Part shown: in pieces, positions 1 through 64,000 of the stretch | How the letters are laid out: every line of letters begins with the position of its first letter | How positions within the stretch are numbered: position 1 is the first letter of the stretch | Virus record (IMG/VR): IMGVR_UViG_3300021090_000015 | Coordinates: 1,782 to 65,781 of that record | Origin: a virus | Length of the DNA: 64,000 nucleotides | Reading direction: 5' to 3' (one strand) | Program-made: the position numbers and the translations under genes | Notes under the pieces: model-generated | Told to the model about the DNA's origin: nothing | Seen by the model: only the letters and a program-made list of their open reading frames with translations | Databases searched by the model: none

Positions 1-1
1 C

Positions 2-2002
2 AAGCGCGGCACGCGGGGAGACCTGGTCATCAGGTTTACGGATGAGTCTGTTGATTACCTGAAAAACTGCCGCGTTCTGAATTTGGTCCCGGACCAGGGC
101 CACGATGACGTATGGATTGCTTTGCTGCAAACGGGCGCGACAGCCTGGCGCGCGGTGACTGCGAGCACATATGCCTGGAATCTCTCCGGGACGGGTGGGA
201 CACACACAGAGACACTGCCCGGCACAAACGACGAGACGCGGCTGAGCATCGAGTTCGAAGCGAGCGGGCTGCCAACGGTTGGATATCTTTATCAGAGACT
301 TTATCGCCTGGTTCCACCGGCGGGCGTGACCTATGGTGTGCGAGCGTGGCGTGTGGATATCGACACCGCGGCGTTGATCGCGGACAATGCCAACAAATGC
401 CAGATCAATAATGGAGCGGGCATCGGGGCGGGTGATGCGACCATCCCCTATGATACGGTGACAGGATCGATCCCCAGCAAAGGGTTGGGATATGTGGGCA
501 CGGAGCAGATCGCCTGGACGGGCAAGACCGGCACAACCAGTGGAAACCTGACGGGCTGTACACGCGGGCTGCATGGCACGACGGCGGCATCGCATGCAGA
601 CAATGCCGAGATCAAGCTGAGTCATATGCAGGCGGATTGCAATGACCTGCGCGTGTTCCTGGGAGATGTGGAAGCGCGACGCACCATTATTTCACCGAAC
701 GATGCGACGACGAAAGTTTGGATCCACGCCCTGGATTTGAAGACGGGATTCCGGTTGACGCTGGGAACAGCGATCGCCAGCTCCGGAGATATCACGACCC
801 TGCAATTTGCGATCAACGCGACGCATCAGCAGATGATCAATGTGATGCCGGATGAGGGGATCGTGTATCACGGGACGGAATGGATCGCATACCGAGGCCG
901 GAATGTGGCAGCCTGCCAGTTATTGAATCCGACCCGTGGGATCCTATCCACCACCCTGCAGGCGCATAGTGCTGCCGATTCTTTTGATTTCATCCCGACC
1001 GCGGTCAAGATCGTTTACGGAAATTCGGCGGTGGGGGATCCGGCAAGTGATGACATTTATTACGATGAGACAAAGCCATTATTTGATCTGACCAATTCGA
1101 CTAATTCACAGTGGGTATACAGCGCATCGACACTGTTCTACGATCCGCTCGAGCCGAACCGGCCGGGGGCATGGCAATCGGAGATCACGAGGCTGGGCGA
1201 TGTGAGCACGGCCTACGACGAATCGGAAGAGGTGGATGGTGGGGACCCGGCCTTGGGATGCAAGATCGCGGCGTTTTTGAAAGGCACGGCCTGGATCGCG
1301 GAGAACGCATCGATTGCCTGGAAGTTCTACAGTCCGGGTGGGATCCAGGAGATCAGCGCGACCGGGCAGACCTACCGGAATGCAAGCAGTTTTCCAGCGG
1401 TTGCAGCGCTGCAATATCTGGGCGTGATCGCGCAGACCCTGATCACAAAGGTGAAGAAAAAAAAGAAAACAAAGACCACCACGACCACCATTTATTCCAG
1501 CGCGTGGATCTCGCTTTGGAACGAGGCATCGCCTGCAGCTGTGGATACATGGACAGCGTGGACTCATAATACAGTTTCCGTGCCCAGCACGAGCACGTGG
1601 GTGCGGTTTGCTTTCATCGGCACACTGGCTGCGCTGGCGGATGCGATGGCTGCCTTCGAAGCGCTGACGGTGACCGTGGTATTTACAACAGCGAATGTTC
1701 CCAGCGGGTCCCTGTTGAGCGAGACCACCAATTACCAGCTGGATCTGCAGCTGATCAATAATACGAATGGCGATTCGTTCGAGTTGGATTTCCCGATGAA
1801 GATGGGCGTGCCATTTGTGATCGATGGTGAGGCTTTCACCGTGCAGTACGAGGGTGTGAATTCTCATGATGCGATGACGCTCAACGAGGAGAGCCGCGAT
1901 GTGTTTATTCGCCTGGATGCGGGAGGCAATGATCTGCAGGTGATCAGCGGTGACCTGGGGACGCTGGCGGCGAGTCTGAGTTACTACCGGAGACGGCTGT
2001 GA
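2..2002 (+). CDS. Phage tail-associated protein (5'-truncated by window)
   Basis: Frame is open from base 2. Thr/Gly/Ala-rich beta-type sequence; C-terminus (LDAGGNDLQV...YYRRRL) resembles siphovirus distal-tail proteins. Confidence 0.55.
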   Translation, partial: KRGTRGDLVIRFTDESVDYLKNCRVLNLVPDQGHDDVWIALLQTGATAWRAVTASTYAWNLSGTGGTHTETLPGTNDETRLSIEFEASGLPTVGYLYQRLYRLVPPAGVTYGVRAWRVDIDTAALIADNANKCQINNGAGIGAGDATIPYDTVTGSIPSKGLGYVGTEQIAWTGKTGTTSGNLTGCTRGLHGTTAASHADNAEIKLSHMQADCNDLRVFLGDVEARRTIISPNDATTKVWIHALDLKTGFRLTLGTAIASSGDITTLQFAINATHQQMINVMPDEGIVYHGTEWIAYRGRNVAACQLLNPTRGILSTTLQAHSAADSFDFIPTAVKIVYGNSAVGDPASDDIYYDETKPLFDLTNSTNSQWVYSASTLFYDPLEPNRPGAWQSEITRLGDVSTAYDESEEVDGGDPALGCKIAAFLKGTAWIAENASIAWKFYSPGGIQEISATGQTYRNASSFPAVAALQYLGVIAQTLITKVKKKKKTKTTTTTIYSSAWISLWNEASPAAVDTWTAWTHNTVSVPSTSTWVRFAFIGTLAALADAMAAFEALTVTVVFTTANVPSGSLLSETTNYQLDLQLINNTNGDSFELDFPMKMGVPFVIDGEAFTVQYEGVNSHDAMTLNEESRDVFIRLDAGGNDLQVISGDLGTLAASLSYYRRRL

Positions 2003-2104
2003 TGTTTCCTAACCACAAAGTGTCACGATCCTGCTCTCTGCCCAAAGGGAGAATGAAGAGAGCGGGACGAAGGAGCACAAAGGAAAAACCGGAAGGCAAA
2101 TGCA

Positions 2105-3130
2105 ATGAGCAGTAGAGTCGTCGTGCATGGCCTGGATAACCGGAGTGTGGGAGAGTTGCGGGGGATCGTGAACCGCGGCTGGACATTGATCGGCGATCCC
2201 AACACAAAGCCGGGCGGAGAGACGAGCATCATATTGGACAGTGTCTCTGCTTCGAAGCCCTGGATGCAACTGGGAAGGATCGTGACGATCGCTCATCCAA
2301 AGCTGCCGACGTGGGCAGGGGTGATCGATACGCCGTGGAGCGCTAGGCTGCCGGTGAAATTGGGGATATATAACATCGAGTATTTATTCAACCTTCGAAC
2401 GCCGGACGCTCCACTGATGTTGACGGGCATGACCGGTGATGTCGTGCAGACGATGATCGAGCAGATCAATGCACAGGAGGAAACCTATTTGCGGGTGGGT
2501 GTGGTGGATGACGATGCGGTGCGCCAGGAGACACTGGACGAGCGTCCCTATTGGGAGCAGCTTACAGAGTTGATGGAACGGGCGGGGATGGAGCTGCAGA
2601 TCCGTCCGGTGAAGGAGGAAGGCCGCGTATATCTGTATGTGGATGTGCTCGAGCGAGTGGGACGCGATACCGGATTTCTTTTCCACGATGGGGAGAATGC
2701 GAATATGAGCGTGCTGGATGCATCCATCGATAATGAGATCTGGAACCGCGCGGTTGGGATTGGGGATGAGAGCACGAAGACCGGCCGCAAACGCACTCCC
2801 CCACTTTATGAACCCGGATCGATCCGCGACTTCAGAATGCGGTCCAGAAATGTACAGTTCAGGGATGTGCGCGAGGATTCGACCCTGGTGAGATATACAG
2901 GCGCTTATGTGCAGACTGCGAGCAGACCGTTGCTGCGCATGAAGGTGATCATCGAGGACGTGGAGGCTGCATTCGAAAATGCGGCTGTTGGGAATACAGG
3001 TATTTTCCATGCGCACAATCTCCATTTGCCCGCAGGTCGAGTCGGGTGGAAGGGCGAGGCGCGCATGAAGGCGATTGCGTATGATGAGAAGAGCAGCACG
3101 GTGGGGATGACAGTGGAGGCAGAGTTATGA
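2105..3130 (+). CDS. Phage tail/baseplate hub-like protein
   Basis: 341 aa, position in tail module, overlaps next gene (ATGA). Confidence 0.5.
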   Translation: MSSRVVVHGLDNRSVGELRGIVNRGWTLIGDPNTKPGGETSIILDSVSASKPWMQLGRIVTIAHPKLPTWAGVIDTPWSARLPVKLGIYNIEYLFNLRTPDAPLMLTGMTGDVVQTMIEQINAQEETYLRVGVVDDDAVRQETLDERPYWEQLTELMERAGMELQIRPVKEEGRVYLYVDVLERVGRDTGFLFHDGENANMSVLDASIDNEIWNRAVGIGDESTKTGRKRTPPLYEPGSIRDFRMRSRNVQFRDVREDSTLVRYTGAYVQTASRPLLRMKVIIEDVEAAFENAAVGNTGIFHAHNLHLPAGRVGWKGEARMKAIAYDEKSSTVGMTVEAEL

Positions 3131-4419
3131 GTTTTATCGATGAGTATCTTGACAAGGCCAGACCGGAGAACCTTGCGAATGTGGTGCGCAGCCAGGCTGT
3201 GAGCGCGCGTGAGCTGGCGCGGCGGACGTTGAATGTGACGACGCTGGACCAGATCACGCCGAGGGTGGGGACCCGGATCGATACGATCGGGAATGTGGGG
3301 CTGACGAGATTGAACCGTCTTCTGCTGTTTACGGTGAATGCCACGCCACCGATCGTGTTGCCTTCGGATGCATTGACGGGTTCCAATATTTTGGAAGTGA
3401 TCCTGACCGGCCAGTTCTTCCAGAATACGGGTTCGAACCAGACGATCACCCCAAGATTTTATATCGGGAAGGCGGGATCTGAGACTCTGGTGAGCTCAGA
3501 TACGCCGTTGACGGTTGCTTCAGGAGCGGTCCGGAAAACGTTTTTTTATACACTGCGTGTGAGCGCGGCTCCGAGCGGCGGGACCAAGGTGCAGGTGGAT
3601 GAGAAATTCGATCTGGAACATGCCACGGCTGGCACGATCAACACGATCATGCGGACCACGCGAACGACAGTGATCGATATTACCGAGTTGAGCGAAGTGG
3701 ACAGTTGTTTTATCCGCATTGCGAATGGCGCCACACCGACCATGTTCCGCATTTATACGAACACGGTTTCGGTGCAGGTGCTGGACGCTGTGCAGGCGGA
3801 GGAGATCCACTGGTTCAGCCAACCGATCGGGACAGCTGGGGATGATACCTACCTTAGTTCCGGTTTTCCGACCACCAATTACAGCGCCAATGCCTGGCTC
3901 ACCATCGGGGAAGCGAACACTGCGGTCGAGGCCTTCAGAAGTTTGATCAAGTTTTCGGAGCTGGATAATTTTTTGACAGACCCGGACCTGATCGGTTTTC
4001 AGATCTCGGAAGCCTATCTTTATTTGACGATCTCCGGGGATTTTTCAAGCAATGCACGGACATACGATCTTTATCGTCTGCTGGTTGATTTCGTGGAGGC
4101 GCAGGCGACCTGGAACGTCCGCAAGACCGCCACGAATTGGGGAACCGCGGGCGGGCAATCCGGCGTGGATTACGACGCGACCGCGGTGGCGAGTTGTTCC
4201 TTTGGTGCTTCAGATGCTGTCGGGATCGTGAAGTCCTTTGGGTTCAGTGCATCCGGCATTGCTGAATTGCAGAAGATCATCGATGGCACTTATCCCAATT
4301 ATGGGTTCATCGCAATCGCACAAACAGAATCGAATGATGCCTATATCTTCGATTCGGCTGAAACGGCCACGCCAGATCTGTCTCCAATGTTGTATCTGGT
4401 GGGGACGAAACCGAATTAG
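3127..4419 (+). CDS. Tail-tip protein with C-terminal DNRLRE/CBM96-like domain
   Basis: DDTYLSSGFPTTNYS...RSLIKF...A.LYL...TWN...W...G...NYGF...F.S.E...P.L motif series. Confidence 0.65.
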   Translation: MSFIDEYLDKARPENLANVVRSQAVSARELARRTLNVTTLDQITPRVGTRIDTIGNVGLTRLNRLLLFTVNATPPIVLPSDALTGSNILEVILTGQFFQNTGSNQTITPRFYIGKAGSETLVSSDTPLTVASGAVRKTFFYTLRVSAAPSGGTKVQVDEKFDLEHATAGTINTIMRTTRTTVIDITELSEVDSCFIRIANGATPTMFRIYTNTVSVQVLDAVQAEEIHWFSQPIGTAGDDTYLSSGFPTTNYSANAWLTIGEANTAVEAFRSLIKFSELDNFLTDPDLIGFQISEAYLYLTISGDFSSNARTYDLYRLLVDFVEAQATWNVRKTATNWGTAGGQSGVDYDATAVASCSFGASDAVGIVKSFGFSASGIAELQKIIDGTYPNYGFIAIAQTESNDAYIFDSAETATPDLSPMLYLVGTKPN

Positions 4420-4447
4420 GTCAAGGATGAATTATGAAGGATGAAGG

Positions 4448-4717
4448 ATGAAGAAGAGTGCTGCTCAGTGGTCGGCTTTCAGCTTTCAGCAGTTGGCAGT
4501 CCTTGTGGTGGCAGTGGTTGTCTTTGCAGGGTTCATCGTCTTGCGTGTGTCGCAGGGTGACTGGCATGATGCTTATTATCGCGGGGTGTATGAGACCTGT
4601 GTGAGGGAGAGTGTGGTGAATGGGCAGGTGACGCAGTTCGATCTGCGCATGTGCGAGGAGTTGGAGACACGTGCACGAAAGGAAGGGTGGATGGAGGAGG
4701 AGCTGGTGAGACCGTGA
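4448..4717 (+). CDS. Small membrane protein
   Basis: 89 aa, single hydrophobic segment. Confidence 0.5.
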   Translation: MKKSAAQWSAFSFQQLAVLVVAVVVFAGFIVLRVSQGDWHDAYYRGVYETCVRESVVNGQVTQFDLRMCEELETRARKEGWMEEELVRP

Positions 4718-4888
4718 CCCCACCCCCACCCCTCCCCAAATATCCGCGAAGAGCAGCGGTCGTGAACAAGAAAAATTTGTGGGTTTTTTCGGGGTGTTGT
4801 GATATGGCTCGACTCTAATGCGTGCGTCCTGGGGCTTCCTGGTGGCACGATTTTTAGGACCATCCCCAAATGTTGTTAGAATGGGAAT

Positions 4889-5437
4889 ATGAATGGACCA
4901 GTGGACCGGCCACGGATTTTTTCACATTTGACACGGACGCGATTTTTGCACATCGAGGATGCGCTCGAGCGCGGGAAGCTGCGCTTCTTCATCGGGGAGT
5001 TCGAACGAGGGAAGGGATCGAGCGGGACTGCGTACGCGTTCCTGGATGTGGAGGATGCGCGCGTGATCCTGAGCGATCTGGCGGACGGCAAGCCGGTGGA
5101 TTTCATCGATTACAAGGGCGGCAAATCTGGAGACAAAATTATTTCCCGCGTGTTGAAGATCAAGACGAGGGAGCAGCAGGTTTGGTTACAGGTGCAGAAT
5201 GGGCAGGGAGTCATGCAGGGCGGCGTGATCAAGCCAAACGGACAGGCAGCCGCGGACATATCGATCCCGTTGACGATGTTCGAGGCGAGGACTCTGGGTC
5301 ATGCGTGTATGGCGTATTTGAGGGTATGGGAGGTGGGGAAATACATTTCACCACTAAGTGGCACAATCCCGCTCTCTGCCCAAAGGGAGAATGAAGAGAG
5401 CGGGACAAAGGAACACGAAGGAGATAGTAATCAGTGA
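4889..5437 (+). CDS. Conserved hypothetical phage protein (homolog of 39359..39850)
   Basis: FSHLTRTRFLHIEDALERGKLRFF identical in both copies. Confidence 0.75.
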   Translation: MNGPVDRPRIFSHLTRTRFLHIEDALERGKLRFFIGEFERGKGSSGTAYAFLDVEDARVILSDLADGKPVDFIDYKGGKSGDKIISRVLKIKTREQQVWLQVQNGQGVMQGGVIKPNGQAAADISIPLTMFEARTLGHACMAYLRVWEVGKYISPLSGTIPLSAQRENEESGTKEHEGDSNQ

Positions 5438-5645
5438 TCAGTGCTGCAAAGCGCATAGTCACTTAGGCTCATAATGCCAGTCCGCAGGGGATTGGCGTTT
5501 TGGGGCAGGCAGGGGCGGGACAGGGCTGGGCGGCGCGAAAATGGGAGGAGACGACACGACGAGCGCGCGGGAGTGGACTGCGCGCCAAGTGACTACACGA
5601 GATGTTATAGAACACTTATTCGACATTTAATATTATAATAATCGC

Positions 5646-5915
5646 ATGGAAATGCAACTGGAAATGGTCATGATGACAAACACAGACGAGATCCTGACGA
5701 CTGCCCAGGTCGCCAAAATGCTGGGCGTGACACCAGCCACTGTCAACAATTGGTTGAAGTCGAATCTTGGCTATTTCCCGAATGCCTATCCGTTGAGTCC
5801 CACACCGAAATCGCCATGGCGCATTCCGAAGAGCGACGTGGAGGCGTTCATCGAGCGGCGCCGAAAGGAACGCGGGTATTTTTATCTGCCCATTCCGCCC
5901 AAGGATGATAATTAA
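5646..5915 (+). CDS. Excisionase/MerR-like HTH DNA-binding protein
   Basis: ILTTAQVAKMLGVTPATVNNW...WRIPKSDV; homolog at 40897. Confidence 0.75.
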   Translation: MEMQLEMVMMTNTDEILTTAQVAKMLGVTPATVNNWLKSNLGYFPNAYPLSPTPKSPWRIPKSDVEAFIERRRKERGYFYLPIPPKDDN

Positions 5916-6046
5916 TTTGATACCCTTATTGACTTTGGGGGCTGGCTCGGTGTGCCATCCGTTGAGTGCAGGGAACGGATCTGGATTGACAGAGCGTACG
6001 TTTAGCATGTCTCAGGCGTAAGCTGCATAGCCAGTGTCGTGAAATA

Positions 6047-6086
6047 GGATGCCCAGGATCATGCGATCTTGGGCATCCGTGTTTTT
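6047..6086 (+). terminator. Intrinsic terminator hairpin
   Basis: GGATGCCCAGGATC-ATGC-GATCTTGGGCATCC followed by GTGTTTTT. Confidence 0.55.
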
Positions 6087-6234
6087 ATTTATTATTTTTG
6101 TAGTGATCGAGGGTGGCAAAAATCGCTAAGATCAATATCACGACGACGAAAACAATGCCGCCTTCAGGATGTTCGATGTATGGCATAGGTTGATCATTTC
6201 TTGTGTAGCCAGGGCGCTGTGGATGGATACAAGA

Positions 6235-7101
6235 TTATGCGAGGGCGTCGAAGAAATCTACTTCATGAACAATGACGATCTGTTTTCCCTGCTGGCGAAG
6301 TTGGATCACTTTTTCAATTTTACGACCGTAGCATGAATATGCCCAACATGGATTTCCTTGAGAACCAACCACAAGGTAGTTTAGGCGAGGTGACACATCT
6401 CGAACAACTTTCGCTCCGCGATCCAATACCATGATCTGCATCTCTTCACGGGTGGCGCGTTCTGATTCGCCGGTGAAACAGAATCGTTGATCTTCAAAAA
6501 CGATCTCAGGCGCTACTGCACAAATCCCAACCAGAGGTTTTATCTCTGCTGATGGAGAAGCGACACTTAAACTACCGGTAGTAAATCCGCCGAAAAATTC
6601 AAGTAGTGCTTTTTGTTCCTTGGGATCGATCCAATTATCTTTTAGAGCCGAAGTGATTAGGCTATCGACCTCATCATAGGGCCAGCATTTGCGAAGATGA
6701 TCATTATCGGCGATCCAGGATGAGAGCTTTTCAACTTCTTCTTCGGTGATCACGCTATCTGCAGCGATAGCGCCCAGGATGCCCTGCAAACGTTGGATGT
6801 CTGCTGTGACCTGGTTGTAATATTCCGTCGATCGCAATTTCTCGCAAAGCCAAGTGAGATCTTCATGCTCTTCATCCGATAAAACGCCATCTGCCATGGC
6901 GTCGATCAGAGGCGGGACTAGCTCGTTATATGGATGCCGATTCGCAAGGCTTTTGTTTTCGTCCACCCATTTGGCAAGCAATTCCCATTCCTGGATACTG
7001 ACGGTCCGATCCGCGGCAATGCCTTCGAGAATGCCCAGTAAGGTATTGATGGCTTTATCTAGGCAGGCTTTCGTGGTGTATTGGAAATAATCTTTGGACA
7101 T
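6235..7101 (-). CDS. BRCT-domain protein with duplicated TerB-like helical N-terminus
   Basis: C-terminal FCFTG...RGA...VS..LNYLVVG...W..S.YGRKIEK...IVHE.DF is a typical BRCT; two N-terminal L.GI..AI.AD..I...E repeats. Confidence 0.8.
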   Translation of the reverse strand: MSKDYFQYTTKACLDKAINTLLGILEGIAADRTVSIQEWELLAKWVDENKSLANRHPYNELVPPLIDAMADGVLSDEEHEDLTWLCEKLRSTEYYNQVTADIQRLQGILGAIAADSVITEEEVEKLSSWIADNDHLRKCWPYDEVDSLITSALKDNWIDPKEQKALLEFFGGFTTGSLSVASPSAEIKPLVGICAVAPEIVFEDQRFCFTGESERATREEMQIMVLDRGAKVVRDVSPRLNYLVVGSQGNPCWAYSCYGRKIEKVIQLRQQGKQIVIVHEVDFFDALA

Positions 7102-7144
7102 GGCTGCACCCTTTCTCCGGTTGATGCGTCTTATATGTTGCCTC

Positions 7145-7173
7145 TTGACAGCAGTGGATAAGGCGGATAAGAT
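7145..7173 (+). promoter_or_regulatory. Sigma70-type promoter for leaderless HTH gene
   Basis: TTGACA-17-TAAGAT with ATG 6 nt later; same layout at 43489-43518. Confidence 0.65.
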
Positions 7174-7179
7174 AAGCGC

Positions 7180-7392
7180 ATGAACAAAAAGGATCTAATG
7201 ACTGTTCCAGAATTCGCCGCTGAAATAGGCATGGCGCGCAATACGGTGACTCGATGGGTGCAGGCTGGCAAGATAAAGGGCTTCAAAAAAGATCCTTTTC
7301 AAGCCAGGACCTCACCCGTTTTTATTCCACGCAGCGAACTTGAGCGAGTGAAGAAGTTGATCGAGCAGCAAGAGAAAGAGTTTGGTTCATAG
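7180..7392 (+). CDS. Excisionase-like HTH protein
   Basis: MTVPEFAAEIGMARNTVTRWVQAGKI; points toward att; close homolog 43526..43723. Confidence 0.8.
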   Translation: MNKKDLMTVPEFAAEIGMARNTVTRWVQAGKIKGFKKDPFQARTSPVFIPRSELERVKKLIEQQEKEFGS

Positions 7393-7413
7393 CGCTGGCC
7401 ATTAAAAAGCAGA

Positions 7414-7437
7414 GCGCCTGCTCTAGCAAGCAGGCGC
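7414..7437 (-). terminator. Terminator hairpin downstream of the tRNA fragment
   Basis: GCGCCTGCT-6-AGCAGGCGC with A-tract to its left; covarying copy GCGCCCGCT/AGCGGGCGC at 44224-44248. Confidence 0.6.
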
Positions 7438-7508
7438 CCGAGCAATGGCTGGGTGTAAGGTAATCGCAGTACCTTAACAACTGAATAGTTCAGTAATTTC
7501 CCAGACAA

Positions 7509-7557
7509 AGCGGGTGATGGGACTCGAACCCACGATATCTTGCTTGGGAAGCAAGCG
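7509..7557 (-). tRNA. 3' half of tRNA-Gly(CCC) = att core at A/B junction (not a complete tRNA)
   Basis: Minus strand CG-CTTGC-TTCCCAA-GCAAG-ATATC-GTGGG-TTCGAGT-CCCAT-CACCCGC-T; no 5' acceptor strand nearby. Confidence 0.85.
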
Positions 7558-7627
7558 TTCTGGCGTTCATCCATCAACTTGAGAACAATTTATTCCCAAG
7601 TTAATCTGTGAGAATTATACCCTTCAA

Positions 7628-8476
7628 TCAGACATGCGGCGCAGGATTTTCACCCAACAAATGATCGACAATCAGGTACTTTCTGACCTGTTCAAGCCGG
7701 AGTGTGCGGGTGTAGCGCTTGATCATGTCGGAGGATTTCCAACGTCCCATTTCCATCAGGCTGCGCTCGGATGCCCCATTCAGGACACCCATGACTGCCA
7801 TGGATCGGCGCAGATCGTGGACGGATAGCGTGATGCCGATCCTCCAACCCCATTCGCGAACAATCGAATACAAGCCCTCGGGAGTCAGTCCCTGGCCGGT
7901 CCTGATGTGTGTGAACAGGAAGCCCTGCCCATCGGCGATCCTGCGGAAGGACATCCAACGTGCGATGTGAGCGGCGGTTTGTTCGCCGAAGATGGCAGCC
8001 TCCCACTGGCCGCCCTTGACGATGACTTGCAGGATACGACGCTCCAGATCCGTGTCGGCTTGTTGCAGCCTACAGATTTCCGATTCACGCAGTCCGGTAT
8101 CGAGGGCGAGTGAACAGATGGCGAGGTCGCGGGCGCCCTTGGGATCATAGGGGTCGAAGGATGCCAATAGTTTGAGAGCGATTTCGGGGGAGAGCGAACG
8201 CTGCGGTTTTCCCTGAATGCGTTTGATTTTGGCGGTGAGCGCCGGATGAGAGCGTCCATATTTCCAGGCAAGATATTTTTGTGTGGCTGCCAGTGCGAGA
8301 CACTGGCGCGCATTCCCCCACCCGCTTTGATCCAATATTTTCAATAATTCCGGAGCCGTCATGTTGACCAGATCCTGGCTCCTGGTCAACACGCGGCTCA
8401 GGATGTCCTGATACGTCCGCCTGGTAGAGGCGGCATAAGGGAAGGATGCAAGGAAGTTCGATAGATCGATTTTCAT
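7628..8476 (-). CDS. int: Phage tyrosine integrase
   Basis: TGLRESE, VKGG, HDLRR, MGRW, RYT catalytic residues; adjacent to att. Confidence 0.9.
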   Translation of the reverse strand: MKIDLSNFLASFPYAASTRRTYQDILSRVLTRSQDLVNMTAPELLKILDQSGWGNARQCLALAATQKYLAWKYGRSHPALTAKIKRIQGKPQRSLSPEIALKLLASFDPYDPKGARDLAICSLALDTGLRESEICRLQQADTDLERRILQVIVKGGQWEAAIFGEQTAAHIARWMSFRRIADGQGFLFTHIRTGQGLTPEGLYSIVREWGWRIGITLSVHDLRRSMAVMGVLNGASERSLMEMGRWKSSDMIKRYTRTLRLEQVRKYLIVDHLLGENPAPHV

Positions 8477-8581
8477 GTTTCACCTGGAATTTGGATGGGC
8501 ATAGCCAGGCTCGGTGTCCCCCGAGTCTGTGTGCATCCCGACGCGATTTGCTGAGAACAGATCATGCGGGATTTCAAAAAA

Positions 8582-8634
8582 GCAACCGCCCTGCTGGTGG
8601 AGATCAACCACGAAGACCCCAGCAGAGCAGTTGC
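8582..8634 (+). ncRNA. Candidate structured RNA, copy 1 (stem with GGAGATCAACCACGAAGACC loop)
   Basis: Long stem around a 20-nt loop identical in copies at 9104 and 45390. Confidence 0.55.
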
Positions 8635-8902
8635 AATCTGATTTTACATGATTTGCCGCTTTGCGCAAATCAGGAAAGGAGATCAGCCATAGCGATGTTT
8701 CAAACCAGCCAACAAAAAAGAATGAATGTGGGCGCGGCTGTTGTTGTTGTCGCCAGTCCCTATTATGCAATCCCAGACGGTGCACGAACAACCATCGAAG
8801 CCATAAAGCTTCATCATTTCGGCCCAGGGTTGCATTTGTATATTCTGTCCAATCTGCCCTGCAAGGCTTTTTTAGAATTTGAAATCGAAGAGGAGATCAA
8901 CC

Positions 8903-9100
8903 ATGCCATTCAAGCAGAAAAGTGACGGTTCGTACGAATCAGATCCAAAGGGGACGCTCAAACTGCCGCCCGGTGATTCGCTGACCAGGGAACGGCCGGC
9001 AGTGGAATATTCGAACAACGATCTATACAAAGGGTCGTTCCCACTCAAATCGGACGGTTCGGTCGATTGGCAGAAAATCGCCGACGAGAAGAGCAAGTGA
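8903..9100 (+). CDS. Hypothetical early protein
   Basis: RBS AGGAGATCAACC-ATG. Confidence 0.6.
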   Translation: MPFKQKSDGSYESDPKGTLKLPPGDSLTRERPAVEYSNNDLYKGSFPLKSDGSVDWQKIADEKSK

Positions 9101-9103
9101 GTT

Positions 9104-9164
9104 AATTGCCACCGCCCCACTCAAGGAGATCAACCACGAAGACCAGGGTGGAGCGGTGACAATT
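9104..9164 (+). ncRNA. Candidate structured RNA, copy 2
   Basis: AATTG-C-CACCGC-C-CCAC / GTGG-A-GCGGTG-A-CAATT stem around the same loop. Confidence 0.55.
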
Positions 9165-9196
9165 TTATTTTACGATGAAAGGAGATCAACTACAAG

Positions 9197-9415
9197 ATGG
9201 CAAACCAGTATTGGTTCCAGGTTCGATTGACGCCAATGGGAAAGCACTATGTGGAGATCATGGATGGCTTCACACTCGTTGGTGTTAGTCGAAAAACTTA
9301 TCCGAGCGGCGAAGCTGCAATCCATGACATGCAGGAAGCGCTCGAACTTCGCAGGCTGGCTGATGCGATCATCCAGGTCGATCCGCCAGCCTTTACACAT
9401 TCAGTGCAGGTATAG
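9197..9415 (+). CDS. Hypothetical early protein
   Basis: RBS AGGAGATCAAC; 72 aa. Confidence 0.55.
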   Translation: MANQYWFQVRLTPMGKHYVEIMDGFTLVGVSRKTYPSGEAAIHDMQEALELRRLADAIIQVDPPAFTHSVQV

Positions 9416-9432
9416 AAAAAGGAGAAACCACA

Positions 9433-10353
9433 ATGAGTAACAAAAACAAATTTCTTGCAATGGGCGCGTTCTATCTTCTGATCGGCGTGCTCCTGTTCTA
9501 TGCGGCAAGCCGGACCCTGCATTTTGTGCAGGGTGTGATGGCAAATTCAACCTGGGGATATCTCTTTCTCTTCGCGACCGGCGTCGGTGCAGTGATCTGG
9601 TTGTATGTGTATCTCACGTATGCCCAGGGCGCGAAGCAGCGAGGCATCTCATTTGTGATGGGATTGCTCGATCTGATTGGAGAGCTGGCGCTGGTATACG
9701 CAGACACGATCTATGTCGGTGACCAGGCCGGACTGGTGAAGATGACCAGCGATGAAATGCAATTGTTCATCGTGGTGAGTGTGGTCATGGTCGGCGTCAA
9801 CATCTTCGCCGGATATCTTTTCAAATTGTGGGACCTGAAAGCTGAGCAGGATCAACAAGCGCAGGACCTGGTTGATCATGTAACCGATGCGACGATGAAG
9901 CATTTGAACACGCCGGAAGTTAAAGCGCAGATGGTGAATGAGCTGCTACCCGTTTTGAAGGACTCGATCTCATTGCGTGTGCAGGAAGAGATCTTCTCGC
10001 GTGCAAGCGGCGGGCGCGGACTCGATGCGCGGTCGATGGGCTGGCCGGTGGATGAAAAGCCAATCGAGAAGAAAGAGCAGGAAGTGCCTTTTTTATCGAG
10101 CCTGGCACAGCGTTTTGGATTGGCGAAAAAAGATCAGGTGCCGCAGATGAATCACCAGGTGGCATGGATCGTCAGGCAGGATGGCAAACGCCATCGCATC
10201 TTCTGCATGATCTGCCAGCGCGAGGGAAAGCCGTGGTTCACCGACGAGCCATGCGAGCACGTTTTGAACGCAGATCCGGAACCGGCCACGATCGAGATGC
10301 TGGCAACTGGTTTAAGGGACGCTTTCAGGGGCTCAGAAGAAAAAAGCTCGTGA
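9433..10353 (+). CDS. Multi-pass membrane early protein (homolog 47143..48075)
   Basis: About 4 TM segments, then a soluble domain with C-x2-C motif; strongly similar to the unit C copy. Confidence 0.75.
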   Translation: MSNKNKFLAMGAFYLLIGVLLFYAASRTLHFVQGVMANSTWGYLFLFATGVGAVIWLYVYLTYAQGAKQRGISFVMGLLDLIGELALVYADTIYVGDQAGLVKMTSDEMQLFIVVSVVMVGVNIFAGYLFKLWDLKAEQDQQAQDLVDHVTDATMKHLNTPEVKAQMVNELLPVLKDSISLRVQEEIFSRASGGRGLDARSMGWPVDEKPIEKKEQEVPFLSSLAQRFGLAKKDQVPQMNHQVAWIVRQDGKRHRIFCMICQREGKPWFTDEPCEHVLNADPEPATIEMLATGLRDAFRGSEEKSS

Positions 10354-10463
10354 AGAATTGCCATGTTTGCGGCGAAAAATTCACCACCACCTTCCCCAAT
10401 AAGCTCACGTGCTGTGATGCGTGCCGGCAGAAAAAGAGCCGGATGTCACGGAACGTGCTGTGA
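10350..10463 (+). CDS. Small Cys-rich protein (homolog 48072..48185)
   Basis: GTG overlaps upstream stop; CHVC..F.TTFP.K.TC. Confidence 0.5.
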   Translation: MKNCHVCGEKFTTTFPNKLTCCDACRQKKSRMSRNVL

Positions 10464-10519
10464 CATTTACCGTTCCGCGTGGGTACACGCCCACCCGGAA
10501 AGGTAAATCAGGAGAACAA

Positions 10520-11299
10520 ATGCACAGTAGTCAATTCGAAAATCCCCTTAGTTTATTGAGGCAGTTGAAAGGTGCTCCGATCTCTGTCCTTTTGGCTTGT
10601 TACTGGGTTCGCCAAGCCGTCTCCCATCACTGGCTGGCGGAGCAGACTGGATACAGTGATTATGCAGTTACCAGGGCGCTTGCTTATTTGACAGAGCAAA
10701 ATTTCTTAGCACGTGTCACCGGTGGGTGGATGATCACGGTAGATGCCATTCAATTGCCACTAATGGCGGTGCTTCCTACTGGGGAAGATTTCGACAGTCT
10801 TGGATCGAAAATCGCGTTTTCCGCGATTTTCGATCCTGATGTTGTTGTTAATGATGAATCAGAAGAGAGTCAAAAAAATAAGTCAACATCATTAACAAAC
10901 AGAGCCAAAAATCGCGTAAAACGCGATTTTCAAAACAAGATTGTATCCGTTCAGACCATCGTGAAGGATCCGGACGAGACCAAGGCGTGCCTGGCGGCGC
11001 TGCGTGCGGCGGGGATCCATGGTCAGAAGGCTGAGAAGATCGCCCAGGACCATCACATCACGGTCGAGGATATCCATGCGCATGCGCTGGGTGTGCAAAA
11101 TGAGTTATGGGATAACCCGCAGGGCATGATGATCTATCGGCTGCTCAATCACGTACCGCCGCCCGAGATGCAGGAGAATGGTCACGTAGTGGGGTGCAGG
11201 TGCGAAGAGTGTCAGCTTTCGAGTTTGGGCAGGCGCTATAGCAACAGTAAGTTTGATCAGATTCTGCGCGGGTCAGACGATGAAAGCGAGGAAGCATGA
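10520..11299 (+). CDS. Putative replication initiator (N-terminal wHTH)
   Basis: HTH-like N-terminus, internal palindromic repeats, C-terminal ENGH..C.CE.C shared with 48684..49652. Confidence 0.6.
   Translation: MHSSQFENPLSLLRQLKGAPISVLLACYWVRQAVSHHWLAEQTGYSDYAVTRALAYLTEQNFLARVTGGWMITVDAIQLPLMAVLPTGEDFDSLGSKIAFSAIFDPDVVVNDESEESQKNKSTSLTNRAKNRVKRDFQNKIVSVQTIVKDPDETKACLAALRAAGIHGQKAEKIAQDHHITVEDIHAHALGVQNELWDNPQGMMIYRLLNHVPPPEMQENGHVVGCRCEECQLSSLGRRYSNSKFDQILRGSDDESEEA
10802..10930. repeat. Putative origin: two AAAATCGCG palindromes flanking an AT-rich inverted repeat
   Basis: GGATCGAAAATCGCG-5-CGCGATTTTCGATCC and AAAATCGCGT-3-ACGCGATTTT inside the rep-like gene. Confidence 0.55.
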
Positions 11300-11688
11300 A
11301 AAAAGTAACTCTGTTTTTGCTCGTGTTGATCGTGACGAGTCTGGCGTGTTTGACGACTGCAGAGCCGATGGCGACGTATCCTCCGGATCCGACAGAAGTG
11401 ATATCACTGCATCCGAAGATAGCGGACACTGCGACGAGTCGTCCGGTGACGGAGATGGCCGTCACGCCGGCGCCGGTTTGTGCGGTGGTGATCGCGGTCA
11501 AAGCTGTGCACCTGCGCATCGATGCGAATGAGCATGCGCAAATTTTGACCTGGCTGCTGAGTGGGGATGTGGTGCGGGTGATCAACACGTCGAATGCGGC
11601 CTGGTGGAAGATCGAACACGATGGATTGACCGGATATGTACGGTCGATGTATCTCGAGAAAGGAGATTGCGAAAATGAAAACCCGTAG
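11296..11688 (+). CDS. SH3b-domain lipoprotein (homolog 48264..48653)
   Basis: Signal peptide ending LAC; C-terminal LR...I...L..GD.V.V...WW.I...G..GYVRSMYL. Confidence 0.75.
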   Translation: MKKVTLFLLVLIVTSLACLTTAEPMATYPPDPTEVISLHPKIADTATSRPVTEMAVTPAPVCAVVIAVKAVHLRIDANEHAQILTWLLSGDVVRVINTSNAAWWKIEHDGLTGYVRSMYLEKGDCENENP

Positions 11689-11899
11689 TGTGGTGCTCAC
11701 GCGTGCTCACCGCCTGGCGAAGAGGCCGGTGGAGGATATGCTGAGCATCTTATTGAGTTTCGGATCACGCATAGACTTGCGTGTGCTGGGGGCAGGGCTG
11801 GCGATCTGCAGGACGCGAGGGGCGAAGGCGAAGGCGAGGATACTGGCGCGCAAGATCAGGCAGATGAGGCAGCAGGCCAGTAAGCATGAAAAGCGATAG
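11675..11899 (+). CDS. Basic hypothetical protein (homolog 50032..50283)
   Basis: RAHRLA..P...DLRVLGAG.AICR shared. Confidence 0.65.
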   Translation: MKTRSVVLTRAHRLAKRPVEDMLSILLSFGSRIDLRVLGAGLAICRTRGAKAKARILARKIRQMRQQASKHEKR

Positions 11900-11939
11900 G
11901 TAAAAGTTTCACGAAGAAAAAATCAGGAAAGAGGACAGC

Positions 11940-12116
11940 ATGTTTAGAAAAATATTTGACTTCAATCAAACCATCAGGAACATTTCCTTCCGGGAAATGC
12001 AGGCACGCCTTGACAGGGATCGGCGACAGTCGGATCGGTTCTTCAAAGTTTTGCTTTGGGTGGCCGTGTATGGAATGGCTGCCCTGGTCGTTGCCAGATT
12101 GCTGATGAGCAGATAA
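11940..12116 (+). CDS. Small protein with C-terminal TM helix
   Basis: 58 aa, GAGG RBS. Confidence 0.45.
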   Translation: MFRKIFDFNQTIRNISFREMQARLDRDRRQSDRFFKVLLWVAVYGMAALVVARLLMSR

Positions 12117-12179
12117 CGAAGGCTTTTACCACCAAGTGTCACCAAGGATCACGAAGGAAAAATCAAGAAAGGATTTGCG

Positions 12180-12410
12180 ATGCATGACATACCGACATTT
12201 CACTTCATACCCGAGATGGTCCATTTGCTGATGTGGTTCGATGATGTACCTGATGCGGGCGATCCGGCGTGCATTTGTTCGCTGTGCAAAAAGGTCATCG
12301 TGAAAGGGGAGATGCCGCTGCGGATATTCCGCACCAGGGATCATACCGAGATCCGCCTGCACATCTCGTGCGCGAACAAGATCATTGTGGAATTGGCGGT
12401 GAAACCATGA
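12180..12410 (+). CDS. Small Cys/His protein
   Basis: CSLC...LH..C motif. Confidence 0.5.
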   Translation: MHDIPTFHFIPEMVHLLMWFDDVPDAGDPACICSLCKKVIVKGEMPLRIFRTRDHTEIRLHISCANKIIVELAVKP

Positions 12411-12712
12411 ACATCAAATTAACAACGATCCTGCAGAGGCAATTGGATCAGGCCAGGAAGAGCGCAGGCAGGACGATCGTCACCACGCTGGGCAGGGGAT
12501 TACGCATCGAGATCAAAACTGTCCCGGGTGAAATCCATCTGACGTTGAGACGGGAAGGGAATTACCCAAGCCTGACTGAATGGGATACGGTGACGAAACA
12601 TTTTCCGTTCATCCTGGTGCGCGTCATGCCGACACTGGAACAAAGGGGGAATGATTTCACGTTGAGCGCACGCTTCAGCGACACCCCGGATCAAGGTCAA
12701 ACCGATGGTTAG
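12407..12712 (+). CDS. Hypothetical early protein
   Basis: Coupled by ATGA overlap. Confidence 0.5.
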   Translation: MNIKLTTILQRQLDQARKSAGRTIVTTLGRGLRIEIKTVPGEIHLTLRREGNYPSLTEWDTVTKHFPFILVRVMPTLEQRGNDFTLSARFSDTPDQGQTDG

Positions 12713-13205
12713 AACCAGCTTCCGGCTGCGCGTGAGCCGATTTTTTCAGGGTCACGAAAATCCGCCAGTGGTAAGACGTTTTACCACCCCAAGGAACGAT
12801 GCGATGTGTAAATTCAATCCCACGCTACCCGAATTCCGAAAATGGTCTTATTTGCCCACAGGAAGCCCCATGCTGATTATGTCCAAACTCATCCATGAAC
12901 CGAAAGACTTACATTCCAACGCACCGCGGCGGCTGGTGGCTGCCTGGCGCAGGGTGGGATGCAGTGATCGAAAGCTCGCAACTCTGCTCAAAGTGAACCA
13001 TTCTTATGTGTCTCAGTTGTTATGGCGCGGGATCGAGCCGGGGAATCCGGAGATCCGCGTGAAGTTATTTCTTCCGAGGAAGAAGCGCGTGCCGCGTGAG
13101 CCGAAGGTGGAGGAGTTCCCAGGGCAAAAGCGGATCGTCAAGATCATCCGATCGATGCACAGGGAAACGACGCGCACTTTCAAACGATGGAAGAGCGGAG
13201 GTTGA
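12705..13205 (+). CDS. XRE/Cro-like HTH protein (start may be 12870 or 12879)
   Basis: SDRKLATLLKVNHSYVSQLL; stop lies 1 nt before the intI start. Confidence 0.55.
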   Translation: MVRTSFRLRVSRFFQGHENPPVVRRFTTPRNDAMCKFNPTLPEFRKWSYLPTGSPMLIMSKLIHEPKDLHSNAPRRLVAAWRRVGCSDRKLATLLKVNHSYVSQLLWRGIEPGNPEIRVKLFLPRKKRVPREPKVEEFPGQKRIVKIIRSMHRETTRTFKRWKSGG

Positions 13206-13206
13206 T

Positions 13207-14196
13207 GTGGCTGAAAAGAAATTACTCGAGCAAATGGCTGAGAAGATTCGCGTGAAGCATTACAGTCTGAAAACAGAGACTGCTTATGTGGAATGGGCGC
13301 GCCGATATATTTTTTTCCATGGGAAGAGACATCCACGTGAGATGGGGAAAGGTGAGATCGAAGCGTATCTGAACCATCTGGCGAATGTGGGGCGGGTGAG
13401 CGCATCCACGCAAAACCAATGTTTGTATGCTTTGTTGTTTTTATACCGGGAGGTGCTGGGGATCGAGATTGCGAAAGTTGAATCCATCCGTGCGAAGGAA
13501 GGAAAGCATTTGCCGACCGTGTTGAATTATGACGACACTGCCCGCGTGTTGAACTGTGTGGACGGTGAGGTTTTCAATCTCATGGCACGATTGCTGTATG
13601 GCGCTGGAATGCGATTGAGCGAATGTCAGCAATTGCGGATCAAGGATATTGATTTTGGGATGGGAACCATCATGGTGCGCGGAGGCAAGGGGAATAAGGA
13701 CCGCACAGTTCCATTGCCAAAGACTCTGGTCAAGGCATTGATGGATCAGATGAATATTGCCCGAAGTTTTTGGAACATCGATAGACAACGCGGGATGCCC
13801 GGTGTTTTCGTGCCAAATGCACTGGACGTGAAATATCCGAATATCGGATGTGATTGGGGTTGGTTCTGGGTGTTCCCGGCACAGAATTATAGTGTCGATC
13901 CTGTAAGAAAGATTCGGCGCAGGCATCATCAGCATGAGAGCGAGTTGCAGCGTGCAATTCGCTCTGCGGCAATCAAAGCAGGAGTTGCTCAACGCGTATC
14001 CCCGCATACCTTTCGTCATTGCTTTGCAACTCATCTACTCTGGAAAGGATACGACATCCGTACTGTGCAGGATTTGATGGGGCATAATAGCATCAAGACC
14101 ACGATGGTATATTTGCATCTTCTCCACCCAGGGGGATGGAAGGGTGTGGAAAGTCCGCTGGATAATATGCCAGTGGAGAATGTTATCCATCAATAG
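13207..14196 (+). CDS. intI: Integron integrase
   Basis: N-terminal HYS..TE.AY..W.RRYI.FH..RHP...STQNQ...ALLFLY; YGAGMRLSE, GGKG.KDR, HTFRH, LMGH, TMVY; IntI-specific insertion PNAL..KYP...W.W.WVFP...RRHH; GTG start with GGAGG RBS. Confidence 0.93.
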   Translation: MAEKKLLEQMAEKIRVKHYSLKTETAYVEWARRYIFFHGKRHPREMGKGEIEAYLNHLANVGRVSASTQNQCLYALLFLYREVLGIEIAKVESIRAKEGKHLPTVLNYDDTARVLNCVDGEVFNLMARLLYGAGMRLSECQQLRIKDIDFGMGTIMVRGGKGNKDRTVPLPKTLVKALMDQMNIARSFWNIDRQRGMPGVFVPNALDVKYPNIGCDWGWFWVFPAQNYSVDPVRKIRRRHHQHESELQRAIRSAAIKAGVAQRVSPHTFRHCFATHLLWKGYDIRTVQDLMGHNSIKTTMVYLHLLHPGGWKGVESPLDNMPVENVIHQ

Positions 14197-14216
14197 ATGG
14201 ATAAGGATAGTTCGTC
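14183..14216 (+). other. Candidate attI region
   Basis: Perfect inverted repeat TTATCCATC-AATA-GATGGATAA over the intI stop, then first core G|TTCGTC at 14210. Confidence 0.35.
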
Positions 14217-14313
14217 GGACGCTGCGCTCCCCCAAAGTGCGGGGGGCTTGGTCCGACGAATGGGCGAGCGTGAAACGTTGTAGTTCGGCTCTTTGATAGA
14301 AAAGGAGATTAGC

Positions 14314-14571
14314 ATGACAGACGATGAGAAAAAACAGTATGAACTTGCAAGACTAGGTATTGCAAGATTGATGGGTGATGCCAGCGAAGTTGATAAATGG
14401 GCAGAGAAAGTGAGCCAGACCCGCGCCGCCGAACTACAACGTGCAGCCGTCCAATCCGAGCAGAAATGCCCTTTCTGCGATGGTGATGGATACTGGCAAG
14501 AAGCGAATCAAACGTTTTGGTGCGATATGTGCAACGGGACGGGCATTTCTAAACGCTCGGATGGCGGCTGA
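14314..14571 (+). CDS. Cassette 1 ORF with C-terminal CxxCxGxG zinc ribbon
   Basis: AAGGAG RBS; CPFCDGDG...CDMCNGTG lies within attC1. Confidence 0.7.
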   Translation: MTDDEKKQYELARLGIARLMGDASEVDKWAEKVSQTRAAELQRAAVQSEQKCPFCDGDGYWQEANQTFWCDMCNGTGISKRSDGG

Positions 14572-14587
14572 CGCTCGCCCATTCTAC
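14428..14587 (+). repeat. attC1
   Basis: R'' GCCGAAC; arms CAGCCGTCC..ATCCGAGC / GCTCGGAT.GGCGGCTG; R' ATTCTAC. Confidence 0.75.
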
Positions 14588-14607
14588 GACTCTTGAAAGG
14601 AAAGGTT

Positions 14608-14841
14608 ATGAGCAAAGATGAATGGTATGAAAAACTTCGAGAATGGGCGCGCGAAGATGCACGGCTTGGCAAGTTGCCCTTTGCGCTGATGACACCATTG
14701 GCTGAACACCTTGCAAATTATGAAGCCGTAGAACAAAGCGTGCACTTGACGGGGCTTCGCCGTTGTCCCGCCTGCAAAGCCTTGCTCGAAGAAACGAGCG
14801 TCTATTGTGATAACTGCGGGACTGATACGCCCCGCAAGTAA
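14608..14841 (+). CDS. Cassette 2 ORF with C-terminal zinc ribbon
   Basis: CPAC-10-CDNC inside attC2. Confidence 0.7.
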   Translation: MSKDEWYEKLREWAREDARLGKLPFALMTPLAEHLANYEAVEQSVHLTGLRRCPACKALLEETSVYCDNCGTDTPRK

Positions 14842-14856
14842 CGCAAGCCGTTAGCC
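14728..14856 (+). repeat. attC2
   Basis: GTAGAAC-AAAGCGTGCACTTGACGGGGC ... GCCCCGCAAGTAACGCAAGCC-GTTAGCC. Confidence 0.85.
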
Positions 14857-14876
14857 CGCTCTTGAAAGGAAAATTT

Positions 14877-15170
14877 ATGACGAACGAAGAAGCATACAAT
14901 AAATTACTTGCCGAGCGTCCAGTGATTGTTTCGGTAATGTTGCGGGACAAACATCGTTATCACTACCCGGAGAGTTTAGCAGATGCAATCGCCGCATCCA
15001 GCGATCCGCCTGAGTTGGTGTCCCTCATTTTGCAGAGTGCAAAGCATATCTATCAGGGCGGGCTAACAAAGCGTGTAGCGGACTTGTGCGAAAAATGTGG
15101 CTCACCGTGGGAATCGTGGGACGAAATTGCCGCCCCTGATGTTTGCTCTATATGCGGCACAAGCCGCTAA
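14877..15170 (+). CDS. Cassette 3 ORF with C-terminal zinc ribbon
   Basis: CEKC-15-CSIC inside attC3. Confidence 0.7.
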   Translation: MTNEEAYNKLLAERPVIVSVMLRDKHRYHYPESLADAIAASSDPPELVSLILQSAKHIYQGGLTKRVADLCEKCGSPWESWDEIAAPDVCSICGTSR

Positions 15171-15185
15171 CGCGCCCCGTTGGGC
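15061..15185 (+). repeat. attC3
   Basis: GGCTAAC-AAAGCGTGTAGCGGACTTGTGC ... GCACAAGCCGCTAACGCGCCCC-GTTGGGC. Confidence 0.88.
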
Positions 15186-15233
15186 AGACTCGCCCAGAAA
15201 GCAGGTAATATGTTTGTCGAAATGGAGGATGAT

Positions 15234-15584
15234 ATGAGTGATCCACTTGCTGTCTTGCTTACGTGGTCATTTCCTGTGCGCGAAAAGGTTGCCAAAGCGC
15301 TTGAGCCTTTTTGTTATTTTACGGGTTTGCCACAATCAAAAACTCCCTCTGGCGAATTGAGATTTTATAACGCGATAGATAATTCTGATTTGCGAGATAA
15401 AGTTTTCAAGCTCGCTTATGCTACTCAATATGAGTTGGGTTTGCGTAAAGATCATCGTTTGCCAGAGTCGCAAGCAGAGAGTCTTGCAAATGATATTGCC
15501 GCCCAACACCGCTTTCACCAGACGGCAGGCGGGCGCGGCTCTAAAAAATCAAAATTGGTTGTGCCTGCCGCTGGTAAAGCATAA
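15234..15584 (+). CDS. Cassette 4 hypothetical protein
   Basis: GGAGG RBS; reads through attC4. Confidence 0.6.
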   Translation: MSDPLAVLLTWSFPVREKVAKALEPFCYFTGLPQSKTPSGELRFYNAIDNSDLRDKVFKLAYATQYELGLRKDHRLPESQAESLANDIAAQHRFHQTAGGRGSKKSKLVVPAAGKA

Positions 15585-15593
15585 CCATTCGGC
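15501..15593 (+). repeat. attC4
   Basis: GCCCAAC-ACCGCTTTCACCAGACGGCAGGC ... GCCTGCCGCTGGTAAAGCATAACC-ATTCGGC. Confidence 0.8.
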
Positions 15594-15605
15594 ATACAGG
15601 AAAAG

Positions 15606-16412
15606 ATGATCACTCGTCCGATAATGCGCTACCCCGGTGGAAAATACTCTCTGGCAAAATGGGTGATATCCCATTTCCCGGCCCATGAAACCTATGTTGA
15701 ATTATACGGTGGGGCTGCCAGTGTGCTCATGCGCAAGCCGCGTTCAATCGGAGAAGTCTATAACGACTTGAACGGAGATGTGGTGAATGTGTTCCGGGTG
15801 CTGCGCAATCACGAGCAGGCTGCCCAGCTAGCGATGATGTTGGCATTGACGCCATACGCCAACGAAGAATACCGTCTGGCATATGAGCCATGTGACGATC
15901 CAATTGAGCGGGCCCGCCGGATGATATTCCGCTCATTTGCTGGCCACGGATCAGATAGCGTCACCAGGTCACATGCTGGCTTTCGTGGCCATCGAAACAA
16001 AGAGAGTGGCGTAACCGCTGCCCAGGAATGGGCGAGTTTCCCCCGAGAAATAGCAGTATTCACCGCACGTCTGCAGGGTGTTTGCATCGAGCAACGGGAA
16101 GCAATAAAGCTCGTTCCTGTTTTTGATCGCCCTGACACTCTCTATTATGCTGATCCGCCCTATCTCATATCAACCAGGTCAAGCTCCAGCGTCAAATATA
16201 GTTGCGAGATGACCGACGCAGATCATGAACAGCTGGCAGACGTACTCCATCAAGTCAAAGGTATGGTCATTGTAAGCGGCTATCCATCCGAATTGTATGA
16301 TCGTCTTTACGTTGGCTGGCGTTGCATCCCACACGCCCACCGAGCGCAGAACGCCAAGCCCTCAACGGAGTGCCTTTGGTTATCTCCGAATTTTCAAACG
16401 ACATTGTTCTGA
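15606..16412 (+). CDS. Cassette 5: Dam-like (D12 class) N6-adenine DNA methyltransferase
   Basis: MRYPGGK, YVELYGGAASV, EVYND, YADPPY motifs. Confidence 0.88.
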   Translation: MITRPIMRYPGGKYSLAKWVISHFPAHETYVELYGGAASVLMRKPRSIGEVYNDLNGDVVNVFRVLRNHEQAAQLAMMLALTPYANEEYRLAYEPCDDPIERARRMIFRSFAGHGSDSVTRSHAGFRGHRNKESGVTAAQEWASFPREIAVFTARLQGVCIEQREAIKLVPVFDRPDTLYYADPPYLISTRSSSSVKYSCEMTDADHEQLADVLHQVKGMVIVSGYPSELYDRLYVGWRCIPHAHRAQNAKPSTECLWLSPNFQTTLF

Positions 16413-16413
16413 T

Positions 16414-16468
16414 GTCGAACACAGCACGAAGCGGACGAAGTACACGCCGCTTGTGCAAATCGTTGGAA
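16414..16468 (+). repeat. attC5 (short)
   Basis: GTCGAAC-ACAGCACGAAGCGG ... CCGCTTGTGCAAATC-GTTGGAA. Confidence 0.8.
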
Positions 16469-16479
16469 GGACTCTTGCA

Positions 16480-16647
16480 ATGAATGAAAATACTTTTGAT
16501 GGAATTACTTTTCACTCAGATAGTGAGCTAATAAACTTCTTGAAGCAATCGTATTATGCTCACAAATCCACTATTCGCGTTTTGGAAGTTGACCGCGATA
16601 AATATCGGTCCTTCCAACAAAGCGTGCACCCGACAAGGGGTACATGA
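16480..16647 (+). CDS. Cassette 6 hypothetical protein
   Basis: AT-rich 55-aa ORF ending within the left arm of attC6. Confidence 0.5.
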   Translation: MNENTFDGITFHSDSELINFLKQSYYAHKSTIRVLEVDRDKYRSFQQSVHPTRGT

Positions 16648-16760
16648 CACATGTTTTGATAGACGGTGACGAAGAGCGCACCTGTTGGTATTGCTATGAC
16701 TTTGAACCGTAGGGGCATTCTAAGCAGCCCCCGATCTGCTTATCGCGCGCCCCGTTGGGC
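16612..16760 (+). repeat. attC6 (degenerate right arm)
   Basis: TTCCAAC-AAAGCGTGCACCCGAC ... CGCGCGCCCC-GTTGGGC; inner arms pair poorly. Confidence 0.55.
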
Positions 16761-16789
16761 GTATAATTCCCTTAATTTAAGGAGATGCT

Positions 16790-17026
16790 ATGATAACGAA
16801 AAAGGCAAAATTATTGGCTGAAAATTATAGAAAGTCTGGGCAATCACAAGATGATGAAATTTCTTCGTATTCCGATTTAATGGACGAATTGTATAGTAAT
16901 TGTGATCCTACCCTTGATGAATTTTCAGAGTTGATTGGTAGTAGTCCTTCTGAAGAAAAAAAATATTACGAATTTCATTTCAAAAAATCAATGTGGAAGA
17001 AGGTCATATCTGGCGGGCGCAAATAA
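16790..17026 (+). CDS. Cassette 7 hypothetical protein
   Basis: AAGGAG RBS; AT-rich; stops 2 nt before R''. Confidence 0.65.
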   Translation: MITKKAKLLAENYRKSGQSQDDEISSYSDLMDELYSNCDPTLDEFSELIGSSPSEEKKYYEFHFKKSMWKKVISGGRK

Positions 17027-17028
17027 AC

Positions 17029-17154
17029 GCCCAACACCGCTCGCACCTGACCGCCTTTGGCGTGGGTGGGCTGTGGCAATTCCCCTACTTGATCCATTTA
17101 GGCAGAAGTGCCTTCCGCTATACACGGCGGTCAGGTAAAGCAAAACCGTTGGGC
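17029..17154 (+). repeat. attC7
   Basis: GCCCAAC-ACCGCTCGCACCTGACCGCC ... GGCGGTCAGGTAAAGCAAAACC-GTTGGGC. Confidence 0.88.
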
Positions 17155-17177
17155 GCTTCGTGGCGCAAGGAGTGAGT

Positions 17178-17534
17178 ATGGCAAAAGATTACGAAATAAC
17201 AAAATTAGAAATCGCAAAACTCGACATGAAACCAGGTGACACAATCGCTATAAAAATTCTTGGTTCAAGACCATCCGATAGCGAACTCGCACATATTCAT
17301 CGAGTGATAGAGCAAGCCTTGCCAAACGTAAAGGCAATTATTTATAACGAAAATGATATTGAATTGTCAATTGTAAGCAATCAAAAAACAGTCAATCAAA
17401 TTCGTGCCGAGCATGGCTACTCACCACTTCAAAGCGGTAACGTGTATTCCAAAGCGCGCCCAACAAAGCGTGCACTGGACGCGGCTATCGCCTTGAAAAA
17501 TTGGCTGGTTCGGCTATTCACGCCGCGCCAGTAA
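17178..17534 (+). CDS. Cassette 8 hypothetical protein
   Basis: AAGGAG RBS; reads through attC8. Confidence 0.65.
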   Translation: MAKDYEITKLEIAKLDMKPGDTIAIKILGSRPSDSELAHIHRVIEQALPNVKAIIYNENDIELSIVSNQKTVNQIRAEHGYSPLQSGNVYSKARPTKRALDAAIALKNWLVRLFTPRQ

Positions 17535-17549
17535 CGCAAGCCGTTCGGC
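17458..17549 (+). repeat. attC8
   Basis: GCCCAAC-AAAGCGTGCACTGGACGCGGC ... GCCGCGCCAGTAACGCAAGCC-GTTCGGC. Confidence 0.88.
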
Positions 17550-17648
17550 GACGCTGCGCTCCCCCAAAGTGCGGGGGGCTTGGTCGCCGAACGGGGCGCG
17601 GGATGGAATCCCGTTGTCCGGCTCTTTTCGAGTAAATAGGAGTACCTC

Positions 17649-17954
17649 ATGGAATTGACTAATGAGCAAATCAAATCGCTGGCAATGTTCGCTTTAGAAA
17701 TCTTGGATGATTTCCCTGACATCGGAAATTTGGACGGTGGAGATTTGCAAGATATAGCCGAAAGGCACAAAATTCTTGTCCCGCAAATCGTCTACGCTCC
17801 GTGCCATTATGATGGCTGCGCTTGTGCCGAAATGTGTACAGATGATGAATTCACAGCGGGCGTGACTTGCTATCACATTGTTGACTGGCTAGACCGCGTC
17901 GCCGAACAACGGGATGCAATTGCATTGTCCGGGCTCCTTGAATGCGAACCGTAA
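17649..17954 (+). CDS. Cassette 9 Cys-rich hypothetical protein
   Basis: AGGAG RBS; GCCGAAC half-site at 17901. Confidence 0.55.
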   Translation: MELTNEQIKSLAMFALEILDDFPDIGNLDGGDLQDIAERHKILVPQIVYAPCHYDGCACAEMCTDDEFTAGVTCYHIVDWLDRVAEQRDAIALSGLLECEP

Positions 17955-18065
17955 ATGTCACAATGACCGTTCCCGAAGCACCAGCGCAGAAGCGAAAACG
18001 TACTGCAACGTTTTCGCCGCGGCAAAATGGTTTACGGAAAATTGCCCCAAGAGCGATAGGAACAA

Positions 18066-18302
18066 ATGGCGCGAGCAACTTATCGCGCATTGCACGATTG
18101 GCTCAAGGCTCAGTTTGTCGCCGTTGAATTTGGCTTGCTCACTTTTGAAGATGTATTCTTGTCTCATTTCGAATGGGTATTGCCAAATGGATCTGTGCAG
18201 ACTATCAGGCAATTAGTCAAGCCTCGCATTGAAACACGCGGCGAATTTATGCTTGAGGGCGGCGCGTCCAGTGTTGAGGGTGAAGTTGTTGACGAAAACT
18301 AA
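18066..18302 (+). pseudogene. C-terminal part of a conserved-type phage protein; in-frame TAG just upstream
   Basis: RALHDWLKAQ..AVE.GL.TFEDVFL.H..LP.G motif; the frame continues upstream past a TAG 9 nt before the ATG. Confidence 0.4.
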
Positions 18303-18406
18303 CTTGCCGTTGACTGTTTGCTCCGCGTTCCGGGATCGCCCAGCGACGCTGCGCTTCTGTTTTCTGATGTAACAAAAGAGTCTTCAGTGCGTCACGCCTC
18401 AATACT

Positions 18407-18730
18407 ATGTTTAAATCATACAAACGAAAATTCTTCTTATGCACGGGTCAGGCTGTGACTGTTGATCAACTCTCTCAACATCCAAACAGCCATATCATAG
18501 GTGAGTTATCGTATGTGATTGATGAAGGCCGGAAGGTGACTGCATTGGCAGTGTACGAGCTTTCTCTTTTTGTAAGCGATGTACCAGATGAATTTCCGGC
18601 AGTCCGTGTTGAGATCATCGGCGATGCCAGGCGAATCAAGTGTACTTGTTGTGATCATCGCGAACGATGGGAGATCGGTAAGACGGCTTTTATGCAATTA
18701 TTAAAGAGATCCAATTACACTGCGGAATGA
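18407..18730 (+). CDS. Putative late-gene regulator with C-x2-C (homolog 54707..55033)
   Basis: RKF.LCTG..V..D.LS..PNSHIIGEL shared; last gene before late leader. Confidence 0.55.
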   Translation: MFKSYKRKFFLCTGQAVTVDQLSQHPNSHIIGELSYVIDEGRKVTALAVYELSLFVSDVPDEFPAVRVEIIGDARRIKCTCCDHRERWEIGKTAFMQLLKRSNYTAE

Positions 18731-18734
18731 GATG

Positions 18735-18846
18735 TATAATAATCGCCGCACGGAGTACAACCAAATAACCGCAGTCCTGGCGTAGGCTGGGACACCACGG
18801 ATCGGAATGATGCGCCCGATGACTCAATTGAGTCACCGGGCGTTTT
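18735..18846 (+). promoter_or_regulatory. Late promoter, structured leader and terminator (copy 1 of 4)
   Basis: TATAAT..ACAAC..GCAGTCCTGG..GGGAC..GATGC plus hairpin/T-tract; copies at 22276, 55029, 58743. Confidence 0.65.
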
Positions 18847-18880
18847 GATTCCATCCATTATTCAAAAAGGAGAAACTGAA

Positions 18881-19312
18881 ATGCAATCGAAACTTGAAGA
18901 ACTTCTCAAGGCGCTGGGCCTGCCTGTTGGCTTGGCCGCGGTCATTGCCAGTGTTGCTGTCTTCCTCGGTCTTCCGTTGGAGCAAGCCTTTCAACTCTTT
19001 GCTCTATTGACCGGTGTTCCGTTTGTCATTGGGCTCATCATTGATCTACTCAAGCTCGTTGGTGTGGTCACACCTGGCACATCGGGGATATGGTCCGCGG
19101 GTCTCAATCTTGCTGCCATTCTTGGGCTTTCTGTCCTACTCAAGTATGTGCCTGACTTCGATGTCAATACATGGGACGCGCAGATCCTTGAATTAGCAAA
19201 GGCTGTCATCTTGATCATTACTTGGATTGCTCAAATCTTTGGCACCAAGGGAGCGCATCAATTCTATAGCCGCGGCTTGCGCATTGCACAGTTCAGCTTT
19301 GCCAAAGCCTGA
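18881..19312 (+). CDS. Holin-like membrane protein
   Basis: About 4 TM segments; positional equivalent 55149..55466. Confidence 0.5.
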   Translation: MQSKLEELLKALGLPVGLAAVIASVAVFLGLPLEQAFQLFALLTGVPFVIGLIIDLLKLVGVVTPGTSGIWSAGLNLAAILGLSVLLKYVPDFDVNTWDAQILELAKAVILIITWIAQIFGTKGAHQFYSRGLRIAQFSFAKA

Positions 19313-19363
19313 TCAATGACAGAGCGTGGATGGAGAGATCTGTCCATGCTCTGATGGTGATCC

Positions 19364-19702
19364 ATGCCATATGCGTCATTGCGGAAGTGTACCTATCCTG
19401 GGTGTAATGTCCTTGTGAAATCGGGGCGATGTGTTGCTCATCCATCCAATCATGTGGTCCGTGATCCTGATGTCAAGAAGCTATACAATTCTCCACGTTG
19501 GAAGTCCATTCGCATTATGCAGCTCACAGAGTATCCATGGTGTGCCAATTGTCTGCGTAATGGAATTCATGTCCCTGCGATTGAGGTCCATCACACTGAG
19601 CCACACAAAGGCGACCCTGAGAAGTTCTTCAATGGTCCACTTGAATCATTGTGCAAGCCTTGCCATTCATCAGAGACAGCCAAAGAAGTTGGCTGGCATT
19701 GA
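19364..19702 (+). CDS. Terminase-associated HNH endonuclease (HK97 gp74-like)
   Basis: C..PGC...GRC..H; C..C...VHH...H.G...LC..CHS. Confidence 0.85.
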   Translation: MPYASLRKCTYPGCNVLVKSGRCVAHPSNHVVRDPDVKKLYNSPRWKSIRIMQLTEYPWCANCLRNGIHVPAIEVHHTEPHKGDPEKFFNGPLESLCKPCHSSETAKEVGWH

Positions 19703-19710
19703 TCATTACA

Positions 19711-19788
19711 ACCCCCACCAAAAAAAGTTTTTCATGGAGGGCTTAGAACGGCTGTGGCAGGCTTCGCGTGAAAGAGTCCCCGATCAGC
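19711..19788. other. Candidate cos/packaging region
   Basis: Between HNH and terS; CCCCC..AAAAGTTT..TAGAACGG..GTGAAAGAGTCCCC.ATCAGC conserved with 55816-55894. Confidence 0.45.
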
Positions 19789-19882
19789 CAATATATTTTT
19801 GGTGTATGCCTGGGAATTCATTCAGCATTGAGATGGTTCAACCGGCCAGCAGGCCCGCGCATCGGGAGTCTGTGAGCGCGTA

Positions 19883-20344
19883 ATGCCAACACGAGCCGTT
19901 GCAGCGAAAACGATGAAGATCGGCAAGAAGGGCGGAGGAAAACATTGGACCCGAAAAGAGAAACAAGCGCGTGATCAAGCTGCGAAAGATTTCGAGCGCA
20001 ACGATGATGCGAAGATCAAGGCCCCGGTGTGGATTAGTAAAGAGGGATTGAAGATCTGGGATAAGAAACTTGCTGAGATCAAAGGACTCAACGCAAGCAC
20101 TGAATTATTGGACGCGCTCGATAGTGAGATACTCGCTTTGTTCTGTGATGCGGTGGCACATTACAAGAAGATCGCTTTGAAGAATCGATTGAAAATCGAT
20201 GATCACAAACTCATGCAGACGTACATGCTGCGCATCCAGGGATATTCGGAGCGGCTGGGATTTACGCCAGGTGCACGCGCCCGCCTGGTAAAGAAGCGCG
20301 CAGAGGGACCGGAAAAAGATGAGTTCGGGGAGAAGTTTGATTGA
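19883..20344 (+). CDS. terS: Terminase small subunit
   Basis: P.W....W; LGFTP.AR.RL; position before terL. Confidence 0.8.
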   Translation: MPTRAVAAKTMKIGKKGGGKHWTRKEKQARDQAAKDFERNDDAKIKAPVWISKEGLKIWDKKLAEIKGLNASTELLDALDSEILALFCDAVAHYKKIALKNRLKIDDHKLMQTYMLRIQGYSERLGFTPGARARLVKKRAEGPEKDEFGEKFD

Positions 20345-22254
20345 CGCACCCAGCTACACAATACGCGCTCGATGCAGTTGAAGGCAGGATCGTTGTTGGC
20401 CGGTGGGAGAGGCTGACGTGTCTCCGCCATTTGTATGACCTCGCTCGAGCTGGGCAGCTTCCAGGGATACTGGCGAAGCGCGTTGAGAAGGCGACGACTC
20501 GTCCATTGCCGCCGCGCGATCCGGAGTGGCCATGGATCTTCGATGAAGAGCAGGCGAGTTTTGTCGCCATCGAATGGTTCTCGCACCTGGTGCACGTGGA
20601 GGGCGAGCTTGCAGGGCAGCCGATTGAATTAATTCCGGCGCATATGTTCGAGGTCTCGTGCATCTTCGGATGGGTTTCAAAGACCGAGACGATCACACGC
20701 AGCAATGGCAGGGTGGTGGGACTGCGCAGATTCAATACGGTGTTCGATACCGAAGCGCGCAAGAATTCAAAAACAACGCGCGGCTCGGGCGTTGGCTTGT
20801 ATATGCTGGTTGGAGATATGGAGGCTGCACCCGCGGTTTATTGCACGGCAGTGGACCGCTCCCAGGCACGAGTGCTCTATAATTATTCAAAGACAATGGG
20901 GGAAAAGAGCAGGGACATCCGCAGACGATTACGCATTGGCAAGTATGAGATGAATCATCGCGCGCGCGGCGGTGAGATGAAAGCCTTTTCGGGCGAGGTC
21001 AAGAATAAGGATTCATTCAACCCGAGCTGTGCGTTCATCGATGAATACCATGCACATTCCACGAGCAAACTCTTTGACCTGATGTCCACGGCGCAGGGAC
21101 AGCGCGCCCAGCCATTGATCTATACGATCACGACCGCGGGCGATGACGTGGAGAGTTCCTGTTATCAGGAATATCAATATTGCAAATTGATCGTCGAAGG
21201 GTCGGTGAGTCTCAATCCCGATGCAACAAAAAACGAGCGTTACTTCGTGATCATTCGCGAGATGGATGATGGCGATGACGAGCATGATCCCAGGAATTGG
21301 ATCAAGTCAAATCCTTTACGGGCATCGACACCCAAGGGATTGGAGAGATTGAAGCAGCAGCATGATACGGCATTCGGCTCGCAGATCCCGGAGAAGATTC
21401 GCGCGTTCCGAGTGAAGAACCTGAATAAATGGGTGCATGGAAACGAAGCCAGCTATATGGGCGATTACATGGTGGGGGATGGGGTGAAGCCGTCGAAGTG
21501 GGACCAGCTGGCGGTGTCGCGTGAAGCGTTCCTGGAATTGACGCGCGGTCTGTTATGCGTGGTGGGTGTGGACCTGTCGAAGAAGATCGATCTCACCGCG
21601 CTGGCTTATGTCTTCGCGCTGCGGGATGGACGCGTCGCCATCTCTGCACATGGATTCATGCCTGAAGCGGGAGTCAAGCGTCATGAGCAGACGGATAAAA
21701 TCCCGTATCGACACTGGGCGAAAGGTGGATGGTTGACCATCACGGAAGGGGACGTGGTCGATTATGAATCCCTGCAATCGCAGATCGAAGCCATCAACGG
21801 GAAACTATATGCGACCGAGGAAGAACACGAATTGGCAAAGGTGAGACTGCTCGCGATCCATTACGCCGCGCTGAATGGGTGGCAGGTGCACGAGATCTGT
21901 TATGACCCATACAATGCCACACAATTCAAAAACGAGATGGATAAAAAGGGATTCACCACCATTGAGGTACGGCAGACCATGCCAAACTTGAATGAGCCAA
22001 CGAAGACATTTCGCGAGCTGGTGGCCAGCGGCAAACTGGTGCACGATGGATCGCCATTGCTGACCTGGTGCGTGGGGAATGCGCAGGAGATCGTGGACAC
22101 CAAGGAGAACATTATGATCTCGAAAAAGAAGTCGAAGGACACACGCCGCGTGGACCTGCTGGCGGCGGGGATCGATGGTTTGTTCCGGATCGAGCCGCTG
22201 CGCGAGGCAACGAGTTATTCGGATTATGTGAACTCGGATGATTTTGGACTGTAG
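20341..22254 (+). CDS. terL: Terminase large subunit
   Basis: ARKNSKT Walker A, FIDEYH Walker B, GVDLS...D, RVDLLAA nuclease. Confidence 0.93.
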   Translation: MTHPATQYALDAVEGRIVVGRWERLTCLRHLYDLARAGQLPGILAKRVEKATTRPLPPRDPEWPWIFDEEQASFVAIEWFSHLVHVEGELAGQPIELIPAHMFEVSCIFGWVSKTETITRSNGRVVGLRRFNTVFDTEARKNSKTTRGSGVGLYMLVGDMEAAPAVYCTAVDRSQARVLYNYSKTMGEKSRDIRRRLRIGKYEMNHRARGGEMKAFSGEVKNKDSFNPSCAFIDEYHAHSTSKLFDLMSTAQGQRAQPLIYTITTAGDDVESSCYQEYQYCKLIVEGSVSLNPDATKNERYFVIIREMDDGDDEHDPRNWIKSNPLRASTPKGLERLKQQHDTAFGSQIPEKIRAFRVKNLNKWVHGNEASYMGDYMVGDGVKPSKWDQLAVSREAFLELTRGLLCVVGVDLSKKIDLTALAYVFALRDGRVAISAHGFMPEAGVKRHEQTDKIPYRHWAKGGWLTITEGDVVDYESLQSQIEAINGKLYATEEEHELAKVRLLAIHYAALNGWQVHEICYDPYNATQFKNEMDKKGFTTIEVRQTMPNLNEPTKTFRELVASGKLVHDGSPLLTWCVGNAQEIVDTKENIMISKKKSKDTRRVDLLAAGIDGLFRIEPLREATSYSDYVNSDDFGL

Positions 22255-22275
22255 GGCGTTTGTCATTTAGTACAC

Positions 22276-22399
22276 TTGACAATTCCCTTTATGGGGCTAT
22301 AATCTGAAACGTTCTACAACTGATCGCACTCCTGGCGCAGGCCGGGAGACTTGTTGGAGTGATGCGCCCGACGACTCAAATGAGTCGTCGGGCGTTTTT
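22276..22399 (+). promoter_or_regulatory. Promoter, structured leader and terminator (copy 2)
   Basis: TTGACA-16-TATAAT; GCGCCCGACGACTCA-AA-TGAGTCGTCGGGCGT-TTTT. Confidence 0.75.
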
Positions 22400-22419
22400 G
22401 TTTATCCATGCTGTGAAGA

Positions 22420-22707
22420 GTGAATGAAAACAAAAATCGAGTCAGGCATATTACTGTACGGCATCCCACACCTTCACGGCGTGCCATCGTGATCGTTGTC
22501 GCCCAATTACAAGATTCAATTGGAAACTGGATGACACCCACAATCACATTCGAAGGTCCGCTTTCCCCAATTCTTGAAAGCGGACGATATGCCAGAGATG
22601 TGGCACAAGCCCTTATTGTGGCTGCTTATTTTTTCGACCGGTTCATGGTGGATGTGACCAGGGATGAGGTAGAAAGAAATGATGTGGGTGATGATGCAAA
22701 ATCGTGA
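22420..22707 (+). CDS. Hypothetical protein
   Basis: 95-aa ORF after leader. Confidence 0.45.
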   Translation: MNENKNRVRHITVRHPTPSRRAIVIVVAQLQDSIGNWMTPTITFEGPLSPILESGRYARDVAQALIVAAYFFDRFMVDVTRDEVERNDVGDDAKS

Positions 22708-23146
22708 CGACACGTTAGACGCATTCAAGCTGATGCCAATCGAAGAACAGATCGTGGCATTGTATGGCATGATGCGTTTTTTCTCGTCCCAATTGGCAAC
22801 ACATCAAAGGAGCCAGATCGAATGGCAGGATAAATTCATCTTGCGTTTCGATGATTTCATCGATGACATGAACCGGGTACGTGATGAGCGCCGCATGCAG
22901 GAATTGCGGGAAGCCGAAGCACTCCTGAGGGCGAAACAAAATGCCACCGGTGAAAAACATTCTCTTACCACGAGCCAAAGGCTGAGACTAAAAGAGTTGA
23001 CGGAGGAGTATGTTGATTGGCGAAAAATGTGGCGTGAGAAGATCCTGCCCACCATGATCACCATAATTACTGGCGGTGTAGTGGGCACAATCACAATTGC
23101 ATTGATTTGGGAATTGATCAAATATGCAGCGAGGATTGCCCCATGA
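22679..23146 (+). CDS. Coiled-coil protein with C-terminal TM helix
   Basis: Similar architecture to 54067..54696. Confidence 0.55.
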   Translation: MMWVMMQNRDDTLDAFKLMPIEEQIVALYGMMRFFSSQLATHQRSQIEWQDKFILRFDDFIDDMNRVRDERRMQELREAEALLRAKQNATGEKHSLTTSQRLRLKELTEEYVDWRKMWREKILPTMITIITGGVVGTITIALIWELIKYAARIAP

Positions 23147-23691
23147 AGAAAATTCTTCTTTCCGCGATGAAGGATAAATATGCGGGACGCCCCGCGGCTG
23201 TGCTGGGAGGTGGTCCCAGTTTGCCCACTGATCTGGTGCGGCTGCCGAAGGGGTGCATTCTGATCGCTGTGAATTATCACGGATTCTATTATTGCAAGCC
23301 GAAGTATATGGTCTACAACGATACGCCAGAGACCAACCCATTGCAGGTGAAAGCTGTGCAGGAGCATCAGGCCATCCACGTCAGCCCGGAACCGACGACC
23401 GATGTGATCTTCGATATGCCGGACGTGTGGACCGGATTTTTTAGCTCCAACACAGCGACATGGTTTGCCTTGTGGATGGGATGTGACCCTGTCATTTTGT
23501 GCGGGATGGATTGTTACCAGGGACCGGTGAAGCATTGTCCGCCATCGACCTATCATTCCCCAATGTTCGAATACCCGCTTGATTTTTATATCCGTCCCTG
23601 GGTGGAGGATTGCCGCTATTCCGTGCCACACCCCGAGCGCATACGCGCCATGAGTGGGCCGCTTGTGGATGTGTTCGGAGCATTGGCATGA
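23143..23691 (+). CDS. DUF115/MptE-like (Maf-type) protein (homolog 62999..63544)
   Basis: AAVLGGGPSL...IAVN...MG..P..L.GMD. Confidence 0.7.
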   Translation: MKKILLSAMKDKYAGRPAAVLGGGPSLPTDLVRLPKGCILIAVNYHGFYYCKPKYMVYNDTPETNPLQVKAVQEHQAIHVSPEPTTDVIFDMPDVWTGFFSSNTATWFALWMGCDPVILCGMDCYQGPVKHCPPSTYHSPMFEYPLDFYIRPWVEDCRYSVPHPERIRAMSGPLVDVFGALA

Positions 23692-23843
23692 ATAAATATC
23701 TTGACGATATTTTTTACTGGCTGGGTGCACTGTTGGTCAGTGCTGGTGCATATCTAATCTACCCGGCTTTTGCATTGATCGTATTTGGTTTTTATTGTTC
23801 CCTTTTCAGCTATCTGATCGGAAAGGCGAAGGCAAATCAATGA
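23688..23843 (+). CDS. Small pre-portal membrane protein
   Basis: 51 aa, two TM segments; homolog 62847..63002. Confidence 0.7.
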   Translation: MNKYLDDIFYWLGALLVSAGAYLIYPAFALIVFGFYCSLFSYLIGKAKANQ

Positions 23844-25084
23844 TCGTCACCGGTGCATTGACTTCTCCAAAGGCGGTGCCGCCTGCGAAGACGGAATCAG
23901 TTCCAGATCAGGGCGGGAGTCTGTATGCGGGTCGCAGCCAGACGCGCGCAAAGCAGATGATCAGCCCGGAGTTGGCGAAGCGCGTGGCGACGTATTTCCG
24001 CTGTTTGAACACGATCACCGACGATATCGCCAACATGCCGCTGCAACAATTCCAGCGCGTGAAACTCAACAACGGTCTGCGGTTGACACAGCAGATCGAT
24101 CCTAACCCGAACCTGCGCAACATTTCCTATCTAATCGAGGTCAAGCCTAACCGGTGGATGAATCCATTCATCCTCAAGAAAACATCAATCATGTGGCTAC
24201 TCTCGTGGGGCAATGCGTTGATCTGGCAGCCGCCTCCACCGGCGCCGCGCGAACTATTCATCCTGCCTGCGAATGTGACCATGCCAAAATTCGATCCCGA
24301 TGGGAACCTATGGTACGAGGTGCGTTTTCCGAACGGAGAAAAACGCTACATCCCGGAGGTCGAGGTGGTGCACGTGATGATCAACTCGACGAATGGCATC
24401 TGGGGTAGATCTGTTTTGGAATATGCGCGTGAGACCGTTGGACTGCGGATGGGGATGTCTGCGACGCAGAGCAGCGTGCAAGGGCAGGGATTGAACCCGG
24501 CGGCGTACGTCCAGGTGAATGCCATACTCGATAAACAGGGACGGGACAATTATCGTGAGGCCTACAGCGATGGCATCAGCGGCGCAGAGAATGCCGGCAA
24601 TCTGATCGTCTTTGACAACAAGGTCACGAAATTCGAACCGATCACGATGCAATTCCGGGATGCACAGTTCCTGGAAAGTTTGCAAAGCACAGATATGGAG
24701 ATCGCAAACTTTTTCAAATTTCCTGCCTACAAACTGAATTCAGGAAAGCAATCCTACCAGAGCAATGAACAGCAGGACCTGGATTATCTAAAATCCTGTC
24801 TTGATCCGCACCTGGTGCAGTGGGAGCAGGCGGCGCGTCTGCAATGGCTGAGTGAGGCGGAGCAGCAGAGTAATTATTTCAAATTCATTCGGGAGTCCAT
24901 CCTGCGCACGAATGCCAAGAGCCGTGCGGAGCTGCATGAGATCCAGATCCGCTCCGGGACAATGCAACCAAATGAATCGCGTGAGATTGAAGACCGCGAT
25001 GGATATAAGGAAGGCGGCAAGTTCTACATGACCAAGAATTATGGTCCAGTCGGTAGCGAGCCGAAACCTGCACAAGGAGAATGA
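23840..25084 (+). CDS. Portal protein (HK97 family)
   Basis: V..C.N.I..DIA.MPL, LL.WGNA, G.S.LEYARE.VG, DAQFLE, SN.EQQ, NE.R..E. Confidence 0.92.
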   Translation: MIVTGALTSPKAVPPAKTESVPDQGGSLYAGRSQTRAKQMISPELAKRVATYFRCLNTITDDIANMPLQQFQRVKLNNGLRLTQQIDPNPNLRNISYLIEVKPNRWMNPFILKKTSIMWLLSWGNALIWQPPPPAPRELFILPANVTMPKFDPDGNLWYEVRFPNGEKRYIPEVEVVHVMINSTNGIWGRSVLEYARETVGLRMGMSATQSSVQGQGLNPAAYVQVNAILDKQGRDNYREAYSDGISGAENAGNLIVFDNKVTKFEPITMQFRDAQFLESLQSTDMEIANFFKFPAYKLNSGKQSYQSNEQQDLDYLKSCLDPHLVQWEQAARLQWLSEAEQQSNYFKFIRESILRTNAKSRAELHEIQIRSGTMQPNESREIEDRDGYKEGGKFYMTKNYGPVGSEPKPAQGE

Positions 25085-25085
25085 G

Positions 25086-26171
25086 ATGACAGAGAAAAAA
25101 ATCGTGGAGCGTGAAGCATCGGGCGAGAACAGCATGGGTGCTGATTCTCGATTGGAAGAGTCCCTGGAGAGCGGAGCGTTGACGCGGTATTCATATGTTC
25201 TTCAGGCTTTCATGGAGACGCCCTGGGCGATCCTTTCGAGCAAGTTAATCGTGTTGGAGGAGATCGTGGTGCGGCATGTGTCGGGGGAGAAATTGAGCGC
25301 GGAGGAAATACAGATGCGCATGCATGGGGTGGTCCGTCCGGCAGAGCGCCGGGTGACCCCGGCGAATGCAGCCGGGGCAGGCAGCGTGGCAGTGCTGCCA
25401 CTTTTTGGAACGATCTTTCCACGGGCAAATCTGATGACGGATATGTCTGGGGCGACCAGCGCGGAACGTTTTGGGGCGCAGTTTGCGGAGCTGGTCAAGG
25501 ACCCGAAAATCGATGCGATTGTGCTGGATGTAAACAGTCCAGGCGGACAGGTGGGTGGAATTGAAGAGCTTTCAAAACAGATCTTCGATGGGCGCGGACA
25601 AAAGCCGGTCATCGCGGTGGTCAACCATCTGATGGCATCGGCGGCTTATTGGATCGGGAGCGCGGCGGATGAGATCGTTGTGAGTCCATCCAGTGAAGTG
25701 GGATCGATTGGTGTCTTCGCGGTGCACCAGGATATGAGTGCGGCGCTCGAGAAGACTGGCATAAAAGTATCGCTGATCAGCAAGGGAAAATTCAAGATGG
25801 AGGGAAATCCCTATGAACCATTGGGCGAGGAAGCGCGATCTGCCATCGATGCGAGAGTCGGCGACTATTACGAATCCTTTGTCAATGGGGTGGCGCGCAA
25901 CCGCGGCGTCAAGCCCACCATGGTAAAGAACGGATTTGGTGAGGGTCGAGTGGTCGGCGCCCAGCAGGCAATTGAACTGGGGATGGCTGACCGGATGGGA
26001 ACACTACAGGAGACCATTGATCGTTTGTTCCAGGCAAAGGGTTCGCCTGCCATAGCGCAGGCAAATTTATTAGTCAATGATCCGCGCGAGTTGGAGTCCA
26101 GCTCTTCAACGAATGCGGATTTTGAGCACGAGGCGCAGCGCCTGCGTGACTACGTTCAAATTTTCAAGTAA
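25086..26171 (+). CDS. Prohead protease, S49/SppA family
   Basis: LDVNSPGG, MASAAYWI, GSIGV, G.AD..GT. Confidence 0.88.
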   Translation: MTEKKIVEREASGENSMGADSRLEESLESGALTRYSYVLQAFMETPWAILSSKLIVLEEIVVRHVSGEKLSAEEIQMRMHGVVRPAERRVTPANAAGAGSVAVLPLFGTIFPRANLMTDMSGATSAERFGAQFAELVKDPKIDAIVLDVNSPGGQVGGIEELSKQIFDGRGQKPVIAVVNHLMASAAYWIGSAADEIVVSPSSEVGSIGVFAVHQDMSAALEKTGIKVSLISKGKFKMEGNPYEPLGEEARSAIDARVGDYYESFVNGVARNRGVKPTMVKNGFGEGRVVGAQQAIELGMADRMGTLQETIDRLFQAKGSPAIAQANLLVNDPRELESSSSTNADFEHEAQRLRDYVQIFK

Positions 26172-26181
26172 GGAGAATAAT

Positions 26182-26568
26182 ATGCCAAACCTAAAACCCT
26201 ATTACGACGCCGCGCTCGCTGCGGATGCAGAGGTGAAGCGGATCCTGGCTGAGATGGATGCTGCTTTCAACGATGGTACTCCGGAAGGTAAACAGAAGGC
26301 GCTTGATCTGCGTCCCGCGCTGGATGAGGCACAGAAGAAAGCGAAGCAATCCAATGAGTTATATACCAGCATGCGCGATGCATCGCTGGTCAATGACAAC
26401 ATGGCTGCACTCTTCACCGCGCCTCCGGATGTTGCCAATCCGTCAGAATCGCAGAACCCGGCAGGTGAAAACCAGGCCGTGACTCCGATGAAGCTCGCTA
26501 ATTACCGGACACTCTCGCCCAAGGAACGCCTGGCGTTTGCCAAGAAACATGGGCAAATTGAAGAGTAG
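26182..26568 (+). CDS. Scaffold-like helical protein
   Basis: Coiled-coil N-terminus, C-terminal LSPKERLAF motif, between protease and capsid. Confidence 0.55.
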   Translation: MPNLKPYYDAALAADAEVKRILAEMDAAFNDGTPEGKQKALDLRPALDEAQKKAKQSNELYTSMRDASLVNDNMAALFTAPPDVANPSESQNPAGENQAVTPMKLANYRTLSPKERLAFAKKHGQIEE

Positions 26569-26629
26569 CCTTCGCTGAAAACGATAGGCACAACAAAGAT
26601 CAAAGAAGATTAAAGAAGGAGAATAAACA

Positions 26630-27790
26630 ATGACTGCAAATACTTTAACCGGTCTCGTGGTGGATGCCCAGCTTGCCGCTGATCGTGTACTGCGCGAGCA
26701 AACTGGTTTTTTGGGCGCGGTCTTTATGGACCCGTCTGCGGATATGGTGGCGTTAAACCAGAACGTCACTTATCCAATCGTCCCCACGATGGCTGCCACG
26801 GCAGTGACGCCCGCGATGACCCCCACTGAACCCACCGGTCAGACCGTTGGTTATGGACAGATGGCGATGAGCAAGGTTTACAAAGTGCCATTCGTCTGGC
26901 GTGGGGAAGAACAAAAGTCGATCAGCAAGATCTACGATAACGTCAAGCAGGACCAGCTCGCCCAGGCGTTCCGAACGCTGGTCAATGCGATCGAGCTCGA
27001 CCTGTTCCTGGCTGCGAAACAAGGCGCATCACGCGCTTATGGCACTGCCGGCGCCACGCCTTTCGGCACCGTCGCCGATCTATCCGACGTGGCTCAAGTC
27101 CGTCAGATACTGGCGGAGAATGGTGCGTGGACGGATGACATGCATTTTGTGCTCAGCCTGCCCAGTGGAACCAATATCCGTAGTAAACAATCCAGCCTGT
27201 TTAAGGTCAATGAGGCGGGGTCGGATGAATTACTGCGTGAAGGAAACCTTGGACGATTGCAAGGTTTCAACTTCCACGAGTCATCCCAGATTGCGGTTCA
27301 CACCAAGGGCACGGCGGCAAACTATTTAGTTGATCTGACCGCAGGCTATGTTGCCGGATCGACAACCGTGCATATCGATACCGGCACGGGAACCGTTTTG
27401 GTTGGCGATGTATTGACCAACACCAAGACGGGCCGCGATACCAATAAATACGTCGTGAACACCGGCTTCGCCGGCGATGGCGATGGCGATATCGTGCTTG
27501 CCAAGCCTGGCAACCGGGTGGCCTGGGTGAATAACGATCCGGTCGCAGTTGGGAGTGCCTATACCGGTAACTTCGCCTTCGAGCGCAATGCCATCCATTT
27601 GCTGACCCGCCTGCCTGAGCTTCCAAAAGAAGGTGCGCTTGGTGAACACGAAGTCATCACAGATCCGTATAGTGGCATGTCCTTCCTGCTTTCTGTGTAT
27701 CCGGGATATCACCTGGTCCTGATCGAGGTATCCGTGGCGTGGGGCGTAAAGGCTGTGAAGTCCGAAGCCATTGCCACCCTGCTTGGTTAG
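26630..27790 (+). CDS. Major capsid protein (P22-coat-like with inserted beta domain)
   Basis: LVN.IE.DL, G.LG.L.GF...ES, N.AF...AI.L..R, .WGVK...E. Confidence 0.8.
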   Translation: MTANTLTGLVVDAQLAADRVLREQTGFLGAVFMDPSADMVALNQNVTYPIVPTMAATAVTPAMTPTEPTGQTVGYGQMAMSKVYKVPFVWRGEEQKSISKIYDNVKQDQLAQAFRTLVNAIELDLFLAAKQGASRAYGTAGATPFGTVADLSDVAQVRQILAENGAWTDDMHFVLSLPSGTNIRSKQSSLFKVNEAGSDELLREGNLGRLQGFNFHESSQIAVHTKGTAANYLVDLTAGYVAGSTTVHIDTGTGTVLVGDVLTNTKTGRDTNKYVVNTGFAGDGDGDIVLAKPGNRVAWVNNDPVAVGSAYTGNFAFERNAIHLLTRLPELPKEGALGEHEVITDPYSGMSFLLSVYPGYHLVLIEVSVAWGVKAVKSEAIATLLG

Positions 27791-27798
27791 GTGGTGCC

Positions 27799-28050
27799 AT
27801 GAGCACACTCACCCTGATGGAAAAAGAAGGACAGGGGCGCATGAACGTCCCGGCTGACAAGGTGGAGGCTTATAAAAAGGAGGGCTGGATCGTGATCGAC
27901 CGCCCTCCTGAGCCTGCACCCGTGTATCCCGTGAAACCGATCGTTCCCCAGGCGGATAGCCCGGCAGAAGCGGAAGATGAAGCGGACCGGACTCCGGTCG
28001 ATGTCGAGCAGGTCGTGGAGAAGATTTCAAAGCGATCTAAAAAAGGCTAG
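27799..28050 (+). CDS. Small head-associated protein
   Basis: V..Y...GW motif, low-complexity tail. Confidence 0.55.
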   Translation: MSTLTLMEKEGQGRMNVPADKVEAYKKEGWIVIDRPPEPAPVYPVKPIVPQADSPAEAEDEADRTPVDVEQVVEKISKRSKKG

Positions 28051-28056
28051 GAACGC

Positions 28057-28674
28057 ATGACGCAAGAAACTCAATTTCTGATGGTCAAAGACGGTGCCAT
28101 GCTGAACGTGCTGGCAGATGACCTGGCCACCTATCTGACCGCAGGCTGGAATATCCTGCACATGCGCTACAGTGAGGGCGGCGAGGGTCTGGATACCACC
28201 TCGCTGGTCTTGATGGTCAAGGAATCGGATGCGATCTACGTCCGCCCGGGAGCGGTGGCCAGTTATCGAGCGAATGGTTATATCGTGGCGCAGGTCATCT
28301 ATGGTTCGGACGCTGTCTCGATCCTGGCGCACAATGCGAACCTGGTTTTTCTGGACACGCCAGCCTTTGCGAGCGCGGAGGTTGGCACGGTGGCGGCGAC
28401 CACGCTGGTGATGACCTTCTCGACGGAAGTGGCATCCGCTGATTTTACGGATGGCGTGACGATCAAGAACGGTGTTACACCCCAAGCCATTGAGAGTGCG
28501 ACACTCCAAACTGATCAACGCGTGGTGTATTACGTCATCCCGGCGGTGGTAAATGGCGATACTGTGACCTGGGAATATGCACAAGCCAGTGGAAGCATTG
28601 TCAGCGCGGTGGATGGATCCCTGCTGGAAGATGTGGCCGCGCAGGAAGTCACGAACAATGTGGCAGCGGAATAA
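28057..28674 (+). CDS. Putative head decoration protein with Ig/SwmB-like domain
   Basis: Two Y...GW/GY repeats, then a beta-sandwich-like domain. Confidence 0.5.
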   Translation: MTQETQFLMVKDGAMLNVLADDLATYLTAGWNILHMRYSEGGEGLDTTSLVLMVKESDAIYVRPGAVASYRANGYIVAQVIYGSDAVSILAHNANLVFLDTPAFASAEVGTVAATTLVMTFSTEVASADFTDGVTIKNGVTPQAIESATLQTDQRVVYYVIPAVVNGDTVTWEYAQASGSIVSAVDGSLLEDVAAQEVTNNVAAE

Positions 28675-28677
28675 TCC

Positions 28678-29706
28678 ATGACCGACCCGGTGTTTGCGCA
28701 GACGTATTGTTCCCTGGCGGAGATCGACGAGGACTCTGAGCTATTTGGTTCGGAGCGCGAGGTGAAGATCTTCGAGAAGATCCAGGCAGCCAGCAATTTC
28801 CTGGAAAAGGAGATCGGCTGGTTTTTGCCGGTCGCGATGACGCGCAAGTTCAATGGTAATGGCAGACCGACGTTGTTGATCCCGCCGCTGTTGAGTCTTT
28901 CGAGCCTGGTCAATGATAGTGTCACGCTGAGCACGGTCAATTATCTACTTCAGCCGGATGGGCGGCATTATGCCAATGGTCCCTATTCAGAGATCCATGC
29001 AGCTCCGGGAGCTACGTATGGAGCTTCTTTTATCTGGTCTTCCGTCGATAACGGTGTGGAGGTGGCCGGCAAGTGGGGACTGTATGATGTACTAAAAGCC
29101 CTGGGTGCGACCCTGGGCGCACAACAGGCGGTGGACGCGCTGACGGTGCAGGTGAATAACGGCGCGCTGGTTTCACCGGGCATGGTGCTGGTGATCGGCG
29201 ATGAATCTGAATTTGTGGAGAGCACGAATTCAACACCCAGCGCGGCGGTGACGACATTAAACGGGGCACTGGATGCGGTGAGCGATACGCTCACTTTTAC
29301 AAACGGAGCGTTGATCAACATCGGCGAGACGATGCGCGTGGACCTGGAGCAAATGAAACTCCTGGACAGGAACGGCAACACCGGATATGTGCAGCGCGGA
29401 TGGAACAAGAGCCGCAAGACGAACCATCTGACCGGCGCCAACGTGGATGTGTATCGCACGTTCAACGTGACACGCGCGGTCAATGGATCGAGCGCTGCGC
29501 TGCATACCAATACATCGGCGGTCTCACGGCAGATGGTGCCCGGAGATGTAAAGCAGTTGACACTCAAGATCGCCAGCCGTATGTTGAAAGATTCTTCCAG
29601 TGGATATTCGGGCGTGATCGGCGATGGGATGGGCGGCAATGCGATGTATCTGTACGTGCTGCCGAAAGAGCTGGAAGACATCAAACGCAATTACAAGGCA
29701 TGGTGA
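28678..29706 (+). CDS. Head-tail connector-like protein with inserted beta repeats
   Basis: Y.SLAE...I.AAS...E..IG; W GKWG; P.DVK.L.L.IASR. Confidence 0.65.
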   Translation: MTDPVFAQTYCSLAEIDEDSELFGSEREVKIFEKIQAASNFLEKEIGWFLPVAMTRKFNGNGRPTLLIPPLLSLSSLVNDSVTLSTVNYLLQPDGRHYANGPYSEIHAAPGATYGASFIWSSVDNGVEVAGKWGLYDVLKALGATLGAQQAVDALTVQVNNGALVSPGMVLVIGDESEFVESTNSTPSAAVTTLNGALDAVSDTLTFTNGALINIGETMRVDLEQMKLLDRNGNTGYVQRGWNKSRKTNHLTGANVDVYRTFNVTRAVNGSSAALHTNTSAVSRQMVPGDVKQLTLKIASRMLKDSSSGYSGVIGDGMGGNAMYLYVLPKELEDIKRNYKAW

Positions 29707-29709
29707 GGT

Positions 29710-30159
29710 ATGAGCTACAAGATCGACTTTGCCGCGGCAGACGTGGATTGGCAGATACAGGCGATCACCATCTTCCCAGAGATCGCGAATCGGCATTTTT
29801 ATCCAGCCATGCACCACGCAGCCAATACGCTGATGGGTGCGATCGAGCCGAACATCCCGGAAGCCAGTGGGCTGCTTAAGAGCCGCTTTAGAAAAGCAGT
29901 GAGCGGAAAAGGATTATTTATCACGGCGAGAGTCGGGTTTCCTAACTTCGCCGGCGTGGCGTATGTAGTGCCGTTGGAATATGGTGCGCAGCCGCACGAG
30001 ATCGGTTATGTGCCTCACCTGGATGTCTCGATCCGCGTGCATCCTGGCATTGCCCCAAGGAAATTTATGGAGCGAGGCTTCGAGCAGGCGCAGAGCGAGA
30101 TCGATGTGACGATGGCCATGGCGTTGGAAGGATTGGTCAATGAGTTGGGAAAGGATTAG
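29710..30159 (+). CDS. HK97 gp10-like neck protein
   Basis: P..SG.L.S, Y...LEYG, HPG..PR.F...G. Confidence 0.75.
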   Translation: MSYKIDFAAADVDWQIQAITIFPEIANRHFYPAMHHAANTLMGAIEPNIPEASGLLKSRFRKAVSGKGLFITARVGFPNFAGVAYVVPLEYGAQPHEIGYVPHLDVSIRVHPGIAPRKFMERGFEQAQSEIDVTMAMALEGLVNELGKD

Positions 30160-30199
30160 TGATCAGTGGTCAGTGATCAATGGTCGGTAGGGAAACAAG

Positions 30200-30676
30200 A
30201 TGGCTGATGCAGTTGAGACCTGGATTGATTATCTATGCAAGGTCTTTAACATCGCAGATGGACGCGGCGGTGAAGTGCATTCCTTTGTGGTGTTCGAGAA
30301 GAACGAACTACCAGCTGTGATCACGCCGGATATGGTGCCCTGCGCGGTAAGTTATGTGACCGGTGTGCAGCCAGATTATTCCACCGGCGGACCGACGATC
30401 TTTTATTCCAACGGGCAGACGGAATTTCACCTAACCACGGATGTGAAGCCCGCGAACATCTCCTATATCATGCCATTCTTTGGACGCATAATCGCCGCGG
30501 CAGCGCAGAATATGAAATTGAGTAACAAGGTAGAGCTATTCCACTTCGTGGATGCCACTGACGCGCTGGCTTTTGTAATCTATAAGGATGCTGCCGGAAA
30601 GGACGATCACCAGGGCATCTTGGTGAAGTGGAAAGTGAAGCAGAATCTATCTGGGCAGTATACGGTGTCGGCGTAG
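30200..30676 (+). CDS. Tail terminator/completion-like protein
   Basis: Position and size. Confidence 0.5.
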   Translation: MADAVETWIDYLCKVFNIADGRGGEVHSFVVFEKNELPAVITPDMVPCAVSYVTGVQPDYSTGGPTIFYSNGQTEFHLTTDVKPANISYIMPFFGRIIAAAAQNMKLSNKVELFHFVDATDALAFVIYKDAAGKDDHQGILVKWKVKQNLSGQYTVSA

Positions 30677-30700
30677 CAACGCTTAGACTAAGGAGTCACT

Positions 30701-30943
30701 ATGAAATACAAGTTTGTCGGTGAGGGAATGGGCGTGCCAGGGCTGCCGCATGAGATATCGGACGAGGAAGCGATCGAGATGGGTGTCGTCGAACTTTTGC
30801 AGGCTGCCATCGAGAATGGTAATTACGTCGAAGAAGCCATGCCGGAGTCTATTCCGGAAAAGGAAATGAGCGAGGCTCAAACAGAACCTGCTGCTGACGT
30901 CGACGAGACGACGAAAAAGAAATGGAGTAAGCATGGGCAATGA
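30701..30943 (+). CDS. Small acidic hypothetical protein
   Basis: AAGGAG RBS. Confidence 0.55.
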   Translation: MKYKFVGEGMGVPGLPHEISDEEAIEMGVVELLQAAIENGNYVEEAMPESIPEKEMSEAQTEPAADVDETTKKKWSKHGQ

Positions 30944-31955
30944 ATTTTTCGGCAAAGTCCAATACGGCAAAGAAAGCGCGGCTGCGCATGGTACGCCGGT
31001 CACAGCGACGAAGATCCTGCTGGGTAAGGTGCCAGCGATCAACAGCGACCGCAAGCCGGTTATCCCGAATGAGGACGCCGGGCTGCGCACGCGCGGTGTG
31101 CGAGCCGTCATCCACCAATACCTGTATAGCAACACCCTGACCACGGAGCACGGATATTTTCAGGAATTGCCAGCGCTGTTTGGATGTGGGCTAAAGGGTG
31201 GTGTGACAGCCAGCGAGCAAACGCCATCCCAGGGTGATTATTTGTGGAACTTCACACCGAGCCTGCTGTTTGGTGTAAGCAATGCACCCGATTCACTGAC
31301 ACTGGAATTAGGCGATGACGCGCGCGTGCGGCAGAGCGAATATGTGATGTTCGAGCGTATTCGAATCAGCGGGCAGGTGTCGCAAGGCATGGACGCCAGC
31401 CCGGTAACGATCGAGCGGGATTTCTTCGGACGGCAATTGTCGCCGGTCAGCGCATTCACCGCTGCGTTATCCCTGCCAGCGGCAGAACCGATCAACGCGA
31501 AATTATCACGCTTTTACCTGGACAGCGCCTGGTCTGGTATCGGAGGCACAGAGAAGCTCAATATCCTGCGCAGCTTCGATGTGGAGATCCTGACGGGTCT
31601 GCACCCGAAGTTTTCAGGATCTGGAAATAAATATTTCAACACCCATGGCGAGGGTTTGATCACCTTCGCAGCGAACTTCACGTTCGAAGGGAATAGCGAT
31701 GCGGAAGCGATTGCGGATGCCCAGCAGGCAGCTACGTTCCAGGCGGTGAGGCTGAAGATCAATGGCGGGCAGATCGGGACTGGTCAGAACCATAGCCTGA
31801 CGGTTGACATGGGCGGCGTGTGGGAATCAGTGAGCCAGATGGGCGCCAAGGACCGAACCGACAATCTGCATACCGCCACGCTGATGGATCAATACGATGC
31901 CACCGGTGCGAAGCTGCTGCAGGTGGCTGTATCGACGGATTCGAACAGCTATTAG
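30933..31955 (+). CDS. Major tail (tube) protein
   Basis: Position before chaperone/TMP; beta-rich, 340 aa. Confidence 0.7.
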   Translation: MGNEFFGKVQYGKESAAAHGTPVTATKILLGKVPAINSDRKPVIPNEDAGLRTRGVRAVIHQYLYSNTLTTEHGYFQELPALFGCGLKGGVTASEQTPSQGDYLWNFTPSLLFGVSNAPDSLTLELGDDARVRQSEYVMFERIRISGQVSQGMDASPVTIERDFFGRQLSPVSAFTAALSLPAAEPINAKLSRFYLDSAWSGIGGTEKLNILRSFDVEILTGLHPKFSGSGNKYFNTHGEGLITFAANFTFEGNSDAEAIADAQQAATFQAVRLKINGGQIGTGQNHSLTVDMGGVWESVSQMGAKDRTDNLHTATLMDQYDATGAKLLQVAVSTDSNSY

Positions 31956-31964
31956 CGAGGATCA

Positions 31965-32456
31965 ATGAAGATCAACATCCCGAAGGTCGTCATTCCGGTG
32001 AGCCTGGCGGAGTATGCCCCGGAGCTGCAAGGGAAGTTCCTGCATGTATGGGTGAACCAGCCCAGGGAGAGACTGCGGGAATACGATGACCTGGTGACGG
32101 AGATGCAGGAAAGATCCATGGCGGAGGCGAGGAAAAGTGTTGAAAGTCAGACGTCGAAGGTCGTCCCGCAAGGGGATGATAAAGGTCAGGAAGGTCGAAC
32201 GTCGACGGTCATGGAAAAGGTCTTCGATCAAATACGGGCGATGCTGCGATTTAAACGCGAGCGAAAAGCGGATGGCATCGATGTGAAGCTGCTGAAGTGG
32301 TACGCAGAAATGTGGAGCCAGGGTCCGGACGATACGAAATGGACTGTTGATGAGCTGCAGGAACTGGAAGCGCAGGACCCGGCGTTCCTAAGCTGGTGTA
32401 TCGCGCGTTCGTGGAACGAGCGATTGGAGCATATGCAGCGCAAAAAAAAAGCCTGA
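31965..32456 (+). CDS. Tail assembly chaperone (gpG-like)
   Basis: Ends in the slippery run A AAA AAG. Confidence 0.7.
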   Translation: MKINIPKVVIPVSLAEYAPELQGKFLHVWVNQPRERLREYDDLVTEMQERSMAEARKSVESQTSKVVPQGDDKGQEGRTSTVMEKVFDQIRAMLRFKRERKADGIDVKLLKWYAEMWSQGPDDTKWTVDELQELEAQDPAFLSWCIARSWNERLEHMQRKKKA

Positions 32457-32719
32457 GTGATGCGCTGGAGTATGCAGCGCAGAGGGGTATGACTAATCAC
32501 GAGAAGCTCAGGGATGTGGAGCTGGCAAGATTGATCAATGTGCAGTGCGGTGCGGCATTCGTGGCGCCATGGGAGGTTGGACAGCTTGACGAGGAATGGA
32601 TCGATGTGTTCAAGGGGCTGGCAGATCTGCCCAGGATGCGCGAGAGTTACCAGGCATTCGACAGGAAGCTGTCTGAGATCCGGGCGAAACATCCGACGTA
32701 TAGGAAGTATTTGAATTAG
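32441..32719 (+). CDS. -1 frameshift extension of chaperone (gpGT-like)
   Basis: CAAAAAAAAAG run; the -1 frame stays open to 32719. Confidence 0.7.
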   Translation, partial: QKKSLSDALEYAAQRGMTNHEKLRDVELARLINVQCGAAFVAPWEVGQLDEEWIDVFKGLADLPRMRESYQAFDRKLSEIRAKHPTYRKYLN

Positions 32720-32745
32720 GTTCAGAAGTTCGAGGCACACAAGTT

Positions 32746-34434
32746 ATGGCGAAGAGCGTTCTTGATCTTATTATCAAATTATCAAAGCAAGGCAACGCGG
32801 ATAAAGAGACCGTTACAGGGCTGTACAAGCTCAAGAGCGCGATCACGGGCGCCGCGGCGGTCACCGGCACGCTGGTAGCTGCCGGGTATGCCGTTTATAA
32901 GGTTTTTGACGAGACCGTGGGTGTACTGGTGGAGTATGCGGATAAGGTGCGCAGGATCCACGATGCGACGGGGGTCTCTGTTGAGGATGCTTCGAAGCTG
33001 ATCCAGATACTGGATGATCAAAAGATCTCTTTCGAGCAATTGGAGAAAGTTGTAGCAAAGAACGGCAAGACATACGATTATTCTGCTGAGGGGCTCGCGC
33101 GGATGTCGGACGAATTCCTGGAGCTGACGGATTCCAACCAGCAGGCAGCCTATATGCAGGCGCGATTTGGCAAGGACTGGATCTCGTTTGTGCCAGTCAT
33201 GAAGCAGGGCAGCCAGGCGATCCGTGAGGCGAGCGATGCAGTCAACAAGAACCTGGTGCTAACCGAGAAAGACACGATCCAGACGCGCCTGTGGGAGATC
33301 CAGGTCGATAACGCCAAAGACACCTGGGACGGTTTCATGATGTCGATAGGAAAGGGAGCGCTGGGCGCTCTGGATGGCAGTACAGACGCGATTCACGAAA
33401 ACGCACAGGCGATCTTTGAAGCAGCGAAAGGATATTCTTATGCCGGGCGATTCGCTACGGAAGCGGACAAAGCCATATGGGAGGAAGCGCTAAAGGTTGC
33501 TGAAGCCGAATGGGTCAAAGCGAATGCGCTGGATGCCAGCACAACTGCCACAGATGCAGCCATACCGTCCGCGGAGGGATATGCCGAGGCACTGAAGGAA
33601 CAAGCGAAGGCAAATACAGACCTGCTGGGGTTGATCAGCAAGGTAGGCAGCGAGGAGAAGAGTTACCAGGAAACAGCCGCCCAACTGGCACAGGAGCGCG
33701 TGAAGATCGAGCAGGAACGAGCGGTAGCGATCTTGCAAGGCTGGTGGGAAGGTTCGGAGAAGATCAAGGAGTTCGACGCGGCGCTCGACGAAAATGCTAC
33801 GAAGGTGGAAGAGAATGCCGCCAAACATCATGAGGCGATGGGGAAGATCCAATATGACTTATTGATCACCAGGTTATCTGTGGATGGTTTGACCAACGAA
33901 GAGTATGCGATGGCAGAGCAGGCGGGACTGATGTTCGGCGTGTTTGATCAGGCTTCCGTGACGACTGCCAAAAATATGGACGATGTGACCCAGGCTGTGC
34001 AAGGAGGGCTGCTAAAACTGGAGGACATGCAGCGCGTGCTGGATATGATGAAAACTGGCTATACCATCGATGTAGCGCTGCGCATCCTTTCCAGCATGGC
34101 GAATAGCCCAGAACCGGATGTGAGCACACCAGGTGCGAAACGCAGGCACGGTGGTGCGGTGGGCTTTGCAGGCGGTGGTATTGCCACGGGTCCGGAGTCG
34201 GGACACTGGGAACTGCTGCACGGCAACGAAGCGGTGATCCCGCTGCAGAATGGCGCGGTGCCGGTGCAGATGTCTGGAAGTGGCGCATCTTCAGGCGGCG
34301 GCGATGTCTATAACGTGACCTTGAAGGTCGAGTCGGCGGTGACGGTAATGGATGAGCAGAAGACACAGAATGTGCTGCTGCCTTATATCATCACGGGCAT
34401 CCGCCAGGCGAAGGCGCAGGGGGCGATCAAATGA
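32746..34434 (+). CDS. Tape measure protein
   Basis: Ala-rich helical, C-terminal FAGGG..GP...E LLHG.EAVIPL. Confidence 0.85.
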   Translation: MAKSVLDLIIKLSKQGNADKETVTGLYKLKSAITGAAAVTGTLVAAGYAVYKVFDETVGVLVEYADKVRRIHDATGVSVEDASKLIQILDDQKISFEQLEKVVAKNGKTYDYSAEGLARMSDEFLELTDSNQQAAYMQARFGKDWISFVPVMKQGSQAIREASDAVNKNLVLTEKDTIQTRLWEIQVDNAKDTWDGFMMSIGKGALGALDGSTDAIHENAQAIFEAAKGYSYAGRFATEADKAIWEEALKVAEAEWVKANALDASTTATDAAIPSAEGYAEALKEQAKANTDLLGLISKVGSEEKSYQETAAQLAQERVKIEQERAVAILQGWWEGSEKIKEFDAALDENATKVEENAAKHHEAMGKIQYDLLITRLSVDGLTNEEYAMAEQAGLMFGVFDQASVTTAKNMDDVTQAVQGGLLKLEDMQRVLDMMKTGYTIDVALRILSSMANSPEPDVSTPGAKRRHGGAVGFAGGGIATGPESGHWELLHGNEAVIPLQNGAVPVQMSGSGASSGGGDVYNVTLKVESAVTVMDEQKTQNVLLPYIITGIRQAKAQGAIK

Positions 34435-35966
34435 CTGACCGTCGTTACGGTGTCAACAAATACGGCGATGGAAAGCTGTATGGTCCATCAGATGCACGCG
34501 AGGCGCTGGCGTGGGATGTGTCGGTGGATTGGGACGATAACGGTATTTTCGATGCGAACGAGACAGACCTGCTTACCGGCATTGGAGTCTATCGTGGCCG
34601 CACGCGGCTGCTGTCGCCGTCAGGTGAGGGGTTTGAGTCGATCCCGACCGGGAAGGCGGTGATCACGCTGAACAATGCAGATGGTCGCTTCGATGGCTGG
34701 AACACGAGCAGCCCGTTGTATCCGAACGTGAAATATGGCAAGGATCTGCGGCTGCGGGTGCGGGACCTGAACACGGACGCGCGCTATGGTCTCTTCCGCG
34801 GGACAATCGCCGATATCGTGCCGGTGGGCTATGGCGAGGATGCCAGGGTGATGATCTATGCCAGCGACGGGCTGGACCTGCTGCGGAATTACGTGGGGCG
34901 CGTGGCGATGCAGCACGACATCACACCAGACGAAGCGATCGGGATGGTGCTGGATGCGGTGCACTGGCCGGCGCGCTGGGGACGGTCGCTGGATGTGTCT
35001 GCGGAAACGATCCCATTCTGGTGGTCTTCGGGCAGCAAGCAGGCGATGAGCGAGATCGAGGACCTGGCTACATCGTTCCTGGGTTATTTTTTTGCGGACC
35101 GGGATGGGCGGGCACGCTACGTGAAACGATCGAGCGTGATAGATGCGGTGGCGAATTATGCCCAGGGGAGCCTGCTCAAGGACCTGGACAACCCTCAACC
35201 CTATACCCTGCTGCGCAACGTGACGCGCGTGAAAGTGCACCCACGTAATCAGGCCAGCACGAGCACGATCTTCGTGCTGGCGGGCACGCCGCCAGCGGTG
35301 CTGACGGGCGGCGCCAACTCGCAAAAATTCTTCGCAAACTATACCTATAACAATGGGCCGGTGCCAGCAGAAAATGTGACGATCAGCGTCTTCGAAGCCA
35401 ATACGCAATCAAACTTTCTGGGCACAGATGAGACCGCCAACTGTGTGGCGGCGCTGACTGACTTCGGCGATTCGGGATTTGTGGAGGTTACCAACAACAG
35501 CGCGGGCCTGGTGTACATCCGGTTGGAGCTGGAAGGGGACGCGATCTACGAGCCAAACGTGTCAGATGTGACATATCCATCAGATCTCTCGGGTATCTCC
35601 ATGCCGCGCGAGCTGGTGCTGGATATGTTGTGGCAGCAGGACCTGAATGTAGCGCGCGATATCGCAAACGTGCTGGGCGCGTTCTACGGTGGGCTGCACC
35701 CGATGCCCAGTGTGAAACTGGACAGCCAGCCTGCGCTGCAATTTGCGCCAGACCTGTTCGACATCGCCACGGCAGATCTCAATAGCATCGGGCTTAACGG
35801 TGTGAGCTTCCGCGTGGGCGGACTCACGCATGAGACGGACTCGCAATTCGAGAACTGCCAGCGGGTGAAGACCCGGCTGTACCTGGAGCCATATGTATCT
35901 GCGGACGATTTTATGCAATGGGATACGGCCTCGGTGTGGGACGAGAGCACGATCTTTGGGTATTGA
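34431..35966 (+). CDS. Tail-tip/baseplate hub protein
   Basis: I.V.RGR, L.N.DGRFD, G..FADRDG..R. Confidence 0.7.
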   Translation: MTDRRYGVNKYGDGKLYGPSDAREALAWDVSVDWDDNGIFDANETDLLTGIGVYRGRTRLLSPSGEGFESIPTGKAVITLNNADGRFDGWNTSSPLYPNVKYGKDLRLRVRDLNTDARYGLFRGTIADIVPVGYGEDARVMIYASDGLDLLRNYVGRVAMQHDITPDEAIGMVLDAVHWPARWGRSLDVSAETIPFWWSSGSKQAMSEIEDLATSFLGYFFADRDGRARYVKRSSVIDAVANYAQGSLLKDLDNPQPYTLLRNVTRVKVHPRNQASTSTIFVLAGTPPAVLTGGANSQKFFANYTYNNGPVPAENVTISVFEANTQSNFLGTDETANCVAALTDFGDSGFVEVTNNSAGLVYIRLELEGDAIYEPNVSDVTYPSDLSGISMPRELVLDMLWQQDLNVARDIANVLGAFYGGLHPMPSVKLDSQPALQFAPDLFDIATADLNSIGLNGVSFRVGGLTHETDSQFENCQRVKTRLYLEPYVSADDFMQWDTASVWDESTIFGY

Positions 35967-35970
35967 TGAG

Positions 35971-36011
35971 ACCCCTATCCCCAGCCCTTCCCCCGCCATA
36001 GGGGGAAGGGA
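35971..36011. repeat. REP-like hairpin
   Basis: CCCCTATCCCCAGCCCTTCCCCC..GGGGGAAGGG; related half at 4717-4738. Confidence 0.45.
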
Positions 36012-36025
36012 GAAAAGGCTGAAGG

Positions 36026-36658
36026 ATGAATTTCAAGAGCGTTGATCGGATCATTACTGCAAAAGATTATGGCGGGTCTGCGCGTGCATACATCCGCAAG
36101 CAACAGCAGAACGTGCAGCGGCGCGGGGTGGCGGTGACGATCAAAGACCTGGATAAGGAACCGGTCGGGGCGCCGGTGACGGCGCGCATCTGGCAGGGAC
36201 AATGGATCGCAGACTGCGAGTGCAATGGCGCCTCGTTCGTGGACCCGGATGAGCCGGTGTTTTTTTGTTTCAGTTGCGGAAACCGGGCGCATGGTCAGAA
36301 GCCGCGACCGGTGATCTTCCCGCCCATGATCGAGCGATTGGAGATCGAGCGCTTGTTACTCGAACGACCGGTGGATGACCTGGCAGGGCTGACCGATATG
36401 GAGCGGGCTGGGATGGCAAAGCCGCTGTTGTATGCGGAGATCGATGTGGACGATGGTCCGGATGTGGAGTCGGCGATGCGTGCGATGGCAAGCGGTCAGG
36501 AGATCAAGCCGCGCACACGGAAGATGACGGTGCCATTGACGCGCAGCTGGGAGCCAACGCAGAGCATCGCAGATCTGCATCGAGAACAGGATGCCGCGAT
36601 CGCGAAGTGGAAGAAGGATTTGAAGGAAGGAAAGGCAAAGAAGAATGTCATTCAATAA
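36026..36658 (+). CDS. Hypothetical tail-region protein with Cys motifs
   Basis: CECNG...CFSCGN. Confidence 0.55.
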   Translation: MNFKSVDRIITAKDYGGSARAYIRKQQQNVQRRGVAVTIKDLDKEPVGAPVTARIWQGQWIADCECNGASFVDPDEPVFFCFSCGNRAHGQKPRPVIFPPMIERLEIERLLLERPVDDLAGLTDMERAGMAKPLLYAEIDVDDGPDVESAMRAMASGQEIKPRTRKMTVPLTRSWEPTQSIADLHREQDAAIAKWKKDLKEGKAKKNVIQ

Positions 36659-37226
36659 TTCCTTCACTGCTGTAACCGGCGCCACCTACACGGCGGCGCA
36701 ATACAACACGCACACGCGCGACAACCTGACAGCGATCTGGGTCTATACCACGGCGGGCGATCTTACCTATGCCAGCAGCTCGACCAGCCTGGCGCGCCTG
36801 GGGATCGGTGCCATTGGGGACCAACTGCTCTCCTCGGGGAGCGCTCCGCTGTGGGTGGATGGAAGCCGATATATTCCGGTGCAGCTCAATGCGGATGTGG
36901 CTTTGGTGACTGGTGATAATGCGGGTGTGTTCTTCATCCCGCCGGGGTTAAATGGCTGGAATATCACATTCGTAGGAGCGGTGAGGGCAAGCGGCGGTAC
37001 GGGGGTACCTGCGCTGCAGCTGCGCAACATCACGGATGGTGTGGATGTGTTGAGCACCAAGGTGACGATCGACAGCGGCGAGGTCTATAGCGGAACTGCG
37101 GCAACGCCGGCGGCGATCGACACAAGCAAGGATGACGTGGCGACCGGTGACCAGTTCGCGTGGGATGTGGACGTGGCTGGCAGTTCGACGTACTGCATTG
37201 CGATGGTTGGGCTGAAAAAGACATGA
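36645..37226 (+). CDS. Minor tail protein
   Basis: TTAGDL.Y...ARLGIG motif. Confidence 0.6.
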   Translation: MSFNNSFTAVTGATYTAAQYNTHTRDNLTAIWVYTTAGDLTYASSSTSLARLGIGAIGDQLLSSGSAPLWVDGSRYIPVQLNADVALVTGDNAGVFFIPPGLNGWNITFVGAVRASGGTGVPALQLRNITDGVDVLSTKVTIDSGEVYSGTAATPAAIDTSKDDVATGDQFAWDVDVAGSSTYCIAMVGLKKT

Positions 37227-37780
37227 GCCAGCTCTACAGCATCAACGCCGGCGCGGGTGACTGTTGGGGAGATGCACATGGTAATTTTGTTACCAACGGA
37301 ACGTTCCTTTGGGTGGGCGGCACTCCGGATATTGATGGCGATCCGCGCACGTGGATCCCGTTCACGGTGCCACTACCCAGGATCACTATTGTGTCTGCGA
37401 CGCTTAAGTGGCGCGCGACGCAAACCAGGAGTGAGGGGGTGAGCGTGTCGATCTGCTGCGAGGCGGCAGACAACCCCAGCACGCCTGGGTCGAATGCGGA
37501 CATTTTTGGCAGGGTGCTAACAACAGCACGCTTGAACACCTCACTGGCAGCGTACACGACCGGGGATGAGTATTCCTACAATGTGGCTGCACCCGTGCAG
37601 GAGGTATTGAGTCGAGCGGGCTGGGTGGCTGGAAACACGCTGGCGATTTTGGTAAAAGACAATGGTACTTCGTCTGACAACCGTCGGCAGGTGGCATCGG
37701 TTGAAAACACATCGTATGCACAAGCGATCCTTGAGATTGTCATTCCGAAGTTTATTCCGCGGAATGGTGGAGTGATATAG
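37223..37780 (+). CDS. Carbohydrate-binding-like minor tail protein
   Basis: I.SA.L.W...W..GN.LAI...S.E...L.I. Confidence 0.5.
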   Translation: MSQLYSINAGAGDCWGDAHGNFVTNGTFLWVGGTPDIDGDPRTWIPFTVPLPRITIVSATLKWRATQTRSEGVSVSICCEAADNPSTPGSNADIFGRVLTTARLNTSLAAYTTGDEYSYNVAAPVQEVLSRAGWVAGNTLAILVKDNGTSSDNRRQVASVENTSYAQAILEIVIPKFIPRNGGVI

Positions 37781-39037
37781 ATGACAGATCTAACTTCGTT
37801 TTTCAAAACCGACTTACTCGACGACCACGTGGCTGACGATATCAACCGGTTGATCGCTGCCAGTTTGCGTGCGGAGTTTCGTAATGTGGAGACCATCACA
37901 GCGACAAAGGAGCTGGCTGATTCGGATTGTCAGTTCCAGAATATCACGGCGAGCGGTGCGAATAGAACGGTAGAGCTCGCTCCGGAAGCAACGACCAATC
38001 ACTTCTTTGTCATCTCGAATGTGGGTGGCTCAAATAATGTGATTGTGAAAGATGACAGTGGGGTGACCACGTTCACAACGCTCTTTCCCGATGAGTGGTG
38101 TCTGGCGATCTCGAACGGATCGGCATGGAAAACATTATTCCCCGGGCGATCTGCACGAGTATGGGCAGGAAAGACGGCTGCCCCCACAACGGGCGATGAC
38201 AGCGCAGATGGTATCGCGGTGGGCGATCGCTGGATCGATGAGACCAACGATAAAGAGTACGTGGCGCTGGATGTGACCGTTGGAGCGGCAGTATGGACCG
38301 AGACGACTGGGGCCGGCGGAGGCGCTTCAGATGGATGGATTGCCGGATCTGGAACCTGGACATATGCCAGCGCAGACAGCCCCACTTTTACGCTGACTGT
38401 GAACGCAGACCTGACCAGCGCGATCGGTGTTGGGAACAGGATCAAGCTGACCCAGACAACGGCGAAGTATTTTATCGTGACGGCGATCTCCTACTCTTCG
38501 CCAAACACAACGATCACCATCTATGGCGGGGTAGACTACACACTCGCCAATGCCGCAATCTCCAACCCGTATTATTCCTCTGCCAAGGCGCCGGTCGGTT
38601 TCCCCCTTGATCCAGAAAAGTGGCAGGTGACATTCACGGATACATCCAGCAGATCACAGGCGTCTCCGGCACAGAACACCTGGTATAACCTGGGTTCGTT
38701 ATCTGTGAGCATTCCTATTGGGGTTTGGAGAATAAAGATCACAGTTGTTCTCCAAACCAGCGATAATACAGCAGCAACCGGTGTCACTAATGTAACCTTT
38801 TCCACTGCAAATAATTCAGAGAGTAGTAATAAGCTCACGCGTGCGCATTATTTTCAGGTTACTGGTGGTACTGCCGTGCAGTTTATTTCCCATGAGATCA
38901 TCGATGGGATTATTAATATTGCAACTAAAACGACCTACTATTTCAACGCACAGACAGGATCGACTGGTGTCGATACTATCTTTTTCCGCAATGACATCGT
39001 ACCGTTGTACTTTGTCGCGGAATGCGCCTATCTATGA
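37781..39037 (+). CDS. Tail fibre/receptor-binding protein
   Basis: APT..DD..DG..VG.RW, GAAVW, G..IKLTQ. Confidence 0.65.
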   Translation: MTDLTSFFKTDLLDDHVADDINRLIAASLRAEFRNVETITATKELADSDCQFQNITASGANRTVELAPEATTNHFFVISNVGGSNNVIVKDDSGVTTFTTLFPDEWCLAISNGSAWKTLFPGRSARVWAGKTAAPTTGDDSADGIAVGDRWIDETNDKEYVALDVTVGAAVWTETTGAGGGASDGWIAGSGTWTYASADSPTFTLTVNADLTSAIGVGNRIKLTQTTAKYFIVTAISYSSPNTTITIYGGVDYTLANAAISNPYYSSAKAPVGFPLDPEKWQVTFTDTSSRSQASPAQNTWYNLGSLSVSIPIGVWRIKITVVLQTSDNTAATGVTNVTFSTANNSESSNKLTRAHYFQVTGGTAVQFISHEIIDGIINIATKTTYYFNAQTGSTGVDTIFFRNDIVPLYFVAECAYL

Positions 39038-39203
39038 TCTGCCGGAATGAGAAATGGACAAGAACAAGCAACGATCACGTGATGCATTCTGGCGCGATCT
39101 GTTGTTTATTTTTCAGATCACGCTTTGTATGACGATCGTGGTCGTGATTTTGATCTGGGTGTTTGGGGGATGAGGACTGAAAGCAGAAGGATGAAGTGGG
39201 GAC

Positions 39204-39334
39204 TCTTGTTATACCAGGCGCGGAGATCCCAAACAAGAATAGTGATCGGTGATCAGTGGAACTCTTGTTTTTCTCGAGGACGATATCTGAAACAAGATTT
39301 CTTGTTTACCAGGCTCGAGCGATCGGGAACAAGA
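39204..39334. repeat. Three tandem TCTTGT-N23-ACAAGA elements
   Basis: 39204-39238, 39263-39297, 39300-39334; further copies at 6199, 39807, 40141, 41199, 42961, 58356, 58610. Confidence 0.75.
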
Positions 39335-39358
39335 TAACCGAATTGTTAGAATAGGGAT

Positions 39359-39850
39359 ATGGATACGACAGTAGATCGAACCAGATTATTTTCCCATTTG
39401 ACCCGGACACGGTTTCTGCACATCGAGGATGCGCTTGAGCGCGGGAAGCTGCGTTTCTTCATGGGATCATTCGAACGCGGGCAAGGTTCGAACCAGACGG
39501 TGTATGCCTTTCTGGACATCGACGATGCACGTGTGATCCTGCATGATCTCGCGGACGGGAAGCCGGTGGATTACAGCTCATTCGCCGGTGGGAAGAGCGG
39601 AGGCGGGTTGATCATCTCGCGCGTCGTGAAGATCCGAACGAACGATGGTCAAGTTTGGATCCAGGTACAAAACGGGCCGGGAGTCCATCAGGGTGGTGTG
39701 ATCAAGCCGAACGGGAAGCCAGCCGCGGAGATCTCAATCCCGTTGACGGTGTTCGAAGGGCGGAAGCTCGGTCATGCGTGCCTGGCATATTTACAGGCGT
39801 GGGACGTCTTGTGCAGGCGCCCAGCTCTCCGGGAGAACAAGAATGGGTGA
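39359..39850 (+). CDS. Conserved hypothetical phage protein (homolog of 4889)
   Basis: High similarity to 4889..5437. Confidence 0.75.
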   Translation: MDTTVDRTRLFSHLTRTRFLHIEDALERGKLRFFMGSFERGQGSNQTVYAFLDIDDARVILHDLADGKPVDYSSFAGGKSGGGLIISRVVKIRTNDGQVWIQVQNGPGVHQGGVIKPNGKPAAEISIPLTVFEGRKLGHACLAYLQAWDVLCRRPALRENKNG

Positions 39851-40139
39851 ATATATTTTGGTGTCACGCAGTGAGTGGTTCAAGTTCCCGCTCGAGGTGG
39901 CGACGTGCCCGATCTGTGGCGCCGGTGTTGTGGCGATCTTCGACGAATGGGAGTCTGAGACGGGACGCGTGACTGAATGCGGCTTCCACATCGATTGCAT
40001 CGACGAGCCGGATATACATGCTGATGCGTGGGATGTCTGGTTCACTTCGCACTGGTCGATGCCCTATGTGGACTGGCTGCCGCTCGAGGTGAGACTCTAT
40101 CAGTGGTTTGATCAGCGCTATCGGCTGAGGAACCCGTAA
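39843..40139 (+). CDS. Cys/Trp-rich hypothetical protein flanked by TCTTGT/ACAAGA elements
   Basis: CPICG; ATG directly follows ACAAGA. Confidence 0.55.
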   Translation: MGEYILVSRSEWFKFPLEVATCPICGAGVVAIFDEWESETGRVTECGFHIDCIDEPDIHADAWDVWFTSHWSMPYVDWLPLEVRLYQWFDQRYRLRNP

Positions 40140-40242
40140 TTCTTGTTTTCCACGTGGATCCATGATAAAACAAGATGCACGCATTCTGTGAATGCGTGCA
40201 TCTTGTTTTAAGTGTTCATGATCATGCGAACTGGAAACAAGA

Positions 40243-40473
40243 TTATTTCGTTGGAAATTCCCATATGTAGACTATTTGATCTGGCTTCGTCTGAGAGTTG
40301 GTTATCGTGCTGACAATATGGGCATAGCGAAGCATATCGACTCTATCGATATGGTTGAAAAACTTGATGTCATTCCACATCACTTGCTCTTTGAGATCGA
40401 CGACGCGCCACACCCCATCAGGGGCATACACTGCATCAAGGATCATGGATGAGACGCGGCTCTTTTTTGCCAT
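40243..40473 (-). CDS. Hypothetical protein
   Basis: 76 aa; stop abuts ACAAGA. Confidence 0.5.
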   Translation of the reverse strand: MAKKSRVSSMILDAVYAPDGVWRVVDLKEQVMWNDIKFFNHIDRVDMLRYAHIVSTITNSQTKPDQIVYIWEFPTK

Positions 40474-40896
40474 GGGGTTATTTTACAGCCAAATCTTGTT
40501 TTTAGATTTGTGGCCAAGTGCCATTTTGAGAAAGATGGCTCTACGTGTCAAATAAGGGCATTTTTGGGAGGCAGGTCTGATAGGTCAAAACGCGTGTGGC
40601 GCGCGCTGCCTGGCTTTTCCTGTGCAGGATTCCAGGCTGGTTTACAACTGCTCCCCCATTTTTAGCCGATCTGTTCTATGAATGGTGTGAAAAGCGCATA
40701 GTCACTAAGGTTTGTTGTATTTTCCCGGACCTGGTTTGGCGTTCCGGGGCAGGCAGGGGCGGGACAGGGCTGGGCGACGCGAAAGGGGCGGAAGACGACG
40801 ACGCGAACGTGTGCGGGTGGGCGCGTGCCTACATGACTACACGCGATGGTTCTTTAAGGTTTAATTGATTTAAGGGAATTAATGTATACTAATGGA

Positions 40897-41133
40897 ATGG
40901 ACGAGGAGAAACTGTTGACCGCCCCCGAGGTTGGCAAGTTGTTGGGTGTGACTTCGGCTACCATGAACCACTGGCTGGATGCCGGTCATTTCCCCAATGC
41001 CTACCGGTTGAACCCGATGAAGCCTCATTCGCCGTGGCGCATTCCGCGTGGCGATGTGGTTGAGTTCATCGCGGAGCGACGCAAACAACGCGGGTACCAG
41101 CGTCCGGTGGATATGTCGCAGATCGATCAGTGA
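40897..41133 (+). CDS. Excisionase/MerR-like HTH protein
   Basis: LLTAPEVGKLLGVTSATMNHW...WRIP. Confidence 0.75.
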   Translation: MDEEKLLTAPEVGKLLGVTSATMNHWLDAGHFPNAYRLNPMKPHSPWRIPRGDVVEFIAERRKQRGYQRPVDMSQIDQ

Positions 41134-41238
41134 TGGTTGCATCGATGCAGACTCTACCACCGATACAAGATTCCATGTGTGTGCGCATGTTACATGTTTC
41201 TTGTTTACGGCCTGGATCCATGGAGAGACAAGATTAAA

Positions 41239-41268
41239 TAAAAAAGCCCTGCTCAGCGCAGGGCTTTT
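41239..41268. terminator. Bidirectional intrinsic terminator
   Basis: AAAAAAGCCCTGC-TCAGC-GCAGGGCTTTT between convergent genes. Confidence 0.7.
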
Positions 41269-41813
41269 GCTTCGGACTTCAAAACGCGGACGCGCTTCTG
41301 TGGATTCGGTTCACTCATATCGGGATAGGATTGCAACTTTCCACGCGCAACATATTGCGAAATCGACTTGACCGATTTTCCGGAAAGATCTGCCGCATCG
41401 CTGATAGTGATCAGCTTATCACCCTGGCTCCACACAAATGCTGCCATGACGATGGACCCGAAATCTGACTTCCAAAATTTGTCGGGGATATCGTAGGACG
41501 ATTCGCCAGGGATGCCAAAGAGTTTCTCGACCAATCCCTGCACATGCTCATATATCTCTGCGCGATCCAAGCCTTTTGTATCGCCACTTGCGACACGGAC
41601 CATGTCGGCGATGGATTCGGCGATCAACAGAGATAGATAATCGTCCTCACTGCCTGGCATGTCTTTGCTGTTGAGCTCGATGCCGAAATGGTTGCGCAGC
41701 TCCCAGACCAGGGTGTCGAAATAGTCGTGCAAAAACACCAGGACAATTTCGCGGTAGGGATCATCGATACTGACTGGCTTGCTAAGTTTCATGATGCTCA
41801 TTAGTTTCTCCAA
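41253..41813 (-). CDS. Protein with C-terminal HTH
   Basis: ITISDAADLSGKSVKSISQYVARGKL. Confidence 0.6.
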   Translation of the reverse strand: MEKLMSIMKLSKPVSIDDPYREIVLVFLHDYFDTLVWELRNHFGIELNSKDMPGSEDDYLSLLIAESIADMVRVASGDTKGLDRAEIYEHVQGLVEKLFGIPGESSYDIPDKFWKSDFGSIVMAAFVWSQGDKLITISDAADLSGKSVKSISQYVARGKLQSYPDMSEPNPQKRVRVLKSEAKALR

Positions 41814-41843
41814 GTGCCAGGCTCAGGGGGAGCCTGGGTATTT

Positions 41844-42086
41844 TTATCGACGCTTTTTCCAGCCGAGCGTGCGATAGATTTGATTGATCTTATTGCGCAC
41901 GTCCTGCAAGTCGCGCTTGTCGCGCAGGATCGTTGAGCGGTTGACTGGCTCTTCATCGCCTGCCAATAGGTTGGCGATTTTTTGATACGAGAGATCATCG
42001 AGCAATCCCAGCGTATCGAGTTCAAGCATGATCGCCAGGCGGGCCGCTTTTTCGATGATCATTTTTTGTTTTTCATCGGTTGACAT
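41844..42086 (-). CDS. Small HTH-like protein
   Basis: LSYQKIANLL...VNRSTILRD. Confidence 0.55.
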   Translation of the reverse strand: MSTDEKQKMIIEKAARLAIMLELDTLGLLDDLSYQKIANLLAGDEEPVNRSTILRDKRDLQDVRNKINQIYRTLGWKKRR

Positions 42087-42128
42087 GTTCGTTTGACCGG
42101 CGGGTTGTTCGCCCGCCGGTCTTGATGT

Positions 42129-42494
42129 TTACTCGATCTCGACAGTCACTGCATCAACAGTGTAGCCAGGCTGACCGTTGTACCATTTTTGCTCCTCGGT
42201 CAGCTTGCCGAGCTCGTACATGTTGTGATCATCGTTGACGATACGACGCCAGCGGAGTCTGACTTTCACAAACCACGCGGTGGTGTAGTATGTTCCGCCG
42301 CGATAACTGGCGAGTGTGCGATCTTCTGAGATCGCTTTGTTGACCTGCAAAATCGTGCCGGTGTGATCTGGTCGGGTCGCCTTATCGACCTGCAAAAAAC
42401 TTTGTGTCTGTGATTCGTTCCAGACCTGGCTAGCTCCAGCGTTATATCCGAAACCAACTTTCGACCGACGTGTGATTGTGATTGTTTCAGTCAT
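42129..42494 (-). CDS. Hypothetical protein
   Basis: GGAGG RBS, operon context. Confidence 0.55.
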   Translation of the reverse strand: MTETITITRRSKVGFGYNAGASQVWNESQTQSFLQVDKATRPDHTGTILQVNKAISEDRTLASYRGGTYYTTAWFVKVRLRWRRIVNDDHNMYELGKLTEEQKWYNGQPGYTVDAVTVEIE

Positions 42495-42503
42495 GGCATC
42501 CTC

Positions 42504-42713
42504 CTAGCGGATCGTGAAAGATTTAACTTCGGTTCCGAAATTATCCACGATGTAGATCTTCCAGCCGCTTCCCATTTCGCGGCGAGCGGCGGATGTGGCG
42601 GCACTGATCGATGTGAAGATTCTGCCGCCGTTCGGATGGTCCATGTCGATGCCCACGCTGGTAGATGCTCCCTGGTTGTTGCTTGCCGAGACTGTGTACG
42701 TTATTTTATCCAT
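42504..42713 (-). CDS. Hypothetical protein
   Basis: AAGGAGATCAAA RBS. Confidence 0.55.
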   Translation of the reverse strand: MDKITYTVSASNNQGASTSVGIDMDHPNGGRIFTSISAATSAARREMGSGWKIYIVDNFGTEVKSFTIR

Positions 42714-42889
42714 TTTGATCTCCTTGTTTGGGGTTATAATTTTGGCGTGTCCTTGTTTGGGGACACGTCCCTCACTGTTTACGCAGTGGGGGATTTTTTC
42801 TTACGCTCATCCCCTGTCTCTTTTCAGCCATCTGCCGTATCTCGCCGGGTCTACCGGACTACCGTGTGCTGTTTGCTTTGTATGTTTCT

Positions 42890-42917
42890 ATTATACTCAA
42901 TTCTATAGAGTTGTCAA
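42890..42917 (-). promoter_or_regulatory. Consensus promoter for the minus-strand accessory operon
   Basis: TTGACA-16-TATAAT; near-palindrome CAATTCTATAGAGTTG in the spacer. Confidence 0.75.
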
Positions 42918-43002
42918 GGGTTGAAAGATAAGAAAAAAGCTACTCAATTGAGCAGCTTGATCTTGTGCAGCCTGGGAGCTGGGTCCTGAAACAAGATGGA
43001 GT

Positions 43003-43434
43003 CTATGACGTTACTGGTGGTGGCGCGACCGGTGCAGGCTGCGCTTCTGGATCTGGAGTTTTTCGGATCGATCCAATTAATGCCAGGAATGTTCCCAGCG
43101 GGCTCAAGCAACTTAAACCAATGCCAAGCGATGTGCGTACGCTATCTGATTCAACTGCCAGTCCCATAATAGAAAGTCCTTTGAGAGCCAGGACAAGACC
43201 ACACCCCAGGGCGACAATGGCACCAAAGCCCGAGAAGGTCTTTCCGGGTTGTTCTTTCGCCAGGAGCGCGATCAACAGCAGAATGAAACCTCCTGCACCA
43301 GTGAGAATGCCATCTGTTTCAAAACCGTAGATGCTGCGGGATAATCCGAAGATTCCACTAACAGTTGCCCAGGGAGTGGCTGCACCGATCAAAATTAAAA
43401 TACTGCCGATCAATACGAGAGTCTTTGCTTTCAT
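43003..43434 (-). CDS. Membrane protein (accessory slot)
   Basis: About 4 TM segments; same AGAAAGGGTG RBS as the unit A BRCT gene. Confidence 0.65.
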   Translation of the reverse strand: MKAKTLVLIGSILILIGAATPWATVSGIFGLSRSIYGFETDGILTGAGGFILLLIALLAKEQPGKTFSGFGAIVALGCGLVLALKGLSIMGLAVESDSVRTSLGIGLSCLSPLGTFLALIGSIRKTPDPEAQPAPVAPPPVTS

Positions 43435-43525
43435 GGGTTCACCCTTTCTGTAACCTTTCAACGGTTTGAATATCTTGTATTTTGCCTCTTGACAGCAGTG
43501 CGGTAAGTTTGGTAAGATATGGCGC

Positions 43526-43723
43526 ATGAACAAAAACGATCTCATGACAGTTCCAGAATTTGCGGCAGCGATGGATGTGGACCGCAATACCGTCACCGAA
43601 TGGGTGAGACTTGGTAAAGTAAAAGGTTTCAAGAAGGATCCTTTCCAGGCCAAGACTTCACCTATATACATTCCACGCAGCGAGCTTGAGCGCGTCAAGA
43701 AGCTCATGAAAGAGAATGAGTAG
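43526..43723 (+). CDS. Excisionase-like HTH protein
   Basis: Homolog of 7180..7392; leaderless promoter 43489-43518. Confidence 0.8.
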   Translation: MNKNDLMTVPEFAAAMDVDRNTVTEWVRLGKVKGFKKDPFQAKTSPIYIPRSELERVKKLMKENE

Positions 43724-43728
43724 ATCGA

Positions 43729-44259
43729 ATGACTAAGGAAATTCCACTTACCCACGGCAAGATAGCATTGGTCGATGACGCTGATTACGAGTGGCTGCGT
43801 CAATGGAGGTGGAGTGCGTGGTCGCATAAACGTAATTGGTATGCTATACGTTATCAAGGCAAACCGCGTAAGAATATTTTTATGCATGTCGAAATCATAA
43901 AACCATCTGAATGTATGGTAATTGACCATCGGGATCGCAATGGTCTTAACAACCAAAGGTACAACTTGCGAGAATGTACGAATGTTCAAAATTTCAGAAA
44001 CAGAAGAAGGCAAATTAACAACACATCTGGCTACATTGGCGTGGACAAAAACCGTGGCAGGTGGCGTGCAAGAGTAGATTTCTATGGTAAAAAAATCCAC
44101 GTTTATTATGGATATGATTTAGAAGCCGCTGCTCGAGCATATGATGCAAAGGCATTTGAATTGTTTGGTGAATTTGCGAGTCTAAATTTTCCAAATCGTC
44201 TTGATTCTGGTTACTTAAAAAAGAGCGCCCGCTCTGATCAGCGGGCGCCCGGTCAGTGA
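43729..44259 (+). CDS. HNH-AP2 homing-type endonuclease
   Basis: IDHRDRNGLNNQR.NLR..T..QN..N; NTSGY.GV..RWRA..EAAARAYD..A..LFGEFA.LNF. Confidence 0.88.
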   Translation: MTKEIPLTHGKIALVDDADYEWLRQWRWSAWSHKRNWYAIRYQGKPRKNIFMHVEIIKPSECMVIDHRDRNGLNNQRYNLRECTNVQNFRNRRRQINNTSGYIGVDKNRGRWRARVDFYGKKIHVYYGYDLEAAARAYDAKAFELFGEFASLNFPNRLDSGYLKKSARSDQRAPGQ

Positions 44260-44321
44260 CTGGAACCAGGGCTATTTTCCGAACTGCTCTTTAACAACAG
44301 AATAGACCTAGTTACAGTATG

Positions 44322-44370
44322 AGCGGGTGATGGGACTCGAACCCACGATATCATGCTTGGGAAGCATGCG
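44322..44370 (-). tRNA. 3' half of tRNA-Gly(CCC) = att core at B/C junction
   Basis: 47/49 identical to 7509-7557; anticodon stem CATGC/GCATG. Confidence 0.85.
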
Positions 44371-44434
44371 CTTGGCAGTTCATTTTCTGCCTTGAGAACA
44401 CCATGCTCCCAAGTTAATTTTTGGGGTGAGACGA

Positions 44435-45301
44435 TTATATCTTCTCTTGGTCATCCGTAGGGTGGAATTTTTCGAGGAAGTTATCCACGACCAGAAGACC
44501 CCGAAGCTGTTCCAGTTTGAGATTGCGAGTGTAGCGTTTGATCATGGCGGGAGATTTCCAACGATACAACTCCATCATGGCTCGTTCGGATAGATTATTC
44601 AGGACGCCCATGACAGCGGTCGAGCGGCGTAGATCGTGAAAGCAAAGTGTGATGCCGATTTTGCGACCCCATTCACGGGCGATGGAATAGAGTCCTTCGG
44701 GCGTGAGCCCTTCCCCGGTTTGAACATGCGTAAATAAATAACCCTGACCATCGGCGATCTTGCGAAAGGACATCCAGCGATCAATACGCATGGCGGTCTG
44801 TTCGCCAAAGATGGCGGCTTCCCATTGACCACCCTTCACAACGACTTGCAGTTTGCGGTGCTCCAGATCTGTGTCAGCCTGTTCCAGGCGGCAGACCTCG
44901 GACTCACGCAAGCCGGTGTCGAAGACGAGCGAGCAGATCGCCAGGTCGCGAGCGCCTTTCGCTGAATAGGGGTCGAAGGATGCCAGTAGTTTGAGAGCCA
45001 TCTCGGGGTCAAGTGAGCGCTGCGGTTTTCCAATCACCCGTTTTATCTTTGCATTGCGCGCTGGATGTTTTTGCCCATAGGTCCATACCATATATCTTTT
45101 GATGGCAGCCAGGGCAAGGCACTGACGCGCGTTCCCCCACCCGCTTTGTTCCAATAATCGAATTAACTCCGCGGCTGTCAGGCTGGCGGGGTCCTGCACT
45201 TGATCGAGGATGCGATGTATCACATCCCGATAGGTGCGTTTAGACGTGCTGGCATAGGTATATGCCGACGAAAGAAATTCTTCGAGGTCGTTGGTATTCA
45301 T
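44435..45301 (-). CDS. int: Phage tyrosine integrase
   Basis: TGLRESE, VKGG, HDLRR, RW, RYT; homolog of 7628..8476. Confidence 0.9.
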   Translation of the reverse strand: MNTNDLEEFLSSAYTYASTSKRTYRDVIHRILDQVQDPASLTAAELIRLLEQSGWGNARQCLALAAIKRYMVWTYGQKHPARNAKIKRVIGKPQRSLDPEMALKLLASFDPYSAKGARDLAICSLVFDTGLRESEVCRLEQADTDLEHRKLQVVVKGGQWEAAIFGEQTAMRIDRWMSFRKIADGQGYLFTHVQTGEGLTPEGLYSIAREWGRKIGITLCFHDLRRSTAVMGVLNNLSERAMMELYRWKSPAMIKRYTRNLKLEQLRGLLVVDNFLEKFHPTDDQEKI

Positions 45302-45389
45302 TTTTCCTCACGTTTGAAAATGGCATAACCAGGCGCGGATAGCCCCCGAGCCTGTTTTGCGAACCCCGCGGCCTGCGCGGGTATCAGTA

Positions 45390-45440
45390 CAACGACTCTG
45401 CTGTAGGAGATCAACCACGAAGACCCCAGCAGAGCCGTTG
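45390..45440 (+). ncRNA. Candidate structured RNA, copy 3
   Basis: CAACG-A-CTCTGCTG / CAGCAGAG-C-CGTTG around GGAGATCAACCACGAAGACC. Confidence 0.55.
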
Positions 45441-45474
45441 CAAAAATAATTTTACTACAAGGAGACCAACCAAA

Positions 45475-45981
45475 ATGCTTACAAAAAAAGAACGATCAAA
45501 AGAAGAGTCAGACGCTCTCATTAGAGCTCTGGCTTGGAACGATGGGTTCGGCTGCTACACGCGCGCAGGGTTTGAAAAAATGATCTGGACGGAGATCGCA
45601 GAGAAGGCGCGATACATCGTGTATTTCGATGTCGATGATGTGCACGCGCTGAATGAGAAGTTCGGCAGTTATGACCCCGTGGACGCAATGATCAAGCAGG
45701 CGCTTGCCGTTGTGCGATTGACCGATTACGTGGCGGGTCAGTGGAAAAGTGGTGACGAATTCCTGGTCTGCTTGACAGAGGAAGCACAACCATCCGATTC
45801 GCTGCGTACGGAGATCGATCCGCTGGCGATGGTGAACCGGCTGGAGGATGCGTTGAAGCGGCAGGGGTTATCGGCGACGTTCGCGGTCGTGCCAGTCACA
45901 TCGCACGATCTTCGCGCAGCGATGAAGCCAGCGGTGGATATGGTGTACCAGGAGAAAAAGCAGAGGGGAGATCGGCGATGA
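45475..45981 (+). CDS. Stand-alone GGDEF-like protein (SGDEF motif)
   Basis: ND.FG..TR.GF, YFDVD...LNE..G...D, SGDEF. Confidence 0.75.
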   Translation: MLTKKERSKEESDALIRALAWNDGFGCYTRAGFEKMIWTEIAEKARYIVYFDVDDVHALNEKFGSYDPVDAMIKQALAVVRLTDYVAGQWKSGDEFLVCLTEEAQPSDSLRTEIDPLAMVNRLEDALKRQGLSATFAVVPVTSHDLRAAMKPAVDMVYQEKKQRGDRR

Positions 45982-46277
45982 AAAAACGGATCCATGTTCT
46001 CGGTGGAAGAGCCGCGGTGAATAATCCGGTGCCTGCTGAATGTCCCTATTGTCATGCGTCGATGCAGGGAAGGAGTTATCACAGTTATCTGGGGCATCTC
46101 GGACTGCACGGGTTGGCGAATAAATATTTCAAAGGCAATCTGCAGGCGGCGCAGAAACGGTTGCGGGAGAACGGGCGAGCTCGCTCCGATCCATTTCGGG
46201 GCAATGGCGCCTGGAAACCCTATCGACCCATCCTCGTGACGATGGAGATCGGCGGGGAATTGATGCAAACCCCATGA
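45978..46277 (+). CDS. Cys/His hypothetical protein
   Basis: CPYC...H.G.H. Confidence 0.55.
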   Translation: MKKRIHVLGGRAAVNNPVPAECPYCHASMQGRSYHSYLGHLGLHGLANKYFKGNLQAAQKRLRENGRARSDPFRGNGAWKPYRPILVTMEIGGELMQTP

Positions 46278-46418
46278 AAGGAGGTGATGTCTGAAAGATG
46301 ATTGATAAAAAAACCTCGCGATGTTGCAACATCGCGAGGAGTGATCGGGGCGCAAGGAGTACCACCAAGTAGACCAGCGCCCCTTTCGAAAATATTTTAC
46401 ACCAAAAAGGAGACCACC

Positions 46419-47094
46419 ATGAAAAAACATTTGATCGATCCGGATGCTGCAAAGGCGCACGGGATAGCGTTGGACGAACGGGGCTGGCCCACGACCAACA
46501 GCTTACAGGAATGGCACGCAAAAAATAACCCGCAATTTTTTACAAAGGAAGAGAAAAAAGAGAAACCTGAGTTCTCGATTCCGTTGTGGATTATCCCGTT
46601 GCTGCCAATTGTAGTCCTTGTCATCCTGATCCTGAAATAGGACAGATGAAACATCATACCAGTCTGGCTGATCGTCCGTGATGACGGTCAGCCAGAATAG
46701 GAAACCATTCCATGAATGACGACACTCCCCAAAAACAACAATTCAATGTCAGCAGCGATGATGACGGGCTCAACATCGATATCTCGTTCCCGATCCAATG
46801 GCTTTACCTGCTGATCCCTATTGCCATCATCGTCGTCGCCTATTTCGTATTCAAGTAGATCAATACAGGAGTACCACCATGAAAAACAAATTAACCATGG
46901 TTATCTTGACCATCCTGACGATCACCGGATTGGTTTTGATCATCCCCTCTGCCATACAGTGGCAGGCGTTATTGATCCAGGCGGGACTTGGTAACTCTGC
47001 CCCACTCGCATCCGGAGTCCTGCAAATGGCTGGCGGAATGATCTGCCTTGCCATTGTATGGGGCATTGTGCGACCCACACAGAACAACGTGTAA
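46419..47094 (+). CDS. Three small membrane ORFs (46419-46640, 46712-46858, 46879-47094)
   Basis: Each has an RBS and hydrophobic segment(s). Confidence 0.5.
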
Positions 47095-47142
47095 AACGAT
47101 CTTCGCTGAAGATCGATCTGATATGTAAATGGAGACCACCAA

Positions 47143-48075
47143 ATGAGTAACAAGAATAAAACAATTTCGCAATGGGCATTTTATATCCTAATCGGTGTGC
47201 TGCTGTTTTATGCAGCATCCCGCACTTTGCATTTTGTGCAAGGTGTGATGGCGAATTCGACCTGGGGATATCTATTTCTCTTCTCGACTGGCATAGGTGC
47301 ATTGATCTGGCTCTACGTGTACCTGACTTATGCCGAGGGAGCCAAACAACGCGCGATCTCGTTCGTGATGGGGCTCGTTGATCTGATCGGAGAGCTCGCC
47401 CTGGTCTATGCCGACACGATGTATGTCGGGGAGAAAGCCGGATTGGTAAAGATGAGTCCTGACGAAATGCAATTGTTCGTCATCGTCAGTGTAGCGATGG
47501 TGGGCATCAATATCTTTGCCGGGTATCTGTTCAAGCTGTGGGATCTGAGAGCTGAGCAGGAACAACATGCGCAGGACCTGGTCGACCATGTGACTGATGC
47601 CACCATGAAACATCTAAACACGCCGGAAGCAAAGCAGCAGATGGTGCAAGAACTGCTGCCCGTTTTGAAAAACTCGATCGCGGCACGCGTGCAAAGCGAG
47701 ATCTTTTCACGAGCGAGTCAAACAGCCGGGCTCGATGCACGCGCCGTGGGATGGCCCATTGCTGATCCGAAGCAGAAAAAGGAGCAAGTTGTGCCGATGG
47801 TGCAGCCGGGTTTTTTAGAACGGCTGAAGGATTTCATGCCAGGACGCGAGAAGCAGGTCAACAATTCCATGGTGTGGACCACAGACCCGCAGGGAAACCG
47901 CGTACGGATCCTGTGCATGATCTGCCAGCGCGACGGAAAGCCCTGGATGACACCCGAGCCGTGCGATCACATCCTAAACGCCAAAGAGCACAGCGGAAAT
48001 CTCAACTACATGAAGGACTCGGCGGAGGTGAAAAACATTTTGAACGATTCTCTGGGCTCCGGAGACCCATCCTGA
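47143..48075 (+). CDS. Multi-pass membrane early protein
   Basis: Homolog of 9433..10353. Confidence 0.75.
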   Translation: MSNKNKTISQWAFYILIGVLLFYAASRTLHFVQGVMANSTWGYLFLFSTGIGALIWLYVYLTYAEGAKQRAISFVMGLVDLIGELALVYADTMYVGEKAGLVKMSPDEMQLFVIVSVAMVGINIFAGYLFKLWDLRAEQEQHAQDLVDHVTDATMKHLNTPEAKQQMVQELLPVLKNSIAARVQSEIFSRASQTAGLDARAVGWPIADPKQKKEQVVPMVQPGFLERLKDFMPGREKQVNNSMVWTTDPQGNRVRILCMICQRDGKPWMTPEPCDHILNAKEHSGNLNYMKDSAEVKNILNDSLGSGDPS

Positions 48076-48263
48076 TAAAGATCTGCGCCTGTGGATGTGG
48101 AAAGAAATTCAAGACCACGTTCCCGGATAAGACCACGATCAATGATGCGCACAGAAAGAGACTTTCCAGGAAAAAAATCAATTAATGTCACGACCCGTGT
48201 CGTGACTATTCCACCCGCACGGGCATTCCTGTGCGGGTGGAAACCCAGGAAGGAAGCATTATT

Positions 48264-48653
48264 ATGAATAAAAAAACCATATCAATTTTGATATACCTGG
48301 CGTTCTTGAGCCTGGCGTGTTTACAAACTGCAATAGTGGCAAATGACCTGACGCCTGGCGCAGAATCGATATCAACGTCAACGTTTCGACCTATTTCAGG
48401 ATCTGCAACGGTCCAGAATTTACCATCCGCATCACCGACTGAACCGTTTTTTACCTGTGCACAGGTGATCGCCAGCAAAGCGCTCAACCTGCGCAAGGGC
48501 GCCAGTGAGCACACGCAGATCATCACCTGGCTGCGCAACGGTGACCAGGTGCGAGTGATCAGCGTCGATGGGGATTGGTGGATGATCGACGCGGGCGGCA
48601 CGATCGGCTATGTGCGCTCTATGTATCTAGCACAAGGCGACTGTTTGAAATAA
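48264..48653 (+). CDS. SH3b-domain lipoprotein
   Basis: LAC lipobox; LNLRKG...GDQV.V...WW.I..G..GYVRSMYL. Confidence 0.75.
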   Translation: MNKKTISILIYLAFLSLACLQTAIVANDLTPGAESISTSTFRPISGSATVQNLPSASPTEPFFTCAQVIASKALNLRKGASEHTQIITWLRNGDQVRVISVDGDWWMIDAGGTIGYVRSMYLAQGDCLK

Positions 48654-48683
48654 ACATTAGATCCACTTTTTAGGAGATCATCG

Positions 48684-49652
48684 ATGCAACATCAGTTACT
48701 CATACAATCCCTGAAAGAGAGTAGGGCACAAATTCTGCTGGCGTTTCTTTTCGCCGGTCATGCGATGGACGTGGAAGAGCTGATGACCTGGACGGGTATG
48801 GCACGCACACCCCATTATCACCATCTGGCGGCGCTTTGCGCTGCAGGGTTTCTGGCAAAGCAGACTCTCTCTCATGGTCGGCATGTCTATCTGCTTGGAT
48901 CCGAAATGCTCCCGGTTTTGCAGGCATGGGTCGCTCAGATTGGCGCAGGTACTCCGAAGTTGGAAGGTGGGGCGCTCATGATCCAGGAGTCATCTAAGAT
49001 GACATCTGGCGATGATCTTATTATTATTAACCCTCCTCAGCTCAATATAAAAGACTCTAGTGTTAATAATAATAATAAGGCGCAGGAGTCATCTAAGATG
49101 ACTCCTGCCGATTTTGCCGCCTTGCTGGAAGCGCTGGCAAAACATAAGATCGTCGGCAAAAAGAAGGACGAGCTGATTGGCTGTGAATGGGTGACGGCGG
49201 GATATGTCCATGCTTCGATTGAGTTTGCCATCGCTGAAGGTCACGGAAAATACAGCGTGGGCATCGCGATCAACCGGATGCTTGAAATGATGGAACAACC
49301 AGCGCGCGGGGAGAACGGTCACATTGAGAATTGCCAGTGTGAGCAGTGCTCCGATGATGTCGGTGTTTCCGAACCCAGCGGGGCAGGTTATTCAGGTGGG
49401 ATGTTTGCAGAATATTTCAATCAAGCACCGACATCTCTAGGCTGTGTTTGGCAGGATGATGACGAGCAGACTTTCAAGTCTGGACATCCATTTGAGGGAC
49501 AACATCGAAAGCAGCCCGCCTGCAAGAAACCACTTAAATCAGGATCACATCATTGGTGCGAAGAGCATTATCAGATCGGGGTCGAAACCTATGGGACAGG
49601 ACAGATCCCAGGTGCAGACTCCGAAGATGAAGAACAAGGAGATCAACCATGA
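48684..49652 (+). CDS. Putative replication initiator
   Basis: HTH-like N-terminus; internal palindromes; ENGH..CQCEQC. Confidence 0.6.
   Translation: MQHQLLIQSLKESRAQILLAFLFAGHAMDVEELMTWTGMARTPHYHHLAALCAAGFLAKQTLSHGRHVYLLGSEMLPVLQAWVAQIGAGTPKLEGGALMIQESSKMTSGDDLIIINPPQLNIKDSSVNNNNKAQESSKMTPADFAALLEALAKHKIVGKKKDELIGCEWVTAGYVHASIEFAIAEGHGKYSVGIAINRMLEMMEQPARGENGHIENCQCEQCSDDVGVSEPSGAGYSGGMFAEYFNQAPTSLGCVWQDDDEQTFKSGHPFEGQHRKQPACKKPLKSGSHHWCEEHYQIGVETYGTGQIPGADSEDEEQGDQP
48984..49107. repeat. Putative origin: two CAGGAGTCATCTAAGATGAC repeats flanking an AT-rich inverted repeat
   Basis: Second copy is the perfect palindrome CAGGAGTCATCT-A-AGATGACTCCTG. Confidence 0.55.
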
Positions 49653-50035
49653 GCGATATCAAAGTCAACGGCGTGACCTATCGCCAGCGGACGCGCAAAT
49701 GCGGCAACAAGAAATGCAAATGTGCGACGGGCGAGGAACATGGTCCCTATTGGTATGCATTTAGCGACGGCGGGACGGCAAAGTACATCGGTCTGGAATT
49801 GCCGAAGGAAATCACAGACCATCTGGCGAAGCTAAAAGCCAGTGGGGGAAAGATCAAGAAACTTCGCGAGCAGATATCGAAGCAGCAGGCGAATTTCTAC
49901 GAGAAATATATCGAGGCACAACGACAATTAGGCGCGCTGCGACAGCTTGAAGCCGGGGACTATGTGGGTGCGCAGGTGTTGGCGGATCTCGGGCTCAAGG
50001 ATCTTGTTTTCTTGGGTCCGCGATCGGGAAAGTGA
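49649..50035 (+). CDS. DUF6788-like zinc-binding protein
   Basis: RKCG..KCKC..G..HGPYWY. Confidence 0.65.
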   Translation: MSDIKVNGVTYRQRTRKCGNKKCKCATGEEHGPYWYAFSDGGTAKYIGLELPKEITDHLAKLKASGGKIKKLREQISKQQANFYEKYIEAQRQLGALRQLEAGDYVGAQVLADLGLKDLVFLGPRSGK

Positions 50036-50283
50036 GAAACAAGATGATCAAAAATTCAAATGTACAAAAAATCAAAGGATCAAAAGTTTTGGTGCGGGCG
50101 CACCGATTGGCAAGCCTGCCAATGGAGTCGATCAAGGGTTTGATCTTGAGCTTTTGCTCGCGCGGTGACCTACGCGTGCTTGGGGCAGGGGAAGCAATCT
50201 GCAGAGCGCGCAAGGAAACCCAGAAGGCGCGGGTGATCCACCGCAAGATCGAACGATTACGAAGGGAGTTGATAAAGCAATGA
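50032..50283 (+). CDS. Basic hypothetical protein
   Basis: Homolog of 11675..11899. Confidence 0.6.
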   Translation: MRNKMIKNSNVQKIKGSKVLVRAHRLASLPMESIKGLILSFCSRGDLRVLGAGEAICRARKETQKARVIHRKIERLRRELIKQ

Positions 50284-50792
50284 ACATGCAACTGCTTGAA
50301 AAATATCTATTTGTCGATGGCGGAGTTGTCAGTCGAAATCCGTCGACGATCGGCGGCACGATGGCATGGCGCCACATTGTGAATAGACAAGTCACAGCGC
50401 AGGGGACCGCCATCATCACGCCAGCGGACGCCGAGCTGCCAGCGATCACAAATAATCTAACGGAAATGCTGGCACTAGTGATCGGCTTCGAAGAATTACC
50501 TGGCGATTGGATCGGGACCGTATGCAGCGATAGCCAGGTGACCCTGGGACGTGCGTTCATGGGCTGGCGCTGGAAGAATGTCCCGATGTGGCTGGTTCAT
50601 CGCTTCCAGGAACAACGCGCTCGATTGGTCCATTACGAGCAGATCAAATTCATTTTATTGGATGGTCATCCCACGAAGGCGCAGCTCCTCAGTGGAGTAG
50701 GAAAGCGCGGACATCCGGTGAGCGAGCACAATGTTTGGTGCGATGAAGCGTGCGGGGAGAATGGTCAAGTTCTTGCAGGGAGGACGGCATGA
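50280..50792 (+). CDS. Ribonuclease HI-like protein
   Basis: FVDGG, TNN..E..AL..G, V.SDSQ, GH...N..CD. Confidence 0.75.
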   Translation: MNMQLLEKYLFVDGGVVSRNPSTIGGTMAWRHIVNRQVTAQGTAIITPADAELPAITNNLTEMLALVIGFEELPGDWIGTVCSDSQVTLGRAFMGWRWKNVPMWLVHRFQEQRARLVHYEQIKFILLDGHPTKAQLLSGVGKRGHPVSEHNVWCDEACGENGQVLAGRTA

Positions 50793-51716
50793 ACACTAAA
50801 AACAATTGGTTAACGACGGCGACGATCCATGATGAGCAGAGACGGGCGTTGTGGAGTGATGTTTTCCCTGGTGCGGTGGTGCCTATCAAGTCGATGCTGG
50901 CATGCAGTGTGAACGTCCCGGAGCGAGGCAAGGCGCTGGCGTATATGCTTGATCTGGATGCGATCAGTGATGAGCAACGTGAGGGATTGATCCGCGTGAT
51001 CAGTGAGCGGTTTAATTATCCAGCGGAGGAAGTGCGCCAGGAGATCGATCGCGGCGTTCCGATCCTGGCAGAGGATGTCAGCGTTGGGACGCGTGACCAG
51101 GGAATGTTCCTTTCGTTGATCGACGATGAAAATCATACGCCGTTCTGGGATCACAACGAAGATCTGAGCGATCTCCAGGAATGGGAGGATGATTGACATG
51201 GACGAGGAAAGAGTTTTCAGAGAAGCGTATCAACTACTTAACGAGATCAAGATATCGCTGGGCGGGGAAGCGATGGTGAGTCTGATTGTCCTGCCGGTGA
51301 ATGATGGCATGTTACACATCCGCTTCGACTGGCCGGATAACGTCCATGTGGAGATCCAACTGGAAGAGCGACAGGTGCGCACGATGGCGATCTGTGAAGT
51401 GACGAGCATGGCGATCCAGGGACGCCGCGCGTATTTGCAGACGTGCAGTCTTGTGCAGTGATGGTCCTTCCAGGATAACAAGAAAGAAAGGAATTTCAAA
51501 ATGAACGCAAACGCACCAATGAATCCGTATCGTGATTTTTTACGCAAGGTCTATCGCATGAGAACCGCGCAGGTTAAGTTCTCTAATTCCAAGTCGTCGA
51601 GTGATTTAAAGGCAGTAGTGGCGCTGGAAAAAGAGATCGATGAATGGTTGAAGCGCTGCGGCTTCGAAGCGTCGCAAATCAAGCAAATGCGGCTCGATAT
51701 GGAAAAACCTAATTAG
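50789..51716 (+). CDS. Three hypothetical early ORFs (50789-51196, 51189-51461, 51501-51716)
   Basis: Co-oriented, tightly packed, RBS present. Confidence 0.5.
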
Positions 51717-51727
51717 GGGAATCTAAA

Positions 51728-52213
51728 ATGTCTCAAAAAACACAAAACTCAGCCTACAGGTACCCCAGGGTATGTCAGAAAGATGTCAGGAAAACGAAAG
51801 TCGGGAGGGCTGACTCTTTGGACGCAGAGCCCCTTTTAATTAACCTGGGGCACTTGGTGGGAAGTCTCTCCACCGGCGGGAAAGTGGCAGCGTACACGCA
51901 GGTCGCGGCGCAACTCTCGGTATTGGCTGGATTAAAAAATGGACATTCATGGGGATGGCGATATGTGGCGAGTGTTCATCGAGGAACGATGCAGCCAAGT
52001 AAAAAATTTGTGCGTGTGCTGATCTTGTTATTACAGAAGATCAGTCCACGGGAAAAGCAATGGTTTTATTTTACACGTCGCCGGTCTGTGGCGGCGGTGT
52101 ATGATAAGTCTATTTTTGTGGAGATGATCACGGGTCAAATGAAGAGCCTGGGATTTAAGTCTGTGACGTTTTCGCGATACATGCAGGTGAAGAATCGAGC
52201 GGTGCATCGATGA
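51728..52213 (+). CDS. Possible HTH protein
   Basis: YTQVAAQLS...WRYVASVHRGTMQPS. Confidence 0.4.
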   Translation: MSQKTQNSAYRYPRVCQKDVRKTKVGRADSLDAEPLLINLGHLVGSLSTGGKVAAYTQVAAQLSVLAGLKNGHSWGWRYVASVHRGTMQPSKKFVRVLILLLQKISPREKQWFYFTRRRSVAAVYDKSIFVEMITGQMKSLGFKSVTFSRYMQVKNRAVHR

Positions 52214-52770
52214 CAAGAAAACCAATTTCGAGAGTGGATAGTGGCAGTACACATGGTTGGTTTGCGCGTGTGTATCGCGCGGAGTGGGTTGGACCGAGGT
52301 CGTTCGCTGATGCACAATATGGCGGGCGAGAGAAAGCGGAAGCGGCTGCCTGGAAGTGGGTCAGGATGGCAGACGAACAACTACCTATGATTCCGCCCAA
52401 GCCAGTGCTTAGAAAAGCTACCATAACGTTGCGATCGGAAAATAAATTACAGGGCGTTCTCCATTATTGGGACGTCTATCTTCCACCGTTGGATGACGAG
52501 ACAACATGGTCACAAAAGTTTTTCTTCCACATGCTGGACGAGAAAGAAAAGCAGAAGGCAAAAGCGGATAGCATTGCTGACGAGCGCAACCAAGTCCTGC
52601 AAAAGATCCATGCCGGAGAATTAGCTGTCTGGTATATGGAGCATGACAGGCTTATGGAGCAGATTTTGAGCATGTGGAACGAAGTGAAAAAGCTCTCGAC
52701 GGAAGCCACCGAGAGTCTTGTCTCTGCAAGAGATGCGCCGGCGGCACAAGAACAGGAGATCCAATCATGA
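52210..52770 (+). CDS. AP2-like DNA-binding protein
   Basis: ISRVD..THGW.ARV...RSF.D..YGG.EKA..AA. Confidence 0.55.
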   Translation: MTRKPISRVDSGSTHGWFARVYRAEWVGPRSFADAQYGGREKAEAAAWKWVRMADEQLPMIPPKPVLRKATITLRSENKLQGVLHYWDVYLPPLDDETTWSQKFFFHMLDEKEKQKAKADSIADERNQVLQKIHAGELAVWYMEHDRLMEQILSMWNEVKKLSTEATESLVSARDAPAAQEQEIQS

Positions 52771-53917
52771 CTAGAAAAGCTCTTGACGCTTTTGATCCTG
52801 CGAAACTTGGCAAGGGTCGCAGCGTATCATTCGAGGTGCGTAACCCACAGACCGGTTATGGTGAGCACCATTATTTCTATCGCGACACAGACGGGGAATT
52901 ATTCACGATGGTCGATCATCGTCGCTATGTGTGCGAGCAGGCACGCAAGAATTGGCAGAAGCTGAAACACGCGAAGCCGGAAAAGCTAAAGCAGTTGAAG
53001 TTCGATGGACACCCAGCAAAGCAAACAACCCGGTGATCTTGATCAGTTGGAGCGAGTGATAGATGCGGCTGAACGTCACTATGAAAGCTCACGCGTGCCG
53101 ATCATTGTGTATTGGGATGAAACGGTGCAGCGCTATCGTATTGAATACAAGAGTCTATATAAGCCAGCGCGCACCATCGAAGTTGTGACCATTCCAAAGT
53201 GAAGGAGAAAATATGTCAATTATTCCGATCTATGATGGCGAAGATGCGTGCCAGCGATGTCTAGGCTGGAAACGTGTTGATGATGGCGATGGGGTATCGT
53301 GGAAATATTGGGCAGAGTTACCTGCTCAATCAGCCATTGCCGTGCAAATGGGCTTAGTGAAACCTGTTGAGTGTCCGCGTTGCAAAGGTACTGGCATTGA
53401 GCCAGAAGCGGGCTGACAAAGTAGTAAGATAAGGAGAGTCAATGTATCAAATAGGTGTCCTATTCCAGAAGGTAGCGCGGTTTTTCTTTTCTCGCGTGTC
53501 TGGCGTGTGTTGGAATTGTGGTCACAGGTGCGGCATGGGAACTATTGCACGCGGTTATATGTGGTGTAATGAGTGCTTCAATCGTTATCAGTTATACATC
53601 CGTGACCAAGATTATATTTTCAGTTTAAACCATTTCGGCAAAGTACAAAGGAGAATCAAATGAATGTTCGCGCAAAGTTTTCTTGCACGTCTGTCACGAA
53701 ACAAATGGGCGGAAAATACAACTCTGAAGGAAAATATGAGTCGGGCGTAGTCTATGACTACAAATTTCAGGCTGTCACTGGCGGCACAGACGAAAACAAA
53801 AGTTTTTTCGCATCCACGCCGAGTGGTCAAATTTCTCTGTCCGCTGTTCGTGACGATCTCTTCGAGATAGGTCAAGAATATTATCTCGATTTTTCGCTCG
53901 CAGAGAAGGCGGGCTAG
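52767..53917 (+). CDS. Five small early ORFs (52767-53036, 53005-53202, 53213-53416 with CxxC..CxxCxGxG, 53442-53663, 53660-53917)
   Basis: Coupled start/stops; the last has the RAKF..EN..F..STPSG..Y.DF motif common in phage. Confidence 0.55.
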
Positions 53918-54066
53918 TACCGTTAAGAGCGAATAGACCAGAAACTGTAACCTCGACACCATTGCTTTTTATTAAGGTTCGCATGTAGAATGCAGAAGGA
54001 CAGACCCACTCCCATTAATGGGTCTGTCCCCTTTAATGACGTAAAGAGTGGGTCTGTTTGTAAACA

Positions 54067-54696
54067 ATGACCTACCAAGAACCCAAGACTACTCCTGAAA
54101 CAGAGACGCAGAAACAGCGTATCATCGATCCGCGGTTCGACGAGATCGGCGATCTAAAGAAGCGCATGGCCATCATGGAGCGCATCCAGATCGATACGTC
54201 TCAACGGTTGACTGGCTTCATTGAAGACTGGATGAGGGAGCAGCTCGATCGTAGTGAGACTCAAAATGATCAGGCGGAAACTAACATAGGGGCACTGGAA
54301 GAAGCGTTGGTGGAAATCCGAAAGAAGAGGGAGGAATTAATTCATCAGATTGCCAGGGCGACTGGACCCGATTTTTTATCATTGAAAGTCCTGGATGATA
54401 TTCTCGAAAACAGACAACTCAAAACAACCCAGGAATTGAATGCAGCAAAGAAATCGAAACGACATGCGGAGGAACACGTCAAGTCGTCGAGCCAAAAGCT
54501 GAAAGCGATCAAGATGGGTCCACAGACGGGCGTGCCGCCGTTGCCATCATCTGAGCCAGTCAAGTGGGGATCTGGCGCCTGGTTCAAGCAGGGGATTGGC
54601 ACAGACTTCATCCGTGTCATTGTTCTTATGCTCGGATTGGAGTTGATCCGCAGCGGATTAATTCCGCTCCTGCAACGAGCATTTGGTAATCCATAG
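54067..54696 (+). CDS. Coiled-coil protein with C-terminal TM helix
   Basis: Own promoter TTGCTT..TAGAAT upstream. Confidence 0.6.
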   Translation: MTYQEPKTTPETETQKQRIIDPRFDEIGDLKKRMAIMERIQIDTSQRLTGFIEDWMREQLDRSETQNDQAETNIGALEEALVEIRKKREELIHQIARATGPDFLSLKVLDDILENRQLKTTQELNAAKKSKRHAEEHVKSSSQKLKAIKMGPQTGVPPLPSSEPVKWGSGAWFKQGIGTDFIRVIVLMLGLELIRSGLIPLLQRAFGNP

Positions 54697-54706
54697 GCGG
54701 GATGAG

Positions 54707-55033
54707 ATGAGCGCAGGAAAGCTAATCCGAAAGTTTATCCTCTGCACTGGCGAGTGTGTGCAAGCTGATCATCTCTCCGATTACCCGAATAGTCATATCA
54801 TCGGAGAGCTGCGGTATCTATCGGATGACGGGCTGAAGGTGACGTCCCTGGCGCGCTGGGAAGAGTCTATTAGCACGAACGCTGCACTCCCGATTAATCC
54901 AGAGGTAGATATCGATGTCATTGGCGATGCACGTAATATCAAATGCAGATATCCACGATGCCGGAATAAGAAAAAGGATTGGAAGATTGGACGAGCTGCC
55001 CTGGTGCAGCTATCCCAGCGTTATCAGCTATAA
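54707..55033 (+). CDS. Putative late regulator (homolog 18407)
   Basis: Sequence similarity and synteny. Confidence 0.55.
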   Translation: MSAGKLIRKFILCTGECVQADHLSDYPNSHIIGELRYLSDDGLKVTSLARWEESISTNAALPINPEVDIDVIGDARNIKCRYPRCRNKKKDWKIGRAALVQLSQRYQL

Positions 55034-55128
55034 TGAATTACAACTGAATATCGTTTGCAGTCCTGGCTAAAGGCTGGGACGGTCTGTCGGTCGATGCACC
55101 CGGCGTCCTTGTGACGTCGGGTGTTTCG
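55029..55128 (+). promoter_or_regulatory. Structured late leader and terminator (copy 3)
   Basis: Same motif series as 18735. Confidence 0.65.
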
Positions 55129-55148
55129 CTATCAACAAGGAGAATACT

Positions 55149-55466
55149 ATGCTCGCTTTTTTTATCGCTCTTCCAGATGATGCCAAGATCTTGATCCTGG
55201 CATTGATTACGTCATTACTCACTGCGTTGTTTGGTTTTATATTCGTTAAATGGGGTGTCGATCTGCGAGGCTTCACGGTTGAGTTGGCTGCTGTGCTTGC
55301 CGCGATCGTTGTTACGGTGTTTGAGTTTCTTCTCAAGTTACTCGCCTTCATACCAGATGAGATCCTTACAACGATCATCCATCTGATTGTCTTGGCACTT
55401 AGTGGCTATGGTGTGGCCTGGTTCCTGTATAAGGTCCACACGCCAGGTTATCGCAGTCTGCGTTAG
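55149..55466 (+). CDS. Holin-like membrane protein
   Basis: About 3 TM segments; position. Confidence 0.5.
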   Translation: MLAFFIALPDDAKILILALITSLLTALFGFIFVKWGVDLRGFTVELAAVLAAIVVTVFEFLLKLLAFIPDEILTTIIHLIVLALSGYGVAWFLYKVHTPGYRSLR

Positions 55467-55468
55467 TC

Positions 55469-55807
55469 GTGCCATACTCGTCCCTGCGCAAGTGCACTTA
55501 TCCTGGCTGTAACGTGCTAGTCAAGAGTGGGAGATGTCCAGCACATTCGAGCAAACACATCGTCCGCGATCCTGCGATCAAGAAGCTGTACAACAGTCCG
55601 CAGTGGAGGGCGATGCGTGCTGCTCATCTCGAAGTATATCCATGGTGCGTGGATTGCTTGAGCGCGGGAGAGGAAGTCCGTGCCACTGAAGTAGATCACA
55701 TCAAGCCTCACCATGGTGATCCGACACTGTTCTTTGACGATAAGAATCTCGCGTCCCGTTGCAAGCCTCATCACTCCAGGAAAACCGCAAAGGAAGTTTG
55801 GCGATGA
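55469..55807 (+). CDS. Terminase-associated HNH endonuclease
   Basis: VDHIKPH.GD..LF.D..NL. Confidence 0.85.
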   Translation: MPYSSLRKCTYPGCNVLVKSGRCPAHSSKHIVRDPAIKKLYNSPQWRAMRAAHLEVYPWCVDCLSAGEEVRATEVDHIKPHHGDPTLFFDDKNLASRCKPHHSRKTAKEVWR

Positions 55808-55935
55808 TGAAGAACGCCCCCCGTCAACAAAAGTTTAAGTCTTTCACAGTAGAACGGATGATGGCTCGGACGTGTGAAAGAGTCCCCAATCAGCGCTGCG
55901 GGTTTTTTGGGGTTGATATGAGATTGTGACCTACG

Positions 55936-56397
55936 ATGCCGAAGAAAGTTGTATCGCCGAAGACCATGCAGGTGGGTAAAAAAGGTGGTGGAAAACACTG
56001 GACTAAAAAGGACATATCAGCGCGCGAGGAGAGTGCTAAAGCCTTCGAGCGCCAGGACAACGCGAGTATTACCCCTCCGATCTGGCTGACAAAGGATGCG
56101 CTTCCAATTTGGAATAAGAAGATCTCGGAGATTGCGGGGTTGAGTGGTGGCAAGGATATGCTCGATGCGCTGGATAGTGAGATCCTGGCGTTGTTCTGCG
56201 AAGCGGTGGCGAAATATAAGAAGGTGGCTAATAAGAGTCGACTCACTACTGATGATCATCGAATTCTGCAGACGTACATGCGGCGCATCCTGGAATATTC
56301 GGAGCGGTTGGGTTTCGCTCCATATGCGCGCACGCGTTTGATTAAGAAGCATGCAGATGAACCACTCAAGGATAAATTCGGGGAGAAGTTTGACTAA
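55936..56397 (+). CDS. terS: Terminase small subunit
   Basis: Homolog of 19883. Confidence 0.8.
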   Translation: MPKKVVSPKTMQVGKKGGGKHWTKKDISAREESAKAFERQDNASITPPIWLTKDALPIWNKKISEIAGLSGGKDMLDALDSEILALFCEAVAKYKKVANKSRLTTDDHRILQTYMRRILEYSERLGFAPYARTRLIKKHADEPLKDKFGEKFD

Positions 56398-58325
56398 TGC
56401 ATCCGGTCACACTTTACGCGATCAATTCAGTGGAGCAGACGATCGTTACCGGACGATGGGAACGACTCGCATGTCTGCGCCATTTGTATGATCTATCGCG
56501 GGCCGGGCAACTGCCGGCATTGGCGGCGAAGCGGATCGAGAAGGCAACAGGGCGACCGGTGCCGCCGCGGGATACGGAGTGGCAGTGGATATTCGATGAA
56601 GAGCAGGCGACGTTTGTTGCTATCGAATGGTTCGAACAGTTGGTGCACGTGGAGGGACAATTCGCAGGGCAGCCGATTGAGTTGATCCCTGCGCACGTGT
56701 TCGAGATCGGTTGTCTCTTTGGGTGGGTATCGAAGCATGAAAGACTAAAGCGCGCCAATGGACGCGAAACAGGTTTACGCCGATTTAACTTTGCATTCGT
56801 GACCGAGGCGCGCAAGAACTCAAAGACCACGCGCGGTGCCGGTGTTGGCAATTACATGATGGTGGGCGATATGGAAGCAGCGCCTGCGGTGTACTGCACC
56901 GCTGTGGATCGCGCCCAGGCGAGAGTCCTATATAACTATTCGGCATCGATGGCAAACAAAAGCCGCGATCTGCGCAAACGCCTGTACATTGGAAAATATG
57001 AAATGAGGCACCGCATGCGTGGCGGACAAATGCAGGCATTCTCCGGAGAGATCAAGAACAAAGACTCGTTCAACCCATCGTGTGCATTCATCGACGAGTA
57101 CCACGCGCACCCGACATCGAAGCTGTTTGACCTCATGAGCACGGCACAGGGGCAGAGATCGCAGCCGTTGATCTACACCATCACAACCGCGGGGGATGAT
57201 GTCGAGAGTCCGTGTCACCAGGAATACGAATACTGCAAACTAATCATCGAAGGATCAGTCAGCGACAAAGGGGACGCAACCAAAAACGAACGTTATTTCG
57301 TGATGATCCGTGAGATGGATGAAAAGGATGACGAGCACGATCCTCGTAACTGGATTAAATCCAACCCACTGCGGGCATCGACTCCGAAGGGATTGGAAAA
57401 ACTAAAGCAACAACACGATACCGCTTTTGGTTCGAAGATCCCCGAGAAGATCCGTTCATTTCGGATTAAAAATTTAAACATCTGGCAGCACGGCAACGAG
57501 CACAGTTATCTGGGTGATTACATGGTGGGGGAGGGTAGCCAGCAATCGCAGTGGGAACGATGCGGGGTGTCGCGTGAAATATTCCTAGAGATGACGCGTG
57601 GGTTGCTGTGTATCGTAGGGGCGGACCTTTCGAAGACAGTCGATCTCACGGCGCTGGCGTTTGTCTTTGCATTGCCGAATGACCAGATCGGGATCACGGC
57701 GCATGGGTTTATGCCGGAGGGTGCGGTCGAGCGACACCGCAAGACGGATAAGATCCCATATCGAGATTGGGCAAAAGCCGGATGGCTGACGATCACGCAG
57801 GGAAATGTGACCGATTACAAAACACTGATCGAGCAGATCGAAGCGATCAATGGAAGATTACTTGCTGATGAGTTGGCATCAGATGATGAGCAGGAAAAGA
57901 AACAAGCGATGGCTCGACTCTTGAAACATCATTATGCGGCGTTGAATGGCTGGCAGGTGCATGAGTTTTGCTATGACCCATACAATGCGACGCATCTAAA
58001 AAACGAATTAGATGACCTGGGCTACACCACCATCGAGGTACGGCAGACGATGCCAAACCTAAACGAGCCCACTAAATTATTTCGAAATGCGGTAGCCAGT
58101 GGAAAGCTCGTACATGACGGCTCGCCGCTGTTGACCTGGTGCGTGGGCAACGCGCAGGAGATCGTCGATACGAAAGAGAACATCATGATCTCGAAGAAAA
58201 ATGCCGGCGACACCAAGCGGGTGGACCTGCTGGCTGCAGGGATCGATGGGTTGTTCAGAGTCCAGCCATTGCGCGAGATGACCAGTTATCAGGAGTATGT
58301 GAATTCGGATGAGTTCGGGTTATAG
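56397..58325 (+). CDS. terL: Terminase large subunit
   Basis: ARKNSKT, FIDEYH, GADLS. Confidence 0.93.
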   Translation: MHPVTLYAINSVEQTIVTGRWERLACLRHLYDLSRAGQLPALAAKRIEKATGRPVPPRDTEWQWIFDEEQATFVAIEWFEQLVHVEGQFAGQPIELIPAHVFEIGCLFGWVSKHERLKRANGRETGLRRFNFAFVTEARKNSKTTRGAGVGNYMMVGDMEAAPAVYCTAVDRAQARVLYNYSASMANKSRDLRKRLYIGKYEMRHRMRGGQMQAFSGEIKNKDSFNPSCAFIDEYHAHPTSKLFDLMSTAQGQRSQPLIYTITTAGDDVESPCHQEYEYCKLIIEGSVSDKGDATKNERYFVMIREMDEKDDEHDPRNWIKSNPLRASTPKGLEKLKQQHDTAFGSKIPEKIRSFRIKNLNIWQHGNEHSYLGDYMVGEGSQQSQWERCGVSREIFLEMTRGLLCIVGADLSKTVDLTALAFVFALPNDQIGITAHGFMPEGAVERHRKTDKIPYRDWAKAGWLTITQGNVTDYKTLIEQIEAINGRLLADELASDDEQEKKQAMARLLKHHYAALNGWQVHEFCYDPYNATHLKNELDDLGYTTIEVRQTMPNLNEPTKLFRNAVASGKLVHDGSPLLTWCVGNAQEIVDTKENIMISKKNAGDTKRVDLLAAGIDGLFRVQPLREMTSYQEYVNSDEFGL

Positions 58326-58405
58326 CTTTTAACTATTAGCTGTTAGCGATTGGTTTCTTGTTTATGGCGGATCGAGCCTGGTGAACAAGAATTTCAAGGA
58401 GAGAT

Positions 58406-58609
58406 TTGATGACCAATGAAGAGTTTGAAAATCTGCGCGAAGGCGATATTGTGCAAAACAAAGGCAGCGGGGTAGGCTATATTATTATTTCCAAATATAG
58501 AGATATGGCTATTGCCGTCAGAACGGTTGAATTAACAAACCCAGGAGAATGGGAGATCGTTCAAAAGCGTCTCGATTTAGTGAGATCAAAGAAGTCTCTT
58601 CTGAAATAA
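58406..58609 (+). CDS. Small hypothetical protein bracketed by TCTTGT/ACAAGA elements
   Basis: AAGGAG RBS; absent at the equivalent site in unit B. Confidence 0.6.
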   Translation: MMTNEEFENLREGDIVQNKGSGVGYIIISKYRDMAIAVRTVELTNPGEWEIVQKRLDLVRSKKSLLK

Positions 58610-58742
58610 TCTTGTTTTGCAGCTCCACCAGGTGGTTGCACAAGAAATCCATCTCTTGACAGTGCAATTGATTGACCTATAATTCGCATCGACAGCGTCT
58701 TGCGTGCCCCCCTCACGCCGGACGTTGTCGGTTTAAGAACCA

Positions 58743-58872
58743 TTGACTCCCCACCCCTTACGCTTATAATCCCATTAATCGAACAACAAAGGCAGTCCTG
58801 GTTTTAGATCGGGACGCATTATGTCGGAGGATGCCGCCCGACGACTCTCTCAATGAGTCGTCGGGTTTTTTT
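58743..58872 (+). promoter_or_regulatory. Promoter, structured leader and terminator (copy 4)
   Basis: TTGACT-16-TATAAT; CCCGACGACTC..GAGTCGTCGGG-T7. Confidence 0.7.
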
Positions 58873-58891
58873 ATTTGGAGCTTTATTCAAA

Positions 58892-59817
58892 ATGGCAAAG
58901 CAGAAAAGCGATGCACTCAGGCCTGTGACATTATATGTTTCAAAAATCGAGACTAATGAGATTTCCCTGGATTACATGGAGCGACCACGAGTTACGACGA
59001 TGGACCTGGAGATGACGCTCCAGGATGCGCAAATCCTTAGCGATTTTCTGCTTGAATCTTTAAAAGCAAAACATGTGGGTGCGGTGCTGGGTGCGGTGCG
59101 TGTGCGGTTCGAAGGTAATCTTGTGCATGGTTAGTCGTGAAACGGAGAGTTGATATGGATTCAATTAAATTTCTTTTGATCGTCACTGAAGCGGTGGGAT
59201 GGTACATCAATGATGCGCCAGAATCAAAAACTCAGGGGGCTAACCGTCGTAGAGCTGTGAGGGTCGGGAAAACTGTTTACGCTTATGACATCATCTCATT
59301 CGACGGTGTGCCATATGCGTATGTAGTTCCAGAGAATCCTTCTGCTCCGGAATGGGGACGTGTCGGTGAAAGAGGCAGTGTGATCTTCGATGACGAAGGT
59401 CGCTTCCAGTCGCAAGTGAAAGAAATCAGGGCATTCGTCAGGGTAGTACCGCTTCGCAGTGCAGACAATGATGTAGCGGCTGCCATACGCTACCTGGCGG
59501 ACACGATTAAAGAAAAGAAGTAGTAAGAACTCGAAGGAGACGAGATGACTGAAACATTATCTGGACAGATCACGGTAACAACGGCCGGAACTGCAGTGCC
59601 GGGTCCGGATATTCCGGGAGCGTGCTACGTGCGTTTTTTGTCTTCCAGCACAGGAGTGGGCTTCGTTGGGAACAATGGCGCCAATGATGTGGACTCTACT
59701 AATGGATACGAGCTTTCTCCTGGGAATGGATTGCCATTTCTTGTGACAAACCTAAAGGACTATTGGTTCGATGTTTCGGTGAATGGTCAGAAGTTTTGTT
59801 GGATCAGAGCAGGCTAA
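58892..59817 (+). CDS. Three hypothetical ORFs (58892-59134, 59137-59523 possibly SH3-like, 59545-59817)
   Basis: Co-oriented after the leader. Confidence 0.5.
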
Positions 59818-59857
59818 GCCTCGATGGATAGAATAAAGTATCTGTGCGGAGGTGGCT

Positions 59858-61042
59858 ATGCCTGATATACGAGTTAGGCGTTGGTGGAAGTTGGAAGAGG
59901 AGGGAGTGAGTGATGTTGTCGCTCCGACGGTGACGATTACCTGTACTCAATCGAGTCCTAGTTCTGCCAGTCCGTTGAATTTTACGTTCACGTTGAGCGA
60001 AGCATCTATGGATTTTACGATAAACAGCATCACGGCAGGAAAGGGAACGAAATCGAACTTTGCAGGCTCTGGAGTTTCTTATACCTGCGACCTTGCGCCC
60101 GATTATTCAGGCAGTGCCACAATGGATGTGGCGGGCGGAGCTTTCCACGATGCGGCAGGCAACGGCAACACGGCTGCGACTCAATTCGTGATGGTGGTAT
60201 TTGCGGCGGCTATTTCCCCGACGATTGGGGCTACGATTGTTACAGACGGCGACATGGAATCAGGGGTAGTTACAACATTTCCCGCCGTTAATTCGCCAAC
60301 AACACGCGAAAAATCAGGGACACAGAAACATGGCGGCGCTCAATCATTGCACATTATTACTGATGCAGTAGCGGAGGGAGCACAGCAAATAGAAACGGCT
60401 CTGGCGAATACATGGCATCACATAAACGCCTGGGGGTATGTGGTGAGCGGCGATTTACGAATTAAAGGTGCTTTCGCGTTTGCAAATATTTATAAACTAT
60501 TCAGTGCCGCTTCTTGGGTAGAGTTGTTTGGTTCTGATGTCACACTAAACGCAACCAATCCGCGTATCCAGTTCGTCTCTGATTTGGTCGCAATCTCTGA
60601 ATTTTATACTGATGATGTCTATGTTAAACCTCTGACAATGGCGACGTGTTTCGCAACCCCGCGAACAGGCGGAGCACTGGATACGGTTAGCGCAAAGGTT
60701 ACTTCCATTGATTTACACAAAATCGGCGTGGTAGCAAACCTGGATTCTATCTCCGCCCCGCTAAATTACGTGCTTGCAGTGGTGGATAAATATAGCAGTC
60801 GTGCATGGTTATATCAGATCAGTAATGGTGTCTATGCCGCCAAAATAAACGCGGCGGCGATCACCTATGTAGATGACAAACTAATTGAAATCCGCCACAC
60901 AGCAGCAACCACCTATCAACTTTGGTACAACGGTGCACAGGTGGGAGCCGATCAAACTATCAACGACGCAGCGATCAACAACAACACTCTCTATGCTCAA
61001 TTCTCAACGTATGCCGGGAATACGTTTACGTCTTTTATGTGA
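59858..61042 (+). CDS. Ig-like plus carbohydrate-binding-like virion protein (part 1)
   Basis: D..APTVTIT..F..SE..F...DAAGN.N (Ig); DGDMES (CBM4/9-like). Confidence 0.6.
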   Translation: MPDIRVRRWWKLEEEGVSDVVAPTVTITCTQSSPSSASPLNFTFTLSEASMDFTINSITAGKGTKSNFAGSGVSYTCDLAPDYSGSATMDVAGGAFHDAAGNGNTAATQFVMVVFAAAISPTIGATIVTDGDMESGVVTTFPAVNSPTTREKSGTQKHGGAQSLHIITDAVAEGAQQIETALANTWHHINAWGYVVSGDLRIKGAFAFANIYKLFSAASWVELFGSDVTLNATNPRIQFVSDLVAISEFYTDDVYVKPLTMATCFATPRTGGALDTVSAKVTSIDLHKIGVVANLDSISAPLNYVLAVVDKYSSRAWLYQISNGVYAAKINAAAITYVDDKLIEIRHTAATTYQLWYNGAQVGADQTINDAAINNNTLYAQFSTYAGNTFTSFM

Positions 61043-62601
61043 GCGACGGCTCAATCAAGACCGAGACCGTCGCGCAACAGTGGAAAATGGAAGATAACGC
61101 AGCAGATGCCATCGTTTCAGGAACCATCATTGGCGAACTTGTTGGGGGCAATACCGCCGATGTACAAGCCGCGTTGGGTGGTCATGGTTCATTCCATTTG
61201 GACGGGGCGGGGCAATATGTCAAGATCAATCTTGTGCCTGACCTGATGCGGGCGGATGAGATAGCACATCTCTGGACGAAATACGCCAGCAATCCGGTAT
61301 TGAGTGATGCAGCATCAATTCAATTCGGGCAGGTGATCAGGAACCAATCAGGCGGATGGTATTTTTTCGGAGCCTATAACGGAGGCTGTACCCGCTGGTC
61401 GTCGACTGACCTTATCACATGGACTGACCCGCTGGAAGTCTTTACGGGTGGTGGTGTGGGTGCGTGGGATGAATTGATTCAGGTGGTTTGTCCATTCCGT
61501 AAACCTGATAATTCGTGGGTGATGTTATATCGTGGTGCGGAGGGTAGTGGAGGTGGCTTGCAAATGGGAATGGCAACCAGCGCCAACGGCACGACATGGA
61601 CACGCAAAGACAACGGTGGCGTAAATGATGGGTTAATAAGCATGGGCGGGAACTATGACCCGACTTGTGTGATGCTAATTGACTCGACCTATCATATCTA
61701 TGTCAACGGATTGCCGGACCACGGACATACGAACCTTTACACTACAACCGATTTCAGCACCTTCACGCCCTACGCCAGCAACCCCGTTTTCGATAATGGC
61801 TTCTGCGGAACAGTCTGGAAGCATGGCAGTTATTACTACATGCTCATTCCCAGAGACTTGGGTACGAGTGCAAGTATTTTGCATGAACATGGATTAGCCC
61901 TGTATCGTTGTAGTGACCAATACTTCGCCTATGGCGTGCGAGAGTTTCTCGGCTATGTGGTGGTCAATGACCAAACCTATGATGACCGTTATTTGGATAC
62001 TCCATCGGTGCCTGTGACAGATGTCTATCGGGATACATTTGGAGCAGAGTTTGGCGACAATCTGCACGTCATCTACTCAGGTGACTTGACGGCGATCAAG
62101 CAAAATCTAGTGTCGTCAACGTTTACAGAACTGGCAGCGCGACCGGCAATCCCTGAATCGGAAACGGAAATATACCATCACGCAAAGCGGTCATTTAGCT
62201 TCAATATGCAGCTTGATAGTTTCACCGATAACGATGTTATTTTTAGCATCGGCAGCACAGTAGGTGATAGTAATCCTGTACAGTTGGCGCACTTTGTCAG
62301 TACCACCGTTCGCTTGTTGTTGGGTGGTGGTTATCGAGTTGGCACAGGAGGACTTGCGGCAAACGTTCCGTACCATATCGTAATTGTAGATGACATTTTG
62401 ACAACCTATGTTTATCTAAATCAGGTATTGACCGCCACAATCGCTTTTGAAAATCCGTCTACTGATGCCAATTGGCTCTTTATCGGCAATGGTGAAGGCG
62501 ACCAGCCGATAGATGGTTACGTGTGGGATTTTCGAATTTATCCCGGCGCGTTGACACAGGAGCAGGTAACGAGACTGTATCAAACTGGCAGGATAGAATG
62601 A
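61039..62601 (+). CDS. LamG domain with inserted 5-bladed GH32/GH130-like beta-propeller (part 2)
   Basis: F.LDG..QYV; KY.SNPV, W.D, MLY.G, ATS.NG.TW.R, YDP; FRIY..ALT..QV..LY. Confidence 0.65.
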   Translation: MSDGSIKTETVAQQWKMEDNAADAIVSGTIIGELVGGNTADVQAALGGHGSFHLDGAGQYVKINLVPDLMRADEIAHLWTKYASNPVLSDAASIQFGQVIRNQSGGWYFFGAYNGGCTRWSSTDLITWTDPLEVFTGGGVGAWDELIQVVCPFRKPDNSWVMLYRGAEGSGGGLQMGMATSANGTTWTRKDNGGVNDGLISMGGNYDPTCVMLIDSTYHIYVNGLPDHGHTNLYTTTDFSTFTPYASNPVFDNGFCGTVWKHGSYYYMLIPRDLGTSASILHEHGLALYRCSDQYFAYGVREFLGYVVVNDQTYDDRYLDTPSVPVTDVYRDTFGAEFGDNLHVIYSGDLTAIKQNLVSSTFTELAARPAIPESETEIYHHAKRSFSFNMQLDSFTDNDVIFSIGSTVGDSNPVQLAHFVSTTVRLLLGGGYRVGTGGLAANVPYHIVIVDDILTTYVYLNQVLTATIAFENPSTDANWLFIGNGEGDQPIDGYVWDFRIYPGALTQEQVTRLYQTGRIE

Positions 62602-62709
62602 ACATTCGATTATGAACGCCGCTGATTTAATCTTCTGGTCTATTATTCTCTCTGTTTGCACTTTGTGCGGGCTGATTGCAGGACTGACGCTACTCATAAG
62701 GAGTTTGTG

Positions 62710-63002
62710 ATGCAGATCTTTCAGATCATTTTTTGGATATTGATCGGGCTGCTCTATCTGGGTGTTCACTTTCCCTATCAGGAAATCCTGATAGGTATTT
62801 GCGCGCTGGTGATTGGCATCATGCAACTGGTGGAGTTTCTTCGAAAGTGAAAAAATATTTCGACGATATCTTTTTCTGGTTGGGTGCGCTGCTGATCACC
62901 GGCGGTGCCTATTGCATTCATCCGGCTGCCGCGCTTTTCTCTGCTGGTGTTTTTTGTTTGATTTTCAGTTACTTGATCGGAAAGGCTCAGGCAAATAAGT
63001 GA
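62710..63002 (+). CDS. Two small membrane ORFs (62710-62850, 62847-63002)
   Basis: Hydrophobic; the second is a homolog of 23688. Confidence 0.6.
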
Positions 63003-63544
63003 AATTATCAGAGCTGCGTGATCGGTTTGCAGGAACGCCTGCGGCGGTGCTGGGTGGGGGACCAAGCCTGCCGGATGATTTTAAGCGCATACCGCATCAA
63101 GCCATTCTGATCGCCGTTAATTATCATGCGTTCTATTATTGCCGACCCGACTTCATGGTCTATAACGATTGTCCGGAGTCTGACCCTCTGCTGGCAATTG
63201 CAGTACAGGAGCATCGCGCGGTGCACGTCAGCCCGGAACCGACCACGGATATCGTCTTCGATGTACCTATTTGGACCGGATTCTTCTCCTCGAATACAGC
63301 CACGTGGTTTGCACTGTGGATGGGATGCGATCCGGTGATCCTGTGCGGGATGGATTGTTACCAGGGCGAGAAAAAACACTGCGTGCCATCCACCCATGAT
63401 TCGCCATCATTCCATCATCCGCTTGATTTCTATACTCGTCCCTGGGTGGAGGATTGCCGTAACTCAGTGCCGCATCCGGAGCGCATTCGCGTGGTGAGTG
63501 GTCCGTTGGTGGATCTATTTGAAAGGTATGAGGTAGCGCCATGA
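62999..63544 (+). CDS. DUF115/MptE-like protein
   Basis: Homolog of 23143..23691. Confidence 0.7.
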   Translation: MKLSELRDRFAGTPAAVLGGGPSLPDDFKRIPHQAILIAVNYHAFYYCRPDFMVYNDCPESDPLLAIAVQEHRAVHVSPEPTTDIVFDVPIWTGFFSSNTATWFALWMGCDPVILCGMDCYQGEKKHCVPSTHDSPSFHHPLDFYTRPWVEDCRNSVPHPERIRVVSGPLVDLFERYEVAP

Positions 63545-64000
63545 TCGTCACCGGTGCATTGACTTCTCCAAAAGCGGCGCCGCCTGTGAAAACGGAATCG
63601 GTTCCGGACCAGGGCGGGAGTCTATATCTGGGACGCAGCCAGACGCGGGCGCAGCAGGTGATCAGCCCGGAGTTGGCGAAGCGCGTGGCGACGTACTTCC
63701 GCTGTTTGAACACGATCACCGATGACATCGCCAATATGCCGCTGCAACAATTTCAGCGCGTGAAACTCAATAATGGTCTACGGTTGACACAGCAAATCGA
63801 TCCAGACCCAAACACGCGTAACATCTCCTACCTGATCGAGGTCAAACCAAACCGCTGGATGAGTCCATTTATTCTGAAGAAAACTTCGATCATGTGGCTG
63901 CTCTCCTGGGGCAATGCGCTGATCTGGCAGCCGCCTCCGCCAGCGTCGCGCGAGTTATTCATCCTGCCCGCCAACGTGACTACACCCAAATTCGACCCAA
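63541..64000 (+). CDS. Portal protein (partial)
   Basis: Near-identical N-terminus to 23840. Confidence 0.9.
   Translation, partial: MIVTGALTSPKAAPPVKTESVPDQGGSLYLGRSQTRAQQVISPELAKRVATYFRCLNTITDDIANMPLQQFQRVKLNNGLRLTQQIDPDPNTRNISYLIEVKPNRWMSPFILKKTSIMWLLSWGNALIWQPPPPASRELFILPANVTTPKFDP

Follow-up and report, generated by a model that had tools for sequence, protein, structure and literature searches.

A putative hairpin RNA family on the integrase strand of Chloroflexota phages, with a loop matched to early-gene ribosome-binding sites: a candidate antisense control of early translation

A long imperfect hairpin, here called H1, recurs on the integrase strand of the viral DNA analysed here (a 64-kb stretch, "the window", which is part of a viral record of 67.7 kb) and at the corresponding position in related phages, upstream of the integrase gene (int). 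From the covariation of its stem it appears to be a new, well-supported RNA family of phages of Chloroflexota. Its loop, read in the integrase sense, is complementary to the ribosome-binding sites (RBS) of opposite-strand early genes, and from one phage to the next a change in the one is matched by a change in the other; the best reading of this, one towards which we lean with some reserve, is that H1 acts as an antisense RNA blocking early-gene translation. The initial annotation of this DNA had proposed an RNA-based control of early genes in which plus-strand hairpins mimic the RBS. The RBS-linked RNA element is supported, while the mechanisms then proposed are not: the pattern was right and the strand wrong, and with the strand reversed the presumed mechanism is inverted, from mimic to antisense.

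The window contains two related prophage-like units, A and B, in tandem, each of which starts with a minus-strand gene for a small tyrosine integrase, followed at higher coordinates by plus-strand early genes with no assigned function. Pfam and PHROGs searches of the small early genes gave matches only to DUF6788 and an SH3 domain and weak GGDEF-like and MarR-like matches, none of which gives a function, and among the genes by the units they identified no cI-like protein. Scans for tRNA and tmRNA were negative, and blastn of positions 7000-12000 against deposited phages returned no match. Among public sequencing runs a search listed six, all of DNA from sediment or freshwater metagenomes (two of them possibly the source), and none of RNA. 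The genes most closely concerned are the following.

7628..8476, minus strand: integrase of unit A, small tyrosine type, 282 aa (Pfam Phage_integrase, E 3.8e-22), downstream of hairpin unit 1 on the same strand
44435..45301, minus strand: integrase of unit B, 288 aa (Pfam), with 71% identity to the unit A integrase
9197-9415, plus strand: early gene after hairpin unit 2, with the target RBS at 9181..9199
46419-46640, plus strand: early gene after hairpin unit 4, with the RBS GGAGACCACC-ATG

Exact copies of the 20-mer GGAGATCAACCACGAAGACC stand on the plus strand at 8599, 9125 and 45406, and the whole window contains no further one, even with up to 3 mismatches; the count expected from dinucleotide shuffles is 0.00. 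Every copy forms the loop of a long hairpin whose stem sequence is different each time, and on the plus strand the word ATTTTAC (GTAAAAT on the minus strand) lies 5-9 nt past each of the three hairpins, at 8641-8647, 9167-9173 and 45449-45455. This much had been described in the initial annotation and is confirmed; it had overlooked a fourth, diverged unit at 46347-46408, with the loop GGAGTACCACCAAGTAGACC. A covariance model, R1, has exactly four matches in the window, all on the minus strand, and the four units are made up as follows.

8582..8634, minus strand: H1 of unit 1, a stem of about 18 bp with G.U wobbles (R1 match 8576-8655, 86 bits)
8576..8581, minus strand: U6 tract directly past H1 of unit 1 (from the sequence)
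8641..8647, minus strand: heptamer GTAAAAT of unit 1, containing the -10-like TAAAAT, 6 nt upstream of H1
9106..9162, minus strand: H1 of unit 2, an orphan copy among plus-strand genes (R1 match 9102-9181, 74.3 bits)
9167..9173, minus strand: heptamer of unit 2 (promoter scan: TTGATC-16-TAAAAT)
45390..45440, minus strand: H1 of unit 3, upstream of the unit B integrase (R1 match 45383-45463, 83.8 bits)
45449..45455, minus strand: heptamer GTAAAAT of unit 3 (from sequence and conservation)
46347..46383, minus strand: diverged H1 of unit 4, with the stem GGGGCGC/GCGCCCC (R1 match 46347-46408, 40.1 bits, E 6e-6)
46394..46400, minus strand: heptamer GTAAAAT of unit 4 (from the sequence)
46307..46339, minus strand: intrinsic terminator with an 11-bp GC-rich stem and T7, closing unit 4 (terminator scan and fold)

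Unit 4 looks like a stand-alone RNA gene of about 90 nt that is closed by its own terminator, and H1 of unit 1, taken with its U6 tract, resembles an intrinsic terminator, or an attenuator, placed before int. A U tract directly after H1 on the minus strand is found in only some units (unit 1, L006 with U5-U6, and L073). The -35-like TTGATC of unit 2 is also the antisense of the neighbouring RBS.

Exact 20-mer scans of genome contigs and viral contigs gave no matches (0). Relatives were gathered via the integrase, which yielded 6 and then 27 viral contigs, plus 69 metagenome contigs, and nearly all of these carry a like hairpin upstream of int, followed in the window's plus sense by ATTTTAC or a one-letter variant of it. 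R1 was built from 39 distinct units (alignment A3) and was scanned over integrase-linked loci, where it gave 77 matches in relatives, 52 of them distinct, all on the integrase strand and upstream of int. The complete relatives (37-40 kb) have one or two H1 copies each, solely upstream of int; orphan copies with no int downstream are units 2 and 4 of the window and those of the relatives L006, L025 and L026. In three Chloroflexota MAG loci with more distant integrases (40-59% identity) R1 found nothing. An Rfam/Infernal search and a de novo covariance model had both been suggested at the outset as a check on the element; R1 is the outcome of the second, and the first pointed to no known family, with no match at the gathering threshold in the 64 kb and, at E<=10 in 8450-9250, a sole match to PtaRNA1 (13.6 bits) that is unrelated and due to chance.

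The stem of H1 is about 15-18 bp long. Above it lie two inner G-C pairs and a UCU/UCU internal loop, and the apex is a helix of 2-3 bp with a loop of the GUGGUU type (GUGGUW). The first two and last two letters of the 20-nt "loop" are therefore base-paired, these being the inner pairs; letters 2 and 19 flip jointly between G-C and C-G across the relatives, and the second inner pair is CG in 20 and GC in 17 members of the family. RNAalifold shows compensatory changes at 15 of the 17 pairs of H1. Across the 52 distinct sequences the fraction of paired cells is 95.5%, where shuffles give 70.8% and slid partners about 37%, and there are 219 double-change cells against 62, although the alignment used (A4) was fitted to the covariance model and the sequences are kin, so that such counts are not numbers of independent events.

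The strand on which H1 folds is indicated by its wobble pairs. In 39 distinct hairpins there are 91 G.U pairs in the minus-sense folds and 8 in the plus-sense folds, the recurring C.A and A.C mismatches of the plus-strand stems being G.U wobbles on the minus strand. The predicted folds agree: on the minus strand the energies of units 1, 2 and 3 are -36.6, -34.1 and -32.4 kcal/mol, compared with -26.4, -25.6 and -21.1 kcal/mol on the plus strand, and the minus-sense fold is the stabler one in 48 of 57 family hairpins but in only 31 of 81 unrelated control hairpins from the same loci. An 11-fold wobble bias is impossible under strand-symmetric mutation, which argues that the selected folded molecule has the integrase sense; we take H1 to be, very probably, a structured RNA of int sense at the start of the int message. 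Since the stems are selected on the minus strand, the loop presented by the folded RNA is the complement of the RBS, and in unit 1 the 20-nt apical part reads GGUCUUCGUGGUUGAUCUCC on that strand.

This bears directly on the mimic first proposed, a plus-strand hairpin that would display an RBS word and so serve a GGA-binding regulator as decoy or operator, mediate antitermination, or form an attenuator with a micro-ORF starting at ACG. The loop does equal the RBS word, and the plus-strand hairpin still folds, at -21 to -26 kcal/mol, but with A.C mismatches at the very places where the minus strand has G.U pairs. GGA is not conserved either, GGAG being replaced by GCAG in about half of the family, and the G/C concerned is one side of a covarying pair. 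The micro-ORF crosses the variable stem and is itself unconserved, its ACG having become AAG, AGA, ACA or ATA in relatives, and as an antitermination site H1 would have no counterpart in Rfam, where it matches no nut, put or other family. We consider such a mimic hardly credible. The lambdoid nut (boxA/boxB) and the HK022 put were also rejected as models for H1, the wobbles showing selection on the opposite strand and Rfam giving no match.

The relation between loop and RBS is most easily seen within the window. A 12-mer loop word, with up to 1 mismatch, has 8 matches against 0.42 expected, 8 of 8 on the plus strand, and the five of these that lie outside the loops (8678, 8892, 9181, 45461 and 49638) all end at or just before a start codon. 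Among them are words that had been pointed out from the beginning as real early-gene starts, now verified as GGAGATCAACC-ATG at 8892 and 49638; the GGAGACCACC-ATG at 46409-46421, also pointed out then, holds up as well. The RBS regions are listed here with their relation to the loop.

8678..8697, plus strand: first early gene, RBS region GGAGATCAGCCA...ATG (11/12 match, the difference wobble-compatible), a predicted target of the H1 loop
8892..8905, plus strand: RBS region GGAGATCAACC-ATG of the second early gene (12/12 match), a predicted target in trans
9181..9199, plus strand: RBS region of gene 9197-9415 (11/12 match, the C/T difference wobble-compatible), a predicted target
45461..45478, plus strand: RBS region belonging to unit B's first early gene, which encodes 168 aa with a weak GGDEF-like match (11/12 match)
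46409..46421, plus strand: RBS region GGAGACCACC-ATG of gene 46419-46640, matching the diverged loop of unit 4
49638..49651, plus strand: distant RBS region GGAGATCAACC-ATG of the DUF6788 gene (12/12 match; Pfam), a possible target in trans

The same relation holds through the family, in which 33 of 39 units have a loop match that ends at a start codon in a 260-nt search, the other 6 having no clear RBS match in that search. Scored as matching runs, loops fit the RBS of their own neighbour with a mean of 9.08, compared with 6.73 (sd 0.22) for permuted partners, and 9.08 was attained in 0 of 2000 permutations; the predicted duplexes between int-sense loop and RBS have a mean energy of -20.7 kcal/mol, while permuted partners give -16.7 (sd 0.49) and the same-sense control gives -8.5. 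Independent variants of the loop are numerous, and the RBS bears the identical variant in each case; examples are T, C, G and TG (GATCTACC, GATCCACC, GATCGACC and GATCTGCC), and CTACGACA, CCTATCACA, GCCTATCAA and GTAACCACCA. Within one phage the loops and RBSs of the several units are nearly alike, and for this reason a match specific to its own unit is seen only for unit 4. The likeness does not come from overlap: 5-9 nt separate the end of H1 from the heptamer, on whose far side the RBS follows after another 0-240 nt. Exact RBS matches occur also at genes 0.3-3 kb from a hairpin.

Where loop and RBS differ within the match, 9 differences are transitions compatible with wobble pairing and 2 are incompatible, in what is a small sample of related sequences; in the 3-nt flanks of the match the mismatch types are uninformative. 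About half of the family has CUGC in the loop rather than CUCC, which is a mismatch to the second G of GGAG, and pairing would lie mostly on the spacer. In the plus sense the likeness of loop to RBS extends as far as the start codon, yet ATG itself is found in 1 of 52 loops where 8.8 would be expected, its place being taken by ACG, AAG, AGA, ACA or ATA. This avoidance hints that a plus-strand transcript runs through H1 as well, in which a start codon at this place would do harm.

A different origin of the likeness would be at the level of DNA, with the words in loop and RBS serving as direct repeats to which a single protein of the phage binds, either a repressor or a replication protein, and with extrusion of the inverted repeat as a cruciform or single-stranded hairpin. 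The identity of loop and RBS word within a phage, common to all of its units, would fit such an element, and so would the palindromes that abut the heptamer in some units. It leaves unexplained, however, the 91:8 strand bias of the wobbles and the covarying inner pairs of the loop, as well as the avoidance of ATG and the 9:2 excess of wobble-compatible differences, and Pfam and PHROGs searches found no HTH protein adjoining the hairpin units. We regard this as very improbable.

The heptamer is the most conserved feature of the region and lies 0-10 nt upstream of the hairpin base in the family. It is near-invariant in the 52 distinct relatives and varies only at position 3 of the hexamer (TAAAAT, TACAAT, TAGAAT), a variation that resembles that of the -10 hexamer; by its letters GTAAAAT would be a near-consensus -10-like box. 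The late promoters of this phage are canonical (TTGACA-17-TATAAT), and for this reason the host polymerase should read TAAAAT. With a relaxed sigma-70 scan a site on the int strand, mostly at the heptamer, was found in 24 of 39 units. Ahead of the heptamer there is no enrichment of -35 boxes (2.49 matches, against 2.2-2.6 at shifted positions), so that a promoter here would be of the -10-only or activator-dependent kind, or else the heptamer is something else; a promoter of either kind would presumably not be odd for an integrase. For the plus strand, the promoter and terminator scans of window regions and the relaxed scan of the 39 units located no early promoter.

The order of parts on the plus strand also recalls the PeSLs of T4-type phages, in which a repeated stem-loop, a promoter-like box and an SD precede unrelated small early genes (Arbiol et al. 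2010, PMC2839356), and the layout of the H1 units is like theirs. One might accordingly see in H1 a portable terminator-promoter cassette of the plus strand, with the hairpin stopping upstream transcription, ATTTTAC forming part of a promoter, and the likeness of loop and RBS arising from duplication of the cassette. The plus-strand order of stop codon, stem-loop, AT-rich word, SD and start is indeed that of the T4-type PeSLs (PMC2839356), and the units do stand before unrelated genes. PeSLs, however, have a full sigma-70 promoter on the same strand and a terminator stem-loop, while the H1 units have both the -10-like box and the G.U wobbles on the opposite strand, a T run 5-9 nt away from the stem, and sigma-70-like sites on the plus strand that are inconsistent, scattered over 6 of 39 units, with none in the window regions. 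The H1 loop is, moreover, sequence-matched to the RBS, and the two have changed together in many independent lineages. A cassette of this kind appears quite improbable.

Starting from the element as observed, with its strand, its structure, its fixed site by int and the co-variation of loop and RBS, we infer a promoter, RNA ends, pairing in vivo and a repressive effect along the following lines. Each unit would be a small transcription unit on the integrase strand with GTAAAAT as its -10-like box, and H1, immediately after the box, would form the 5' end of the RNA. From the int-adjacent copy the RNA would run via two more hairpins into int, or stop at H1 and its U tract, and from orphan copies it would end at a terminator, giving a free RNA of about 60-90 nt. 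The 3' half of the H1 apex (UGGUUGAUCUCC here) is complementary to the region from SD to start codon of the neighbouring opposite-strand early gene and of a few others, and pairing initiated by the loop would block 30S binding and perhaps trigger cleavage. Transcription from the integrase side, that is, the lysogenic side, would in this way restrain translation of the first early genes.

H1 may on the other hand be chiefly a cis-acting 5' leader of the int message: a stabilising 5' hairpin, a transcription attenuator in copies whose H1 has a U tract, or, with the int ATG about 9 nt away, a gate on translation. The likeness of loop and RBS would then act the reverse way, with the early mRNA pairing with the int leader and controlling integrase, or convergent transcripts would interfere, and there would be no repression in trans. 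The leader does have structure beyond H1. In most phages H1 of the int-proximal copy is followed by H2, a variable hairpin, then by H3, which is conserved, and by the AGGTGA-ATG of int. H3 is the second hairpin of the initial annotation (CAGGC.CGG/CCGAG.CTG), which is present at units 1 and 3 only and is conserved in relatives.

8496..8519, minus strand: H3 of unit A, part of the integrase leader, with the int RBS about 20 nt downstream (conserved, with compensatory changes)
45330..45354, minus strand: H3 of unit B, in the integrase leader (conserved in relatives)

Like H1, H3 is biased toward int-sense wobbles (30 G.U pairs when folded in that sense, 6 when folded in the plus sense); H2, between H1 and H3, has no such bias (33 against 45). 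In three relatives (L024, L028 and L046) a gap of about 9 nt separates H1 from the int ATG, which leaves no space for another promoter and places H1 within the int message. These relatives and the bias of H3, with the U6 of unit 1 and the constant position of H1 upstream of int on the same strand, favour a leader acting in cis. The orphan copies without int (units 2 and 4; L006, L025 and L026), one of them with its own terminator, and the exact RBS matches at genes as far as 3 kb away speak against it, and we think it a possible but rather unlikely account of what H1 chiefly does. Just upstream of the heptamer, 11 units have a small hairpin with 16 G.U pairs in the int sense against 2, and int-sense transcripts could start farther upstream of the heptamer, the wobble count being confounded by the G/U-rich flanks.

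The antisense reading has well-known precedents, antisense RNAs that shut off early or antirepressor genes being textbook examples in the enterobacterial phages P1, P7, P4 and P22. The c4 RNA of P1 and P7 shares a strand with its target, and both come from one transcript, out of which c4 is cut. H1 would work like c4 of P1, sar of P22 and RNA-OUT but, by our comparison, appears to be a member of none of these. As with c4, there is complementarity between its loop and the RBS of the target; unlike c4, it lies on the strand opposite to the target, would start its own transcript and double as integrase leader, and has no match to the Rfam C4 model, which covers P1/P7 c4 and the P4 CI antisense RNA. 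The c4 RNA of P1/P7 (immI) is a small structured RNA whose loops pair with the RBS of the early/antirepressor operon and block its translation, its specificity residing in matched changes of RNA and target between related phages (PMC12197685, a review). The sar RNA of P22 (immI), of 68/69 nt, comes from a promoter that faces the early/antirepressor transcript, pairs with the ant RBS and is needed for proper lysogeny (PMC12197685). H1 differs from it in having no overlap with the RBS, so that the separate anti-RBS copy in its loop must co-evolve with the target. In sar, which overlaps its target site, complementarity is automatic. RNA-OUT of IS10/Tn10 is one long imperfect hairpin whose loop initiates contact with an opposing message, at the 5' end and RBS of the latter, and the promoters of the two RNAs face each other. 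H1 is likewise a single long imperfect hairpin that would pair via its loop, but RNA-OUT is fully complementary to and overlaps its target, which is the transposase message, whereas H1 would target early genes of the phage, and the recombinase gene is the one that follows the antisense RNA itself. What would be new, then, is a covariation-backed RNA family of 52 sequences at the junction of integrase and early genes in Chloroflexota phages, a non-overlapping antisense RNA with a co-evolving anti-RBS copy in its loop, and a principal copy that is the leader of the integrase message and would couple integration to early-gene silencing.

To our knowledge, the choice between lysis and lysogeny in temperate phages of uncultured phyla is almost unknown territory. 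It is conceivable, though we think it unlikely, that H1 RNA determines immunity and the choice between lysis and lysogeny in these Chloroflexota phages, replacing a protein repressor, with the 5' hairpin of the int message and the orphan copies silencing the first early genes in trans. If so, the immunity hairpin would silence the early genes of superinfecting relatives too, and specificity would reside in a co-evolving pair of loop and RBS, copied as a module before unrelated genes. The covariance model can be used for annotating such phages, and the matched pairs of loop and RBS amount to a natural set of orthogonal RNA switches.

Several simpler identities were considered for parts of the element and rejected. 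A plain intrinsic terminator is not the form of the family, with its conserved apical part of 16-20 nt and a U tract in only some units. The TTGATC of the loop as the -35 of a promoter past H1 would have a spacing of 18-19 nt and the loops are variable, the TTGCAA at the stem base as a plus-strand -35 has no -10 after it, and as an IHF site the loop departs from the consensus. A role as attP or attC would leave the RBS match unexplained. An attC site consists of R''/L''-L'/R' boxes with a 3' GTTRRRY and extrahelical bases and is recognised by IntI; compared with it by eye only, the H1 stem ends in GTTGCAA or GTTGTAC, not GTTRRRY, and the adjoining recombinase is the 282-aa phage integrase.

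The record carries two related prophage-like units in tandem, whose integrases, both small tyrosine enzymes, share 71% identity and are encoded as follows:

7628-8476, minus strand, integrase of one prophage-like unit
44435-45301, minus strand, integrase of the other

The junctions between the integrase and the early genes are alike in layout in the two units and differ in their stems. The second, unit B, seems to extend beyond the window end and from the window start.

The plus-strand genes below are described with reference to H1, the long minus-strand hairpin whose loop is complementary to the ribosome-binding site of the adjacent early gene, and to the words that precede their starts:

8695-8925, plus strand, first early-gene frame, opened by the ATG at 8695
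8903-9100, plus strand, next early gene, its start overlapped for 23 nt by the preceding frame
45475-45981, plus strand, first early gene of unit B (168 aa), with a homologue in the related locus L004
49649-50035, plus strand, gene coding for a DUF6788 protein, with the nearest unit of heptamer plus H1 lying 3 kb away

The ribosome-binding word of the first early gene, at 8678-8689 (GGAGATCAGCCA), differs by one letter from that of L010 (GGAGATCAACCA), a near-identical contig from the same habitat, and the window variant can still pair with the loop through a U.G wobble. It is followed by TAG, and 13 nt separate GGAG from the ATG at 8695, an arrangement that would fit the loss of an older start. 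A perfect copy of the loop's ribosome-binding word immediately precedes the ATG of the DUF6788 gene. The 45475-45981 gene is conserved in relatives, where it is also an early gene; its product has a weak GGDEF or nucleotidyl-cyclase-like match (Pfam E 6e-4) and falls in PHROGs of unknown function.

Two relatives, L005 (= L026) and L006, have integrase-proximal units (L005:3016 region, = L026:2325-2404, and L006:4031 region) that keep the stem and the -10-like heptamer (GTAAAAT in the window) with unrelated loops, for which no ribosome-binding-site match is evident; their orphan units, with no integrase downstream, retain the family loop. A short hairpin or palindrome abuts the heptamer on the early-gene side, where a -35 element would sit (window 8648-8677), with phage-specific equivalents in L013, L021, L024, L042 and L046. 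Its G.U pairs number 16 vs. 2, a strand bias that is ambiguous since the flanks are G/U-rich; it may be an operator for some regulator or part of an RNA.

In three relatives (L024:163-260, L028:2420-2515 and L046:2418-2515) the integrase ATG lies about 9 nt after H1 (UAUAAAAA-AUG) and lacks a Shine-Dalgarno sequence, AGGTGA being present in most relatives; this arrangement suggests either initiation independent of such a sequence or integrase translation gated by H1. Most integrase-proximal loci also have a variable hairpin, H2, between H1 and a further hairpin, H3 (e.g. L022:2420-2450). In contrast to H1 and H3, H2 has no integrase-sense wobble bias (G.U pairs 33 vs. 45) and folds with slightly higher stability in the plus sense, and may act on the plus strand or as DNA.

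The late-gene units have canonical TTGACA-17-TATAAT promoters, which serve to calibrate the host's promoter type:

22280-22310, plus strand, late-gene promoter
58745-58775, plus strand, late-gene promoter

Downstream of both lies a conserved structured leader, followed by a terminator.

Follow-up and report, generated by a model that had tools for sequence, protein, structure and literature searches.

Does the integrase gene at 13207–14196 of this phage DNA belong to a genuine and complete integron, and is that integron part of the phage or a passenger within it? We analysed the whole stretch of 64,000 nucleotides (64 kb), hereafter the window, in which the first-pass annotation had claimed a complete integron co-oriented with the early genes of a temperate phage. 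Integrons are gene-capture devices usually ascribed to bacteria. We found that the element is, with high probability, a genuine complete integron (IntI, attI and cassettes with attC sites) that is built, as one of its modules, into a temperate tailed phage with an Anaerolineae (Chloroflexota) host. The parts of the integron, its phage context, the clade to which it belongs and a population-level attI polymorphism in sister phages are demonstrated. The features that place the integrase in the phage are the following:

7628–8476, minus strand: tyrosine integrase of the phage itself, a different protein from IntI, close to the left end of prophage unit B (phrog_1, 3.6e-23)
12705–13205, plus strand: last early ORF before intI (166 aa; TGA stop at 13203–13205)
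13207–14196, plus strand: intI, the integron integrase gene (329 aa; GTG start; TAG stop at 14194–14196)
18407–18730, plus strand: conserved phage gene flanking the integron, with a homologue directly upstream of intI in the related loci L002, L006, L019, L026, L028 and L346
19364–22254, plus strand: HNH endonuclease, small terminase and large terminase, 3' of the array
23795, 25041 and 26630, plus strand: portal, protease and major head protein, 3' of the terminases

IntI matches TIGR02249 over its full length (span 1–315 of 315) with 405.5 bits (cut-off 265), and residues 8–320 align to VchIntIA (PDB 2a3v) without a gap (E 4.6e-81, 275.8 bits). The alignment runs gapless through the IntI-specific patch (residues 190–250), indicating that the IntI-specific additional domain is present. 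Across 17 clade members, the window IntI among them, the catalytic residues R136, K164, H267, R270, H293 and Y302 do not vary. W219, P232, H240 and H241 of VchIntIA, which touch the extrahelical bases in the VchIntIA structure, are conserved in the window IntI, and VchIntIA W157 is replaced by R. Against the IntI1-type equivalog for mobile integron classes 1–5 (NF011946), IntI scores 349.6 bits, below the cut-off of 435.

The gene begins one base past the TGA of the preceding ORF, with GGAGG 5 nt upstream of its GTG start. It had been annotated as following a helix-turn-helix gene; the 1-nt spacing stands, while the helix-turn-helix identity is putative, as that ORF has no Pfam or PHROG match. 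intI closes the block of early rightward genes and points into attI, and the integron occupies the interior of prophage unit B, with early genes on one side and holin-like, HNH and terminase genes on the other. The distance from the integrase end of unit B to the integron is 4.7 kb, and thus the integron is not at the prophage edge. The record holds a tandem stack of related prophages (self-similarity offset 36,813 bp), and synteny between units B and C holds on both integron flanks (11636/50032 and 18407/54683). Both the co-orientation with the phage early genes and the presence of unrelated genes in the equivalent slot of unit C, as first described, are borne out.

One concern is that misassembly joined intI and its array to the phage. 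In the source run, Logan contigs do break repeatedly within the array, and their depth rises 3–6 fold at repeated elements. However, one contig of that run covers 11000–13625, from the early genes into intI, and another covers 17919–20500, from the array tail across terS to where terL begins; the copies of a 36-bp repeat each have self-complementary flanks as assembled, and at least 15 independent assemblies have the same intI-attI-array arrangement inside phages. We consider an artefact of this kind scarcely credible.

To define the array, we used covariance models of the attC sites. For the first, the training sites were those of the window itself, and all of the models are specific to this clade, as distinct from the generic IntegronFinder model. 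RNAalifold yields the attC stems, and 6 of 11 pairs show compensatory changes. With model R1, 14 related loci gave 49 sites at E ≤ 0.001, every one of them 3' of intI and on its strand, and eight betaproteobacterial IntI loci gave none. In an alignment of 49 sites from loci outside the window, pairing extends to 97% of cells, and double changes occur in 8 of 11 pairs; when the partner is slid along this alignment, pairing falls to 13–44%. Model R2, whose 49 training sites all come from other loci and which contains no window sequence, returns exactly eight sites in the window (E 5.6e-13 to 4e-4) and no other on either strand of the 64 kb, the same number as counted initially. These eight strong sites lie on the plus strand at 14425–17552, all 3' of intI and within 3.4 kb of it. 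The inverted layout, with all attC matches on the intI strand and 3' of intI, is common to the window and every searched clade locus that has matches.

In this attC family, R'' and R' pair over up to 10 bp; the sites further comprise an unpaired spacer, a GCGT/ACGC stem, an L stem in which one A is extrahelical (T on the bottom strand) and a loop that varies, and the L'-R' spacer contains a built-in TAA. The locus thus has what defines a complete integron in the IntegronFinder sense, two or more R''-L''...L'-R' sites with extrahelical bases near intI, together with a full-length IntI and an attI, and the first-pass claim of completeness stands. The array holds ten cassettes on the same strand as intI, eight gene-bearing and two gene-less; the order given is that of a short-read assembly in which attC arms recur and 36 bp are repeated exactly. 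Below, attC coordinates with 3-nt flanks are given in brackets:

14197–14212, plus strand: attI, ATGGATAAGGATAG followed by TT, its first base adjoining the intI stop codon; crossover point G14210/T14211
14211–14277, plus strand: cassette 1, gene-less; start TTCGTCGGAC, 30-nt G+C hairpin, R''-like GTCCGACGAAT and a very short attC-like end, not significant in the models (10.9 bits); R' GTTGTAG at 14277, alternatively GTTCGGC at 14283
14278–14581, plus strand: cassette 2; ORF 14293/14307–14571, a 4-Cys zinc-ribbon protein; attC 14428–14587 (14425–14590), mostly within the ORF
14582–14850, plus strand: cassette 3; ORF 14593/14609–14841, zinc ribbon; attC 14728–14856 (14725–14859), the best site at 71–91 bits
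14851–15179, plus strand: cassette 4; ORF 14862/14878–15170; attC 15061–15185 (15058–15188)
15180–15587, plus strand: cassette 5; ORF about 15234–15584; attC 15501–15593 (15498–15596), R' ATTCGGC
15588–16462, plus strand: cassette 6; D12-class N6-adenine DNA methyltransferase at 15606–16412 (Pfam PF02086, 1.5e-16; phrog_56, 1.3e-63); short attC 16414–16468 (16411–16471)
16463–16754, plus strand: cassette 7; ORF 16480–16647, 55 aa; long attC 16612–16760 (16609–16763), the weakest site at 27.5 bits with R2
16755–17148, plus strand: cassette 8; ORF 16790–17026, 78 aa; non-coding attC 17029–17154 (17026–17157)
17149–17543, plus strand: cassette 9; ORF 17160/17178–17534; attC 17458–17549 (17455–17552)
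17544–17613, plus strand: cassette 10, without a gene; carries the hairpin module a second time, start TTCGGCGAC pairing with GTCGCCGAA, attC-like end not significant in the models (8.8 bits on the minus strand, 2.5 bits on the plus strand)
17614–18302, plus strand: tail with ORFs 17649–17954 and 18066–18302

All eight gene-bearing cassettes end in an attC of one family and each has its own ribosome-binding site; the cassettes appear promoter-less. Cassette 10 has a 36-mer identical to 14218–14253 in cassette 1. Two R' boxes, at 14581 and 15587, start with A instead of G. The tail ORFs are either decayed cassettes or phage backbone; no significant attC was found with them, the weak site at 17898–17936 scoring about 7 bits. 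The attI words recur after intI in most of the clade loci shown, with variants in L021, L022 and L027.

When we compared the start of each cassette with its own R'', we found that on average 6.0 of 7 positions are complementary across 46 neighbouring pairs, 25 of which are perfect. In 10,000 shuffled pairings the mean was 3.30 and the maximum 3.98, and none reached the observed value. In the window cassettes the complementarity is 5–7 of 7. A start complementary to the cassette's own R'' is the footprint of a circular intermediate.

To place this integron among others, we examined relatives of the window IntI at 60–88% identity, which form one clade. Fifteen phage-embedded IntIs group together with support 96/93, as sister to Pseudomonadota (mostly betaproteobacterial) IntIs in a tree built without Treponema-type references. 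Among GTDB species genomes, every relative at ≥67% identity is from Anaerolineae, and phage genes lie beside intI wherever the flanks are covered. Eight long contigs picked on length only were all phage-like (8/8); most clade contexts are metagenome contigs whose viral status was judged by gene content. Among the contexts examined, this integrase branch is found only within phages or prophages of Anaerolineae, at several genome positions, and the cassette sets of the relatives differ from one another. These contexts bear on whether the integron is captured host DNA, either a chromosomal integron lying between stacked prophages or a product of imprecise excision, as in Vibrio anguillarum phages (Qi et al. 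2023). The tandem prophages in the record and the mostly similar origin of published phage integrons are in keeping with capture, but here the integron lies well inside unit B and both of its flanks are phage genes conserved in unit C. Moreover, clade intI genes sit internally in many unrelated phage backbones, for example between terL and portal, and no chromosomal non-phage context was found among the relatives examined. Flanked by phage genes and holding about ten cassettes, the element is by location not a sedentary chromosomal integron, and capture from the host is very improbable.

To identify cassette turnover, we compared sister phages and found three pairs of backbones, 99.7–99.97% identical, that diverge exactly at the G/TT of the conserved attI. 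L013 and L014 differ by a clean 287-bp single-cassette insertion at this point and match at 99.7% on either side of it; the inserted cassette starts with GTTAGGTGG, the reverse complement of its own R'', and each allele is present in several independent assemblies. L007 and L008 are 99.94% identical over 11,005 bp and L348 and L374 are 99.97% identical over 8,996 bp, and in both pairs similarity is gone right after GGATAGTT or GATAGTTAG. Different phages also have cassettes in common (L002/L003, 2.1 kb at 87%; L012/L019, 315 nt at 83%). These array comparisons were of assembled contigs. Divergence at the attI crossover is the footprint that would be expected of IntI-mediated insertion in phage genomes, and sister phages appear, as judged from sequence, to swap small accessory genes via the integron. 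Since they vary at attI while their backbones are 99.7–99.97% identical, the turnover is recent. The proposal that IntI shuffles phage accessory genes, made from the window alone, is thus supported in part, by the differing cassette sets and by the three pairs that split at the attI crossover.

The window array itself could be a frozen relic, an accessory set now fixed in this phage with IntI idle or used otherwise, for example in dimer resolution. A second sample, from another study, has parts of these cassettes at high identity; no homologues of the window cassettes were found in other arrays; and the two R' boxes with A and the tail ORFs that lack a detectable attC would fit decay. In contrast, IntI is full length and retains all residues for catalysis and for binding the extrahelical bases, the scores of the eight attC sites equal or exceed those in arrays that demonstrably vary, start/R'' complementarity is retained, and attI variation in the sister phages is recent. 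We therefore think a relic unlikely, and favor an integron still able to exchange cassettes.

Whom the cargo serves is a separate matter. Among 82 array ORFs, most proteins have no recognisable function, and those that do are mostly orphan DNA methyltransferases, with a PAPS-reductase/ParB pair and one weak Acb2/Tad1 match. All 25 families that PADLOC lists for these ORFs (25/25) are methyltransferase models (24 MTase_II or orphan MTase) or mad2, with no other kind of defence protein among them. An active integron might mainly benefit the lysogen, through superinfection exclusion, defence or lysogenic conversion: the phage is temperate and sits within a stack of related prophages, the unrecognised majority of cassette proteins leaves room for such roles, and two preprints describe bacterial integrons as storing defence cassettes (bioRxiv 10.1101/2024.07.02.601686, 10.1101/2024.07.02.601719). 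The array, however, is embedded in and co-oriented with early and late lytic gene blocks, the PADLOC families are limited to those named above, and orphan methyltransferases, like the weakly matched Acb2/Tad1 type, are typical phage counter-defence genes. Cargo that mainly serves the host is therefore rather doubtful, and the anti-defence role first proposed is a candidate one.

Taken together, these data suggest how the phage integron may work, and we infer when it acts, how its cassettes are expressed, where they come from and that it is active in the window phage itself. Transcription of the early operon would produce IntI, and phage replication would supply single-stranded DNA in which attC bottom strands could fold. 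IntI would then excise cassettes by attC x attC recombination and insert the cassette circles at attI, between G and TT. The cassettes would be expressed by read-through of the early transcript from upstream phage promoters; no sigma-70-like promoter above chance was found in or before the array, in a scan that Chloroflexota promoters may not fit. New cassettes could come from phages that share this attC family and reside in, or infect, the same cell. More broadly, we give an even chance to a model in which Anaerolineae phages of several unrelated backbones, with inverted integrons and a common attC dialect, trade promoter-less accessory (probably counter-defence) cassettes in co-infection or polylysogeny, while the intI-attI-array relocates between slots. 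The accessory slots cited for this relocation are before a holin-like gene or between terL and portal. If so, integrons would be an evolvability device of phages as well as of bacteria.

Novelty, as first proposed, has to be narrowed: integrons in phages are already described (PMC9892861), and inverted integron integrases, in the same orientation as their cassettes, are a known minority forming a paraphyletic group (Cury et al. 2016, PMC4889954). What appears undescribed is an IntI branch resident in phages. Qi, Rajabal, Ghaly, Tetu and Gillings (2023, PMC9892861) found three complete integrons and one In0 in 10,705 phage genomes, namely Vibrio super-integron fragments picked up at the prophage edge, class 1 integrons on P1 and, in a cryptic prophage, one of Shewanella type, and took them for pieces of host chromosomal or transposon integrons, making them sporadic captures. 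Like these, the window has a complete integron inside a temperate phage with a DNA methyltransferase cassette; in contrast, its IntI is from a clade encountered in phages only, one that has an attI and an attC family of its own, occupies internal sites in many phage backbones and shows attI polymorphism between near-identical phages. It resembles inverted integrons (PMC4889954) in that intI is co-oriented with the cassettes and attI lies 3' of intI, but those were described in bacterial genomes, whereas this one is in a phage and its attI abuts the stop codon. IntI shares its fold-level family and the catalytic R, K, H, R, H and Y with VchIntIA, although the array, phage-borne and inverted, has about ten cassettes and not the hundreds of the Vibrio chromosomal integron. 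Finally, attC clusters without an integrase (CALINs) in phages likewise consist of attC-bounded small accessory genes, but the element in the window has its own intact IntI and attI.

We found that the element in unit B, the prophage unit that carries intI and the cassettes, is a real, complete integron with an inverted layout and is part of a temperate phage, as the first-pass annotation had proposed: the IntI product matches both TIGR02249 and structure 2a3v, a covariance model (R2) recovers eight attC sites, and phage genes lie on either side. The window belongs to a 67.7-kb IMG/VR virus record, and comparison of the window with itself revealed stacked, related prophage units at 70-77% nucleotide identity, with conserved blocks offset by about 36-40 kb (36,813 bp at the integrase end), a tandem polylysogeny; the integron is present in unit B alone. 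ARAGORN over window positions 1-64000 found no intact tRNA. Rightward from the integrase, unit B has early genes, an HNH endonuclease, the small and large terminase, portal, protease and the major head protein. The features used below are:

7628-8476, - strand: phage tyrosine integrase at the left end of unit B (near 7.5 kb)
13207-14196, + strand: intI, GTG start 1 base past the stop of the upstream ORF, GGAGG 5 bases upstream
9433/47143: unit B/unit C conserved protein pair before the variable slot
10421/48684: conserved protein pair before the slot
11296/48231: conserved protein pair before the slot
11636/50032: conserved protein pair before the slot
18407/54683: conserved protein pair past the slot, followed by HNH, terS and terL

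Protein comparison of units B and C (the related neighbouring unit) showed that gene order is kept on either side of a variable slot, which holds the integron in unit B and unrelated genes in unit C; the earlier observation of non-integron genes at the equivalent position thus held. One fixed gene of the unit C slot (52210-52770), without attC, is 44% identical to an attC-bounded integron cassette of contig L012 (12153-12614), and a homologue of its neighbour (51728-52213) lies upstream of the L012 intI. We considered and rejected an integron at the inter-prophage junction and a CALIN lacking an integrase. We also rejected IntI as the phage's own integrase; separate integrases are present in the window and in related contigs L013 and L022.

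The NCBIfam integron-integrase model TIGR02249 matched the intI product end to end at 405.5 bits (cut-off 265), while the XerC and XerD models scored far under their cut-offs. Alignment with Vibrio cholerae IntI (2a3v) was gapless over residues 8-320 (E 4.6e-81) and spans the stretch that separates IntI from other tyrosine recombinases, and 17 aligned clade members all keep R136, K164, H267, R270, H293 and Y302. Because of this evidence, the protein neither lacks the IntI insertion nor groups with XerC or phage integrases.

When the junctions were read and then folded, one attC family emerged across the array, with these parts in order:

R'', nnnnAAC
short unpaired spacer after R''
GCGT/ACGC stem
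L stem carrying a single extrahelical base, A on the top strand and T on the bottom
variable loop
L'-R' spacer, consensus TAACGCAAACC
R', (G/A)TTnnnn

Run on the eight window sites, RNAalifold recovered the same stems unaided, with double changes in 6 of 11 pairs. A covariance model built from these eight sites (R1) had no further match in the 64-kb window. In 14 related loci it found 49 sites at E <= 0.001, all downstream of intI and on the intI strand, and in 8 betaproteobacterial IntI loci it found none. On the 49 foreign sites, in an alignment fitted to R1, 97% of cells kept the structure and 8 of 11 pairs showed double changes; sliding the partner columns reduced pairing to 13-44%. R2, built from the 49 foreign sites alone, picked out the eight window sites (E 5.6e-13 to 4e-4) and no others there. 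An unfiltered model search added just insignificant matches at both mini-cassette ends and at 17898-17936. Rfam is without an attC family and had no match in the window. Six of the eight sites lie largely within the 3' end of their own cassette ORF (14428-14587, 14728-14856, 15061-15185, 15501-15593, 16612-16760 and 17458-17549); in five of these six the stop codon is the TAA or TGA of the L'-R' spacer, whose consensus has a built-in TAA. The variable loop in cassettes 2-4 codes for a 4-Cys zinc ribbon.

In an integron, the bases just past the G|TT crossover are part of the next cassette; while that cassette was a circular intermediate, they were paired with its own R''. Across 46 neighbouring site pairs in 14 arrays, the 7 bases past GTT were complementary to the next R'' at a mean of 6.0 of 7 positions (25 pairs perfect; 5-7 for the seven window pairs), as compared to a mean of 3.30 (sd 0.17, maximum 3.98) in 10,000 shuffled pairings. 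The few failures fall across gaps of 1-2.8 kb, where an attC was probably missed or the register shifted by an indel. This complementarity test does not draw on the scores of the models, and it is difficult to account for its outcome without IntI-type recombination.

Directly past the intI stop, ATGGATAAGGATAG|TT or a close variant is present in most clade loci shown; L021, L022 and L027 differ more. Three pairs of sister contigs part exactly at this attI. The first comes from a group (L013 and L015 as against L014, L016, L017 and L018) whose IntI proteins are identical to one another and share 81% identity with that of the window. Either side of a 287-bp insertion, L013 and L014 match at 99.7%, and the insertion runs from the TT of attI to the end of a full attC; the inserted cassette starts with GTTAGGTGG and has the R'' CCACCTAAC, and the alleles with and without it each occur in several independent assemblies. 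L007 and L008 share 99.94% identity over 11,005 bp, and all similarity is gone directly after GGATAGTT. L348 and L374, which agree at 99.97% over 8,996 bp, part after GATAGTTAG, beyond which they match only at attC arms. The contigs of these pairs are phages; L007 and L013 have a large terminase, and L013 a portal gene too. The window IntI belongs to a phage-resident clade, within which sister phages show recent insertion polymorphism at attI. Different phages also have cassettes in common: 2.1 kb at 87% in L002 and L003, and 315 nt at 83% in L012 and L019. A large multi-gene cassette in L002 (12287-15184) and L003 (13681-16396) encodes a PAPS-reductase/DUF3440 protein, a ParB-like protein and small ORFs at 93-100% protein identity, in two phage backbones with integrons at different genome positions. 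Because the first cassette of L348 and the second of L008 begin with a common 22-nt stretch, we considered whether they are the same cassette; blastn did not support this. Exact 14-mer attI words gave more than 117 matches each in IMG/VR, chance matches at that collection size, and were left unused.

Thousands of IntI relatives were found among 5.8 billion proteins; identity is 65-88% for the best 120, and those few with a name are Anaerolineales. Among GTDB species genomes, all matches at >=67% identity are Chloroflexota/Anaerolineae, and the next drop to <=57% and are Pseudomonadota. A maximum-likelihood tree placed 15 phage-embedded IntIs in one clade (96/93), sister to a Pseudomonadota group. 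All readable clade contexts are phage or prophage (IMG/VR contigs L002-L008, L343-L351 and L374; genome contigs L025-L028), including 8 long contigs chosen by length alone. Among IMG/VR viral contigs, 167 stretches code for an IntI relative, most only 41-53% identical to the window's and without its attC family. The integron occupies these genome positions:

Past early genes, before a holin-like gene, HNH and terminase: window, L019, L025, L105, L351
Directly past the homologue of window gene 18407: L002, L006, L019, L026, L028, L346
Between terL and portal: L003, L004/L005, L343/L344
intI directly past terL: L027
Adjoining a serine recombinase, with about two cassettes: L022-L024

L343, with a terL 66% identical to the window's, has the platform between terL and portal, and L351 (terL 76% identical) carries it ahead of the holin-like gene. 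The IntIs of L003 and L025 are sisters (100/99 support), yet the L003 integron lies past terL and the L025 integron before the holin-like gene; therefore the intI-attI-array platform itself moves between slots.

We surveyed 82 array ORFs for cargo. Most cassette ORFs had no match in PHROGs and Pfam. The identifiable products were DNA methyltransferases (PF01555 in three, PF02086 in two, PF00145 in one), a PAPS-reductase/DUF3440 and ParB-like pair, one weak Acb2/Tad1-like protein and zinc-ribbon mini-proteins; window cassette 6 encodes a Dam-like methyltransferase. Every one of the 25 families listed against PADLOC is either mad2 or a methyltransferase model (24 MTase_II or orphan MTase). Such methyltransferase-rich cargo, judged by sequence, would fit a counter-defence role. 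ESM Atlas gave no usable relative for cassette proteins 5, 9 and 11, and DHHA1-like structural matches of cassette proteins were set aside, as the model pLDDT was only 0.53.

A gene-less mini-cassette has as its sole cargo a conserved 30-nt G+C-rich hairpin. By blastn-short, this module occurs twice in the window array (14218-14253 and 17550-17585, 36 nt identical) and three times in L003 (11395-11441, 11832-11867 and 13552-13592); every copy lies directly past an R' crossover, and the flanking stems covary. It could act as a terminator or attenuator, serve as a binding site or encode a small RNA. In the source metagenome, contig depth over the module is several-fold that of its flanks. A recurring word just past R', G[GC]CTCTTGAAAGG with variants, precedes several cassette start codons (14289-14300, 14590-14603, 14859-14872, 16471-16479 and 17620-17630) and may serve as a common leader for translation initiation, or belong to the site that this IntI recognises. 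Ribosome-binding sites lie before each cassette gene, and from these and the gene orientation we infer that the cassettes would be expressed; a promoter and terminator scan stayed at chance level.

We judged array variation from assembled Logan contigs of two runs, which showed no clean rearrangement of the window array. Many contig joints in the array were rejected as rearrangements: their sides are 20-30 nt at attC arms, from other community cassettes. The attC arms and hairpin module are repeated in the community contigs, and a second sample, from another study, contains pieces of the same phage and cassettes.

If true, a phage-owned integron would provide a mechanism by which the small accessory genes of phage 'moron' slots turn over quickly, its cassettes would be a ready catalogue of candidate counter-defence genes, and its compact IntI/attI/attC set, from an untapped phylum, would be usable in recombination assays; the claim is directly testable by standard integron assays. 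Our literature searches turned up no account of an IntI lineage resident in phages. Integrons are commonly regarded as bacterial gene-capture devices. Same-orientation ('inverted') integron integrases have been described and integrons in Chloroflexi noted (Cury et al., 2016; PMC4889954). A screen of 10,705 phage genomes yielded three complete integrons plus one In0; those of Vibrio phages and P1 were traced to host or transposon integrons, and the Shewanella case has a host-type IntI and attI (Qi et al., 2023; PMC9892861). These few published phage integrons look like accidents. A monophyletic phage-dwelling IntI branch, with an attI and an attC family of its own and with fresh polymorphic insertions at attI, would, if true, mean that phages own, and do not merely carry, an adaptive gene-shuffling system.

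Follow-up and report, generated by a model that had tools for sequence, protein, structure and literature searches.

Cassette starts and their own R'' boxes in a phage-borne integron array

A run of short gene cassettes in phage DNA, each ending in an attC-like site, raises the question of how such an array was assembled. We addressed it in a window of 64,000 nucleotides, the whole stretch of DNA analysed here (IMG/VR virus record IMGVR_UViG_3300021090_000015, positions 1,782 to 65,781). Agreement between the start of a cassette and that cassette's own R'' box is the classical proof of one-at-a-time cassette movement, and an earlier note on this DNA had reported such agreement along the array. 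Our results indicate that the region from 13210 to about 18315 is very probably a complete inverted-type integron, built by IntI cassette insertions and carried by a temperate Anaerolineae phage.

Integrase, attI and cassette layout

The features of the region all lie on the + strand, which is common to intI and the cassettes.

13210–14196, +: intI, integron integrase, 328 aa
14170–14216, +: attI, with GGATA(A/G) repeats (one inverted, two direct), overlapping the intI stop codon
14211–14283, +: c0, gene-less 73-bp micro-cassette with a strong hairpin and a short attC-like end
14284–14581, +: c1; ORF 14314–14571; attC 14428–14587 (160 bp); final base A, not G
14582–14850, +: c2; ORF 14608–14841, zinc ribbon; attC 14728–14856
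14851–15179, +: c3; ORF 14877–15170; attC 15061–15185
15180–15587, +: c4; ORF about 15210–15584; attC 15501–15593; final base A
15588–16462, +: c5; D12/Dam-type N6-adenine DNA methyltransferase 15606–16412; attC 16414–16468 (55 bp)
16463–16754, +: c6; ORF 16480–16647; attC 16612–16760
16755–17148, +: c7; ORF 16790–17026; attC 17029–17154
17149–17543, +: c8; ORF 17178–17534; attC 17458–17549
17544–17616, +: c9, second copy of the micro-cassette (73 bp), fold energy −28 kcal/mol
17617–18315, +: distal array, candidate boundaries only; c10 and perhaps one further decayed cassette

The intI product scored 404.9 bits against TIGR02249 (cutoff 265). Its alignment to residues 8–319 of VchIntIA (2A3V) was full length and ungapped (E 5e-81), also across the IntI-specific insert (ALxxKYPN..W..FP), which is present, and the catalytic residues R, K, HxxR, H and Y are all kept. 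IntI is intact, and catalysis is predicted from family membership and these conserved residues. Identity to IntI1 was about 50%, short of the near-identity that would place it with IntI1–5 of mobile integron classes 1–5. intI and the cassettes are co-oriented, as read off the sequence, and co-orientation is one criterion of the inverted integron-integrase group; the IntI tree was built without reference sequences of the Treponema and Chlorobium inverted group. The attI crossover falls between G14210 and T14211, and similarity among related loci stops right after this GTT. The attI motif ending GGATA-G|TT is kept in most related loci, L012 being divergent. With an IntI that has its specific domain, an adjoining attI and at least two attC sites, the region would count as a complete integron.

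Both ends of the array differ from those given in the earlier note. Its start had been placed at 14283, but the attI crossover actually lies at 14210, and positions 14211–14283 are a micro-cassette that recurs at 17544–17616; the cassette first called c1 is therefore the second one. The micro-cassette c0 is 81.6% identical to 17543–17627. The end had been placed at 17549, but cassettes continue beyond it with c9 and the distal part. For c10 (ORF 17649–17954), alternative crossovers are G17613 and G17616, and a possible decayed c11 has an ORF at 18066–18302 and an R'-like GTTGACT at 18309. The array ends before 18407, because the gene at 18407–18730 belongs to the phage backbone and in related loci L001 and L011 sits upstream of intI.

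The c1 ORF has a DnaJ-like zinc motif (CxxCxGxG), and the c5 methyltransferase matched PF02086 (1.5e-16) and phrog_56 (1.3e-63). DNA methyltransferases and small zinc-ribbon cassette proteins plausibly serve anti-restriction or anti-defence functions. Scans for consensus promoters and terminators across the array gave nothing above shuffled expectation, and no Pc was found; transcription of the cassettes by read-through from intI or from a phage early operon is possible.

Cassette starts and attC folding

We located nine crossover 7-mers (14283, 14581, 14850, 15179, 15587, 16462, 16754, 17148 and 17543) and, for c1–c8, eight R'' boxes (14428, 14728, 15061, 15501, 16414, 16612, 17029 and 17458), all exactly where the earlier note had put them. 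When the TTNNNN at each start was compared with the reverse complement of the cassette's own R'', mismatches from c1 to c8 were 0, 0, 0, 0, 1, 0, 0 and 0, or 1 in 48 positions. The R' and R'' boxes that face each other in the array had 2, 3, 2, 1, 2, 2, 0 and 1 mismatches, a total of 13. A permutation test found one mismatch or fewer in 12 of 40,320 permutations (p about 3e-4). The agreement between cassette starts and own R'' boxes thus bears out what the earlier note had described, including its single mismatch in c5 and the A in place of G as first base at 14581 and 15587. Each such A is the final base of the upstream attC and therefore has no bearing on the own-R'' rule. The two junctions that read ATT and not GTT may be poor substrates.

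The micro-cassettes follow the same rule: c0 starts with TTCGTC and has an R''-like GACGAA(T) at 14255, and c9 starts with TTCGGC and has GCCGAAC at 17586, each matching at six of six positions. Beyond 17616 the fit is only five of six (for c10, with an R''-like box at 17901 or 17904, this holds for either crossover), and the attC-like ends there are atypical and very short. The earlier note had also described a shared CTCTT(G)..AGGA leader after the crossover. Exact CTCTTG is found in c2, c3 and c6, for a chance expectation of about 0.08 exact hits; c1 and c10 have only TCTTT variants.

In 8 of 8 cassettes a conserved L'' motif, the pairing partner of L', comes after R'' at a fixed distance. 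The R''–L'' motif is kept at the nucleotide level in differing reading frames (frame 0 in c2, frame +1 in c3), which points to a constraint on DNA rather than on protein. We built R''/L'' profiles from the window motifs and searched the window and its relatives; in both, sites were found only on the + strand and downstream of intI. The R'' boxes are not hand-picked 7-mers.

We circularised each cassette in silico and folded the bottom strand, as the earlier note had proposed. The R-box stem formed in all eight cassettes, with a gain of up to 3.6 kcal/mol, and the reconstituted attC was more stable than the in-array hybrid in seven; in the eighth the two were equal because the R boxes are identical. 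Across the window and four related arrays (n = 30), the circular form folded better in 25 cases, equally in 4 and worse in 1, for a mean ddG of −2.5 kcal/mol (Wilcoxon p = 2e-5). The sites have the anatomy of attC, with an R box, an unpaired spacer, an L box with bulged bases and a variable loop. On the bottom strand, single-base bulges in the L region numbered 10 on the 3' arm versus 2 on the 5' arm. An Rfam scan of 12000–20000 returned only noise, and Rfam has no attC family. A home-made hairpin scanner (AAC anchored to GTT, with arm alignment) was dropped as neither sensitive nor specific.

Related arrays and the origin of the junctions

The carrier is a temperate phage of Anaerolineae (Chloroflexota), and genes for the small and large terminase lie 2–3 kb downstream of the integron. 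In the IntI tree the phage-associated sequences group as a single clade (support 94/99 for its core, 93/69 when Rctr41k is included). Its members, on more than 10 contigs of Anaerolineae type, always adjoin phage genes, and the closest IntI outside the clade is only 54% identical. Integrons of this lineage are found at three distinct places around the modules for packaging and replication. One of the four related arrays lies in the GenBank record Virus Rctr41k, of which the papers searched made no mention.

Cassettes of these arrays were found beside different neighbours, the second check that the earlier note had proposed. The window cassette c8 is 76% identical in nucleotides to L061 7966–8371; the homology is confined to this one cassette and stops at its ends, and the flanking cassettes in the two arrays are unrelated. 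The array with the c8 homologue has no visible intI and no clear phage genes. Micro-cassettes occupy five positions in two arrays (two in the window, three in L002). The related phage loci L007 and L009 share 10,996 nt at 99.97% identity as far as the attI G|TT, beyond which their cassettes differ. The attC of c7 is 76% identical to that of the first L007 cassette. A tblastn search of all window cassettes against 60 loci found relatives for c5 (weak methyltransferase matches) and c8 only; the remaining cassettes are so far orphans among these loci.

The array might have formed in the chromosomal integron of a bacterium and been taken up entire by a phage, intI included; its junctions would then record events from before the phage, and the integron would now be inert cargo. 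Signs of activity are absent from the window phage itself, two R' boxes read ATT, the distal cassettes have decayed, published phage integrons resemble captured host fragments (PMC9892861), and the c8 homologue belongs to an array in which no intI and no clear phage genes are visible. However, such frozen inheritance is difficult to square with an intact IntI, with an IntI clade that is found only beside phage genes and has its own conserved attI, with the distance to the next IntI outside that clade, or with the replacement of the array between L007 and L009. We consider it unlikely. The sequence comparisons lead us to infer that the integron in the window phage is probably still active and would have recombined during phage residence.

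No clean excision joint or cassette circle was recovered in contigs of two freshwater-sediment runs over 13000–19000. Unitigs from these runs break in or near attC sites, and many short pieces (sides of 20–30 nt) join attC-like stretches; with short sides or an unknown insert at every joint, none of them can be read as a product of excision or as a circle. In run X2, c10 was without cover, which is uninformative.

Over the 30 junctions of the five arrays, cassette starts had 1 mismatch in 180 positions to their own R'', compared with 51 mismatches for the in-array pairs. Own pairs were perfectly complementary over 8.2 nt on average, in-array pairs over 3.3 nt. If the attC-like sites were diverged copies of one REP-like repeat, spread by tandem duplication, with the agreement of starts and R'' boxes a by-product, the arms of each site should be complementary to one another, yet it is the cross-cassette pairing that is kept. 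The sites do share a consensus, and the R boxes of c4, c7 and c8 are identical, but the cassette bodies are mutually unrelated and the locus has both an IntI and an attI. Repeat decay is not favoured, because the co-evolving in-array R''/R' pairs that it predicts are absent, and we regard it as exceedingly improbable. Chance agreement, by which any complementary 6-mer in a 300-bp cassette could have been picked, is hardly credible either: an arbitrary 6-mer does turn up in about 7% of 300-bp stretches, but the R'' boxes keep their fixed spacing to L'', the rule holds at sites of the relatives found by profile alone, and the match reaches beyond 6 nt (10 nt in c6).

The earlier note's main conclusion, that the array was assembled by real cassette integration and not by decay of a repeat, stands. 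Neither outcome that the note had named as refuting it was seen: reconstituted sites on the whole fold better than the hybrids, and cassettes are not tied to constant neighbours. In the proposed mechanism, IntI would insert each cassette as a circle, cleaving the AAC of the folded attC bottom strand between A and C, which corresponds to G|TT on the top strand, and joining the cut attC end with either attI or a further attC. Past each junction, the first six bases would then come from the downstream cassette's own attC, and would pair with its own R'' and not with that of the abutting site. We concluded that no fewer than ten separate events of insertion or reshuffling are recorded in the array.

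This own-R'' mechanism is already known, and the interesting part is the phage-resident lineage: the mechanism is ordinary and the carrier unusual. To our knowledge, integron biology in Chloroflexota is almost unstudied. The junctions authenticate the window integron as a phage-embedded array built by real IntI events, and comparison of its relatives shows turnover of such arrays where the phage backbone is otherwise the same. Should the lineage indeed be phage-resident and active, phages would own a site-specific system to gain and shuffle accessory genes such as methyltransferases, and cassettes could move between Chloroflexota hosts. The separate IntI clade, the stop-overlapping attI, the three genomic positions and the cassette contents support a further proposal, held at about even odds, that this is a phage-adapted integron lineage providing a swap-in slot for accessory genes of Anaerolineae phages, with cassettes exchanged with community arrays. 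Such a lineage, if real, would be a phage equivalent of the stores of defence cassettes described in bacterial chromosomal integrons.

Comparison with known integrons

The best structural relative of the window IntI is VchIntIA of Vibrio cholerae (2A3V), with which it has the catalytic residues and the IntI-specific insert in common. As in the V. cholerae chromosomal integron, cassettes are duplicated within the array. In contrast, V. cholerae intI is divergent from its cassettes and the window intI is co-oriented, and the window attC sites are heterogeneous (55–160 bp), often falling within the 3' end of their cassette's ORF. IntI1 of class 1 belongs to the same protein family, but unlike class 1–5 mobile integrons the window integron lacks a Tn402 or 3'-CS context and carries no resistance genes.

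In inverted-type chromosomal integrons, known from Treponema denticola and others, intI is transcribed towards the cassettes (PMC3607928, PMC4889954). The window integron resembles the Treponema type in its attI at the 3' end of intI, its small cassettes of mostly unknown function and its canonical attC anatomy. It differs in being phage-borne and in having an attI that overlaps the intI stop codon.

A survey of 10,705 NCBI phage genomes (Qi et al. 2023, PMC9892861) described pieces of Vibrio host arrays, a P1 phage with a class 1 integron, clusters without intI, and, in a cryptic prophage, a Shewanella-type integron whose IntI shares 95% identity with its S. oneidensis MR-1 counterpart. Cases in that survey share with the window a complete integron (intI, attI and attC cassettes) within a phage or prophage. 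Unlike them, the window integron belongs to a phage-only IntI clade with its own attI, in which arrays differ between near-identical phages.

The integrase, its attI site and the extent of the array

The gene upstream of the array encodes an integron integrase (IntI). Its product scored 404.9 bits against TIGR02249 (cutoff 265) and gave a full-length gapless alignment to VchIntIA (PDB 2A3V; E 5e-81), which spanned the IntI-specific insert as well as the catalytic R, K, HxxR, H and Y residues. It was compared with 13 IntI loci of 69–81% identity, nine from IMG/VR and four from Anaerolineae/Chloroflexi assemblies. At the intI 3' ends, related loci shared a motif of three GGATA(A/G) repeats, two of them direct and one inverted, that overlaps the stop codon; it terminated in G|TT, and the loci diverged thereafter. 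The crossover G of this integration site (attI) is position 14210 in the window; therefore, the first cassette is 14211–14283. The earlier note had begun the array at 14283, one cassette too late, and had closed it at 17549, ahead of a second copy of the same 73-bp element (the micro-cassette) and at least one further cassette.

13210–14196, plus strand: intI, integron integrase gene
14211–14283: first cassette (micro-cassette), a gene-less hairpin of 73 bp; it begins with TTCGTC, a 6/6 match to the R''-like box that it carries at 14255
17544–17616: second micro-cassette copy, with a 6/6 start match
17649–17954: ORF of a further cassette past 17616, with a 5/6 start match

Perhaps a decayed further cassette ends near 18315. 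The micro-cassette, frequently the first after attI, forms a strong hairpin closed by its own R'/R'' pair, then ends in a very short attC-like stretch. Three more copies were found in the array of related locus L002 (11378–11449, 11826–11885 and 13546–13607); the element also occurs in locus L003 (3218–3300). Possibly it is a minimal, selfish cassette; alternatively, it may act as a regulatory element or as a terminator.

Cassette starts and folding of the attC sites

A cassette start that matches the cassette's own R'' box is the textbook mark of an integrated cassette, familiar from the 59-base-element literature. The earlier note had reported such scars for cassettes c1–c8, and every 7-mer it quoted was found where it had been placed. 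Over the six bases after the crossover, mismatches to the own R'' were 0, 0, 0, 0, 1, 0, 0 and 0 for c1–c8, versus 2, 3, 2, 1, 2, 2, 0 and 1 between the R' and R'' boxes that now abut in the array. When the starts were permuted over the R'' boxes, only 12 of 40,320 arrangements equaled the observed fit, and these arose because the boxes of c4, c7 and c8 are identical. A conserved L'' motif, pairing with L', follows each R'', and profiles of both site ends matched only on the plus strand, downstream of intI; the R'' boxes are not arbitrary choices. In c2 and c3 the R''–L'' motif is read in different frames yet conserved as DNA, which places the constraint on the site rather than on a peptide. 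At the junctions at 14581 and 15587, and at 12262 and 16381 in L002, ATT stands in place of GTT (AAT on the bottom strand); such junctions may lower excision, effectively fusing neighbors c1+c2 and c4+c5.

Profiles alone served to locate the sites in related arrays. The own-R'' rule was perfect at 8/8 junctions in locus L009, and it held at 3/3 in L008 and at 6/6, attI included, in Virus Rctr41k (GenBank KX853513). Loci L061 and L063 contributed five perfect junctions to the count of 30, and two more were read off besides. Across all 30 junctions, own pairing showed 1 mismatch versus 51 for in-array pairing, and perfect complementary runs averaged 8.2 nt, usually reaching beyond the 7-mer, versus 3.3 nt.

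Each cassette was circularized in silico, as the earlier note had proposed, and its bottom strand was folded with DNA parameters. A closed R-box stem was obtained in 8/8 cassettes. In the reconstituted attC, an internal loop separated the R stem from an L stem bearing single-base bulges, and a variable loop followed; the in-array hybrids had mostly lost the R stem. Most bulges (10 versus 2) were on the bottom strand's 3' arm, which is where canonical attC sites carry their extrahelical bases. Over 30 sites in five arrays, 25 reconstituted folds were more stable than the in-array folds, 4 were equal because the boxes were identical, and 1 was worse (mean ddG −2.5 kcal/mol, Wilcoxon p = 2e-5). 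The attC sites at 14428–14587, 14728–14856, 15061–15185 and 17458–17549 lie inside the 3' ends of cassette ORFs, whose stop codon is often within the conserved L' TAAC/TGAC motif.

Phage residence and cassette turnover

The window derives from a single 67,683-bp contig of a freshwater-sediment metagenome, in which two or three related phage genomes stand in tandem with a period of ~36 kb (blocks of 70–84% nucleotide identity). These are either tandem prophages or the product of an assembly walk across strains. Only the first unit carries the integron; the second is without it.

7628–8476, minus strand: tyrosine integrase of the first unit
18407–18730: phage backbone gene, not a cassette; the integron-less second phage has homologues too, and in loci L001 and L011 they lie upstream of intI
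20341–27790: large terminase, portal, protease and major capsid genes of the first unit
56397: second large terminase

Two direct repeat pairs were also seen, 2012–2084/5350–5422 (90% identity over 73 bp) and 18762–18846/22317–22398 (78% identity over 85 bp).

The group's IntIs form one clade (support 94/99 for the core, 93/69 with Rctr41k), and beyond this phage-associated clade identity falls to 54% for the closest IntI. When L001–L013 were compared with window 13210–22254, the integron stood amid phage genes wherever context was available, in varying positions:

intI–array–TerS–TerL: window, L001, L008, L010
TerL–intI–array–portal: L002, L003/4, L005/6, L012
between replication genes and tail fiber genes: L009

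The IntI of L001 is 80% identical to that of the window versus only 28% for TerL, which, together with the varied position, suggests that the module as a whole passes from one phage backbone to another. We assign the host to the Anaerolineae because close relatives occur in such assemblies, including a 100-kb Chloroflexi bacterium CFX6 contig. In KX853513.1, positions 4680–10100 hold an IntI (53.7% identical), a site resembling attI and six or more cassettes obeying the own-R'' rule; the IntI gene is annotated 'xerD integrase-like', and the integron is absent from the record's annotation.

The earlier note had called for a search for cassettes with other neighbors, and this placed a homologue of c8, 68% identical at the protein level, in an ENA contig (L061) amid unrelated cassettes. 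The homology (76% at the nucleotide level, window 17143–17545 versus L061 7966–8371) covers exactly one cassette plus leader, and both flanks are unrelated cassettes. Loci L007 and L009, from two samples, share 99.97% identity over 10,996 nt that extend a few bases beyond the attI crossover, after which their cassettes differ. Circular sites that fold no better than hybrids, or cassettes with constant neighbors, had been named as grounds against integration; the folding gain and the changed neighbors thus run counter to both. We infer recombination activity in the window's phage; contigs of two freshwater-sediment runs yielded no clear cassette circle or excision joint.

Cargo and comparison with known integrons

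Cassette c5 encodes a D12/Dam-type DNA methyltransferase, and in the sequence of the first cassette of L007 one can read DPPF, a motif that typifies DNA methyltransferases. The small-gene run downstream of intI in Rctr41k includes two genes annotated methyltransferase-like:

6792–7991 of Rctr41k: first gene, between located attC sites
10114–10842 of Rctr41k: second gene, after the last located attC site

Family profile searches gave no match for the remaining window cassettes. The zinc-binding motifs of c1 and c2 are encoded within their attC sites, and the variable loops of the c1–c3 attC sites encode CxxC...CxxC zinc motifs. A consensus promoter scan of the array gave nothing above chance. 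Some relatives' cassettes have strong sigma-70-like promoters (CTCTTGAC, about 17 nt, TATAAT) directly after R' (L003 3906–3950; L001 12278–12320; L008 1228–1270; L005 11008–11070), to which the CTCTTG leader of c2, c3 and c6 may be related.

Mechanistically, nothing here is unexpected, and the context is moderately interesting. The gene intI and the cassettes share one strand, an 'inverted' layout common to the window and to Treponema and others (PMC3607928, PMC4889954). The phage integrons in Qi et al. 2023 (PMC9892861) are fragments captured from hosts, a class 1 integron carried by P1 and a cryptic prophage of Shewanella. Unlike those cases, the window integron belongs to an IntI clade that is associated with phages, has an attI of its own and shows turnover of its arrays, and the novelty is this carrier.

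Follow-up and report, generated by a model that had tools for sequence, protein, structure and literature searches.

Cassette genes of a phage-borne Anaerolineae integron lineage probably end inside their attC sites, with loops that would serve as C-terminal mini-domains

Introduction

Canonical attC sites, the 59-base elements exemplified by that of aadA7 and by the Vibrio cholerae repeats, carry R'' and R' cores in inverse orientation (AAC...GTT) around an imperfect L''/L' stem. They show bulges on the bottom strand and a variable loop, and they lie at the 3' end of a cassette in the neighbourhood of IntI. The attC site is usually treated as non-coding structural DNA, and annotators place genes between the sites. 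Elsewhere, palindromic or recombination DNA is also translated: Rickettsia palindromic elements are inserted in frame in protein genes, and shufflon or invertase sites are found inside pilV or tail-fibre genes, where the shufflon sites lie in code and exchange C-terminal segments. These systems resemble the locus described here in that respect, but they use other recombinases and another site architecture, and they are not known to involve a folded single-stranded attC or integron cassettes.

Integrons and attC clusters, with or without intI, have been described in temperate and virulent phages (Qi et al. 2023, PMC9892861), and integrons are known in Chloroflexi (Cury et al. 2016, PMC4889954). 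The three complete integrons of the former paper resemble captures from bacteria, whereas the integron described here is a stable part of a phage lineage. A precedent for a recombination box that is read as code comes from attI1, where the first cassette's core site provides ORF-11 and ORF-18 with their stop codon (review PMC8876359). As in our locus, a recombination box gives the stop to a translated frame that crosses the site. Those frames, however, are short leader peptides that aid translation, while in the present lineage entire cassette proteins would have their end in attC and acquire a domain from it. Term searches within PMC9892861 yielded no passage on ORFs translated through attC or on loop-encoded domains, and those of PMC4889954 and PMC8876359 nothing on coding attC loops. 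More broadly, we found no description of cassette proteins translated through attC, or of loop-encoded domains, in the literature searched, subscription journals lying outside that search.

Here we describe an integron in a 64-kb window, by which we mean the whole stretch of DNA that was analysed, a portion of the 67.7-kb IMG/VR virus record IMGVR_UViG_3300021090_000015. Comparison with its relatives leads us to a reading that we consider likely, in which genuine attC sites are embedded in the 3' ends of cassette genes and their loops serve as C-terminal mini-domains, throughout a phage-borne integron lineage of Anaerolineae (Chloroflexota).

Results

An inverted integron lies between phage early genes and the terminase

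The features that place the integron in its phage setting are as follows.

7628-8476: tyrosine integrase
13096-14196, + strand: intI, encoding the integron integrase and sharing the strand of the cassettes (inverted arrangement)
14275-14289, + strand: putative attI-side core, with the start of cassette 1 (GTTCGGC) at 14283-14289
20341-22254: large terminase
23795-25084: portal

The intI gene sits between the early genes and the terminase and is followed by short ORFs on the + strand. In a profile search, its product scored 404.9 bits against TIGR02249 (cut-off 265) over residues 43-358, and the R, H-x-x-R, H and Y motifs can be read in its translation. Both intI and the core at 14283-14289 are present, and the orientation of the integron is inverted relative to class 1 integrons. 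The stretch 14275-14289 forms a 15-nt perfect inverted repeat with 14428-14442, which holds the R'' of the first attC site.

Eight attC sites form a cassette chain

Reading of the sequence together with a box search identified eight cassettes with canonical attC sites 3' of intI, the top strand being the + strand.

14428-14587, + strand: attC1, 160 nt; R'' GCCGAAC, R' ATTCTAC; TGA stop in L'; found by fold and hairpin scanner
14728-14856, + strand: attC2, 129 nt; R'' GTAGAAC, R' GTTAGCC; covariance model 89.5 bits, but a training-set site; fold and scanner
15061-15185, + strand: attC3, 125 nt; R'' GGCTAAC, R' GTTGGGC; covariance model E 4.9e-4, not in training; fold
15501-15593, + strand: attC4, 93 nt; R' ATTCGGC; fold, covariance model and scanner
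16414-16468, + strand: attC5, 55 nt, with a short loop; covariance model E 2.8e-4, not in training; scanner
16612-16760, + strand: attC6, 149 nt; box search and fold; the start of cassette 7 matches
17029-17154, + strand: attC7, 126 nt; fold, covariance model and scanner
17458-17549, + strand: attC8, 92 nt; fold, covariance model and scanner

The elements follow the order R'' ending in AAC, a spacer of about 5 nt, L'' arm, loop, L' arm, spacer and R' core, and the L' arm ends in GTAAC or GTAAA (TGAC in attC1). The AAC of R'' is present in all eight sites, and the R' core is GTTxxxx in six of the eight, while attC1 and attC4 have ATTxxxx. These two sites may be inactive, as their crossover core reads ATT where GTT is usual. 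The attC1 type, ATT core included, recurs at two other loci (L056 and L058). Folded with DNA energy parameters, the bottom strands form long imperfect hairpins with two bulges on the R''/L'' side, five pairs apart, and the extrahelical bases always belong to the left arm of the top strand.

A chain test compared the bases of each R'' beyond the GTT with the start of its own cassette, which matched at 46 of 56 positions, and with the adjacent R', which matched at 29 of 56; for cassettes 3 and 6 the match to the own cassette start was 7/7, and the cassette chains are perfect at a related locus (L002). Such a match between R'' and its own cassette start is the trace that circular cassettes leave.

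An alignment of all eight sites with MAFFT was dropped after the right arms were found to be misaligned, and a four-site covariance model, trained on attC2, attC4, attC7 and attC8, was used instead. It recovers the unseen attC3 and attC5 and nothing else in the 64 kb below E 0.1. The model misses attC1 and the right end of attC6; the hairpin scanner fills this gap, with a few false matches outside the integron. Complementarity of R'' and R' was dropped as a requirement of the scanner, as it wrongly lost half of the sites.

Cassette ORFs run into the sites and stop in the L' box

The eight cassettes carry the following ORFs.

14314-14571, + strand: ORF1, 85 aa; residues from about 39 onward inside attC1; stop TGA at 14569 in L'
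14608-14841, + strand: ORF2, 77 aa; two predicted helices and a C-terminal zinc-ribbon-like tail; stop TAA at 14839 in L' of attC2
14877-15170, + strand: ORF3, 97 aa; stop TAA at 15168 in L' of attC3
15234-15584, + strand: ORF4, 116 aa from its ATG; Lys-rich tail inside attC4; stop TAA at 15582 in the right spacer
15606-16412, + strand: ORF5, Dam-type N6-adenine methyltransferase (PF02086 and TIGR00571); ends just before R''
16480-16647, + strand: ORF6, 55 aa; stop early in the attC6 loop
16790-17026, + strand: ORF7, 78 aa; stop 2 nt before R''
17178-17534, + strand: ORF8, 118 aa; runs through attC8 to the L' TAA at 17532 and is without cysteines

ORFs 1-3 enter their sites through R'' and the left arm, and their L' stops lie 15-16 nt before the end of R'. 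In between, the loop of ORF1 encodes CPFC-14-CDMC (Cys codons 14467-14532), which contains two DnaJ-type CxxCxGxG motifs, that of ORF2 CPAC-10-CDNC (14764-14817) and that of ORF3 CEKC-15-CSIC (15087-15155). The arm AACAAAGCGTG is shared by ORF2 and ORF3 and read in different frames, as ..EQSVH.. in the former and ..LTKRV.. in the latter. An earlier note on this DNA had claimed that the three ORFs cross R'' and the left arm into loops with these CxxC pairs, that ORFs 1-3 and ORF8 stop in the L' box and ORF4 in the right spacer, and that the entry frames differ; the coordinates and the spacings of 14, 10 and 15 residues proved exact, the TAA and TGA positions agree, and the difference in frame is borne out over the common arm.

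The N-terminal parts of ORFs 1-4 and 6-8 gained no function from PHROGs, NCBIfam or Pfam. What matches there were proved weak and at the zinc-finger level, such as that of the ORF1 tail to a Q-like antiterminator family (E 9e-7).

The tails of ORFs 1-3 are zinc-ribbon-like

In the tails of ORF1, ORF2 and ORF3, two CxxC knuckles are set apart by spacers of 14, 10 and 15 residues, respectively. PF13248 scored 24.6 bits against ORF2 (cut-off 27) and PF00684 scored 23.4 bits against ORF1 (cut-off 32.7), while the best Pfam-level match of ORF3 reached only E 0.04. With profile scores under the cut-offs, we file the tails as zinc-ribbon-like and not as members of a Pfam family. They share with the PF13248 and PF00684 fingers two Cys knuckles 10-15 residues apart and, in ORF1, the repeated CxxCxGxG, but they differ from them in being minimal and terminal.

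About 25 metagenomic proteins carry the ORF2 tail in nearly unchanged form, and R51, C53, P54, C56, L60, E61, S64-D68, C70-D73 and P75 are invariant in 24 ORF2 relatives. An AlphaFold2 model of ORF2, built with 24 relatives aligned, predicts helices at residues 3-20 and 25-47 and a tail with short strands at pLDDT 74-80. In this model the tail superposes on solved 4-Cys fingers: in a Foldseek search of the PDB, 39 of the first 50 matches listed were solved zinc fingers, ribosomal zinc-ribbon proteins or ribosome entries. The matches include RanBP2/NZF fingers and RadD, with an rmsd of 0.5-2.7 A over 22-31 columns and E values of at least 0.2, as the domain is tiny.

That homologues would keep the cysteines holds for two of the three families. 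The cysteines are kept in 24/26 ORF2 relatives, and all 16 tails of the ORF1 family have at least four Cys/His, in several arrangements; the sole ORF3 homologue (P0044) retains both N-terminus and arm, but its loop is short and free of cysteines, which indicates that the 4-Cys module is optional. We infer that the tails of ORFs 1-3 are translated and bind zinc.

Reading into attC is the rule in a phage-borne lineage

A protein search with the integrase found eight viral contigs at 69-78% identity, and blastn gave a match to the GenBank phage Virus Rctr41k, from a methane-oxidising/anammox enrichment, whose integrase gene is annotated as xerD. The nearest integrases in genome contigs (70-81% identity) all come from Anaerolineales/Chloroflexi assemblies; in the two whose downstream genes were inspected, both prophages, terminase and portal genes again come after the integron. 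These two prophages and Rctr41k have integrases that pass the TIGR02249 cut-off, IntI is intact in all relatives checked, and every member of the integrase lineage that was checked is phage-borne. The phage context of the relatives and their cut-off-passing integrases point to a phage-borne Anaerolineae integron lineage in which intI is co-oriented with the cassettes.

The hairpin scanner found chained attC arrays downstream of intI in the related loci, and the related phages carry different cassette sets with the chain logic intact. At E <= 0.01, the covariance model matched 54 sites in the related loci, all on the intI strand, and it found no attC match in four control integrons. Together with the eight sites of the window, these 54 matches make up a lineage sample of 62. 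For comparison, 39 attC candidates were treated by the same procedure in controls with integrases at 40-50% identity, from Gammaproteobacteria, Bacteroidota and others.

In the lineage sample, the cassette ORF stops in the L' box at 37 sites, in the loop at 13, in the L'' arm at one and beyond the site at one; of the rest, five stop in R'' or the spacer (UCS), four stop before R'' and one site has no ORF. Among the controls, 26 ORFs stop before R'', seven at the TAA of R'' and three inside the site, and three sites have no ORF. The ORF thus reads into attC at 52/62 lineage sites against 3/39 control sites (Fisher's exact p = 9e-15), with most surveyed sites coming from our own hairpin scanner or the lineage-fitted covariance model and with cassette ORFs called by a longest-ORF heuristic, not by gene prediction. 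By these counts, reading through into attC is the rule in this lineage and an exception elsewhere. They also mark its distance from canonical attC sites: 33/39 control ORFs end before R'' or at the R'' TAA, whereas here the usual stop is the L' TAA, a module is encoded in the loop, and intI is co-oriented. All three entry frames into the arm have the L' TAA as their common stop. Other loops of the lineage encode hydrophobic anchor-like or Lys-rich/basic tails.

The ORF2-type loop is selected as protein and the arms as a hairpin

Among 40 attC sites from loci that were found through the integrase alone, CxxC-N6-25-CxxC occurs in seven, each time in the ORF frame; the other five frames lack it. 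In nucleotide shuffles, such four-Cys patterns numbered 0.02 per 40 sites on average and 1 at most. With relaxed Cys/His patterns, four ligands are present in 14/62 tails, a sample in which some loci had been found via the ribbon pattern itself.

Selection on the ORF2-type loop was assessed over the 15 codons upstream of the pattern used to search for it, in 11 distinct sequences. Pairwise differences at codon positions 1, 2 and 3 number 197, 157 and 425, and pN/pS, which is 0.35 when the ORF frame is used, rises to 1.7-1.8 in both wrong frames. The Cys codons alternate between TGT and TGC, and one Ser has switched between TCN and AGY. The ORF2-type loop is thus under purifying selection at the protein level. 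Between these tails pS is 0.64, which indicates that their similarity is not a result of recent DNA copying.

The arms carry a different signature. In 55 aligned sites, pairing in the L-box helices stands at 97.7-97.9%, against 23-34% in slid controls, in an alignment that was fitted to the covariance model and so favours pairing. Changes on both sides of a pair number 109 cells against 39.5 in shuffles, and none of 500 shuffles reaches 109. The attC arms hold the hairpin through compensatory changes and, taken together with the purifying selection on the loop, this indicates that the sites are constrained in two ways. Three proposals of the earlier note are supported by these tests: that CxxC pairs would exceed those in shuffled loops (7 observed against 0.02 expected among 40 sites), that loop and arms would be selected differently (a loop pN/pS of 0.35 in frame, and arms that covary), and that a recombination site is also code, with a loop that forms a 4-Cys module, for which selection, covariation and the excess over shuffles all speak.

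On inspection, the codon sets of the two knuckles (Cys-Pro, TGYCCN, against Cys-Gly) can pair with each other in the three window sites. Such pairing is not put forward as the reason for the choice of zinc ribbons, as it is not conserved among the ORF2-type copies.

N-termini and attC interiors occur in many combinations

A search at the level of DNA patterns, using the back-translated last 11 codons of ORF2 and therefore blind to the sequence upstream, found 14 further loci. The ORF2-type tail and arms occur on at least eight unrelated N-termini of 40-115 residues, and the ribbon frame is open back to an ATG in every distinct locus except one truncated copy. The ORF2-type arm is read as ..EQSVH.. 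or as ..LTKRALD.., and a 1-nt difference in length restores the ribbon frame.

The reverse combination is also found. In two metagenomic genes, the stretch that begins at the ribosome-binding site and reaches past R'' into the start of L'' is about 90% identical at the DNA level to that of the window ORF2; from there the sequences diverge completely, until they converge again at the end of L'. The loops of the two genes encode the four-ligand tails CxC...CxxC and CxxH...CxxC. The N-terminus of ORF2 thus carries three different attC interiors and Cys-His tails, with breakpoints inside the L'' and L' boxes. In the ORF1 family, one N-terminus with its arms is found with at least five loop versions, all with at least four Cys/His, and the loop version of the window ORF1 is also found on other N-termini. 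Contigs from freshwater-sediment metagenomes carry the attC2 arms around a 34-nt loop in place of the 71-nt one (14756 to 14828 replaced). This mosaicism of N-termini and tails, with breakpoints in conserved boxes, suggests that the attC interior behaves as an exchangeable module. The public metagenome contigs that align to the array, which are short, break at the repeated arms and leave joints ambiguous, showed no clean G|TT excision junction.

Discussion

These data suggest how a single stretch of DNA might serve both as a recombination site and as a gene end. On the top, mRNA-sense strand, R'', the unpaired spacer and the L'' arm would be read as a short linker, with all three frames in use among the cassettes; the variable loop would form a C-terminal mini-domain (in ORFs 1-3 a 4-Cys zinc ribbon or knuckle), and the conserved L' TAA, sometimes TGA or TAG, would be the stop codon. 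What IntI recognises on the folded bottom strand are the R and L boxes and the bulged bases, not the loop. Lying outside this recognition, the loop would be free to evolve as code, and a zinc knuckle, which needs four ligands and about 25 residues, would suit the space.

Could the open frames and the cysteines be an accident of annotation, with ORFs running into a palindromic repeat until the first stop and CxxC pairs arising by chance? A conserved L' TAA would indeed end any frame that stayed open that far. We nevertheless find this hardly credible, given that seven four-Cys sites were seen where shuffles gave 0.02 and the other frames none, that the third-position bias and the pN/pS of 0.35 belong to the ORF frame only, that the fusion is in frame whichever frame the arm is entered in, and that control ORFs called by the same method stop before R''. 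A reading with more to recommend it, though still unlikely, holds that the ribbons are the ancestral C-termini of small phage proteins, and that attC arms were written onto an existing gene end without the loop ever being recruited. C-terminal zinc ribbons are common in small phage proteins, and the pS of 0.64 makes the association of tail and attC an old one whose origin is not directly readable. This account fits poorly with an ORF2-type tail and arms on at least eight unrelated N-termini, or with a roughly 90%-identical N-terminus that carries three attC interiors with breakpoints in the L'' and L' boxes; many N-termini per tail and many interiors per N-terminus argue that the module travels with the attC and not with the gene.

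The array might also be a fossil, its hairpins being relics of attC sites that have lost recombination and are now shaped by their coding role only. The ATT cores of attC1 and attC4 would fit such decay, as would the lack of excision junctions in the short metagenome contigs. Yet compensatory changes maintain the arm pairing over 55 sites, every relative checked has an intact IntI, and related phages differ in cassette sets while their chain logic is intact; the recurrence of the ATT core in the same attC type elsewhere, moreover, suggests a tolerated variant over decay. We therefore regard a fossil array as quite improbable and favour genuine attC sites whose loops are C-terminal mini-domains. 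We also infer that the sites still recombine and that their interiors are exchanged by recombination at the conserved boxes.

More tentatively, we propose as a possibility, and one that we would not put at even chances, that the attC interior (distal stem and loop) is an exchangeable coding module, and that recombination at the R''/L'' and L'/R' boxes moves mini-domains between cassette proteins, in frame and with the L' TAA as a universal stop. The mini-domains exchanged would be zinc knuckles, hydrophobic anchors and basic tails. The exchange could occur by homologous recombination or template switching between copies of the arms, or as a side reaction of IntI. Should tail swapping at the arms be real, integrons would combine protein domains as well as genes, which would add a second combinatorial level.

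In contrast to the usual treatment of attC as non-coding, a whole lineage here has the site within the gene, and one stretch of DNA meets the demands of a single-strand fold and of a predicted protein domain, with the signature of each constraint visible. The overlap offers a natural test bed for the sequence freedom that IntI leaves to the loop, and the fusion of attC with the gene end makes it relevant to the birth of cassettes. Software for gene calling or integron annotation may treat cassettes that overlap attC in this way wrongly. The survey also points to an integron, apparently complete and so far unrecognised, in the GenBank phage Virus Rctr41k, and to phages of Anaerolineae as integron carriers.

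Loop-encoded tails and conserved cassette ends

Positions 4680-10104 of Virus Rctr41k (KX853513; L002 among the loci surveyed for attC sites, which carry L numbers here) are a complete phage integron that is unrecognised in its record. The integron integrase, annotated xerD in the GenBank record, scores 383 bits against TIGR02249, and six attC sites in a perfect chain lie downstream of its gene. A 5′ leader, TTGAAAGGAAA, with an ATG about 6-8 nt downstream, is conserved between cassettes 2 and 3 of the window and the Rctr41k homologue. Given this shared leader, both ends of the cassettes are more conserved than the middles.

Conserved cassette 5′ leader
Window 14588-14610, leader
Window 14857-14880, leader
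L002:8548-8570, leader

Further attC loops of this phage-borne integron lineage of Anaerolineae encode tails that are either hydrophobic or basic and rich in Lys, and the zinc knuckles, the 4-Cys tails, are therefore only one class among several. The hydrophobic stretches look like C-terminal membrane anchors.

Other tails encoded by attC loops
L010:9435-9557, hydrophobic stretch
L025:11834-11955, hydrophobic stretch
L026:2397-2518, hydrophobic stretch
L009:1932-2037, Lys-rich basic tail
L024:601-707, Lys-rich basic tail
Window 15501-15593, Lys-rich basic tail

A variant crossover core and a repeated hairpin

Several attC sites, in the window and at other loci, have ATT rather than GTT as the crossover core of R′. 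Because the ATT core of the ORF1-type attC (160 nt) recurs in three independent loci, it looks like a conserved variant and not random decay. Once the bottom strand has folded, this core would form a T-G mismatch with the AAC of R″.

R′ sites with an ATT core
Window 14581-14587
Window 15587-15593
L003:10253-10259
L055, L056 and L058

Two identical copies of a G+C-rich hairpin module lie in the window, one adjoining the attI-side core (14218-14253) and the other 3′ of attC8 (17550-17585). Depth of the metagenome contigs is 5- to 10-fold higher over the bins holding the module (77 and 141 versus ~14), indicating that the community carries multiple copies of the module or its adjoining arms.

The window also holds a second phage-like unit after the first, at 43003-44100 (-) and 44435-45301 (-); the 365-aa minus-strand ORF had no Pfam or PHROG match at E <= 1e-5. 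Beyond attC8, the stretch 17901-18320 has a weak attC-like site, with an R″ (GCCGAAC) at 17901 and no clear R′, and additional L′-like boxes near 18300; the array may extend past attC8 in decayed form. At 16640-16712, within attC6 and 3′ of the ORF6 stop, a short peptide in the +1 frame contains CWYC, with a lone Cys in another frame just upstream; this could be what remains of a knuckle after a frameshift.
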